Origin: a virus
Reading direction: 5' to 3' (one strand)
IMG/VR virus record: IMGVR_UViG_3300047160_036265
Length of the DNA: 24,232 bases
In this document: positions 1-24,232 of the stretch, one piece after another
How positions within the stretch are numbered: position 1 is the stretch's first letter
Layout: the number at the start of each line of letters is the position of its first letter
Notes under the pieces: generated by a model
Databases searched by the model: none
What the model was told of the DNA's origin: nothing
Seen by the model: only the letters and a program-made list of their open reading frames with translations
Made by a program: the position numbers and the translations under genes

Positions 1-86
1 CTGAACCATGTTTTCCTTCCTATGTTCTCTCACTTTTGTTGATCTTCCCTAGTATAGTGAGAAAACGCAGGATTGTAAAGCAGGAT

Positions 87-1115
87 TCAGACGAGCCAGT
101 GCGGGTTGGCCAGGCTCCACTTGACGATGCGCTCGATGCTCTCGTGGAAGGAGATGGGCGGCTTCCAGCCCAGGTTCGCCAGCTTGTCGCCGTTGAGGGC
201 GTACCGGCGGTCGTAACCCCTTCTGGCGGACTCACTTGGGATGAGGCGGTACTTGAGCGGTTTGCCCATGATGTCGGCCACAAGCTGAGCCAGTTCGAGG
301 TTGTTCATCTCCACATCGCCGCAGACGTTGTAGCGGTCGGGACGGGCCGCACCGTTCTTGTAGAGGGCAACGGGCTGTTTCGCCAGAAAGGTGAAAACGT
401 CAGCGTGGTTCTTGGCGTGCAAATAAAAACGAGTGCCGATGCTCTGGGGGCTGTCGCCGTATATTTCCATTTCCTGGCCGGTGGCAACCTTCCAGATGAT
501 CTTGGGCAGGAACTTCTCCTTGTCCTGCCACTCCCCGATATTGTTCATGGTGTTGGTGATGACTACCGGCACGTCAAAGGTGCGCCAATAAGCAATGGCG
601 ACGGCCTCCTGGGCGGCTTTGGAAGCGGCATAGGGGTTGCTCGGCAGGATGGTGTCCCATTCCGGGTGCGCATAACCGGGCGGGCAGTCGCCATAGATTT
701 CATCGGTACTGACTTGAAAAAATATCTGAGGCCGGACCCGCCGGGCGAACTCCAGCAGGTTGATTGTCAGGTCATAGTTATTGCGCAAACAAGAAACCGG
801 ATCGGCAGTGGAGCGTTCCACCGCCGAGTCCGATGCCATGTTGATGATGTAATGCAGGGGCCGGGAAATGACATTACCACGGTCATCAATATACCGCCCC
901 ATTATGAGGTTTTCGATTTGCGGGCTGAGTGGAGTGGCAATGTCATATTGGTAGACCTTCACCCTTTCAGCCCCATAGGGTAGTCGGGAGTGCGTGCCTT
1001 TGTGACGGAACGAATCCAGGCCGATTATTTCCCAATCAGTGTGTTCGAGGAAGTATTCGACGCAGTGGGCACCGATAAACCCTCCGCACCCGGTTAGCAA
1101 AACCCGCTTGCCCAT
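87..1115 (-). CDS. rfbB: dTDP-glucose 4,6-dehydratase-like NAD-dependent epimerase/dehydratase (extended SDR)
   Basis: The N-terminal Rossmann motif is TGCGGFIG and the catalytic signatures STDEIYGD and YAASK are present. The C-terminus (RRGYDRRYA, LGWKP, KWSLANPHW) matches RmlB/RfbB. Its ATG overlaps the stop of the upstream small ORF as TAATG. Confidence 0.85.
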   Translation of the reverse strand: MGKRVLLTGCGGFIGAHCVEYFLEHTDWEIIGLDSFRHKGTHSRLPYGAERVKVYQYDIATPLSPQIENLIMGRYIDDRGNVISRPLHYIINMASDSAVERSTADPVSCLRNNYDLTINLLEFARRVRPQIFFQVSTDEIYGDCPPGYAHPEWDTILPSNPYAASKAAQEAVAIAYWRTFDVPVVITNTMNNIGEWQDKEKFLPKIIWKVATGQEMEIYGDSPQSIGTRFYLHAKNHADVFTFLAKQPVALYKNGAARPDRYNVCGDVEMNNLELAQLVADIMGKPLKYRLIPSESARRGYDRRYALNGDKLANLGWKPPISFHESIERIVKWSLANPHWLV

Positions 1116-1300
1116 TATTTCTCTACCGCTTCTTCCTTCTCTTCAGAGCCGTACTTGGGGGGCCAGCCACGCAGGAGGACCACAAACATCTTCACAATGA
1201 AGTTGACGCTGGCGAGCAATATGCACAGCACCAGAATCAAAAAGAGGCCCTGCCCGAAGTGGTCCCATGTTGAAATTATATCCAGTAGTTTCTCACCCAT
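1115..1300 (-). CDS. small single-pass membrane protein (61 aa), function unknown
   Basis: It has a hydrophobic core (LFLILVLCILLASVNFIVKMFVVLL) and an acidic C-terminus. Its start overlaps the thioredoxin stop by 8 nt and its stop overlaps the dehydratase ATG (TAATG), placing it between two confident genes. Confidence 0.5.
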   Translation of the reverse strand: MGEKLLDIISTWDHFGQGLFLILVLCILLASVNFIVKMFVVLLRGWPPKYGSEEKEEAVEK

Positions 1301-1595
1301 TGAGTAATTCCTTTATATTGCGTTCAGGGTGCAGGCCGACCAGTTTTTTCACCGGCACCCCATCCTTAAAGAAAATCATGGTCGGCAGGGCGGTGATCTT
1401 GAAATCGGCGGTCAAGCTGGGATTCTCTTCGGTGTTGACCTTGGCGAAGGTCACTTGCCCGTCGTATTCCTGGGACAACTTCTCCAGCAGCGGCGTGAGC
1501 ATGTTGCAGGGGCCGCACCAGGGTGCCCAGAAATCAACCAACACCTTGGGCTGGTTGATCGACTCATGGAAATTGGTTTCATTAAACGCTTGCAT
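1293..1595 (-). CDS. trxA: thioredoxin
   Basis: The WCGPC active-site motif sits in a thioredoxin-fold sequence (VLVDFWAPWCGPCNMLTPLLEKL). A GGAG Shine-Dalgarno lies 9 nt upstream of the ATG. Confidence 0.9.
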   Translation of the reverse strand: MQAFNETNFHESINQPKVLVDFWAPWCGPCNMLTPLLEKLSQEYDGQVTFAKVNTEENPSLTADFKITALPTMIFFKDGVPVKKLVGLHPERNIKELLNG

Positions 1596-1616
1596 TGTGT
1601 CTCCAGATGAAAGGTT

Positions 1617-1636
1617 GCGCCCGCTGGGGCGGGCGC
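1617..1636. terminator. GC-rich perfect hairpin, candidate intrinsic terminator
   Basis: The hairpin is GCGCCCGC-TGGG-GCGGGCGC (8 bp stem, 4 nt loop). It lies between the SIMPL gene stop and the thioredoxin start, flanked by a T-rich run on the plus strand and CTTTC on the minus strand. Confidence 0.35.
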
Positions 1637-1642
1637 TATTAT

Positions 1643-2362
1643 TTACTTCTTCCGGCGGGGTTTCCGCTTGGACATTTCGCTGCCCGCAATATCATATACG
1701 ACATTGACCGTGAAGGAAAAGCTCAATTCGCCTGCTGACACGGGAACGGCGGCAGATTCGGCACGAGCAGAGGGGGCAGCAGCCGCATAAAGTGTGCGGG
1801 GCTGGATAATACGCTGGGATTCCGACACAGTAAGGATGCTCCCCAGCTTAAAACCACCCACGTCGGCATAAAGCTGTGCCCGCCGCATGGCATCCTTCAT
1901 GGCAAGGGTGCGAGCCTCATCCATGACCTTTTGTGTGTCCTTCAGGGCGAAACGGATGCCGCTAAGGCGATTGGCACCGTCCCGAACCACCGCATCCAGT
2001 AGTTCGCCCACTTTATCCAGGTCGTAGGAACAAACGGTTACGGTATTGTTGACGGAGTAGCCGATCAGCTTATAGCCGCCCTCGTATTCCTTTTTGTAAT
2101 CGTATTGCGGTTGCACGGAGAGGCCGCTCGTCTGGATGTGTTCCTTCTTGATGCCGAACTTCTCCAAGGTCTGAAATAGTTTGGTCATCGCCCCGTTATT
2201 GGCGGCGAGCGCGTCGTGGGCCGTTTTGGCAGTGGTTTCCACGCCCACTGTGACAAAAACAGTGTCAGGTGTCGCAGTGGCCTTGCCTTCTCCCGTGACC
2301 GTGACCTCGGCCCAGGCGGGCGAAACCAACAGCATTCCCAGGACTGTCAATAACTTCTTCAT
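1643..2362 (-). CDS. SIMPL-domain (DUF541, YggE-like) secreted/periplasmic protein
   Basis: A Sec signal peptide (MKKLLTVLGMLLVSPAWA) is followed by the characteristic SIMPL pattern (TVTGEG..ATPD....GVET, ..LSVQPQYDY..). Confidence 0.8.
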   Translation of the reverse strand: MKKLLTVLGMLLVSPAWAEVTVTGEGKATATPDTVFVTVGVETTAKTAHDALAANNGAMTKLFQTLEKFGIKKEHIQTSGLSVQPQYDYKKEYEGGYKLIGYSVNNTVTVCSYDLDKVGELLDAVVRDGANRLSGIRFALKDTQKVMDEARTLAMKDAMRRAQLYADVGGFKLGSILTVSESQRIIQPRTLYAAAAPSARAESAAVPVSAGELSFSFTVNVVYDIAGSEMSKRKPRRKK

Positions 2363-2374
2363 AATTCACCCTTT

Positions 2375-2893
2375 CTAATTGGTGTGGAGTGTAAACAAGA
2401 AATGGTAGCCGTCTTCCCAGCCGGTGACATCCTGTTCGTCACCATTGTCAAAGCCGCCCCGAACGATGTCGTCGCATTCAAATCCCATCGCCCGGAGGAA
2501 TAACTGACCGTCCAGGTTGCTTTCCCGCACGGTCATTTCGATCATGCTGCGCTTGTGTTCGGACAGCTTGGACTTGAGATTTTTCACCATATGACGGCCA
2601 ATTGACTTACGCCGAACCTTGGGATTCACCGTCAGGTTGAGCATTTCCAGGCGGTCGGGATGAAGCTGGTAGACCACATAGGCCAGTACGGTATCCAGGC
2701 TGTCAACGCAAACCATGCCGATCCTGCCGGGGTTGAGGCGGTTGTCCAAATTACGGAGGAATTTTTGTTCGGTCCAGTGGTTCTCGCTGCTGTCTTTTTC
2801 AATAGCGACGACCTGGGGCAAATCTCTGCGGATCATCCACCGGATATGCGCCTGTACCGTTGTTTTGGTCATCTCCCTAAGCCCATATAGCAT
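2375..2893 (-). CDS. GNAT-family N-acetyltransferase
   Basis: It has a GNAT motif A-like core (LNLTVNPKVRRKSIGRHMV) in a RimI-like architecture and is about 170 aa. Confidence 0.7.
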   Translation of the reverse strand: MLYGLREMTKTTVQAHIRWMIRRDLPQVVAIEKDSSENHWTEQKFLRNLDNRLNPGRIGMVCVDSLDTVLAYVVYQLHPDRLEMLNLTVNPKVRRKSIGRHMVKNLKSKLSEHKRSMIEMTVRESNLDGQLFLRAMGFECDDIVRGGFDNGDEQDVTGWEDGYHFLFTLHTN

Positions 2894-3551
2894 CCAAGCC
2901 GATGACGGTGTTCAGTTTCTCCTCACCTTCAGGCAGCACGAGCATTTGCCGGACGCTGGCAAGGTCACGATTTTTGAAAATCACGACCCAGCCGGTTCTA
3001 TTATAAAAACTCGAAGAATCGGTCAGGTTCGGCAATCGCACATACTGCGTAAAACCGAAGAGAAACCGCTTGACGGCGAGTTCGGTCAGTCCGATATATT
3101 CCTGTGCCTGCGGCACACTCTGCTCCTTGCCGTAGAGCGAGTCCTCATAATTATCACGTTCAGGATTATACAACCTACCGCAGCGTAAAAGAATAGTAAA
3201 AAGTGAGCGGCGCATGTCGCAACCCCGCCAGAACGGCGATGGCCGAACCCACAATACGGTATCCTTGTCGGTCTTGTGATAGGAGGTCTTGTCCCAGGGA
3301 ACATGCAGGTCTTGCAGTTGTAGTATTTCCTCGGTTTTGCAGATAAAACCGGCGACGTTTTCCGCCTCGCCCTGGGCAACGGAGAAATAAAAACCTTCGA
3401 TGCTCGGCTCCCACTTCGGGGCGAACTGTTCTCGGCAGTGGTCCCAATGCGGTTGCTTGCTGGGGTCGCCCGTTTCCAAGGCAAACTGGCCGGGCGACGG
3501 CGCATTATAGACCTGCTTAAATCCCTTCTTTTGACCGAATTCCGCTCGCAT
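2877..3551 (-). CDS. hypothetical protein (224 aa)
   Basis: This is a long ATG-initiated ORF in the dominant coding strand with a 17-nt overlap onto the GNAT gene. No recognisable motif was found. Confidence 0.55.
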   Translation of the reverse strand: MRAEFGQKKGFKQVYNAPSPGQFALETGDPSKQPHWDHCREQFAPKWEPSIEGFYFSVAQGEAENVAGFICKTEEILQLQDLHVPWDKTSYHKTDKDTVLWVRPSPFWRGCDMRRSLFTILLRCGRLYNPERDNYEDSLYGKEQSVPQAQEYIGLTELAVKRFLFGFTQYVRLPNLTDSSSFYNRTGWVVIFKNRDLASVRQMLVLPEGEEKLNTVIGLDAIWA

Positions 3552-3560
3552 ATTCCCTCA

Positions 3561-4448
3561 TCAAACGCAATTAGTGTACTGAACACGGCAGTCTGACTCT
3601 ATTGTAGAGTTCTCCTTCTCCGTAATCCTCACGGTCGAGGTAAACGGGCCAGATGCCGGCTTCGATCTTCTCAGCTTATTTATTGGCGTGATATAAGGGT
3701 TGTTAAACCTCGGCGCAGAAAACGCTCGTTCCTTGTGCCTGGCACGAATATTGACGACGAGACGCAGATCGCATTCCAACGATCCTTTGAAAAACACCAA
3801 GGTGCCGCCGGGGTAAATCCCGTGCGGAAGGGACTGCATATTCTCGATGGAGGGCCGGTCGTAGCGGAAGTAGTAATATCGTTCCGCCGACTTATGGTAT
3901 TGGGCCTTTTCGGCTGGGTAGCCGGTGATGCCGGCGCTTTCGATAACCCAGCCTTGGGATTGGTGGGCGGTCCAGTCCCACTCCTGGTCGTCATCGGGGA
4001 GAACAACCTGCACAGTCTGTTGTGGCTCAATTTTCAGCGCTTGGCCGCAAGGACTTATTGCTGTGAGGAGGTTTCCACGGTTAGTTGTGCAGGCCAGGAG
4101 GACACAAAGGGAGGAGAACTGAAAGCCAACGTCAAGCCCGATCTCACCTAGCAGAACGGCGGACCAGGCACTCCAGTCGGTGTAGTCCTCCTTCTGGCGA
4201 TAGATGTGCGCAGCCCCGTTGCGCAGGTGTTCCACCCGGTCAAGTATGAGGAAGTCAGTTCTTTCGACAATATGGCAAGAGGCGTACTCGTCGGTCAGAA
4301 CAACCGCTAATTCCTGGTTAGGATATAAGCGAATCAAATGGTTGTCTGCCCGTGGGTTCCTTATCCTCACCGGAGCGTATTTCTTCATGGCTTTCAACCA
4401 ACGCCGCCAGCCACCCAGAATAGTGCTGAACCAGCGCCAAAACTTCAT
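3561..4448 (-). CDS. hypothetical protein (295 aa; alternative start at 4388)
   Basis: This is a long ORF on the coding strand. It overlaps the upstream ORF by 70–130 nt, so the start is uncertain. Confidence 0.5.
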   Translation of the reverse strand: MKFWRWFSTILGGWRRWLKAMKKYAPVRIRNPRADNHLIRLYPNQELAVVLTDEYASCHIVERTDFLILDRVEHLRNGAAHIYRQKEDYTDWSAWSAVLLGEIGLDVGFQFSSLCVLLACTTNRGNLLTAISPCGQALKIEPQQTVQVVLPDDDQEWDWTAHQSQGWVIESAGITGYPAEKAQYHKSAERYYYFRYDRPSIENMQSLPHGIYPGGTLVFFKGSLECDLRLVVNIRARHKERAFSAPRFNNPYITPINKLRRSKPASGPFTSTVRITEKENSTIESDCRVQYTNCV

Positions 4449-4983
4449 ATTTCCAAACCTTTAGCACGTTGGGATGCCTGGCGGTCAGGTAGATCAGACA
4501 GTTCTGATACCCTGCGTAGCGGTTGGCCAGGGGCAGGTCCACGTCCAGGCAACGATCCACATAATGACGCAACTCCGACTCCTGATGAGCGAACCAGCCA
4601 TCATAGCAGTAGACGAACATTTCCCACGCCGTCAGGATCACTTCCTTGCCGCCCGTCACGACGCCCGGCATACTATCCCCGTCTAACGACCGGGACCAGT
4701 TGAGGAAGTAATCCTCGTACTGGTCCCATTCCAGTTCCTTGGCATTGTATTTCTGGAAAAGCCGCTGCTTGAGGTAGCCGTTGTGAATCGGAGAGTAGAA
4801 CTCCACGACGTACTTGCCGGGATGAATGCCGCCGTCCACCCATTTGATGGTGACGAGCAACCAACTACTGTGCCAGTAAGTGGTATCCTCGGTGCGCAAT
4901 ATGAGGGCACCCATGCTGTCGTAGCGGACTAGCGGGATGTCTTTGATAGCGTGGCGCTTGAAATATTCCTCGTAAAGTCGCAT
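4318..4983 (-). CDS. hypothetical protein (221 aa)
   Basis: This is an ATG ORF on the coding strand, 16 nt downstream of the preceding gene, with no recognisable motif. Confidence 0.5.
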   Translation of the reverse strand: MRLYEEYFKRHAIKDIPLVRYDSMGALILRTEDTTYWHSSWLLVTIKWVDGGIHPGKYVVEFYSPIHNGYLKQRLFQKYNAKELEWDQYEDYFLNWSRSLDGDSMPGVVTGGKEVILTAWEMFVYCYDGWFAHQESELRHYVDRCLDVDLPLANRYAGYQNCLIYLTARHPNVLKVWKYEVLALVQHYSGWLAALVESHEEIRSGEDKEPTGRQPFDSLIS

Positions 4984-4998
4984 CGTACTATTATAAAG

Positions 4999-5232
4999 TC
5001 ACTCCTCCTTAAATTCCTCGAATTTACGGCTTTGCAGTATATCGTCACACCGGACCCAGCCGTGTGTTTCGTCATTCCAGGTCACGGGGTATTGATTGGG
5101 AAAGCCTTCGAGAATGTCGAAAAGGTCGCCCCCACTTCTCGCCCGCTCTGCACTGCGCAAGAATATAAGCGGGTGGATGTGCGGATAACGCTCCTTGAGA
5201 CTCTGAAGTACCTTGGCTTCGATCATGACCAT
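4999..5232 (-). CDS. small hypothetical protein (78 aa from internal ATG; ORF extends to 5322)
   Basis: It sits 8 nt downstream of the sigma factor gene when started at MVMIEAKV. That position suggests a sigma partner (anti-sigma), but this is conjecture. Confidence 0.4.
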   Translation of the reverse strand: MVMIEAKVLQSLKERYPHIHPLIFLRSAERARSGGDLFDILEGFPNQYPVTWNDETHGWVRCDDILQSRKFEEFKEE

Positions 5233-5239
5233 ATTATAC

Positions 5240-5752
5240 TTAGGCCACTTCCTCGTACAAACGCTCTTTCGACCACTCGCCTCGAAGCTGTTCGTAGGAT
5301 TCTCCCAAAACCTGGCAAACACGGGCCTTGCTCAACCCCATTTCCACGCCGATCTCCTCCTGAGTTTTGTCTTCCAAGAAATAACCCCGGATCACAGCTT
5401 GGCGAGGCGGGGTTAGGCCCGGCAACACCAAGCCAAACAGTTCCGGCGAGTCGGCGGAAGGTGGGGCCGAAGGCTCATATTCCAGCGTTTTATGGGCCTG
5501 GGGAGCCTGTCGGGTTCCCCAGCCCAACTCCCGGAGGTAGTCCTGAATCGCCCCGTGGATGCGTATTTTTGCGTAGCCCTCGAAATTATCGCAGCGCTCC
5601 GGTTCGTACTTGTGGGCGGCGTCCACCAGGCCGAAATAAGCAGCGGATTGCAGTTCATCTAACTGGACGCTGCGAGGCAAACCTTTCTTTTTATAACCGG
5701 CGATTTTGTTGGCGAGAGGGAGATGAGATTCGATGAGTTCATTAGTTGTCAT
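5240..5752 (-). CDS. sigma-70 family RNA polymerase sigma factor (regions 2 and 4)
   Basis: The region 2 sequence (DELQSAAYFGLVDAAHKYEP) and the region 4.2 helix-turn-helix (TQEEIGVEMGLSKARVCQV) are both recognisable. Its size (170 aa) is typical of phage, ECF or FliA-like sigma factors. Confidence 0.8.
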   Translation of the reverse strand: MTTNELIESHLPLANKIAGYKKKGLPRSVQLDELQSAAYFGLVDAAHKYEPERCDNFEGYAKIRIHGAIQDYLRELGWGTRQAPQAHKTLEYEPSAPPSADSPELFGLVLPGLTPPRQAVIRGYFLEDKTQEEIGVEMGLSKARVCQVLGESYEQLRGEWSKERLYEEVA

Positions 5753-5763
5753 ATAGTGTTCTT

Positions 5764-5855
5764 TCGTTAAAGACAGTTAAAGATCGTTTAAGATAGTGAT
5801 GACCGTGAGAAGATAGTCGCCTGCGATTACGCAAGAACTTTTTCGCTCACGGTCA
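5764..5855. promoter_or_regulatory. upstream regulatory region of the sigma gene with three tandem ~10–11 nt repeats and a 10-bp perfect inverted repeat
   Basis: Tandem repeats gttaaagacag / ttaaagatcg / tttaagatag lie at about 5766–5796. The inverted repeat is TGACCGTGAG (5800–5809) and CTCACGGTCA (5846–5855) with a 36-nt spacer. The region lies between the amidoligase stop and the sigma ATG. Confidence 0.4.
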
Positions 5856-5885
5856 ACATTATTATATAGCTCAGAAGCGCTTATT

Positions 5886-6830
5886 TCAAGCCGGCTGCGA
5901 GATGAATTTCAACATATTATTGGCCATGCTACCCCACGCCGAACCGCCGAAACGCAGGCATCGCTCCAAGAGCCAGATGCGGGTTTCGTGAAGACCGGGG
6001 CTGAAAATAAAGAAGTCCTCGTCGTGGCCAAGGCCACAGTAACGCAGGGCCTCAGCCACGTCAAGACACGGGCCTATATTTTCGGGCATGGGGCGGTCCT
6101 TGCAGTATTCCACAAGGTTGAGGAAGAAACGTATCCAGTTCTTGACATGGATGGGCAGGAACGTGCCTTCGGGCAGGCGAAGCTCAAGCGTCTTGCGACT
6201 CCAGCGCTTTCGTCGCAGCCCGGTAGCGTAATTCATGAAGTTGACGGCGACCCGCCGCTCCGGGTTTTCAAAAACGCAGATGTCCGCCGGGCATACCAGT
6301 TCCCACATCTCAAGGGCGGTATATCGGCCCTCCCGACTATCCAGGGGGAACACGCTGCGCAATGACCGGCAATAGGGGTTGCTGCTGCGATGGCGGGGCA
6401 CACAACCGAACAGAAAAGGCTCGATCTTGAGCCAGTGGGCGGCAAAAACCCCGACCTGAGCAGGTACAAAGTCGCTCACGTCGGCGTGGACGTGCAGGCC
6501 GCAGTTTTCATTGACCTGGACCCCATATTCATTCAACCGGCAGGCAACCTCGGAAATGTGAAAAATATCTGCCAGGCCGGCTGCCTTGTACGAGGCTACC
6601 TCGTAACCGTGGTCCAAACCCTTTCCCTTGGGACCGCAGGTGGAATCCGTCTTGATGTGCCAATGGCGGTTGCCGTGCGTTTGCCCCCAATCGGTAACTA
6701 CGGCGCTCCGGTGCGAATGCTTGATGACCACGCTCCATATTTCATGGCGAGTGATCGTATTACTGGCCTCAAGCTCTACCCCGAAAGGTCGAACCGAATC
6801 GAACTTCCGATATTTGGTCCCTCGGTACAT
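5886..6830 (-). CDS. amidoligase-family enzyme (putative amidoligase, glutamine-synthetase-like fold)
   Basis: The N-terminal FGVELE, the central WHIKTDSTCGP..GYEVAS and the CGLHVHADV motif match the Amidoligase_2 pattern. Confidence 0.65.
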   Translation of the reverse strand: MYRGTKYRKFDSVRPFGVELEASNTITRHEIWSVVIKHSHRSAVVTDWGQTHGNRHWHIKTDSTCGPKGKGLDHGYEVASYKAAGLADIFHISEVACRLNEYGVQVNENCGLHVHADVSDFVPAQVGVFAAHWLKIEPFLFGCVPRHRSSNPYCRSLRSVFPLDSREGRYTALEMWELVCPADICVFENPERRVAVNFMNYATGLRRKRWSRKTLELRLPEGTFLPIHVKNWIRFFLNLVEYCKDRPMPENIGPCLDVAEALRYCGLGHDEDFFIFSPGLHETRIWLLERCLRFGGSAWGSMANNMLKFISQPA

Positions 6831-6863
6831 TTATCATGCCCAACACGCTATTGTCACGATATA

Positions 6864-7286
6864 TCAAACTTTGGGGAAAGTCAATCCCTCTTGCTTCGTG
6901 GGGGCCGGCGGCTTGCTATAATCGCTCTTCGCCTGTTCCAAGTCCTGCAAACCGCTATTTACCGCCTCGTCTATTCTGGGCGTATAACCCAGCCCCTTTA
7001 AGATCAGTTCGAGCATCTGGGCCAGCGTGACCAGAGTGTTCATAAGAACCTGGGAGTTTTGATTCGATATTTGCACGTTGCCCTCGGCAACGGCCTTTTG
7101 TCCCTCCACCTGGGAGTCAAAGCCCTCACTGATGGCCTTGCGCAAATCGTTAATGGCGTCGGCCAATTTCAGCAGGAAACTGGACATCTGAAAGAGCATG
7201 ATAGCGCTAACGACAGCAGCTACGCAGCCCAACAAAATAAAGATACAGAATATCACCGCCAGGGTGATGGTCAAGAATTCGGGCAT
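6864..7286 (-). CDS. membrane protein with N-terminal TM helix and C-terminal coiled coil (i-spanin-like topology)
   Basis: The TM segment TITLAVIFCIFILLGCVAAVVSAIMLF is followed by a heptad-rich, Q/E/L-rich segment. The gene sits immediately downstream of the tail-fibre gene, and the AATTAGAAAGG motif lies upstream of its ATG. Confidence 0.55.
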   Translation of the reverse strand: MPEFLTITLAVIFCIFILLGCVAAVVSAIMLFQMSSFLLKLADAINDLRKAISEGFDSQVEGQKAVAEGNVQISNQNSQVLMNTLVTLAQMLELILKGLGYTPRIDEAVNSGLQDLEQAKSDYSKPPAPTKQEGLTFPKV

Positions 7287-7291
7287 AGATA

Positions 7292-7305
7292 CCTTTCTAA
7301 TTAAG
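7292..7305 (-). promoter_or_regulatory. recurring upstream element CTTAATTAGAAAGG (minus-strand sense), copy 1
   Basis: The same 14-mer recurs at ~17349–17362 upstream of GroES, and an 11-mer core AATTAGAAAGG lies at 2370–2380 upstream of the SIMPL gene. In each case it sits 5–9 nt before the ATG. Confidence 0.4.
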
Positions 7306-10195
7306 CTAGTATTATCGGGTTGGTTGTACTCGACGGCGCTGGCGGGAATATTGGGCTAATATCCTGCCGTGGCGTCTGTTGAGGATTCTCCAACGCTGAT
7401 ATATTAACGGCGAAGAGGGGGTTTTTGGCCCAATCGGGGGAAGTAAAAAGCTCCAGGTTGTCGTAAAGAAGGCTCAGGTCCACGCGCAGGTTGTGCTTGG
7501 TGATAAAGGTCAGATCGTTGACGTTGAATTTGAACCCGAAGTTCAACCCTTCCCCTGGCATATTGGCGTCGGCGCAGATGGTATCAGGCGGGAAGCCGGC
7601 GATCATCCGTGTCTCAAAAAACTCGCCACTGGCAGGATTCCGCCTGGTCACGAGGAAAGAAAACCGCCAGAGCGGGGAACCGATATGGAGGCCACCAAAA
7701 AAGTCGGTGCAGGCCCACTCGAACAATACCATCCACAAGTCCGGGGTGCCATCCCCGGCCACCCCTCGCAAGTGCGTGTTCGACAGATAGGATTTTGAGG
7801 TATTGCTGTAGAACAGCGTGACCGGGTTCGGCACCGTCAGGCCGTTGCGCACCAGGAAATTGGTGAGATTCACCGCCCGGCCCAAATCGTGGCTCACCTG
7901 GAGCTTGTACGGCAGGCCAAGGCAGCCACAATCGTTAGGCACGAAGGCCGTCACTGGTGGGATCAGCGGTGCCGGTGTGCCGTTGTAAACCGGCTCCATG
8001 CTCACCAGCGTTCCATGACCACCCCACATGGAAATATATTGGGCTTTCACAGCCAGGGTCGGCTGCCCAAAGGCGTTCCCCCCAAAGAATGATGGCGGGG
8101 CGATTCTAGGCGTCACCTGGGCCGTCCCAAAGGTTTCTGCGGAGGGTATACCCGTAGGATTGACGTTGTAATCCACCAACGGCGTAACCTTCGTCTTGGC
8201 TTTTTTGGTAGGGGGACCAATACTCGCCGTGCCACCCATCTTCAGATCGCTGTGCTTCGCTCCCTTTGAACCTCTTTCCGGGGTGTATTGCCGGCCAGAA
8301 CGTAACCTGGCGGAACCGCCCAGGCGGATGGTTCCGGTGGCTTTCCCCCGGTAACTGGTGGAGACGGCCTCCGTAGCCCCAGCGAAATGGATTGGCCCGC
8401 CACCCTCATATTGCTGGTGAGAGGACTTCACTTTTGAGTCACCCCCGACAAGGAGGTTGACAGGCCCCTGGCCGTCAGGGATGTACTGATAATGGGAGGA
8501 CCGGGCCTTGGCGCGACCACCAAACTTCACACCACCCTGAGCATCCTGAGCGAATGCCGTGGCGACAGCAGCGCTGGGTATTCTAAAAGCAATGGCGCTG
8601 CCGCTCAGATGGATGTTGCCAGAGCCGGTATAACTCAAGAAGGTGTCGATGACCGTCATCGCCATTCCCATGCCGATGCGGGCATTGGTTTGCAAACAAA
8701 ACTGCTTGCAATTCGCTGTCTGGCAGAAGGGCACGTCCGTTAAGGTATTGCAGTTGGTATCAATCAGGCCAGCGTCCTGTTGCTGCTGGGCGATGACAGG
8801 ATTCACCGGCACGGAGAACTTGCTCATCCTTGAGATTTGCCAGACAAAACCAGTTTGGGCGACTTTGAGGCAGGCGTCATCCGGCGTTGTGGCCGGGACA
8901 ACCTGGACGGTGAATTGGGGGCATTGCTGGTCGATGGGTCGTCCCGACTGGTTCATGATTGGCGGCATCCCGCTCGTGTCCAGCGGCGCTGTCGGGCAGC
9001 CCGCAGTCGGCGTGTCGCACAACCCCTCGATCCGAAACCAGTACAGCGGGAGATGGCCAATGTTATATTCCACGTTGAGAGACACGTCGAAGGAGGCATT
9101 GACGTTGTACAAGACGGGGAGAGTGACACCCCACTGGACGCGCACCCCTGCCGTGCCGCCCGTGTGGGTCGTTCCCGCACCCGTGTATGTATATTGCTGA
9201 ACAGCATGGGGAATGCCAAAATGCTCCCCGCTGGGAATGCCGGGAGGGGACACAATAACGCCCACGAAAAGCGTGGCTGTAGCTCCCACAGTAGAACCAG
9301 CGACCAACGAGGCAGAGGCAGCGTAGATGGCTTTTGCCTTCGCTGCCTGGGAGGATACGGCGGACAAATTCGCTGCCGCCTGGTGAGTAACCCCAGGCTG
9401 GCTAATCAACGAGGCGCTACCCTGGATGTTGCTTGCCCCAACGATAATCTTGGGCATCACCAGGAAATAAGTCCTGATGGGTTGCGGTGGGGCGATAAAG
9501 GCATAGGGATTGGTATAAAGGTGCAATATTTCAATCGGGTTGAGCGCCCGATTGTATATCATGCAGTTGTCAATTTGTCCGTTGAACGAACTGCTTCCTA
9601 TTCCATGTCCGTTGCCAACCCCACAGAAAGATAGGTAGTCATCCTCGAATGCCGTCACGCCCGGCGCTGCCGTGGTTGCTGAGCGGATGCCATCAACATA
9701 GACGGAAACCGTTTGAGCCACGGCATCATATACGCCCACCACTTGATGCCACACCCCGTCGTTGACAGATTGGGTACTGGTAGCGGTTTTGGCCCCGCCC
9801 AACCAGACCATGAAACTGACCTGCCCACCGCTTTGCAATTGAAGGCCAAGTTCCTGTGTAGTACCGTTATACATGAGGAGCCAAGGAGCCGCCCCTCCCA
9901 CACTGGTCTTCACCCACATGAAGAAGGTCTTGCTGCTGGGTGTCGTGTAAAAACCTGTTGGGATCGTGACGTAGGTGCAGGTCAAGGCCGGACCTAACTT
10001 GCCCGCAGCCCAGGTGGGGCCGGTGATTATCCCGTTGAACGATTTTTCCGAGAGGTCAGTGAGGGTTGTGCCGCCGCCCTCGTTGAAAAGCCAGCAGCCT
10101 ACCAGACCGCTGGCAAGATCGTGGCCACGGAGTATCTGTGCGCCGAGCGGGGGTTTGATTTGACCGTATTTGCGATAGGGAGGACAGGCGAGCAT
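7301..10195 (-). CDS. tail fibre / baseplate protein with N-terminal Laminin-G_3 (ConA-like lectin) domain
   Basis: The N-terminal LamG signature is present (W.FNEGGGTTLTDLS..NGIITGPTWAAGKLG.AL......VWHQVVGVYDA..QTVSVYVDG). The remaining ~700 aa are G/T/S/A-rich with a fibre-like composition. Confidence 0.75.
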   Translation of the reverse strand: MLACPPYRKYGQIKPPLGAQILRGHDLASGLVGCWLFNEGGGTTLTDLSEKSFNGIITGPTWAAGKLGPALTCTYVTIPTGFYTTPSSKTFFMWVKTSVGGAAPWLLMYNGTTQELGLQLQSGGQVSFMVWLGGAKTATSTQSVNDGVWHQVVGVYDAVAQTVSVYVDGIRSATTAAPGVTAFEDDYLSFCGVGNGHGIGSSSFNGQIDNCMIYNRALNPIEILHLYTNPYAFIAPPQPIRTYFLVMPKIIVGASNIQGSASLISQPGVTHQAAANLSAVSSQAAKAKAIYAASASLVAGSTVGATATLFVGVIVSPPGIPSGEHFGIPHAVQQYTYTGAGTTHTGGTAGVRVQWGVTLPVLYNVNASFDVSLNVEYNIGHLPLYWFRIEGLCDTPTAGCPTAPLDTSGMPPIMNQSGRPIDQQCPQFTVQVVPATTPDDACLKVAQTGFVWQISRMSKFSVPVNPVIAQQQQDAGLIDTNCNTLTDVPFCQTANCKQFCLQTNARIGMGMAMTVIDTFLSYTGSGNIHLSGSAIAFRIPSAAVATAFAQDAQGGVKFGGRAKARSSHYQYIPDGQGPVNLLVGGDSKVKSSHQQYEGGGPIHFAGATEAVSTSYRGKATGTIRLGGSARLRSGRQYTPERGSKGAKHSDLKMGGTASIGPPTKKAKTKVTPLVDYNVNPTGIPSAETFGTAQVTPRIAPPSFFGGNAFGQPTLAVKAQYISMWGGHGTLVSMEPVYNGTPAPLIPPVTAFVPNDCGCLGLPYKLQVSHDLGRAVNLTNFLVRNGLTVPNPVTLFYSNTSKSYLSNTHLRGVAGDGTPDLWMVLFEWACTDFFGGLHIGSPLWRFSFLVTRRNPASGEFFETRMIAGFPPDTICADANMPGEGLNFGFKFNVNDLTFITKHNLRVDLSLLYDNLELFTSPDWAKNPLFAVNISALENPQQTPRQDISPIFPPAPSSTTNPIILA

Positions 10196-10675
10196 TTACA
10201 CCCCCTGGGTCTGTATCCCTTGATACCAAGCGGAGCCGGTAGTCGCATCCAGGGTCGCGCCGGTCTTATTTTCCACGATGATGCCCCAATGGTCTGGCAG
10301 CATTCCACCGAACGCCAGGGCCACGCTGAATGGCCCGCCATTGTAGGTTGTTGAATTGGCAACGCAATTGATGACGCCGATGAGCCGGACGTTGGGAGGA
10401 ACGGTAAGGGAAACGCCACCGTTGACGCCGCTCACCCCATCCGAATAGGTAGTGCCACCGTCCGCCGTACCGTAGGCATAGATATTCAGGGTGCCGGTCG
10501 CACTGGTCGCTGCGCTGGCGGTTCTAACCTTGACAAACACCAGAGCATCCAGAAACAGACTGCTCGTATTGTCAAGGGCGGTGGAGCCTTGCTGGCTATT
10601 GTTCGTCAGACCAGTGATAGTACAAGTTATGCTCTGGCCGCTTGCGCCGTAGAGCATCTTATTGATGGTACTCAT
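10196..10675 (-). CDS. putative virion structural protein (159 aa)
   Basis: The composition is G/T/S-rich and beta-rich. It sits between the tail fibre and a second small structural-like ORF, with its stop adjacent to the tail-fibre ATG. Confidence 0.5.
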   Translation of the reverse strand: MSTINKMLYGASGQSITCTITGLTNNSQQGSTALDNTSSLFLDALVFVKVRTASAATSATGTLNIYAYGTADGGTTYSDGVSGVNGGVSLTVPPNVRLIGVINCVANSTTYNGGPFSVALAFGGMLPDHWGIIVENKTGATLDATTGSAWYQGIQTQGV

Positions 10676-10707
10676 GCCACCTTATTTAGTCTTCACGGCG
10701 GCAAAAG

Positions 10708-11112
10708 TTACAACTTGAATATTGCGTTAGGCCCCGTATCCCAGGTAATTATGACATTGCCACCGGCTGCTACCGTTACAGGAAGCCCTGTAGCGGTATC
10801 AATGAGGCAGATGAGCGGGCTGGTGGCAGCAACTCCGGTATCCTTGTACATCGCCAAATAAGTAATGGTGGCTGCCGGAACGCTGGTAAAGGTGAGGTTC
10901 GAGGCGTTGGCGACCCCTGCGGTGCTAGTCTTGGTGGTCAGCGCAAGGGGTGTCCCCACGACATTGCCGCCCAGGTCTGCCAAGAACTGATGGGAAGCCA
11001 GGTTCGGCGTGTAGCTGCTGCTCACCAGGGCGACCTTGACGTTATCCGTCAAGTACGCAATACCGCCTTCCAGAAAGGCTTGTCTGCCATGATCGTAAAG
11101 GGCATTTGCCAT
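10708..11112 (-). CDS. putative virion structural protein (134 aa)
   Basis: Its architecture resembles the adjacent 159-aa protein (…ITW.TG…/…GGPFSVA…), making it a possible paralogous small fibre or decoration component. Confidence 0.5.
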   Translation of the reverse strand: MANALYDHGRQAFLEGGIAYLTDNVKVALVSSSYTPNLASHQFLADLGGNVVGTPLALTTKTSTAGVANASNLTFTSVPAATITYLAMYKDTGVAATSPLICLIDTATGLPVTVAAGGNVIITWDTGPNAIFKL

Positions 11113-11127
11113 AATGTTATCTAGCCT

Positions 11128-11862
11128 TTATGCGTCCAGCTTTTCCAGAATTGCGCCGACCAAGGGGTGGCGAACAATAGAGGAAGGCCCAAACGTCACC
11201 ACGCCGACGCCCGGCACGGCCTCCAGGCGGGCCACCACGTCCATCAGCCCAATCTCCTGGGTCCGCAGGTCGCTTTGGCTGGGATCGCCGGTTACAATAA
11301 TCTTGCTGTTGGCCCCGAAGCGACTCAGGAAGAGCTTTAGCTGCATTTTGGTGGCATTCTGCGCCTCATCAAAGATGCACACGGCATTGTCAAACGTGCG
11401 ACCCCGCATGTACGCGATGGGGGCAACTTCAATACAGCGATTCAATATATCCCGCTGTGGACCTTCCCGACCGCAGAGCTTGTCGATGCAGTCATAAAGG
11501 GGCAACATATAGGGATTCACCTTTTCATCGAAGGTTCCTGGGAGGAACCCCAGGCTTTCGCCGGCTTCCACGATGGGGCGGGTCAGGATGATCTTCTTGC
11601 GGGACTTGGACAGAACCTCGTTGATGGCAAAGGCGGCTGCCAGGTGCGTCTTGCCGCAGCCCGCCGGCCCCAGCAGGAACAGAACGTCGTGTTGCTCGAA
11701 GCCGGCCCAGGCTAGTTTTTGTGATGAGTTCAAGAATTCCAGGTGAAAGGAGCGCTTGGTGGGACTGGTTGATTTGACCATGAGTTTATGTAGTACGAGC
11801 GGCGCATAAAATGCCCCTGCATCTGGTGATGCAGGGGCAATCTCCAGGGGCCGAATCGACAT
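11128..11862 (-). CDS. phoH: PhoH-like ATPase
   Basis: The Walker A motif is GPAGCGKT, and FLPG, AYMRGRT and IIVTGDPSQ(S)D are also present. The ORF track starts at a TTG at 11868, and the first ATG is at 11862. Confidence 0.9.
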   Translation of the reverse strand: MSIRPLEIAPASPDAGAFYAPLVLHKLMVKSTSPTKRSFHLEFLNSSQKLAWAGFEQHDVLFLLGPAGCGKTHLAAAFAINEVLSKSRKKIILTRPIVEAGESLGFLPGTFDEKVNPYMLPLYDCIDKLCGREGPQRDILNRCIEVAPIAYMRGRTFDNAVCIFDEAQNATKMQLKLFLSRFGANSKIIVTGDPSQSDLRTQEIGLMDVVARLEAVPGVGVVTFGPSSIVRHPLVGAILEKLDA

Positions 11863-11868
11863 CCACAA

Positions 11869-12261
11869 GACAGGAATCCGGTTCCGAAGAACTTACAGGG
11901 AGCGGAGATAGAGGTCGGTAAACTCAAGAACTGCCGAACTTGTACAAGATTTGTGAACTGCTCTGGCAAACAGTCCCTCTCAGTCAATTCTCTGGCGAGT
12001 TACCGTACCTCCGGCCTGTAATGGTGCTACCCAGAACCCAGAGTGATCCACAGTCGAAAGATTGCTGCTCTTCGAGGCTTTCCGGCATAAAGTCGTATCG
12101 TACTGTCCGTTTTTCGACTACGGTTAAACCGCTGAACTAGGTCGAAATCAGTGCCCCTCCACTACTGCGGGAGGTTACACAACACCCACTGAGGTAGGGC
12201 GTATCCACTCCTACCCTGCTAATCAGGCGTAGCAGTACGCCGCCTTGCGGCCTGTCGATCA
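11869..12261. promoter_or_regulatory. 390-bp divergent intergenic region with several stable hairpins
   Basis: This is the longest non-coding stretch in the window and separates divergent PhoH (−) and peptidase (+) genes. Hairpins include GGCGTA-GCAG-TACGCC (~12226–12241) and GGTAGG…CCTACC (~12193–12215). No tRNA-like T-loop was found. Confidence 0.3.
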
Positions 12262-12789
12262 ATGGTATTATATACGGGACAGGGAAATAATCTTGGTTCC
12301 CCGCTACATAACTTCATGAACTTCAGGCAGTTTTTCCAAGAGGCCGAAGAAGAGGACAAAAACGTGCAGGCCATGCTCAAAAAGCTACCCGCTGCCCATC
12401 GGGCGCTCCTGAACGGCTTCAAGTTCAAGTACCTCGGCGGCAATACCTTGAACGGCGACGACGAGCATATCGGCGTCATTGACAAGGACAAGATCACCGT
12501 CGCCGCCCCCTGGAACTACGGGCGGGAGTTCACCACTCTGCACGAAATTGCCCACATGATCTATGAAAAGATGTGTTCCAAACCGTGGAAAGAAGCCTGG
12601 AGCCAGGCCGTCAAAAAGCACCCCGACCGCCAGAAGCAGAACGACGAGGAATTATGGTGCATGGCTTACGCCAACCACTTCGCCAAACACAAGAACCTCA
12701 CCCACCACCACCCGGCGTGGGAAGCCTACATGAACAAATTCTGCAAGGAAACCGGCAGCGGGGAACATCATCACGAAGACGAGGACTAA
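12262..12789 (+). CDS. putative zinc metallopeptidase (HExxH) with His-rich C-terminal tail
   Basis: An HEIAH motif is present (TTLHEIAHMIYE) and the C-terminus is HHHPAWEAYMNKFCKETGSGEHHHEDED. It is one of only two plus-strand genes, and its stop overlaps the stop of the convergent GT2 gene (CTAA). The start is uncertain, with an alternative ATG at 12316. Confidence 0.55.
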   Translation: MVLYTGQGNNLGSPLHNFMNFRQFFQEAEEEDKNVQAMLKKLPAAHRALLNGFKFKYLGGNTLNGDDEHIGVIDKDKITVAAPWNYGREFTTLHEIAHMIYEKMCSKPWKEAWSQAVKKHPDRQKQNDEELWCMAYANHFAKHKNLTHHHPAWEAYMNKFCKETGSGEHHHEDED

Positions 12790-13547
12790 ATCGCCTGGGT
12801 CTGTGTCTCCCGAATCAACTTGGGGATTGCCACCATCGCCTGCTCGGTAAGTCGTTCATATTCATTGATGTCCAGGCTGAAGACCCGGTAATGATGGGCA
12901 ATGGGGTTGCGCATTATCTGCGGTTTGACGCCCTTGGCCTGGGCACGCAGAGTCATGACGAAAGCATGGCCGATTTGTGGCAGTATCTCCGGCCAGGGGC
13001 CTATATCCTTCCAACCCTGGCGCGTAATTAGCATCAACCACTCCTGAATGAAGTCAATTTTCTGGTTCTGCATGTAGTAGGACAATTGATCGACCCCAAC
13101 CATGTGGGAGCCTTGGGATTCGGAGACATTGATGAGAAGGTCGAGCCAGGCAGGATTCAGAATAACCACGTCGGGGTGCATAAACACGAAATACTTGCTG
13201 GCCTTGTCCGCCGCCGCTATACCCTTGTTGGCGGCTGCCGACCAGTAGAGGTTCTTGTCGTTCCTGATAACCTTGACTTCCCCCTCGATGTCATCGAGGA
13301 AGTCCTGGGTATCCTTGCCGGAACCGTTGTCTACCACTATGATTTCGTAGTTATTGTTGAAAGATGTGACCGCAATGCTCTGCAAGCAAATATTGAGGTA
13401 TTCGGGCCGATCCTTATGAACCACGATGATGGAAACCTGTTCGTCGCTGCCGTCGTGGAGATTAACCACGAACTCCGGTCGTTCTCCCTCTAGGGGGTTG
13501 TGGGCCAGCCTGGATGGATCATGAGGAGTTAAATCCTTTGTTGCCAT
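12786..13547 (-). CDS. family 2 glycosyltransferase (GT-A fold)
   Basis: VSIIVVHKDRPEYLNICLQSI…YEIIVVDNGSGKDT fits the GT2 N-terminal pattern including the DxD region. A strong Shine-Dalgarno (AAGGAGAG) precedes the ATG. Confidence 0.8.
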   Translation of the reverse strand: MATKDLTPHDPSRLAHNPLEGERPEFVVNLHDGSDEQVSIIVVHKDRPEYLNICLQSIAVTSFNNNYEIIVVDNGSGKDTQDFLDDIEGEVKVIRNDKNLYWSAAANKGIAAADKASKYFVFMHPDVVILNPAWLDLLINVSESQGSHMVGVDQLSYYMQNQKIDFIQEWLMLITRQGWKDIGPWPEILPQIGHAFVMTLRAQAKGVKPQIMRNPIAHHYRVFSLDINEYERLTEQAMVAIPKLIRETQTQAI

Positions 13548-13594
13548 AGCTCTCCTTTGTGAATGCTACCATAATTGAGTATCCTCCCAATAAA

Positions 13595-13819
13595 TCACTG
13601 CACGGAATTGTCTTCATCCACTTGCAGTTCATGGACGCCCCGCTCACACATACAGTCGATGTTTCCTTGCGGCATGGGTACATTTTCCCGCCAGGTTTTC
13701 GCCAAGTCCTTGACATAGAGTTCTGCCTTTCTTGCGGAGGTAAAAGCCTTCTCAAAGCGAACCGCCGTAAACCGTCCCTCTATTTCGGTGGCCACAGTCA
13801 CTACTGCGAATACTGTCAT
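13595..13819 (-). CDS. hypothetical small protein (75 aa)
   Basis: Its ATG overlaps the dUTPase stop (ATGA), and an AGGAGAA Shine-Dalgarno lies 5 nt upstream. The ORF track extends it to 13900, but that portion is probably not used. Confidence 0.45.
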   Translation of the reverse strand: MTVFAVVTVATEIEGRFTAVRFEKAFTSARKAELYVKDLAKTWRENVPMPQGNIDCMCERGVHELQVDEDNSVQ

Positions 13820-14520
13820 TGTTCTCCTGTTGATCCAAAGCCTCCCGAACCCCGCTCGGTGGGGTCCAGGTCGTCCACATCCTCCCAGACAAAGTACCAC
13901 ACCGGCTTCAACGCCATCTGGCCGATACGATCCTTGTGCTTGATTTGGATAATCTCCTTGCCCACGTTGGTAAGGATGACCGTCACCCGCCCCCGGTAAT
14001 CGTCGTCAATCGTACCAACGCCGTTGGTGACGATCAGACCCCGGCGAGCCAGACCGCTGCGTGAACGGACCTGCGCTTCGTAACCCGGAACTAGCTGCAT
14101 GGTGAAGCCGCAGTCCACAACGACCGTCATGCCGGGGTTGATCGTTAATACATAGTTGCCGGTGGCGTCCGGTTCGGTGAGATTGGCAACCAGATCGCAA
14201 CAGGCGGCTCCCCGTGACTTATATTTGGGTACGAAGTCGGGGTCGTCCGCCTTAATCTTGACGGGGATGCGCTTCATAAAGCTGAATGAGGGCTGCGGGC
14301 GGTCGTCACAGGACGGGTTCTCCCGCTGCACTGCCTTAGCCAAGGCTAGGTTCAGCGCCGCCTCCGAACTCAGCGACGGGCTGACGACCGGGGTTATTGT
14401 CCCCTTCGGTGGGCTTATTGTTCCCTTTTTAGAACTCAGCGTTTTTGGGGGCCGCTGGGAGAGGATTGTACCCTTTTTGCGTTCCTTCTTTGGGGATGTC
14501 ACGGTTTTCTCCACATTCAT
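13816..14520 (-). CDS. dut: dUTP diphosphatase (dUTPase); conserved core from 14277, with a possible K/P/S/T-rich N-terminal extension
   Basis: All five dUTPase motifs are present: RGAACCDL, RSRSGLA, GVGTIDDDYRG, RIGQM and RGSGGFGSTG. The core begins at MKRIPVKIK (ATG at 14277), and the in-frame 81 codons upstream are low-complexity. Confidence 0.85.
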   Translation of the reverse strand: MNVEKTVTSPKKERKKGTILSQRPPKTLSSKKGTISPPKGTITPVVSPSLSSEAALNLALAKAVQRENPSCDDRPQPSFSFMKRIPVKIKADDPDFVPKYKSRGAACCDLVANLTEPDATGNYVLTINPGMTVVVDCGFTMQLVPGYEAQVRSRSGLARRGLIVTNGVGTIDDDYRGRVTVILTNVGKEIIQIKHKDRIGQMALKPVWYFVWEDVDDLDPTERGSGGFGSTGEQ

Positions 14521-14833
14521 TGAGGTCTTTTTTAACAGAGTAGGCCCGCATGGATTCCCGACGCGATGCCTGAACAGCGTTCACGATATTACGCAGGTTC
14601 TTGATGAAATGCGGGTACGCCTGGTTCGGATACCTGCGGGCGATATTCTTTACCTCCTCCCGAACCCCCTCGTCCAATTCCGTCATCGTCTCGATGAGGG
14701 CCAGAACACTGGATAGCGTCGGTGGCCGCAAAACAACGGCCTTTCGTGAGGCATATTCCCGTTCCGTTAGGCCACCCGGCCTCCCCACCGGCGGTTCCGG
14801 TGGAGTTACTTTAATGCTTAGATTCTCAGGCAT
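14429..14833 (-). CDS. hypothetical protein (134 aa)
   Basis: This ATG ORF has an AAGGGAAAG Shine-Dalgarno upstream. It overlaps the dUTPase N-terminal extension by 92 nt if that extension is real. Confidence 0.4.
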   Translation of the reverse strand: MPENLSIKVTPPEPPVGRPGGLTEREYASRKAVVLRPPTLSSVLALIETMTELDEGVREEVKNIARRYPNQAYPHFIKNLRNIVNAVQASRRESMRAYSVKKDLNECGENRDIPKEGTQKGYNPLPAAPKNAEF

Positions 14834-15089
14834 AACTGGTCTTTCCCTTACTGTAGTCTATATTCTTTTGATGCTCAAGGGTTTTTTGAACAACATCAGG
14901 TATTTGCACGGTCGGCACCTTCAAACACTCCAACACCTGTTGTTCTAACGACCCCACCATGCGGGAACCTGCCGAATTATAAACCGCCCGGTTGCGCGCA
15001 TCAACGTAGGCTATCAGCGACACGTCCTCGAAATTAACGAGGACCGGGAACAACGATCTTACATTCAACAGCGTAGCTGCTTCTTCCAT
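14826..15089 (-). CDS. hypothetical protein (87 aa)
   Basis: This ATG ORF in the coding strand fills the gap between flanking genes and has no recognisable motif. Confidence 0.4.
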   Translation of the reverse strand: MEEAATLLNVRSLFPVLVNFEDVSLIAYVDARNRAVYNSAGSRMVGSLEQQVLECLKVPTVQIPDVVQKTLEHQKNIDYSKGKTSYA

Positions 15090-15119
15090 ATTTTGAATCC
15101 TATGGCTAAATAACAGAGT

Positions 15120-15488
15120 ATGGATATGAGCTTTAAGAACTTCCTGCGGATCGTGGAAGCTGGCGGTGAAACGATCCTGCCAACAAGCTGGACCGGCAGT
15201 TCCGCCCCCGATACCCTGTCCCTGTCAGGACACCCACCATCGTTGCCGGGCCTTGACCTGGCCTTGCCATCCATCACAAAGTCTGCCCAAATCGTCCATG
15301 TCATCAAGGACAAGAACCCGATCTATGTCCAGCTATCGGACGGCACCAAGCTGTTCTTCAACCTGGACGAGTTCCGCCGCATCAAAGGCTCCCCGGAAAT
15401 CGGGCGGACCATGACGGTGGTGTTTCAGAGGAACCCCGGCGACATCAGCGAATATCCCTCGCAGATTCAAAGCTGCCAGGTGAGCTAA
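15120..15488 (+). CDS. hypothetical protein (122 aa), opposite-strand island
   Basis: This ATG ORF is convergent with the phosphatase gene. Its C-terminal half (IVHVIKDKNPIYVQLSDGTKLFFNLDEFRRIKG) looks like a compact beta domain. Confidence 0.45.
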   Translation: MDMSFKNFLRIVEAGGETILPTSWTGSSAPDTLSLSGHPPSLPGLDLALPSITKSAQIVHVIKDKNPIYVQLSDGTKLFFNLDEFRRIKGSPEIGRTMTVVFQRNPGDISEYPSQIQSCQVS

Positions 15489-15509
15489 TCCCTGCATTAT
15501 ATATCAGTC

Positions 15510-15959
15510 TTAGAGATGTTTCTGCACCCACTTCAGGTAGGCTTCGTAAATAGGCATACCCAGGAGAACATCACCGTGCCGCAAGATCAAACGGTTGGGA
15601 TGATGCCAGCCCGGCACCAGGACACCGATGCCCTGGTCTACTCCCACCACGCTGGACGCTACCAGCAAAGCGGTGGCCGAACTGCGACTAACGCCAGCAT
15701 GACAGCAAATCAACAGCTTCTCACGGCCCCTGGCCCAATCCAACATCTCCTGAACGTGTTCGATAGTCGGACAGTCGGGATTTGAGGCGTCCGTGGTGTC
15801 AACAAACCTCATGTGCAGATAGTCGTGGGCGAGCGTGGGCACATAAGACGGGAGCGACCAGTTAGGGTCGGTAATGATGATGGCGTCCAACTGGTTGGGC
15901 CGCTGGGAAAGCGCTGCCTGACAGGTAGGATTGCAGTGACCGCCGATTTGTATTTCCAT
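15510..15959 (-). CDS. Cys-based protein tyrosine/dual-specificity phosphatase (CX5R)
   Basis: The P-loop is CHAGVSRS (HCxxGxxRS) with an appropriate upstream Asp-containing region, and the protein is about 150 aa. Confidence 0.8.
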   Translation of the reverse strand: MEIQIGGHCNPTCQAALSQRPNQLDAIIITDPNWSLPSYVPTLAHDYLHMRFVDTTDASNPDCPTIEHVQEMLDWARGREKLLICCHAGVSRSSATALLVASSVVGVDQGIGVLVPGWHHPNRLILRHGDVLLGMPIYEAYLKWVQKHL

Positions 15960-15962
15960 ATG

Positions 15963-17018
15963 TTATATTCCCATCTTTTTGGCAAAGTCTTGGCGCTTCG
16001 GGGTCACATGATCCTTCTCAAGCCCCCGCAACTTATTTAGCACGTCCAGATAATCTGGACACAATTCAACGGGCGACTCCACCTTCACCGTGGCGACAAT
16101 ATCGCCCATGTGCAATGGACTGCGGATGTCAGGCAAACCCCGGCCCTTCAAGCGGAAGCGAGTGCCCGTTTGCGTTCCTGCGGGAATCTTTACCTTGATG
16201 CCGGCATCCAGCGTCGGCAACTCGATCTCGTCCCCCAGAACGACCTGGGTGTAGGAAACCGGGATGTCGCAGAACAAATCCCGGCCCTCACGTTTGAAGA
16301 TGGGATGTTCCTTGATGAGAACGACTACAAAGAGGTCGCCCGTGCGGCTGCCGATCTTGCCGTCCTCACCCTCGCCAGCCACCCGGACTTGCATTCCGTT
16401 GTCGATGCCCTGGGGGATTTGAATATCCAGGGCCTTCTCAACAAAGCCGCCAAAGCCAGCGCCGGCGCACTCTTCACAGCGGTCAATATGCGACTTGCCG
16501 CTGCCCTTGCAGACGGTGCATTGCATGGTGAACTGGAAGGGGGAACTGTCGATCTTGGCCCCGAACCCCGAACCGCCACAGGCCGGGCAGGCAACAAAAC
16601 TGCTATAGCCCTTGCCCTCGCAGGCATAACAGCGCTGACGCTTCTTGACGACGATGCGACGGGTGCAGCCCTTAATAATATCCATGAGGTCTACTTCGAC
16701 CCGAACCTGGATATTTCGGCCTCTTGCCTCGCCACCCCCAAAGAACTCCTCGAATATGCTTGTAAAGTCCTGAGCGGGTCGCCTCCTGCGACCCCGTGGT
16801 TGCGCATGGTGAGCGGTCCTGCCGTCGTAGTGAGAACGGTTGATCGGGTCGGTCAAGACATCGTAGGCTTCCTGAACCCTCTTAAACTGTTCCTCAGCGC
16901 TTTTATCACCTGGGTTGCGGTCGGGGTGATACTTTAGTGCGTTGCGACGATAGGCTTTCTTGATTTCCTCATCCGTGGCGGTGCGTGGTACACCCAAAGT
17001 CTCATAGTAATCCATCAC
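15963..17018 (-). CDS. dnaJ: molecular chaperone DnaJ (type I: J domain, G/F region, 4x CxxCxGxG zinc finger, C-terminal domain)
   Basis: The J domain is YYETLGV…[10 protein letters not shown], and the zinc-finger repeats are [24 protein letters not shown] and CEECAGAG. The track starts at GTG (17018), and the ATG at 17015 overlaps the GroES stop (TGATG). Confidence 0.9.
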
Positions 17019-17344
17019 TCCTCAACAAGAACGGCCTTGATGCTGTGCGGCTCCATGAGAACCCGTTCGCGTTCGATCTTGTCGTAGTTGGGAGTCGGCA
17101 CACCGCCGCCCGAAACCACCACCCGGTCGCCCACGTCGAAGCCCCAATCCTCTTTCTTGAGGGACGGGCCGACCGCACGCACATAACCCTGGTACTCCAG
17201 ACCGTCACGCTTGTTGCCGACGCTGAAGCGGGTATTCAGAAGCTCCTGCTGTGTCAGAAGCTCGACCAAAACCTGAGAGCCACATGGCTTGATGTCCCTG
17301 ATATAAGGGACGAGAGGTTCGTCACTGCCGATGATCTTTGACAT
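17015..17344 (-). CDS. groES: GroES/Cpn10-like co-chaperonin (110 aa from internal ATG of the 147-aa ORF)
   Basis: [20 protein letters not shown]…GYVRAVGPS…[10 protein letters not shown]…[17 protein letters not shown] aligns with GroES, including the mobile-loop region. It is translationally coupled to dnaJ, and the conserved AATTAGAAAGG motif lies upstream. Confidence 0.65.
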
Positions 17345-17358
17345 ACTTTCCTTTCTAA

Positions 17359-17748
17359 TTAAGTTGTTTGCGCATCGTTCAGTTGAAACGTATGCCCTGA
17401 ACTGGCCTGAATCTGGATTCCGGCCCCCTGCAATGTCATGCCGTCCGCCGAATGCCATGTTACCAGGCTGGGTTCATAGCCAATGCCACTTATCATGCTC
17501 GTCGTAGCGATCATGCTGGGCGATACATTGGTCTGCAAACCCTCCGGGTAGGGCGTATACCTCATGCCCGGCGGCGTCTTGGGAACCTTGGCCGCTTGTT
17601 CAGCAACATACTCATCAACAATCTTGGCCACTGTGGAATCGCACAAATCGGCGTACCCAAAGCAGCCTTCCTCGTAGGCCCGCTTCAAGAGGGCCACGAG
17701 ATCATCCTTCTCTATATAAACCAACACACTGTCAATTTCCATGTTCAT
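17359..17748 (-). CDS. hypothetical protein (129 aa)
   Basis: This ATG ORF has a GGAG upstream and a 17-nt overlap with the stop of the ALDH fragment. Confidence 0.45.
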   Translation of the reverse strand: MNMEIDSVLVYIEKDDLVALLKRAYEEGCFGYADLCDSTVAKIVDEYVAEQAAKVPKTPPGMRYTPYPEGLQTNVSPSMIATTSMISGIGYEPSLVTWHSADGMTLQGAGIQIQASSGHTFQLNDAQTT

Positions 17749-18490
17749 TATTTAAGCTCCAACGCTTTGCTGACCTTACGATGACATCGCAGGTCTTGTG
17801 CCGAGAGTCGGCACACACTCGGCAGATGGAGCGGCCTACCTCAGCACTGCCGGTAAAATAAATGTGGTCCACGTTATCCAGGGCAAGGGCATGGCCGACT
17901 TCGCCATTGCCGTGAATCATGTTGAAGACGCCTGGGGGAAAACCGGCCTCATTATAAAGCTCAGCTATCATTTGCCCGGTCACGGGCGTTTCCTCACTCG
18001 GCTTGAATATTACCGTGTTGCCCTCCACAAGAGCAGGAGCAACACCACAAGCACCACCAATAGCAAACGGATAATTCCAAGGAGCAATAATCGCCACGGC
18101 ACCTTTGGGTTTTCGGAAGACATACGCACCACGCTCCGCAAAATCTCGGCCCTTGCCAAACGAGAACTTCATCAAGTGCAATGCCTCGGTGACTTCGGTT
18201 TTACTTTCATTCAGGTTCCTGCCCGTTTCCAGGGAGATTGCCTTGACGATCTTATCGAAATCCCGTTTGACCAATTGGGCCAGGGTAACAAAGTATTCAG
18301 CCCGTTTCACCCGGTTGACTTCGTGCCATTTGGGAAAGGCCCGGCGTGCGGCAGCCACCGCTTCCGCCACTTCCTCCGACGTGGATGATGGGAACAGGCC
18401 GATTTCTTCCTCGGTGGCGGGGTTGCGGGAGGGGAAGTCCGGGCGGTGGGGGCAGAAGTCACCGTCAATATAATTCATGCCCACATACAT
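17732..18490 (-). pseudogene. aldehyde dehydrogenase (ALDH superfamily) N-terminal/NAD-binding half only, lacking the catalytic half
   Basis: From MYVGMNYIDGDF the sequence matches ALDH (NPATEE.IG, PWNYPF, GNTVIFKPSEETP, GFPPGVFN, FTGSAEVGR). Homology ends right after FTGS, well before the catalytic Cys/Glu and the ELGGK motif. The 88 codons the track places upstream lack homology. Confidence 0.55.
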
Positions 18491-18500
18491 GCGTTTCCCC

Positions 18501-18839
18501 CTACATGCTAAAACTTGAACCGCAACCGCAGGTCGTCTTGGCGTTGGGGTTCTCGAACTTGAAACCACGCTTATCCAGGGTTTCCACGAAGTCAATGACG
18601 GTGCCTGGGAGATACATGGCGGAACGCTTGTCGATAGCGAATTGCAGGCCATTGATCTCCTCAACCGTGTCCACTTTTTCGTTGAAGTTCTCATCCAGGT
18701 TGAAGGCCCACTGGAAACCGCTGCATCCGCCACCACGAACGCCCACCCGCACATAAGTGGTCTTCGGGTCCATGTTCTGATCTTCCATAATGCGCTTGAT
18801 CTCGGCGGCAGCCGTATCGGTGAGAGTAACTGTAGCCAT
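18501..18839 (-). CDS. A-type iron-sulfur cluster carrier (IscA/ErpA/HesB family)
   Basis: The protein is 112 aa with the conserved Cys triad (…GGGCSGF… and C-terminal CGCGSSF). A strong AGGAGG Shine-Dalgarno lies 5 nt upstream. Confidence 0.85.
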   Translation of the reverse strand: MATVTLTDTAAAEIKRIMEDQNMDPKTTYVRVGVRGGGCSGFQWAFNLDENFNEKVDTVEEINGLQFAIDKRSAMYLPGTVIDFVETLDKRGFKFENPNAKTTCGCGSSFSM

Positions 18840-18860
18840 ATTGCCTCCTGAAATATTCTA

Positions 18861-20069
18861 TCACGCCCAATAACCTATGAAATAGCACTTGCCGTCTTTC
18901 TCGCCCACGATAACAGGAGTGATACACCGTTTCTTTATAAGAGTTAGGTCCAACGCTTTCTTGGCCTCCTCGATGCTATCGAAAGACAAGATGTTTCCGT
19001 TATCGTCCACGAACCGTGGGTCTTTCTTGGGATACGCCACGCCCGGCACAATGACGCCATAATGGTCAAACACCGGCTTGCCATTGGCATCCGGGAAGTT
19101 TTCCGTCAGGTCGATAATTTCCTTCACCGTCTGGGAAGCGGCAGGCCAGAACTCATGGAGGGGGTACACGCGAGGTTCATAGAGCAAGGGCGTGGGTTCG
19201 GGGTGCCGCAACACCAAGCCGCCACCCTCGACAAAGAAGTTGTATCCCTTGAAGTGACGAGGTTCGACCACAATACGATATTCCCTGGCGTTGGAGAACT
19301 CGGCCAGCAAAAATGGCTGGTGCATATTGTAGTCCAGGCTCTTGGCCAATATGACCGCTGCACTCGTCATTGTCACCCGGTTAAAGCCATAATAGCTCTC
19401 GTCCACCTGCTGGCGGAAGGCTTCCACCGTCTTCATGATTTCGGAGTGCATGTCGGTGAGGCCCAGGTCCAGATAACGCTTGGCCTTCTTCTCGACCCTC
19501 GCCAGTTCATCCTGGTACGCCATGTCGTAGCGGATGAACTTACTGAAGCTGGAGGGTTGTGCGGACCAGACCTCATCACCCTTCTTGCACAGGCTCCGCA
19601 GGTCAATACATTGCATTCGCTTCCTGTTACGAACCTTCTCCCGGTCTTCGGGGGCCTTGAGAAAGCGGACGTGCAGGCGATTGACGAAGGGGCTGTCGAT
19701 GCGGCGCAGAACGTCCTTGGGCAGTTCTTTGGATAAGACCTTCCAGAGAAAAGGCCCAACGGAGTTATAACGCTCGCGTTCGCAATACTCGGCCACCACC
19801 AGCAACTCCTCGCACTCGTTGGCGAAAGCGCTATCAAAGGCCAGCCAACCGTCAAAGGCGGTTCCCAGGTCAGGGTGGGTGAAATCCACCACCGTGGTGA
19901 AAGCGTGCAACTTGCCGAACAGGGAACCCAGGGCGTGTTCGCCCCGTTCCTCCGGGCAGGCCGCTATCGCAGCCATAACCCGATGGGCTTCTTTTGATGG
20001 CACTGCGCCCTCGCGTCTCGTACCAAGCCTCCTGAGTATTTCCTTGTTAAGCTCCCTTGCATCGTCCAT
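18861..20069 (-). CDS. hypothetical protein (402 aa)
   Basis: This long ATG ORF overlaps the IF3 stop by 23 nt and has no recognisable motif. Confidence 0.55.
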   Translation of the reverse strand: MDDARELNKEILRRLGTRREGAVPSKEAHRVMAAIAACPEERGEHALGSLFGKLHAFTTVVDFTHPDLGTAFDGWLAFDSAFANECEELLVVAEYCERERYNSVGPFLWKVLSKELPKDVLRRIDSPFVNRLHVRFLKAPEDREKVRNRKRMQCIDLRSLCKKGDEVWSAQPSSFSKFIRYDMAYQDELARVEKKAKRYLDLGLTDMHSEIMKTVEAFRQQVDESYYGFNRVTMTSAAVILAKSLDYNMHQPFLLAEFSNAREYRIVVEPRHFKGYNFFVEGGGLVLRHPEPTPLLYEPRVYPLHEFWPAASQTVKEIIDLTENFPDANGKPVFDHYGVIVPGVAYPKKDPRFVDDNGNILSFDSIEEAKKALDLTLIKKRCITPVIVGEKDGKCYFIGYWA

Positions 20070-20595
20070 TTTCTACTTCCTGCCTCGGTATTATACGACA
20101 GACCAACTTGTTCCCTTCTATTTTAGGCGGGCGTTCTGCCGCAGCTATGTCCTTCAGGTCAGCCAATATCTTATTGACGACGTTAAACCCCTGTTCCTTG
20201 TGGGCAATTTCCCGATTCTTATATTGCAAATTCAACTGGACCAGATTGCCCTTTTCCAAGAAAGCACGCGCCGCCTTGGACTTGGTTTGAATATCATGGT
20301 CGGCAATCGCAGGCCGCAGACGAATCTCCTTGATCTGCACGCTCGCCTCACGCTGTTTGCGTTCCTGTTCCTTCCGCTTTATCTTCTGTTCGTATCTAAA
20401 CTTGCCATAGTCCATAATGGAACAGACCGGGGGGTTGGCGTGGGCAGCGATCTCCACCAAGTCGAGGCCCGCATCCTGCGCTATCCTTCGTGCTTTGTCA
20501 ATGGGCATAATACCAAGTTGGTTGCCGTCTTGTGTTACCCGAACGACGGCGGCACGAATTTGGAAATTCACACGGGCATATTTATTCTGTTGCAT
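20047..20595 (-). CDS. infC: translation initiation factor IF-3
   Basis: The N-domain (RVNFQIRAAVVRVTQDGNQLGI…AQDAGLDLVEIAA.ANPPVCSIMDYGKFRYEQ) and the C-domain (IKEIRLRPAIADHDIQTK…FLEKGN.V…REIAHKEQG) match bacterial IF3 along its length. Its ATG overlaps the decarboxylase stop (TAATG). Confidence 0.85.
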   Translation of the reverse strand: MQQNKYARVNFQIRAAVVRVTQDGNQLGIMPIDKARRIAQDAGLDLVEIAAHANPPVCSIMDYGKFRYEQKIKRKEQERKQREASVQIKEIRLRPAIADHDIQTKSKAARAFLEKGNLVQLNLQYKNREIAHKEQGFNVVNKILADLKDIAAAERPPKIEGNKLVCRIIPRQEVENGRCKGA

Positions 20596-22232
20596 TATTT
20601 GACTCTCTTAGCGTAAGTTTCTGCTAATCTCCTTAAAGCATTGGAAGTGTCCTTCTGATCTACGACAACATTTATCACACATAAAGTGTCGCCGGCCAAA
20701 GCTTCACGGACGGCTATATCAAGCTCGCCCTCGGTTTCCACCCGGAAGCCCTTGCCTCCACCGATCACATCAGTGATCTTGTGGTAATTCCAGTCACGAA
20801 TATTGTTGAAGGGACCGTCGAGCATGGCCCGTTCGGTCGCATAACCCTTGTTATTGAGTACAAACACTATCGGCTTGAGCTTATGCTCCAGTATGGTACT
20901 AAGCTCGGTGCAGGTCATCTGAAAGGCCCCATCCCCCACCAGCACAATCGGGCGCACGTCGGGCTTGGCCAGGGCCACGGCCAGAGCGCCAGGAATGGCG
21001 AAACCCATGCTGCTGTAGAAGGCGGGGCACATAAAGCAGTGCTGAGAGACAGCCAACTGGAACGCCCCAAACAAGCTCTCGCCAATGTCGGCCACGATGG
21101 CAAAGTCGGGCTTGGCCAGCAGGGAATTGATCTTGTCCACAAAGCGGGCAATTGTCAGTTTCGCCTCGGCAACCGCTGTATATTTCTCGGTCGGCTTGGT
21201 CACATAGCTGGGGATAGGGTGCTTGTGCAGGTCGGCCTTGAACAGCGTATTGCAAAAGTCCCGGAAGCGCACCTGCTTGAAGGTGTGGTTCTTGATTTTC
21301 AAGCCCTCGACGGAGCAGGAAATGACGTTGCTGGGGTCGAACCGCACCGGCGAAAAACCGCACATCAGGTCCGTCACCATCTCGCCCAGGATCAGGATGC
21401 AGTCCGAGTTTTCAACGTACTCCTTGACCACATCACTGCTCATGGTCCCGGCATAAACACCCAGGAAAAGGCGATGCTTTTCGTCCACCACGCTCTTGCT
21501 GAGCAACGTAGTGGCCACCGGAATGCCATGCTTGTCGGCAAAGCGGATCAACTCGTTGCCCAGGTTGAAGCGTGACACCTGGACACCGGCCAGAATGATC
21601 GGTTTCTTGGCGTCGTCCAGCCAGGTGAAAACTTCCTTCAGGGCTTCGCGCAGACTGATGGGGTCCGTTTCGGGGGCGGTGGGCGTACCCTGATGATACA
21701 CGTCGTATTTGATGGGCTTGTGGGCCACGTCCCTGGGCAGTTCAATGTAAACAGGCTGCTTGTGGTGGTGCAACTTCTCCAGGGCCATGTCAATCTTGTA
21801 GCCGGCGGTCTGGGCGTCATCGAGGACCACGGAGCAGCAGGTTATATTTTCAAAAATCTTGAGTTGGTTGTCAAAGCTGCGAACCATGTGGTGCAGCATA
21901 AAGCCTTCGTCGCGCTCCTTGACCCCTGGCGAACCACTTATCAAGAGGACCGGCGACTTCTCGGCATAGGCACCGGCGATGGCATTGCACAGTTTCAAGG
22001 CACCGACGTTGTAGGTGGTCACGACGCAGCCCAGGCCCGTGATGCGGGCGTAGGCGTCGGCGGCGAAGCCGGCGTGACTCTCATCGGTATTGTTGATGAG
22101 CTTGATCTTCTTGCTCTCGGAGAGCTTCTTGAGGAAATGAAGGATGTAGTCGCCTGGAACTGTGAAGGTATGCTTGAGTCCGGCGTTTTCTAACCTTTCC
22201 ACCAAGAAATCGGTAACGCTTGGCATGTTCAC
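20595..22232 (-). CDS. thiamine-diphosphate-dependent 2-keto-acid decarboxylase (pyruvate/indolepyruvate decarboxylase family)
   Basis: The sequence aligns with PDC/IPDC over its full length. The N-terminal Pyr domain is FTVPGDYILHFL, and the TPP-binding motif is GDGAFQMTCTELSTILEHKLKPIVFVLNNKGYATER. The track begins at GTG (22232) and the first ATG is at 22226. Confidence 0.9.
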   Translation of the reverse strand: MNMPSVTDFLVERLENAGLKHTFTVPGDYILHFLKKLSESKKIKLINNTDESHAGFAADAYARITGLGCVVTTYNVGALKLCNAIAGAYAEKSPVLLISGSPGVKERDEGFMLHHMVRSFDNQLKIFENITCCSVVLDDAQTAGYKIDMALEKLHHHKQPVYIELPRDVAHKPIKYDVYHQGTPTAPETDPISLREALKEVFTWLDDAKKPIILAGVQVSRFNLGNELIRFADKHGIPVATTLLSKSVVDEKHRLFLGVYAGTMSSDVVKEYVENSDCILILGEMVTDLMCGFSPVRFDPSNVISCSVEGLKIKNHTFKQVRFRDFCNTLFKADLHKHPIPSYVTKPTEKYTAVAEAKLTIARFVDKINSLLAKPDFAIVADIGESLFGAFQLAVSQHCFMCPAFYSSMGFAIPGALAVALAKPDVRPIVLVGDGAFQMTCTELSTILEHKLKPIVFVLNNKGYATERAMLDGPFNNIRDWNYHKITDVIGGGKGFRVETEGELDIAVREALAGDTLCVINVVVDQKDTSNALRRLAETYAKRVK

Positions 22233-22237
22233 CCTAC

Positions 22238-23239
22238 CTATTTAGGCGTTGAAAGTAGCACCTGGCCGGGTGCAATTTCTTTGTTTGGATAGGGTTGCGG
22301 CACCGTACCGCCAGGGTCCATTGCGTGCTGGCATTCGGTGACTATATATGGCGGGCGAACCGCCCTCGGTACATCGTCTTCCGGGCAATTAGGTTCATCG
22401 CCAAGGTGGTCCTCCTCCGGCGGGGGAAGCGGCGGGGCCGGTGGGATGGACGGGGGCCACTGATACTCAATCGTCGGAGAATCCACGATCTGAATAACAT
22501 AACCCTCGTTGTTGACCGGATACCGGCGCATCCACTCCACCCCCGGCACCGGCGCGCACCCGTAATCGGCGGGCGTGAGGGTGGTAAAGCTCGGAATTAC
22601 GCTGTCCGACACATCGTAGAGCGTCGGTTGAGACAGCATCTTGATGAGTTTGAACTCAAACTGGTAGCAACCAGGAAGGCAAACCTCCCCGGCCTGCCAG
22701 TGGTAGACCAGGAGGCTTTCCATCACGACATTCTTGCGCACCGTACCGTCGATCTCGGTGATGTCCTGCACAACCATCTGTGATTCGGCGGGGGCGTTCA
22801 TCAGCTTGATGATGCGCATGGCCGTGCCCTTCTTCCAGTTAGATACAAACGTGCCGTTGTAGCCCCGCTGGACCTGGACAAAGCGGTTATCCTCATCAAA
22901 CCCCGTCACCAACATATGCTCCGGCAAACGTGTCCTATCCATGATGATTATATCACCAACCATCATCTGCTCAAACCCAATATCGTCCGCAACCTGGAAA
23001 TATGTGTCGGTCGTGGACATATTTTTCTTGAGCTTCGCCTTGGCCCACATGCTGGCCTCGACAATAAGGCCGGTGAGGTCGATGGGACCGTCGCAATCTT
23101 CGACGGAGACTTTGAACGGAGGCTCGGTGTCGTTTCGCTTGAGGGTGAAATCAGGGCAGACGCCTGGGCAACAACCGAACTTGTCACAGCAGGTGGGGCT
23201 GGTAGAACATCCTTTTCCAAAACTGGTTGCACATGCCAT
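22238..23239 (-). CDS. hypothetical protein with N-terminal Cys cluster and Pro-rich C-terminus
   Basis: The N-terminus is CATSFGKGCSTSPTCCDKFGCCPGVCPDF and the C-terminus contains PPSIPPAPPLPPPEE. The ORF extends to an ATG at 23395, but that would overlap the dCMP deaminase by 139 nt, so the internal ATG at 23239 was chosen. Confidence 0.5.
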   Translation of the reverse strand: MACATSFGKGCSTSPTCCDKFGCCPGVCPDFTLKRNDTEPPFKVSVEDCDGPIDLTGLIVEASMWAKAKLKKNMSTTDTYFQVADDIGFEQMMVGDIIIMDRTRLPEHMLVTGFDEDNRFVQVQRGYNGTFVSNWKKGTAMRIIKLMNAPAESQMVVQDITEIDGTVRKNVVMESLLVYHWQAGEVCLPGCYQFEFKLIKMLSQPTLYDVSDSVIPSFTTLTPADYGCAPVPGVEWMRRYPVNNEGYVIQIVDSPTIEYQWPPSIPPAPPLPPPEEDHLGDEPNCPEDDVPRAVRPPYIVTECQHAMDPGGTVPQPYPNKEIAPGQVLLSTPK

Positions 23240-23256
23240 ATCGTTATATAGAGGAG

Positions 23257-23751
23257 CTACCCGAAAAGTCCTCGTACTTCCAAAGACTTCATCTGATCCC
23301 GCAGCCAATTCAGGTCGCCCTTGAATTCGTCCAGTTGCATATAACTCATGCGCATGACCTCCTGCACCTTGACCCAATCCGCCGTTTCCGGGCATTTACC
23401 GTTGAACACCACCCGTTTGATGCCCAGGTGCAGGGCCTCGCACACGCACTTGAGGCAAGGCCGATTCGAGACGTACAGGACGCCGCTGCCCAGAGGGAAG
23501 CGGGCCATGTGCAGAGCCTCAACCTCCGCATGAATTACAGCCTCGTCGTCCCAACCATCATTAAGGTCCGCCAAGGGCGCAGGCATGGAATCGGTGCCGA
23601 AAGCGAAATGACGCCCGTTGCAGTCCGTGACCAGGGCACCGACTGGCTGATGCGGGTTTCGTGAACCAAAAGCGATGAGATGAGCCAAGCCCATGAAATA
23701 GTCGTCACGGGGCATAACTTCCCGCAGTGGCCGGCGTTTCCTCTTATCCAT
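23257..23751 (-). CDS. dCMP deaminase (cytidine/deoxycytidylate deaminase zinc-binding family)
   Basis: The zinc-binding motifs HAEVEAL and PCLKCVCEALHLGIKRVVF (H(A/C)E … PCxxC) are present, in a T4 Cd-like size. Confidence 0.85.
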   Translation of the reverse strand: MDKRKRRPLREVMPRDDYFMGLAHLIAFGSRNPHQPVGALVTDCNGRHFAFGTDSMPAPLADLNDGWDDEAVIHAEVEALHMARFPLGSGVLYVSNRPCLKCVCEALHLGIKRVVFNGKCPETADWVKVQEVMRMSYMQLDEFKGDLNWLRDQMKSLEVRGLFG

Positions 23752-24232
23752 TGCAGTCGATCATCTGGATATATTCTAGCCTGTGGTTCTCCGGCTTGTA
23801 GACGGCCCGGAAGTTCTTCACGTCCTTCTTCTGCGCCGGGTTCAGGAACCTCCTCACCACCGCTTCGGCCAGCGGCACGCGCATCTGATAATGACTCTGG
23901 CCGCTCACCCGCATGGCCATCGAAACGGGAATATAACCCAGGAGCATGTAATCGACACAGGCGATGGTGTAGGAGTCCGCCGTTGCATCGTAGACGTACC
24001 CGCCCAGGGGTATGCCCCGCTTGCAACTGATCTTGTTGAGGCTGTTGCGCCCGTCCTCCCTGTGGATGGCTGCCAGCACCAGATAAGTACGATCCTGGCA
24101 CAACGCCAATTCCAGGTTGTCGCGCTGCTCCTTGATTGCCTTGACCTTGAATTCAGGGGTCAGCAGGTCCAGATCATAAGGCAGGTCAAAGATCGTTGTG
24201 TCTTCGGCGCTTATTAGAATGTCCTCTGGCAT
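23744..24232 (-). CDS. hypothetical protein, 5' end at or beyond the window edge
   Basis: The ORF runs to the last base of the window. The ATG at the edge may not be the true start. It overlaps the dCMP deaminase start by 8 nt. Confidence 0.4.
   Translation of the reverse strand: MPEDILISAEDTTIFDLPYDLDLLTPEFKVKAIKEQRDNLELALCQDRTYLVLAAIHREDGRNSLNKISCKRGIPLGGYVYDATADSYTIACVDYMLLGYIPVSMAMRVSGQSHYQMRVPLAEAVVRRFLNPAQKKDVKNFRAVYKPENHRLEYIQMIDCNG

Follow-up and report, generated by a model that had tools for sequence, protein, structure and literature searches.

A promoter, a 5' hairpin and a G-poor repeat tract form a conserved candidate mRNA leader of a huge-phage sigma factor gene

The short region ahead of the sigma factor gene of this phage is best explained as a promoter followed by the gene's 5' untranslated leader, which would act at the RNA level as a translational leader in either an enhancer or an operator variant. 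Judging from sequence, we put the probability of this reading at about one half. The anatomy itself is plain: a near-consensus promoter, an inverted repeat, a run of direct repeats and a weak Shine-Dalgarno-like sequence lead up to the start codon. The leader is real, conserved and regulatory, it probably controls the amount of sigma made, and the mechanism that we propose for it is plausible. Because redirecting the host enzyme depends on the sigma factor that the phage encodes, the way in which the sigma gene is switched on or held in check decides the infection programme, and the leader offers a concrete, testable handle on that switch. Should it act as an ordinary enhancer-type leader, it would be a well-documented but unsurprising regulatory region.

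The window, by which we mean the whole stretch of 24,232 nucleotides that was analysed, carries nearly all of its genes on the minus strand, so the sigma leader is to be read on that strand; the genes downstream of sigma all share its orientation. Other genes in the window encode PhoH, a dUTPase, a dCMP deaminase, a lectin-fold virion protein and IF-3. The sigma protein is identical to one recorded on a contig of 669,797 bp, and its homologues lie on contigs of 120-510 kb and on the 595-kb LR756511.1. We therefore take the source to be a huge phage. Huge phages of this lineage lack an RNA polymerase of their own, and comparative genomics indicates that their encoded sigma factors recruit the host polymerase (PMC7824862). 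In the 170-aa protein we found both region 2, which is nearest to FliA/WhiG, and region 4, with no match to region 3. The leader is not an assembly artefact, since two assemblies made independently (L001 and L002) carry the 178-nt stretch without a single difference. In the direction of transcription, its features and those of the flanking genes are as follows.

5886..6830, minus strand: Amidoligase_2 family gene, the conserved neighbour upstream of the sigma gene (domain match and synteny)
5884..5889, minus strand: sigma-70-type -35 hexamer TTGAAA, overlapping the amidoligase TGA stop codon (5888-5886)
5753-5885: intergenic spacer of 133 bp between the sigma gene and the Amidoligase_2 gene
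5866-5861, minus strand: -10 element TATAAT, inside the conserved block CTATATAAT (5861..5869)
5801..5854, minus strand: predicted 5'-terminal RNA stem-loop (fold prediction), whose outer stem is the inverted repeat
5800-5809 (plus strand) and 5846-5855: perfect inverted repeat, TGACCGTGAG and its exact complement, 36 nt apart
5811..5817, minus strand: extra repeat core ACTATCT, within the 3' half of the stem-loop
5797-5768 (to 5766 with AC), minus strand: three tandem 10-nt units, ACTATCTTAA / ACGATCTTTA / ACTGTCTTTA(AC), with cores ACKNTCT
5765-5759, minus strand: weak Shine-Dalgarno-like GAAAGAA, then a truncated core ACTAT (5757-5753) abutting the ATG
5752-5750, minus strand: start codon ATG of the sigma gene
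5240-5752, minus strand: sigma factor gene, 170 aa (Pfam Sigma70_r2, 3e-10; r4, 2e-9)

Read along the minus strand from 5890 to 5750, the sequence runs cTTGAAAtaagcgcttctgagcTATATAATaatgt TGACCGTGAG cgaaaaagttcttgcgtaatcgcaggcgactatctt CTCACGGTCA tc ACTATCTTAA ACGATCTTTA ACTGTCTTTA ACGAAAGAAC ACTAT ATG.

A promoter scan matched TTGAAA-17-TATAAT to 11 of 12 consensus positions, and the exact arrangement TTGAAA-N17-TATAAT occurs only once in the window. This near-consensus promoter (5889-5861) had been missed in an earlier, sequence-only reading of the region. For comparison we used six soil-metagenome lineages (L014 and L019-L023) identified by protein searches and a profile scan; no close DNA relatives were found among deposited phages, and single-protein scans of viral contigs returned none. 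The sigma proteins of these lineages are 78, 62, 62, 59, 58 and 55% identical to that of the window, and all six keep the gene order amidoligase, spacer, sigma, 77-aa protein, 221-aa protein. The sequence TATATAAT is identical in all seven members of this clade and is preceded by C in six. Although their sigma proteins are only 55-78% identical to the window's, five of the six related lineages also conserve TTGAAA/C/T 17 nt upstream of it. Host RNA polymerase carrying its primary sigma would initiate at this promoter, with transcription predicted to start near G5854, which is 7 nt past the -10 element and is the second base of the inverted repeat's left arm. Given a promoter at 5889-5861, the inverted repeat would therefore be a 5'-terminal RNA stem-loop, not an operator palindrome.

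Three further candidates were considered at this locus and rejected. A 10-codon mini-ORF, beginning with the ATG at 5859 and overlapping the hairpin, might have encoded a leader peptide, but it begins upstream of the predicted transcription start and is absent in L020 (AACGTTG). A second promoter would have TTGACC, at the hairpin's beginning, as its -35 element, yet by eye no acceptable -10 element lies 16-18 nt away, and the spacing does not fit an antisense sigma-28-type promoter within the repeats.

The perfect 10-bp inverted repeat with a 36-nt gap that the sequence-only reading had described is present as stated. A repeat finder extends its arms to 17 nt with 88% complementarity. We searched for other copies and folded the minus-strand transcript, as that reading had proposed: the inverted-repeat 10-mers have no exact copies in the window beyond these two, and the minus-strand RNA from 5854 to 5750 folds at -29.7 kcal/mol (z = -4.8), of which the first helix (5854-5801) contributes -25.4 kcal/mol. 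The outer stem of 9 bp pairs 5854-5846 with 5809-5801, and an inner hairpin occupies 5839-5815. Allowing one mismatch, TGACCGTGAG has five copies in the window, all in coding sequence and probably a product of composition.

All seven clade sequences have a hairpin in the same place, built from at least four unrelated stem sequences, and it is the predicted structure rather than the sequence that is conserved. L020 and L019 share the window's 5' arm, and their 3' arms read TTCACGGTCA and CTTGCGGTCA, respectively; the three 3'-arm changes in these two lineages leave pairing intact only as G-U on the sense strand and would give A-C mismatches on the other strand. The stem of L021 is unrelated and perfect (GCUGACGGA...UCCGUCAGC), L014 and L022 have GGUCC...GGGCC, and L023 has GGCC-UCCG-GGCC. 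Across the clade the 5' helix ranges from -7 to -25 kcal/mol. The helix begins at the predicted +1, a start placed from the promoter only, in the window, L020, L021, L022 and L014, and near +1 in L019. Rfam 15 covariance models found nothing in 5600-6000, even with E allowed up to 10, and nothing in the window as a whole reached the gathering score.

5'-terminal stem-loops stabilise bacterial and phage mRNAs such as ompA and the T7 late mRNAs. As in those cases, the stable helix predicted here begins no more than 2 nt from the 5' end, itself predicted, and by analogy the inverted repeat would form a stem-loop at the very start of the transcript and shield the message from 5'-end-dependent decay. 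Unlike in those cases, the 5' end here is a predicted one, and L023 has about 10 unpaired nt ahead of its hairpin. The sequence-only reading had instead entertained a terminator-antiterminator, in which the hairpin would work as an attenuator or intrinsic terminator, with the repeats as an alternative, antiterminator structure. A stable hairpin does stand between promoter and gene, and in L023 a U-rich stretch follows the stem. In the window, however, the stem is followed by UCACUAUCUU with no U-run, a terminator scan of the spacer came back empty, a terminator would not lie as early as the predicted +1, where the hairpin begins, and what remains of the leader has a predicted folding energy of about -2.6 kcal/mol, with no competing structure evident. 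We regard this explanation as very improbable.

The repeats themselves follow the hairpin. They had been reported as three tandem units of about 10 nt lying 12-45 nt upstream of the sigma ATG (5752-5750), and our positions agree; TRF returns a tandem repeat at 5764-5794 with a period of 10, 3.1 copies and 76% matches. Within the tract UCUUUAAC is present twice (5783-5776 and 5773-5766, minus strand), and the repeat finder lists AAGATAGT twice, 20 nt apart. The motif ACTNTCT has six matches in the 24 kb, counting both strands, and three of these fall inside one 41-nt stretch of the sigma leader; two of the three copies of TTAAAGA in the window are likewise in the leader. To estimate chance, the 133-bp spacer was shuffled 2000 times with its dinucleotides preserved. 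Perfect inverted repeats of at least 10 arose in 12 of the shuffles, a tandem score no lower than the real one in one and both together in none, which bears out the earlier claim that the spacer is too organised for chance.

The clade spacers cannot be aligned throughout, yet their layout is the same, so that arrangement is conserved despite turnover of sequence: promoter, hairpin, 3-5 ACTNTCT-type units at 9-10-nt spacing, ACG..GGAA(C) and start codon. In the relatives the last unit often adjoins the ATG, as ACTATCT-ATG or ACTTTCT-ATG. The window tract after the hairpin is 48 nt long, with 8% G, 21% C and a folding energy of -2.6 kcal/mol; in six of seven clade leaders, those whose minimum-energy fold isolates the 5' helix, the tract measures 39-56 nt, with -0.2 to -2.6 kcal/mol, 7-11% G and about 20% C. 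A rut site is an unstructured tract of roughly 60-80 nt in which C exceeds G, and the window tract, while predicted to be unstructured and richer in C than in G, falls short of the usual length of rut sites and has more A/U than they typically do. The shared layout of the related phages supports the view of the sequence-only reading that an organised regulatory region precedes the sigma gene. That reading had also named lack of conservation and lack of positional bias as what would count against it; the relatives keep the arrangement, and the positional bias is strong.

We then considered a generic ribosome-site signal and rejected it, because neighbouring genes use Shine-Dalgarno sites of the GGAG/AAGG type without repeats; the sigma gene has no such site. 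Pairing with 16S rRNA was set aside, having yielded nothing consistent across lineages.

To extend the comparison beyond the clade, a profile of the sigma proteins was used, which retrieved 116 more loci. The resulting family set comprised 54 non-redundant leaders, each the 80 nt upstream of the start codon and most of them from huge-phage contigs, and the control set comprised 188 upstream regions of neighbouring genes. Family leaders mostly carry 2-6 same-strand units with the core (U)UAACU. TAACT is present in 98 copies in 45 of the 54 leaders, compared to 32.6 in dinucleotide shuffles, and its density is about 26 times that of the 188 controls. For the shorter TAAC, 151 copies were observed in the 54 leaders against 64.5 +/- 7.2 in dinucleotide shuffles, or 2.8 per leader against 0.2 per control. 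The enrichment is strand-specific, in that the reverse complement GTTA is not enriched in the 54 leaders. Repeated 6-mers average 6.7 per leader; the shuffles average 3.3, and the remaining intergenic regions of LR756511.1 average 1.5. Some lineages have other units, such as GACTACTACC, found four times in L045, and CCACTAAAAA in L028. What is conserved in the units is sequence (ACKNTCT here, UAACU elsewhere) and not composition alone.

The copies also show a positional bias relative to the -10 element and the AUG. They peak between -45 and -20 and recur from -8 to -4 and at +5, and among codons 2-5 ACT makes up 60% of the threonine codons, compared to 32% in the remainder of the gene. The span so covered is roughly the stretch of mRNA contacted by the 30S subunit at initiation. 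In the 12 leaders with a promoter matching at least 10 of 12 positions, 50 copies lie downstream of the -10 element (814 nt) and two upstream of the -35 element (1242 nt). G falls to 3-8% between -50 and -11 of family leaders, although part of this depletion, like part of the strand bias, is already dictated by what the repeat units are made of, so that neither is independent proof of a role at the RNA level. The spacing of units is variable, mostly 8-10 nt with 8 the commonest, and ranges from 4 to more than 10 nt, which favours a flexible single strand over a phased DNA array.

The tract is conserved across sigma homologues down to about 35% identity and across many environments, from soil to lake and sediment. 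This bears on whether the repeats have any function of their own, or are tandem duplications made by slippage and tolerated in the spacer, or else replication iterons. Lineage-specific unit sequences do suggest repeated local duplication. Against this stand the depth and environmental breadth of conservation, the fixed place of the tract relative to the start codon and a chance of about 1 in 2000 in the window. Replication iterons are arrays of direct repeats of about 17-22 bp at an origin, by the initiator gene or an A+T-rich unwinding region. The label "iteron-like" from the sequence-only reading is not supported: the units are 10 nt long, in a single orientation and inside the predicted transcribed leader, nothing related to replication is found in the window, and there is no GC-skew switch here. 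We give functionless repeats or iterons hardly any credence.

We also asked how specific the array is to the sigma gene. The 672 kb surrounding 37 sigma genes contain six clusters of at least four TAAC within 60 nt, and three of the six are sigma leaders. In the complete LR756511.1 (595 kb) there are 16 G-poor clusters of at least three TAAC; two precede a Shine-Dalgarno-like sequence and a start codon, one being the sigma leader and the other, at about 279829, having a TTG without a credible gene. No enrichment of TAACT was found in 392 other upstream regions of LR756511.1, and in that genome essentially no gene other than sigma has the arrangement. TAACTTT arrays are not unique to sigma leaders in the virosphere, as they occur at no fewer than 120 loci in unrelated viral contigs, none with a sigma homologue among the matches listed. 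At several of these loci the motif is found in both orientations near promoter-like sequences, and they look like DNA-level sites.

The array ahead of the sigma gene might itself be a DNA operator, bound by a phage protein, possibly the FliA-like sigma through its region 4 or else another regulator. Sitting between promoter and gene, this protein would block or modulate transcription, so that an early gene is autoregulated or shut off. Several observations would fit: the period in the window's clade is about 10 bp, the array is gene-specific and sigma is the only protein guaranteed to co-occur with it, the core is conserved while its flanks vary, and the TAACTTT arrays elsewhere include inverted copies, which are typical of DNA sites. 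Additionally, units differ by lineage (ACTNTCT, TAACT, GACTACTACC in L045 and CCACTAAAAA in L028), as co-evolution with a phage-encoded binder would produce. The -35 box of sigma-28 promoters is TAAAGTTT, which resembles the family unit TAAACTTT/TTAACTTT. However, family spacing of 4 to more than 10 nt, most often 8, puts the copies out of helical phase; all copies share one orientation, lie downstream of the -10 element and run on through the Shine-Dalgarno spacer into codons 2-5. The candidate phage promoter motif of LR756511.1, AGCTGTAC, is also unlike the repeats. On balance we consider a DNA operator rather unlikely.

At the RNA level, the units might alternatively be BoxA-like elements preceded by a BoxB-like hairpin, the two making up a site of the nut or rrn type on which host NusB/NusE would load. 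Such a site would serve either antitermination of the long downstream operon or suhB-like repression of translation, with Rho terminating within the G-poor leader. In rrn leaders the order is promoter, hairpin, BoxA, and the same order is found here with a BoxA-like element. As in rrn leaders, lambda nut sites and suhB, the core UCUUUAAC lies in leader RNA by a promoter and a hairpin, and the downstream genes are all on the same strand. The BoxA consensus is GYTCTTTAANA, and a C4-to-T change inactivates the suhB BoxA, a translation-repressing element in a 5' UTR where a G-poor rut site overlaps it (PMC5725501). UCUUUAAC, present twice, equals the core of that consensus, and the closest unit agrees with the consensus at 9 of 11 positions, among them the critical C4 and T6. 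The exact consensus does not occur, though, and matches of at least 9/11 arise in 8.4% of composition-matched shuffles, which is not significant. In L020 and L021 the middle unit has T at C4, the very change that inactivates the suhB element. The family as a whole has no CUCUU signal upstream of TAAC, and the 12-mer GCTCTTTAACAA is matched in 0 of 54 leaders at up to two mismatches. Unlike known BoxA systems, the element here is tandem and is not conserved as BoxA in relatives or family, and its repeats abut the Shine-Dalgarno sequence and AUG, neither of which an antitermination site needs. We therefore view a BoxA-type site as improbable.

Returning to the translational leader, the mRNA would present, downstream of its stem-loop, a single-stranded, G-poor tract of about 48 nt made of direct ACU-core repeats, then the weak Shine-Dalgarno sequence and the AUG. 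The tract would serve as a platform at the ribosome-binding site in one of two ways. It could recruit 30S subunits as an enhancer or standby site, offsetting the weak Shine-Dalgarno sequence, or it could bind a factor that recognises its sequence and adjusts or shuts down translation of sigma. We infer from the arrangement both that the action is on translation and which direction the effect could take. Because the repeats are specific to the sigma gene, a generic enhancer seems less probable, as other highly expressed genes would be expected to carry one. The conserved core and the restriction to one gene incline us toward a specific partner rather than mere A/U-richness.

Going a step further, we tentatively raise the possibility that the same-strand ACU/UAACU array is an undescribed cis-element dedicated to the sigma gene in a wide huge-phage lineage and read by a specific phage-encoded factor. 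As a conserved operator, translational or autoregulatory, it would time the switch from host to phage transcription. Candidate readers are the sigma protein, the conserved 77-aa neighbour and a translation factor of the phage, for instance the IF-3 encoded in the window. A literature search found no description of a repeat leader in huge-phage sigma genes, and a search with sequence strings returned only vectors and barcodes. In uncultivated phage genomes the leader may serve as a marker for the true sigma start and the early promoter. It also defines a candidate family of repeat leaders, low in G and unmatched in Rfam, which might find use as expression elements.

Known systems offer several parallels. 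The T4 gene 32/RegA-type operators and the tobacco mosaic virus omega leader, which is G-free and made of direct repeats, are relevant here; tracts of this kind either bind protein cooperatively, as in gene 32, or work as enhancers independent of a Shine-Dalgarno sequence, as in omega. As in these, a 5' structure is followed by an unstructured, G-poor repeat tract that reaches the start codon. The repeat sequences differ from theirs, and the product here is a sigma factor, not a single-strand-binding protein.

The closest known analogue is the T7 gene 10 leader (g10-L), which the present leader would resemble in the way it works without being a member of the same family. Both have the order phage promoter, 5' stem-loop, unstructured A/U-rich tract, Shine-Dalgarno sequence, AUG. 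The T7 gene 10 leader contains a 9-nt 'epsilon' enhancer whose mechanism is unsettled, with 16S rRNA pairing disfavoured and ribosomal protein S1 proposed (PMC8748333). We checked this enhancer, UUAACUUUA, against the T7 sequence. The window units, ACUNUCUUWA, match it at only 7 of 9 positions and thus do not qualify as epsilon. Further differences are that there are 3-6 copies here compared to one in T7, that the gene served encodes a regulatory protein rather than the major capsid protein, and that enhancer activity is putative here. The family unit (U)UAACU(UU) does resemble the T7 enhancer: exact TTAACTTTA is found in 5 of 54 leaders and 0 of 188 controls, and 18 of the 54 contain it with at most one mismatch.

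The sigma gene sits in a conserved module that spans window positions 2877-6830 (minus strand), recurs among loci L018-L171 of the comparison set and encodes an amidoligase, sigma and proteins of 77, 221, 295 and 224 amino acids. A tblastn search detected the 77-aa protein at 94 loci; the corresponding numbers are 80 for the amidoligase and 68 for the 221-aa protein. Two features of the window lie close to the sigma gene:

4999-5232, minus strand: gene for the 77-aa protein, directly downstream of sigma
5827-5859, minus strand: 10-codon mini-ORF (ATG TTG ACC GTG AGC GAA AAA GTT CTT GCG TAA)

The 77-aa protein has no match in Pfam, PHROG or NCBIfam. Across the family it is better conserved than sigma itself, with identities of 40-55% versus about 35-42%, and we regard it as a candidate partner, anti-sigma factor or repeat-binding protein. 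The mini-ORF overlaps the 5' half of the leader hairpin. Its counterpart is extended to 37 codons in comparison locus L003 and is missing from L020, a close soil-phage relative, which makes a role as leader peptide improbable.

Between 35 and 75 nt ahead of the sigma start, four loci (L027, L034, L051 and L065) carry TAAA-N16-18-CGATAT, an element that resembles the sigma-28/sigma-D promoter consensus. In this sub-lineage it seems to take the place of the sigma-70-like promoter. Because the phage sigma is FliA-like, the element may reflect positive autoregulation of sigma or employment of the host flagellar sigma factor. A different motif was found in the 595-kb huge-phage genome LR756511.1, whose sequence was put together from L135 and L172-L183. 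Here some 35 gene starts are preceded, at a distance of 15-70 nt, by the strand-specific motif (t/a)aaAGCTGTACtaa (for example, at record positions 3688, 6435, 8855 and 11634). Many copies are grouped within the first 17 kb and have a common leader, ggttatctctaacggagga, after them. This motif, which is unrelated to the TAAC repeats, probably represents a phage-specific promoter class.

Besides the sigma leader, LR756511.1 contains two more TAAC-rich, G-poor clusters:

L135 40340-40375, minus strand (LR756511.1 at about 279829, plus strand): cluster 1, TCTTTAACTTTTAACTTTTAAC...AACTTTAACTTTTAAGG
LR756511.1 at about 499514, minus strand: cluster 2, with CGATAT inside

Cluster 1 lies past the hairpin terminator of a gene for a small lysine-rich protein, and no credible gene follows it. 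In the window, TGACCGTGAG has 7 matches in total against 1.46 expected from shuffles, and five copies with one mismatch fall in coding regions (at 1705, 2296, 2526, 3628 and 11775). These extra copies are probably an effect of composition or codon usage, not a signal.

The window also encodes a protein of possible relevance if a phage-modified initiation machinery reads the sigma leader:

20047-20595, minus strand: full-length translation initiation factor IF-3 (NCBIfam infC equivalog, E 6e-51; PHROG 'translation initiation factor')

Finally, five IMG/VR contigs from unrelated phages (L190, L198, L205, L219 and L222) hold both direct and inverted copies of GTAACTTT, arrayed around promoter-like TATATA stretches. 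These arrays look like putative operators or iterons for some DNA-binding protein.

Follow-up and report, generated by a model that had tools for sequence, protein, structure and literature searches.

The window, the whole stretch of viral DNA that was analyzed (24,232 nt), is a portion of a soil-type huge phage genome, and its nearest GenBank record is LR756511.1, a 595-kb uncultured huge phage. A co-directional, tightly packed block of genes on the minus strand carries a fragment of an aldehyde dehydrogenase (ALDH) gene (Table 1). The conserved order IF3, p402, erpA and ALDH is a feature specific to this phage clade. In a scan of the window for promoters and terminators, sites were no more numerous than in shuffled sequence, and no terminator-like site was detected on the coding (minus) strand.

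Table 1. Features of the minus-strand block, with substitution rates between the window and the sister lineage L003 (Nei-Gojobori)
Feature	Coordinates	Strand	dS	dN	dN/dS	Remarks
dCMP deaminase		-				First gene of the minus-strand block
TPP-dependent 2-keto-acid decarboxylase	22232..20595	-	0.78	0.03	0.03	Likely start ATG 22226; Pfam TPP_enzyme_N, _M and _C
IF3	20595..20047	-	0.60	0.05	0.08	
p402	20069..18861	-	1.41	0.14	0.10	402-aa protein without assigned function
IscA/ErpA-type Fe-S carrier (erpA-like)	18839..18501	-	0.73	0.03	0.045	112 aa; Pfam and NCBIfam matches
Spacer erpA-ALDH	18491..18500	-				Shine-Dalgarno-like GGGGGA before the ALDH ATG
Truncated ALDH ORF	17732..18490	-	0.62	0.10	0.162	252 aa; ATG 18490, stop TGA 17734..17732; DVIVRSAKRWSL lies within the ORF/product
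ALDH-homologous stretch	17789..18481	-				Residues 4-234; tblastn with LR756511.1 ALDH, family alignment
9-codon deletion	18145..18146	-				Compared with every full-length relative; the first hairpin strand (consensus xPxGExxxS) is missing
New tail	17732..17788	-				18 residues, DVIVRSAKRWSLNNEHGN, plus stop; replaces the Glu268-bearing strand
p129	17359..17748	-	0.82	0.11	0.13	129-aa ORF where the ALDH C-half would be; 17-nt overlap with the end of the ALDH ORF
GroES-like protein	After p129	-	0.56	0.03	0.06	Followed by DnaJ, a Cys-phosphatase-like protein and dUTPase

The ALDH reading frame is open over 340 codons, and the 88 extra upstream codons overlap erpA in a different frame. In the sister lineage (L003), only 4 codons are open upstream of the equivalent ATG, and three independent gene callers place the ALDH start at 18490, which supports the original prediction that the extension is probably not translated. 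The 88-codon opening is an accident of the window sequence. Before the ALDH ATG, L003 has GGGGGAG where the window has GGGGGA.

Residues 1 to 234 of the 252-aa protein correspond to the NAD(P)-binding, N-terminal half of an ALDH. The Pfam Aldedh profile matched residues 106 to 319 of the 340-aa ORF (profile positions 8 to 229 of 461; E = 5e-59). In a tblastn search with the ALDH of LR756511.1 (501 aa; L001, 5965-7470), residues 13 to 253 of the query aligned with window positions 18481..17789 at 54% identity (E = 1e-73), and the second-best match anywhere in the 24-kb window had an E value of only 0.3. It had been proposed from the sequence that this is a genuine half ALDH of about 235 residues, which ends at the boundary between the NAD-binding and catalytic domains, right after the FTGS motif. 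The half and the boundary were borne out by these matches. Alignment to full-length ALDHs located the truncation point at KTC: homology ends with ...ADSRHKTC at Cys234, about 20 residues past FTGS (residues 212 to 215) rather than right after it and, in the family alignment, 3 residues before the general-base Glu. In full-length relatives, SCEMGSKS follows directly after the junction and carries this Glu (Glu268 in ALDH2 numbering). The offset in residue numbering was taken from the match to ALDH1A1, in which window residue 232 corresponds to residue 264.

The general base Glu268 (ELGGK; CEMGSKS in this clade) is absent from the fragment, which has DVIVRS instead, and the protein stops short of the position of the nucleophile Cys302 (GQxC motif). 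A regular-expression search of all six frames of the whole window found neither Glu268, Cys302 and Glu399 nor the C-terminal motifs, confirming that the catalytic Cys/Glu half is missing, as first proposed. The new tail had no ALDH similarity by tblastn or the family HMM, and its last 6 codons, which overlap the start of p129, are not common to L003. The oligomerization domain is also incomplete, with a hairpin that is 9 aa shorter and no C-terminal strand in a protein of 252 aa versus 450 to 500 aa. The positions of NAD(P) binding are present (Asn169, Lys192, Glu195 and Gly245/Gly250 of FTGSxxxG, in ALDH2 numbering). They lie in the motifs PWNYP (Asn169 equivalent) and FKPSEE (Lys192/Glu195 equivalents), which are kept together with HGNGEVG (GxGxxG) and FTGSAEVG (FTGSxEVG). 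Since Glu268, Cys302, the catalytic domain and the C-terminal oligomerization strand are all lacking, the fragment cannot oxidize aldehydes. Annotation pipelines, that of JGI among them, overstate its function when they call it "aldehyde dehydrogenase (NAD+)". In PHROG, the sole match of the fragment was phrog_15577, a family of unknown function, and PADLOC gave no match for the fragment, p129 or p402.

The ORF downstream of the fragment, p129, had been described as unrelated to ALDH, and the family HMM run with filters off agreed in giving no match. By eye, VLVYIEKDD...C.S in p129 resembles AVIVFEDAD...GQRC, and p129 was considered as a diverged catalytic remnant; this candidate was rejected because the filters-off HMM and tblastn were both negative. 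p129 also had no match in Pfam, PHROG or NCBIfam, and p402 had none in PHROG. Homologues of p129 were found only in L003, L095 and L096. The structure prediction for p129 (pLDDT 40) was uninformative.

The truncation is real; neither misassembly nor the free decay of a pseudogene accounts for it. Over 1.6 kb surrounding the ALDH fragment, the DNA is 100% identical in ERZ27257208, ERZ27257282, ERZ27257246, ERZ27257286 and JGI 3300031954. DNA that is 100% identical is found in L002, L005, L006 to L009 and Logan. The identical 252-aa protein was called in JGI, ENA and Logan (SRR8847350) assemblies, the JGI contig being 669,797 bp long. The protein of the sister lineage, P0002, has 238 aa and is 81% identical to the window protein over the aligned residues, with the gene order of the window (L003, L004, L094 and L097; 11 contigs in all). 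Its junction and tail are as in the window, KTC-DVIVRSGKRWSL, with the common motif DVIVRSxKRWSL. The window and L003 diverge by about 18% in DNA, and their identity is uniform across the junction (0.78 to 0.93 in 90-nt windows). This uniformity rules out a recent recombination that spread the junction between the lineages and, along with the common junction and tail, indicates that the truncation predates the split of the window and L003.

The short form was found in two lineages only in a search of a collection of 5.8 billion proteins, and the truncated form was not found in an IMG/VR search. The protein-search matches listed were 164 to 441 aa long, about 0.65 to 1.75 times the query length, presumably reflecting a length filter. 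The other short ALDHs were considered as independent truncations, and none was comparable to the window case: P0009 runs into an Illumina adapter, P0003 and P0005 stop about 50 nt short of contig ends, and P0011 is split by an in-frame TAA. The short form is a variant, confined to this lineage, of a well-known family of enzymes.

The topology of the clade, obtained from pairwise identities of IF3, p402, erpA, p129 and the GroES-like gene, was ((window, L003), (L095, L096)), with L014, L010, L011 and LR756511.1 outside. The comparison with related phages that the original prediction had suggested revealed longer forms at the corresponding position. L014 (IMGVR_UViG_3300013121_000017) has a complete 487-aa ALDH with all catalytic motifs directly after erpA, and in L010 and L011 an ALDH directly after erpA reaches past the catalytic Cys, the contigs ending within the gene. 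In LR756511.1, erpA and the 501-aa ALDH downstream of it are about 3.3 kb apart. The N-terminal 234 residues of the fragment are homologous to these full-length proteins (PF00171) at 41% (L014) and 56% (LR756511.1) identity, and the fragment shares with full-length ALDHs the Rossmann fold, the PWN, KPSE, GxGxxG and FTGS motifs and the position after erpA. It differs from them in its length (252 versus about 490 aa), in its shorter hairpin and altered Trp177 equivalent, and in lacking, besides the two catalytic residues, the EExFGP motif.

In L095 and L096, a 33-codon hydrophobic ORF separates erpA from the p129 homologue, and no ALDH remnant was detected in the erpA-p129 spacers at E values up to 1. 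This complete loss in the sister clade indicates that the ALDH fragment is dispensable. Otherwise syntenic genomes thus form a series from full-length ALDH through a selected truncation at a domain boundary to complete loss, which documents, in three dated stages, how a phage auxiliary metabolic gene is taken apart. No two clades agree in the segment between ALDH and the GroES-like gene, which places the 3' breakpoint within a variable segment. Two candidates connected with this region were rejected. Derivation of the new tail from the 33-aa hydrophobic ORF of L095 and L096 was not supported, the observed score being reached by 13% and 36% of shuffles. An HNH endonuclease encoded behind the L014 ALDH, considered as what caused the deletion, had no Pfam support.

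The decarboxylase gene is predicted to encode a 2-keto-acid decarboxylase-type enzyme; its best NCBIfam match was TIGR03394 (indolepyruvate/phenylpyruvate decarboxylase), whose score of 342 bits falls short of the 554.5-bit cutoff. The gene is also present in L003, L096, L014 and LR756511.1. A module leading from keto acid through aldehyde to acid had been suggested at this locus. L014 and LR756511.1 have the decarboxylase and a full-length ALDH in one neighborhood, indicating that the pairing is probably ancestral. The two genes are not an obligate pair, however, since L096 keeps the decarboxylase (82% amino acid identity) without ALDH, L010 and L011 have ALDH and no decarboxylase within 8 kb upstream, and the decarboxylase itself is very strongly constrained (dN/dS of 0.03). 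The suggestion is therefore partly right; the pair was probably an ancestral two-step route that is broken here, and the decarboxylase can do without the phage ALDH.

The erpA-like gene is the ancestral upstream neighbor of ALDH and lies immediately upstream of it in most relatives (L010, L011, L014 and L003). Its assignment as an IscA/ErpA-type Fe-S carrier with a strong Shine-Dalgarno sequence was upheld by matches to Pfam Fe-S_biosyn (E = 4e-19) and TIGR00049 (114.1 bits; cutoff, 58.8) and by an upstream AGGAGG. The score for the ErpA equivalog was 106.7, below the cutoff of 117, and no subfamily (IscA, ErpA or SufA) is therefore assigned to the gene. Cys39, Cys104 and Cys106 (C-x(n)-C-G-C), the residues expected of an A-type carrier, are invariant in 5 relatives. 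Such carriers had also been described as rarely phage encoded, which proved incorrect: at least 583 IMG/VR stretches encode a relative, PHROG 17776 matched with an E value of 5e-31, and iscA is listed among common phage proteins (PMC8190135).

Selection on the fragment was estimated from the comparison of the window with L003. The dN/dS ratio of the ALDH fragment (bootstrap 95% confidence interval, 0.105 to 0.241) differed from neutrality (Fisher P = 1.4e-19). The two sequences differ at 122 of 714 nt without a single stop created, an outcome reached by random substitution in 2.4% of simulations, and the other two frames contain 8 to 14 stops. The ORF is open in both lineages and indels are solely in frame. 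Polymorphism inside the L003 lineage comprised 8 synonymous and 3 nonsynonymous changes. The ratio, the lack of stops, the stops in the other frames and the mostly synonymous polymorphism reject a neutrally decaying pseudogene, and purifying selection has acted on the half-protein ever since it was truncated. The constraint is similar to that on the neighbors of unknown function, p129 and p402, and weaker than that on housekeeping-type genes (Table 1). The fragment resembles degraded auxiliary metabolic genes of phages in that a host-like gene has lost essential parts and the sister clade has lost the gene wholly; it differs from them in having no stops or frameshifts and a dN/dS of 0.16 rather than about 1.

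Constraint on the ALDH fragment is nevertheless relaxed or shifted. At the 60 columns of the N-half that are at least 90% conserved across 46 nontruncated family members, the window protein deviates 10 times and P0002 7 times with 2 further gaps, whereas every other member deviates at most 4 times. Identity to L014 was 41 to 42% for the truncated forms and 50 to 52% for other members, and identity to the LR756511.1 ALDH was 56% for the truncated forms versus about 62% among full-length references. Both truncated proteins resemble each full-length reference less than these references resemble one another, and they have changed more rapidly than any full-length relative. The changes are nonrandom, the losses being specific to the hairpin and the Trp177 equivalent. 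The hairpin, whose family consensus is FGxGRxPxGExxxSExxEKD, is 9 residues shorter in the window and 17 in L003; by our residue mapping, this hairpin is presumably the N-terminal part of the ALDH oligomerization domain. In a published domain scheme (PMC8160307), the oligomerization domain comprises a hairpin, which we place at about residues 140 to 158, and the C-terminal strand. The family Trp at the ALDH2 Trp177 position, a residue that lines the substrate tunnel, is replaced by Cys in the window protein and by Tyr in that of L003. L003 has FTGT and EGG instead of FTGS and EVG, which touches the nucleotide-binding motifs. The overall pattern is that expected if catalysis and oligomerization no longer matter and the fold, and probably the nucleotide site, still do.

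The AF2 model of the 252-aa fragment had a mean pLDDT of 90.3 and a pTM of 0.88, a confidence that derives from the alignment of full-length homologues and does not imply stability of the half-domain alone. Low confidence was confined to residues 117 to 123, the shortened hairpin (pLDDT below 50), and the last 12 residues. The model contains a five-stranded Rossmann sheet, in which the new residues 233 to 238 (TCDVIV) form the final strand. Foldseek returned ALDHs only, with TM scores of 0.83 to 0.86 when normalized to the query and about 0.45 when normalized to the target, as expected for half an ALDH.

The reading that we prefer, with modest confidence, is that the phage has retained the fragment as a translated but catalytically dead protein, a stand-alone NAD(P)-binding Rossmann domain whose present role is probably nucleotide binding. 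An ancestral full-length phage ALDH would have lain just downstream of erpA, in a block with the TPP-dependent 2-keto-acid decarboxylase. A single deletion or replacement event may have severed it where the NAD(P)-binding domain meets the catalytic domain, and the product would be a 252-aa Rossmann domain with its nucleotide-binding motifs kept, in which the short new tail (DVIV...) may take the place of the last β strand of the sheet. The truncated gene was fixed before the divergence of the window lineage and L003. Afterwards, the ORF stayed open, kept its ribosome binding site and evolved under purifying selection, and elements serving only catalysis or oligomerization, namely the hairpin and the Trp177 equivalent, were lost. 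The fragment would then be translated, fold as a soluble domain and owe its retention to the value of binding NAD(P)(H) or a related nucleotide. The deletion in the sister clade, the faster evolution, FTGT and EGG in L003 and the restriction to two lineages count against this reading.

The main rival, with which several of these features also agree, is a role-less relic heading for deletion, in which the constraint would reflect the cost of a toxic or misfolding product, or too little time since the truncation. The complete loss of ALDH in L095 and L096, the faster change at positions that are invariant in the family, the progressive in-frame hairpin deletions (9 aa in the window and 17 aa in L003) and a dN/dS 2 to 5 times that of the decarboxylase, erpA, GroES-like and IF3 genes all fit such a relic. 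We nonetheless consider it less likely, because a dN/dS of 0.16 at a dS of 0.62 is far from neutrality, neither lineage has a stop or frameshift, the Shine-Dalgarno sequence and the new tail DVIVRS are conserved, recent polymorphism is mostly synonymous, and the presumably functional neighbors p129 and p402 have similar ratios (0.13 and 0.10). Of the two states originally offered for the gene, decaying or repurposed as an NAD-binding-only protein, the second fits better, the first being at odds with the dN/dS and with the short form in L003, a related genome with this form having been named beforehand as a refuting case. A sequencing or assembly frameshift, or an alternative genetic code, has a negligible probability. 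Errors of this kind were seen in unrelated contigs (an Illumina adapter at the end of L012 and an in-frame TAA in L013), and no support for one was found here: at least 5 independent assemblies are identical, the junction recurs in a lineage about 18% divergent in DNA, neighboring genes are full length under code 11, and no ALDH similarity lies past the junction in any frame. The frameshift that had been named as the refuting case of the original prediction is thereby excluded.

Natural split enzymes exist, and the 24 kb inspected belong to a genome of about 670 kb, so that a catalytic half encoded elsewhere might form an active ALDH with the fragment as two polypeptides. This is extremely unlikely. 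The C-half is absent from the window; among the best 120 matches of a protein search with the ALDH C-half, none came from the 669,797-bp contig, which is weak evidence. Moreover, the Glu268-bearing strand is replaced rather than moved, and the loss of the hairpin and of the substrate-tunnel Trp would be unexpected were catalysis maintained. Alternatively, by pairing with full-length subunits, a free NAD-binding domain could modulate the ALDH of the host or of the phage, either as a dominant negative or through structural mimicry, as the extra Rossmann domain of ALDH16 mimics a partner subunit. The best PDB sequence match was ALDH16 (6mvr/6mvu), and the C-terminal pseudo-Rossmann domain of ALDH16 was a weak second match (E = 0.013). 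ALDH16 carries a nonfunctional cofactor-binding domain with a structural role (PMC8160307). The canonical ALDH interface, however, uses the hairpin, which is shortened here, and the C-terminal strand, which is absent, and no partner was identified, making such a modulator very unlikely.

Within the preferred reading of a stand-alone nucleotide-binding domain, it is conceivable, though improbable, that the free Rossmann domain was recruited as a nucleotide-binding protein, which during infection could, for example, buffer, sense or soak up NAD(H) or molecules derived from NAD (ADP-ribose-type signals). If true, this recruitment would be a new route from a broken metabolic gene to a phage ligand-binding effector, and, should the free Rossmann domain bind a nucleotide to biological effect, it would exemplify domain salvage in nature. 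The case illustrates that a "half enzyme" called in a metagenomic phage genome is not necessarily the product of misassembly or a dead pseudogene. The C-terminal domain of Loktanella ALDH16 (6MVR/6MVU; PMC8160307) is like the fragment an ALDH-derived Rossmann domain with no catalytic domain of its own and no enzymatic role. The ALDH16 domain follows a complete ALDH in one polypeptide, within which it acts, whereas the phage fragment is free-standing and has kept its nucleotide-binding motifs.

In the window, the stop codon of the aldehyde dehydrogenase (ALDH) fragment sits 17 nt into the following 129-aa open reading frame (ORF), p129, giving an overlap at positions 17732-17748. In L003, a sister lineage with the same short ALDH, a 2-nt indel places a TAA in the same frame, 3 nt ahead of the p129 ATG, indicating that the final 6 codons of the window fragment are not conserved. 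Nor is there a conserved fusion or frameshift signal. In L095 and L096, the sister clade without ALDH, a conserved 33-codon hydrophobic ORF lies between erpA, the A-type Fe-S carrier gene, and the p129 homologue. It is absent as an ORF from the window.

Other contigs carry interrupted or cut-off ALDH genes. The ALDH of contig L013, which is adjoined by glyoxalase, aldolase and dehydrogenase genes, is divided by a lone in-frame TAA (…DLGG*SSVASAFKLSGQRC…) into ORFs of 267 and 230 aa. Possible causes of this TAA are nonsense mutation, sequencing error and recoding. In three related contigs (L012, L010 and L011), the ALDH gene is cut off by the contig end. The end of L012 (7829-7875) is Illumina adapter sequence (AGATCGGAAGAGCACACGTCTGAACTCCAGTCAC), and in both L010 and L011 the contig stops some 50 nt past the point where homology is lost. 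These three ALDH ends are assembly artefacts, which give rise to false "short ALDH" proteins in databases.

The cellular ALDHs nearest to the phage ALDH clade, among the protein matches listed, share about 50 to 54% identity with it (P0067, P0166, P0205, P0212 and P0214). Their NCBI names are Gemmataceae and Pirellulales, a naming that hints at Planctomycetota as a possible host or gene donor.

The gene order IF3 - p402 - erpA is constant in all related huge-phage contigs spanning the trio (L001, L010, L011, L014, L003 and L096) and is a conserved module joining a translation factor and an Fe-S carrier. The middle protein of the trio is about 290 to 400 aa in size. The window's version, the 402-aa p402, ends C-terminally in the conserved motif GEKDGKC[YF] and had no match in Pfam, PHROG or PADLOC.

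Features of the window and related contigs
Feature	Location	Strand	Remark
33-codon hydrophobic ORF	L095 1732-1833; L096 4897-4998		MSPEE[KR]RM[VI]VVYLWRLL...ATR; conserved
ALDH of the phage ALDH clade	L013 7001-8503		Split by one in-frame TAA; ENA ERZ23496258 scaffold_145
IF3 + p402	window 18861-20595	-	Upstream of erpA
GroES-like protein + DnaJ	window 15963-17347	-	Phage-encoded chaperone pair
Cys-phosphatase-like protein	window 15510-15959		CCHAGVSRS; next after DnaJ
PhoH	window 11128-11868	-	
Laminin-G/ConA-like protein	window 7301-10195	-	964 aa
Putative amidoligase	window 5886-6830	-	
SIMPL/DUF541 protein	window 1643-2362	-	
NAD-dependent epimerase/GDP-mannose dehydratase-like protein	window 87-1115	-	

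The GroES-like protein gave a weak Cpn10 match only (E 0.002, below the cutoff) and is 91 to 95% conserved across the four lineages of the clade (the window lineage, L003, L095 and L096). The DnaJ gene comes after it and is complete, with J, Zn-finger and C-terminal domains.

Follow-up and report, generated by a model that had tools for sequence, protein, structure and literature searches.

Why would a bacteriophage carry a gene for a 2-oxo-acid decarboxylase, and why would that gene overlap one for a translation initiation factor? The question is raised by a window of 24,232 nucleotides (the whole stretch of DNA analysed), in which the first-pass annotation had noticed a full-length TPP-dependent decarboxylase gene, here called kdc, running into infC. 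We consider it likely, and the best explanation overall, that kdc is a competent 2-oxo-acid decarboxylase gene of huge phages, which belongs to a clade-conserved string of genes and is coupled to infC. Both the presence of kdc in huge phages and its linkage to an IF3 gene appear to be undescribed in the literature.

The kdc-infC pair and its neighbours

The genes concerned, listed in the direction of transcription, are:

23257..23751 (-), dCMP/cytidine deaminase (Pfam dCMP_cyt_deam_1, 2e-11), the upstream edge of the conserved block
22238..23239 (-), protein X, about 333 aa from the ATG at 23239, directly upstream of kdc
20595..22226 (-), kdc, predicted KDC-like TPP/Mg2+-dependent 2-oxo-acid decarboxylase, 543 aa (Pfam TPP_N/M/C, PDB matches, catalytic residues)
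20593..20597 (-), TAATG stop/start overlap of kdc and infC, with an AAGAGAG Shine-Dalgarno-like run ahead
20047..20595 (-), infC, translation initiation factor IF3, 182 aa, ATG start
18861..20069 (-), protein Y, 402 aa, a clade-specific orphan that overlaps the infC 3' end by 23 nt
18501..18839 (-), A-type Fe-S cluster carrier (HesB/IscA/ErpA-like), 112 aa (TIGR00049, 114 bits vs 58.8)
17732..18490 (-), truncated aldehyde dehydrogenase (ALDH), N-terminal 252 aa only
17015..17458 (-), weakly Cpn10-like ORF, directly before DnaJ
15963..17018 (-), full-length DnaJ (J, CXXCXGXG and C-terminal domains), the downstream landmark of the block

The coordinates that the first-pass annotation gave for the decarboxylase and IF3 ORFs match the ORF listing exactly, where kdc is called at 20595..22232(-) as 545 aa from a GTG. 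The ORF stands, but its start should probably be moved: homologues begin MPSV..., and translation probably begins at the ATG at 22226 (543 aa, as P0001), which leaves the upstream GTG at 22232 as an alternative start. Residue numbers given here follow the 545-aa GTG numbering, from which 2 is subtracted for the ATG start. The proposed TAATG overlap was read directly at 20593-20597, where the TAA stop of kdc and the ATG of infC have one base in common (...AAGAGAGTCAAATAATGCAACAG). This ATG is the sole canonical start of infC, since an in-frame stop lies only 4 codons upstream. No terminator signal was found between the two genes on the coding strand, and in most of 33 phage loci the kdc/infC junction is an overlap (TAATG, TGATG, ATGA) or a spacer of 18 nt or less. 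The two genes are probably translationally coupled.

The downstream gene had been described as a bona fide infC homologue, and the profile searches bear this out. Its product matches Pfam IF3_N (1.2e-28) and IF3_C (2.6e-27), scores 172.5 bits on TIGR00168 infC (cutoff 60) and aligns to residues 12-178 of E. coli IF3 (8jsg, 9.6e-40), the basic KEQ..KQ linker included; by these matches infC encodes a complete bacterial-type two-domain IF3. Its dN/dS is 0.076. In E. coli, infC has a non-canonical AUU (or similar) start for autoregulation and lies in the thrS-infC-rpmI-rplT operon. The phage gene is flanked by kdc and Y, not by thrS or rpmI, and starts with ATG rather than AUU, as the first-pass annotation had read it; among relatives with a start candidate nearly all have ATG, and a few have GTG or TTG candidates.

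The structural and replicative context originally assigned to the pair did not hold up, as the neighbourhood is an auxiliary one, with chaperones, nucleotide metabolism, a sigma factor, PhoH and two virion-like proteins. Protein X has a Cys-rich N-terminus, a beta-rich core and a Pro-rich tail, with a fold resembling virion proteins, and a 385-aa ORF from 23395 is an over-called version of it. The string in the window is co-oriented and tightly packed, with two small ORFs (one of them weakly Cpn10-like) between the ALDH remnant and DnaJ. Across relatives the block runs in the order dCMP deaminase, X, kdc, IF3, Y, HesB/ALDH in some, and DnaJ. The deaminase keeps its position, DnaJ lies downstream in nearly all phage loci, and the HesB-like gene, whose products in relatives match Pfam Fe-S_biosyn, occurs in 21 of the 33 tabulated phage-type loci.

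The ALDH ORF covers only positions 8-229 of the 461 in the Aldedh profile, and ends ...KTCDVIVRSAKRWSLNNEHGN at its stop codon where full-length phage ALDHs of 487/502 aa read KTCSCEMGSKS...GQRC. In the alignment with those full-length proteins the catalytic Glu (ELGGK-type) and the Cys nucleophile are both missing from the ORF at 17732..18490. Close relatives with 96-100% identity in the TPP protein have the same truncation, and the truncated gene has a dN/dS of 0.16. ALDH is missing from about 40% of relatives and is full-length in many others.

Active site, conserved linkage and dead copies of kdc

The kdc product matches Pfam TPP_enzyme_N (1.8e-29), _M (8.9e-25) and _C (1.4e-25), all above gathering cutoffs, and aligns end-to-end with PDC/KivD as a three-domain single chain of about 550 aa. 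The first-pass annotation had raised a grouping with acetolactate synthases as the alternative to its decarboxylase assignment. The protein instead falls with PDC/KdcA/IPDC: structures of this family match at 1e-64 to 3.5e-84 (the best being PDC/KivD/KdcA, at ~32-33% identity) versus 9e-34 for the best acetolactate synthase, and the NCBIfam IPDC models score 342 and 310 bits versus 209 or less for the ALS models. By these scores kdc is a member of the PDC/IPDC/KdcA family, in a subfamily without characterised members.

The active site is intact. The TPP motif that had been claimed is present as GDG433-435...NN460-461, whose GDG-X24-NN spacing agrees with the family motif GDG-X(24-27)-NN, and alignment to KivD and ANC27 located the whole catalytic set (D28, E51, H114, H115 and E467), including equivalents of the Glu, Asp and paired His residues that the earlier reading had singled out. 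In the Zymomonas mobilis PDC this set is Asp27, E50 as the cofactor-activating Glu, His113, His114 and Glu473. Throughout an alignment of 73 clade sequences D28, E51, H114, H115, T466, E467, R468, G433, D434, G435 and N461 are invariant and N460 nearly so. Against a 96%-identical relative kdc has a dN/dS of 0.033, the lowest value in the block, and is under strong purifying selection. Its product is apparently a catalytically competent, TPP- and Mg2+-dependent, non-oxidative 2-oxo-acid decarboxylase.

The linkage to infC is conserved as well. X-kdc-IF3 is found in all phage-type loci whose upstream flank is preserved, with kdc leading into IF3 in each of these, so that the gene pair first seen in the window is conserved clade-wide. 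Among cellular loci, IF3 adjoins a kdc homologue in none of 78. The nearest cellular homologues are 43-48% identical, mostly from Planctomycetota, and have no conserved neighbours, while the phage proteins are essentially monophyletic in neighbour-joining trees, the only kind built. That the nearest cellular relatives are found in Planctomycetota and Nitrospira suggests an ancient capture from a cell. Described at first as a very unusual phage gene, kdc is rare in cultured phages but conserved across a widespread huge-phage clade (PHROG 11199).

Is decarboxylation what has been conserved? In at least nine related representatives the GDG/NN motifs, the catalytic Glu loop, D28 or the HH pair are gone, yet the ORFs are still full-length, and their products have a fold that can be recognised and 44-51% identity to the active form. 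They sit at two or three separate positions in the neighbour-joining tree, and still adjoin IF3 in the five lineages whose contigs reach far enough. Since such copies are retained, catalysis would be dispensable in part of the clade and may not be the sole conserved role. The TPP-fold protein could instead have a catalysis-independent role tied to IF3 or translation, as a binding partner or scaffold, or as a TPP/2-oxo-acid sensor modulating phage-directed initiation, with decarboxylation ancestral or secondary. Such a role would suit both the adjacency to IF3, which is kept in every phage locus examined, and a neighbourhood in which genes for translation and proteostasis are well represented (S21, peptide deformylase, IF3, DnaJ, the Cpn10-like ORF). 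However, the catalytic residues are invariant in 73/73 main-clade sequences, the lineage of the window among them, and dN/dS is 0.03, for which selection for catalysis is the simplest explanation. Across the clade the entire region of ~20 kb is collinear, so kdc and infC may be adjacent through general synteny and not through a functional link, and adjacency by itself says little for such a link. The dead copies could also be genes in slow decay whose reading frames stay open only so that IF3 can be translated by coupling, and TPP enzymes are not known to interact with IF3. We therefore regard a non-catalytic role as unlikely.

Substrate class of the decarboxylase

In the Zymomonas mobilis PDC (ZmPDC) a small substrate pocket is closed by Tyr290, Trp392 and Ile472. 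The positions of the first two (Y/W in ANC27) are L289 and L387 in kdc, with Leu or Met at 289 and Leu at 387 across the clade, and that of Ile472 is an invariant Thr (T466). The position of KivD Q377 is I383, and Ile or Val in the clade. Further pocket-lining residues are F388, T466, M470, L536 and Y540. The pocket is hydrophobic and has no basic residue for a distal carboxylate. Because the PDC-specific Tyr/Trp pair and the Gln of KivD Q377 are both absent, the substrate is, on this alignment to two structures only, most likely a hydrophobic 2-oxo acid larger than pyruvate.

The protein stayed below every NCBIfam equivalog threshold, with 342.3 bits on TIGR03394 (cutoff 554.5) and 310.3 on TIGR03393 (cutoff 946). 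These wide shortfalls bear on a narrower assignment, namely that kdc decarboxylates indole-3-pyruvate or phenylpyruvate and, with ALDH, would lead to indole-3-acetic or phenylacetic acid in infected cells. TIGR03394, the indolepyruvate/phenylpyruvate decarboxylase model, is the top NCBIfam model for kdc, a full-length ALDH lies downstream in many relatives, and an IDO-family (tryptophan-dioxygenase-like) gene is found 6-9 kb upstream in three loci (L007, L008 and L012). JGI labels kdc homologues 'indolepyruvate decarboxylase', but these names are automatic and carry no evidential weight. Moreover, Ile or Val occupies the KivD Q377 column, the probable counterpart of Gln383 in E. cloacae IPDC, a putative indole contact, and the ALDH is of a generic subfamily and truncated in this phage. 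We consider this assignment quite improbable.

Decarboxylation of pyruvate to acetaldehyde (and to acetate via ALDH), as a PDH bypass or a fermentative redox takeover, is more doubtful again. In the PDB a reconstructed ancestral PDC (5npu, 3.5e-84) matches best, several bacterial PDCs come next and the catalytic apparatus is identical to that of PDC, but the KivD/KdcA scores nearly equal the PDC scores. With Leu/Met289 and Leu387 in place of the bulky pocket-restricting pair clade-wide and the invariant Thr at the Ile472 position, a pyruvate-specific enzyme is unlikely.

For the preferred reading, a competent decarboxylase made together with IF3, we infer the following course and its physiological benefit from sequence. 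In the infected cell kdc would most likely split a hydrophobic 2-oxo acid of more than pyruvate size into an aldehyde and CO2, with branched-chain or aromatic 2-oxo acids, like those of the Ehrlich pathway, as the likely substrates. In many relatives the downstream ALDH would then take this aldehyde on to the acid, with formation of NAD(P)H; as ALDH is truncated in the phage of the window, the aldehyde there would be the end product or would be left to host enzymes. The phage IF3 would join host 30S subunits, and ribosomes ending on kdc at the TAATG would probably go on to translate infC, so that both proteins would be made together.

Phage origin and comparison with known systems

The window is, judged by its synteny, part of a huge bacteriophage genome from a clade with genomes of ~0.6-0.7 Mb and a curated member, LR756511.1. 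The two loci are syntenic: kdc is 52% identical to its LR756511.1 counterpart, and collinearity, at 28-53% identity, extends to six window proteins, among them X, kdc, IF3, Y, HesB and ALDH. LR756511.1 is listed as a complete circular curated phage of 595,163 bp (Al-Shayeb, 2020). In IMG/VR the block occurs on 22 contigs, the longest of 572 kb, and among metagenome contigs those of 299, 603 and 673 kb have it together with S21 and/or peptide deformylase. A contig of 669,797 bp encodes a protein with 100% identity to the Y of the window. This synteny, with LR756511.1, IMG/VR contigs and contigs of 0.3-0.67 Mb, answers the doubt in the first-pass annotation as to whether the DNA is phage or bacterial chromosome. 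No terminase, major capsid or portal gene was found within the 24-kb window, and the phage call combines synteny with virion-like matches (X and a 964-aa Laminin_G protein); of the window ORFs screened, about half match neither Pfam nor PHROGs. That the DNA is cellular (from a bacterial chromosome or a reduced-genome symbiont) and the pair an ordinary bacterial operon is barely credible: two GTDB MAGs contain the block ('Bacteriovoracaceae', on a 546-kb contig, and 'Chloracidobacterium'), one kdc homologue is labelled Thorarchaeota in NCBI and terminase and capsid genes are lacking in the window, but against this stand the synteny with a manually curated phage and viral contigs, the many ORFs without a match, the virion-protein-like fold of X, the absence of IF3, X and Y beside kdc homologues in 78/78 genuinely cellular loci, and MAG labels that disagree with one another, as they would if phage contigs had been mis-binned.

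KdcA/KivD of Lactococcus lactis (PDB 2VBF, 9MSA, 6VGS) share the PYR/R/PP architecture of kdc over its full length (E ~1e-81, 32% identity). Their D26/E49/H112/H113/E462 correspond to D28/E51/H114/H115/E467, the GDG..NN motif is common to both, Phe382 corresponds to F388, and both pockets are fairly open and hydrophobic. The pocket of the phage clade differs at S286 (L/M289), F381 (L387), V461 (the invariant T466), Q377 (I383), I465 (M/L470), M538 (L/M536) and F542 (Y/L540). Unlike KdcA/KivD, the kdc of the window is phage-encoded and IF3-linked. Bacterial PDCs (Zymomonas mobilis, Acetobacter pasteurianus; ANC27, 5NPU) are the best-scoring solved relatives (3.5e-84, 33% identity) and share the catalytic residues, but kdc has no Tyr290/Trp392 equivalents and Thr for Ile472. 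The indolepyruvate/phenylpyruvate decarboxylases supply the top curated models (TIGR03394, 5.4e-102; TIGR03393, 2.5e-92; both below equivalog cutoff), and their structures (1OVM, 2NXW) match at 5.5e-69 to 9e-72; kdc differs in its Ile at the KivD Q377 position. The 'alpha-keto acid decarboxylase family' proteins of Planctomycetota/Nitrospira (e.g. Aquisphaera insulae JC669, L094) have T466-E467-R468, L387 and F388 in common with kdc, but are encoded by stand-alone genes, never beside IF3, X or Y, and the phage proteins form a separate clade.

IF3 genes in jumbo and huge phages are already known (Al-Shayeb, 2020; Iyer, 2021). Those of Agrobacterium phage Atu_ph07, the Cronobacter phage GAP32 group, Sinorhizobium phage Phosso and the LR7565xx genomes likewise encode complete two-domain bacterial-type IF3s, 30-41% identical to that of the window, and 53% in LR756511.1, the only INPHARED phage in which kdc lies upstream of IF3. 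Two-enzyme bypasses that pair a 2-oxo-acid decarboxylase with ALDH/SSADH include the cyanobacterial 2-oxoglutarate decarboxylase/SSADH route and the Ehrlich pathway. The phage system differs from these in the hydrophobic pocket of kdc and in its ALDH, which is optional in the clade and truncated in the window. Where relatives hold both kdc and a full-length ALDH, the pair would resemble such bypasses in a CoA-independent oxidative decarboxylation that yields NAD(P)H.

The decarboxylase, the IF3 and their junction

The first-pass annotation described a complete decarboxylase of the PDC/IPDC family with an intact GDG...NN motif, joined by a TAATG overlap to a bona fide infC homologue starting with ATG. 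We read both ORFs and the stop/start overlap in the sequence.

20595..22232, minus strand: TPP-dependent decarboxylase gene (kdc), 545 aa from GTG
20047..20595, minus strand: IF3 gene (infC), 182 aa from ATG
20598..20612: C-terminal codons of the decarboxylase, coding strand ...AAGAGAGTC AAA TAA

The decarboxylase almost certainly begins at the ATG at 22226 and is 543 aa long, because close homologues all start MPSV... and have 541-546 aa; residue numbers here follow the 545-aa numbering. The protein has three Pfam domains of TPP enzymes, matches solved PDC, KdcA/KivD, IPDC and PPDC structures at 1e-64 to 3.5e-84, and is ~32-33% identical both to KivD of Lactococcus lactis and to an ancestral PDC (ANC27, PDB 5NPU). 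Alignment to KivD and ANC27 showed that the cofactor-activating E51 and the catalytic D28, H114, H115 and E467 are present, so that the equivalents of Glu50, Asp27 and His113-114 are all kept, as is the GDG433-435...NN460-461 motif. In an alignment of 73 clade members D28, E51, H114, H115, E467, G433, D434, G435 and N461 are invariant, and likewise T466 and R468, which flank the catalytic Glu. The dN/dS against a 96%-identical relative is 0.033, the lowest among six genes compared. On the strength of its domains, structure matches, intact residues and low dN/dS we regard the protein as a PDC/IPDC/KdcA-family enzyme that looks functional. A grouping with acetolactate synthase-like proteins is not borne out, as the best acetolactate synthase structure matches at 9e-34 only, far more weakly than the decarboxylases, and the catalytic residues are intact. 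A recent arrival by horizontal transfer, with kdc as a mere passenger, was rejected on the unremarkable GC content, the monophyly of the phage clade in the tree and strong purifying selection.

The IF3 has both Pfam domains (IF3_N and IF3_C), scores 172.5 bits on the infC equivalog model (cutoff 60), aligns with E. coli IF3 over residues 12-178, basic linker included, and has a dN/dS of 0.076. An in-frame stop lies 4 codons 5' of the ATG, which is therefore the only canonical infC start; nearly all relatives with a callable start also use ATG. Bacterial infC is autoregulated through its AUU start, a mechanism that cannot apply to a phage infC beginning with ATG.

The junction, read on the coding strand, is ...AAGAGAGTCAAATAATGCAACAG; one base is common to the TAA stop of kdc and the ATG of infC. 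About half of the independent lineages have an overlap here (TAATG, TGATG or ATGA); most of the others have a spacer of at most 18 nt, and gaps of ~100-300 nt occur in three only. No terminator-like site was found on the coding strand from the gene upstream of kdc to the aldehyde dehydrogenase (ALDH) remnant downstream, and a promoter/terminator scan of 15000-24232 gave matches at chance level. The tight junctions and the lack of a terminator-like site make co-transcription and translational coupling of kdc and infC likely. The C-terminal peptide of the decarboxylase is conserved (..LSKRV in most of the clade), and its codons form AAGAGAG-type purine runs 8-14 nt 5' of the IF3 start; given this position, the last bases of kdc may double as the Shine-Dalgarno sequence of IF3.

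Conservation of the gene pair and degenerate decarboxylase copies

Downstream of infC the window encodes the following genes.

18861..20069, minus strand: Y, the protein encoded after IF3, 402 aa, overlapping the 3' end of infC by 23 nt
18501..18839, minus strand: A-type Fe-S carrier (HesB/IscA/ErpA-like; TIGR00049, 114 bits), between Y and ALDH
17732..18490, minus strand: ALDH remnant, N-terminal 252 aa
17015..17458, minus strand: weak Cpn10-like ORF preceding DnaJ
15963..17018, minus strand: full-length DnaJ (J, zinc-finger and C-terminal domains)

A search for the gene pair in related phage contigs, which the first-pass annotation had proposed, found it throughout: tblastn over all fetched loci allowed 33 phage-type loci to be tabulated, and in all 33 the decarboxylase is immediately preceded by the same upstream protein (X) and immediately followed by IF3. 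Y accompanies them in 31 of the 33, the HesB-like carrier in 21, ALDH in 20 and a downstream DnaJ in nearly all; IF3 also follows the decarboxylase in three further contigs (L134-L136). Among 78 cellular homologues, none lies near IF3, X or Y. These homologues, 43-48% identical, come overwhelmingly from Planctomycetota (among them the isolate Aquisphaera insulae) and in a few cases from Nitrospira; Planctomycetota may be the hosts or the donors. Collinearity extends over the whole ~20-kb region throughout the phage clade, so adjacency of kdc and IF3 alone is no proof of a functional link.

We consider it likely that the pair is a conserved expression unit of huge phages, in which a captured cellular decarboxylase, belonging to an uncharacterised Planctomycetota/Nitrospira-type subfamily, would be made together with the phage IF3 and would convert a hydrophobic 2-oxo acid to its aldehyde. 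In relatives the downstream ALDH would carry the aldehyde on to the acid and yield NAD(P)H, a step presumably lost in the window phage. Its ALDH remnant ends where full-length phage ALDHs (487-502 aa) have their catalytic Glu and Cys. The truncation is identical in the closest relatives and thus not a sequencing error, and more distant relatives have a full-length gene; the ORF had been called as 17732..18754, its 5' end over-extended into the HesB gene. With a dN/dS of 0.16 the remnant may retain some function, for example nucleotide binding. The full-length ALDHs gave generic subfamily matches only, all below equivalog cutoffs.

Two divergent IMG/VR lineages (L023/L024, 51% identical; L027/L045, 46%) have an intact ORF at the kdc position that has lost its key motifs: PGDY is changed to QGPY or SRQD, GDG to SED or DEN, and the NN...GYTTER loop is deleted or truncated. 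An exhaustive search over 50%-identity representatives placed the entire active phage clade in a single cluster; among those ranking next, at 41-50% identity, nine show degeneration of the same motifs (P0330, P0332, P0335, P0336, P0337, P0338, P0340, P0341 and P0345). Along with those of L023/L024, L027/L045 and L134-L137, these are full-length TPP-fold ORFs in which GDG/NN, the loop of the catalytic Glu, D28 or the two adjacent His residues have gone. The genomic context could be read for three of them (P0340, P0336 and P0338), and each has IF3 next, directly or past a 73-aa ORF, within the typical phage block. In a neighbour-joining tree the degenerate copies are nested at two or three points within the phage clade. 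Catalysis has thus disappeared several times, or on a single ancient occasion followed by long retention, with the ORF itself and its location upstream of IF3 persisting.

Such copies possibly reflect the slow decay of a dispensable enzyme; the ORF might equally stay open since its translation drives IF3 synthesis, or the protein might have a second role independent of catalysis. As a general account of the gene, a catalysis-independent, IF3-linked role is unlikely. In its most specific form, a long shot, the TPP-fold protein would chiefly serve the phage IF3 as its partner or regulator, perhaps as a thiamine-diphosphate/2-oxo-acid sensor coupling cell metabolism to phage-directed initiation. 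Such a function would account for the clade-wide stop-start (near-)fusion and for full-length dead copies upstream of IF3; the window copy is, judging from its residues, clearly of the active, strongly constrained type. We favour the expression unit with an active enzyme, that is, a phage auxiliary metabolic gene beside a phage translation factor, in a linkage that is intriguing and unproven. The dead copies repeatedly kept beside IF3 offer a natural experiment on whether the protein also has a translation-linked role.

Substrate class

The decarboxylase reached no curated equivalog threshold in NCBIfam. A specific indolepyruvate or phenylpyruvate decarboxylase in an auxin-type pathway is a doubtful assignment, somewhat less probable than the IF3-linked role: the models of this class scored far below their cutoffs, TIGR03394 with 342 bits against 554.5 and TIGR03393 with 310 against 946. 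A true PDC is more doubtful still. The pocket of PDC is closed by two bulky residues; the pocket-closing Tyr and Trp of the ANC27 alignment are replaced by L289 and L387. The Ile/Val beside the catalytic Glu is replaced by an invariant Thr, and the position of KivD Q377 is Ile. Read with knowledge of the family, these positions argue against a pyruvate-specific enzyme and lend no support to an indolepyruvate-specific one. The lining of the predicted pocket (L/M289, I383, L387, F388, T466, M/L470, L/M536 and L/Y540) would fit a medium-to-large hydrophobic 2-oxo acid.

Phosphonopyruvate and sulfopyruvate decarboxylase were set aside, with no such model among the 25 best NCBIfam matches; the phosphonate paper used huge phages as a search set only. 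The neighbours of the 78 cellular homologues offered no substrate clue, none being conserved beyond tmk/holB in ~10 loci. X and Y were rejected as pathway enzymes (aminotransferase or similar), X having a fold like virion beta-domains. Although Y has a very confident AlphaFold model (pLDDT 89.7), neither PDB nor BFVD contains a structural relative and neither Pfam nor PHROGs a match; it is a clade-specific orphan fold. Three relatives have an indoleamine-2,3-dioxygenase-family (PF01231) gene 6-9 kb upstream of the decarboxylase (L007 881..2029, L008 3137..4303, L012 about 3243..4358), which the window lacks; it might point to tryptophan/indole metabolism or be unrelated.

The subfamily, with an invariant Thr beside the catalytic Glu common to Planctomycetota and Nitrospira, is uncharacterised, and kdc, the most strongly constrained gene of its block, occurs across a whole clade of 0.6-0.67 Mb phages with a global distribution. 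Characterising the enzyme would give a function to thousands of environmental sequences and reveal which keto-acid pool the phages tap.

Phage origin of the block and its place among huge phages

The remainder of the window includes the following genes.

12786..13547, minus strand: family-2 glycosyltransferase
11128..11868, minus strand: PhoH
7301..10195, minus strand: Laminin_G/ConA-like protein, 964 aa, with virion-structural PHROG matches
5886..6830, minus strand: Amidoligase_2 enzyme
5240..5752, minus strand: sigma-70 family factor, regions 2 and 4
2375..2893, minus strand: GNAT acetyltransferase
1643..2362, minus strand: SIMPL/DUF541 protein
87..1115, minus strand: sugar-nucleotide epimerase/dehydratase

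A dUTPase, a dCMP deaminase and many ORFs without a family are also encoded. The epimerase/dehydratase, SIMPL/DUF541, GNAT and glycosyltransferase genes may be involved in modifying glycans or the cell surface. Neither a capsid nor a terminase gene was found within the window, and tRNA and Rfam scans gave no matches. In one relative (L135, 8890..9860) a LAGLIDADG_3 domain splits the PhoH gene, leaving a 588-aa product with PhoH on both sides; an intein, or a homing endonuclease inserted in frame, may be the cause.

At the nucleotide level, megablast with the complete window found no match in INPHARED. The best phage protein match for both the decarboxylase (52.5%) and the IF3 (53.1%) is LR756511.1, a curated huge-phage genome (SR-VP_PHAGE_COMPLETE_CIR-CU-CL_42_23, 595,163 bp, vernal-pool mud; Al-Shayeb et al., 2020, supplement), in which six window proteins are collinear, including X, decarboxylase, IF3, Y, the HesB-like carrier and ALDH. 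The block recurs in close relatives from soil metagenomes (decarboxylase 96-100% identical), in a 71%-identical relative, and on three contigs (299 kb, 602,679 bp and 673,178 bp) together with ribosomal protein S21 and/or peptide deformylase. These two genes lie upstream in relatives and, with DnaJ and the Cpn10-like ORF, give the region a high content of translation and proteostasis genes. A pattern-based IMG/VR scan, which gave nothing with a single protein, found the block with the clade alignment in 22 contigs of up to 572 kb, and a 669,797-bp contig encodes a protein with 100% identity to the window's Y. The collinearity with LR756511.1 and the viral and huge contigs point to a phage, and leave a segment of bacterial chromosome as a very remote prospect.

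Close copies occurred in only two GTDB records, L052 (CALFYV010000090.1, 546 kb, 'Bacteriovoracaceae' MAG) and L053 (JAYVUD010000189.1, 'Chloracidobacterium' MAG). Their taxonomic labels are unrelated and both carry the phage block in full, so both are almost certainly mis-binned huge-phage DNA; in practice the block serves as a reliable marker of such contigs in MAGs. The protein P0086, named Thorarchaeota, has 57% identity with the window enzyme and ranks among the phage-clade matches; it may be a further case. An IMG/VR group at 32-35% identity (L029-L051) was rejected as a second phage lineage and looks bacterial, because the decarboxylase of L040 is surrounded by DnaK, DnaJ, thiolase, FadB, PRPP synthetase, DHODH and PanD.

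Searches of the literature for phage decarboxylases of the TPP, indolepyruvate or keto-acid type returned nothing relevant, and we found no paper there on a 2-oxo-acid decarboxylase in a phage, on its link with IF3 or on its pseudo-enzyme derivatives. Translation genes and assorted metabolic genes are known in huge phages. IF3 is already established in jumbo and huge phages and is mentioned by Al-Shayeb et al. (2020), who mention no such decarboxylase. The kdc gene is already present in a public huge-phage genome, and PHROGs already holds a TPP-enzyme family without an assigned function, phrog_11199.
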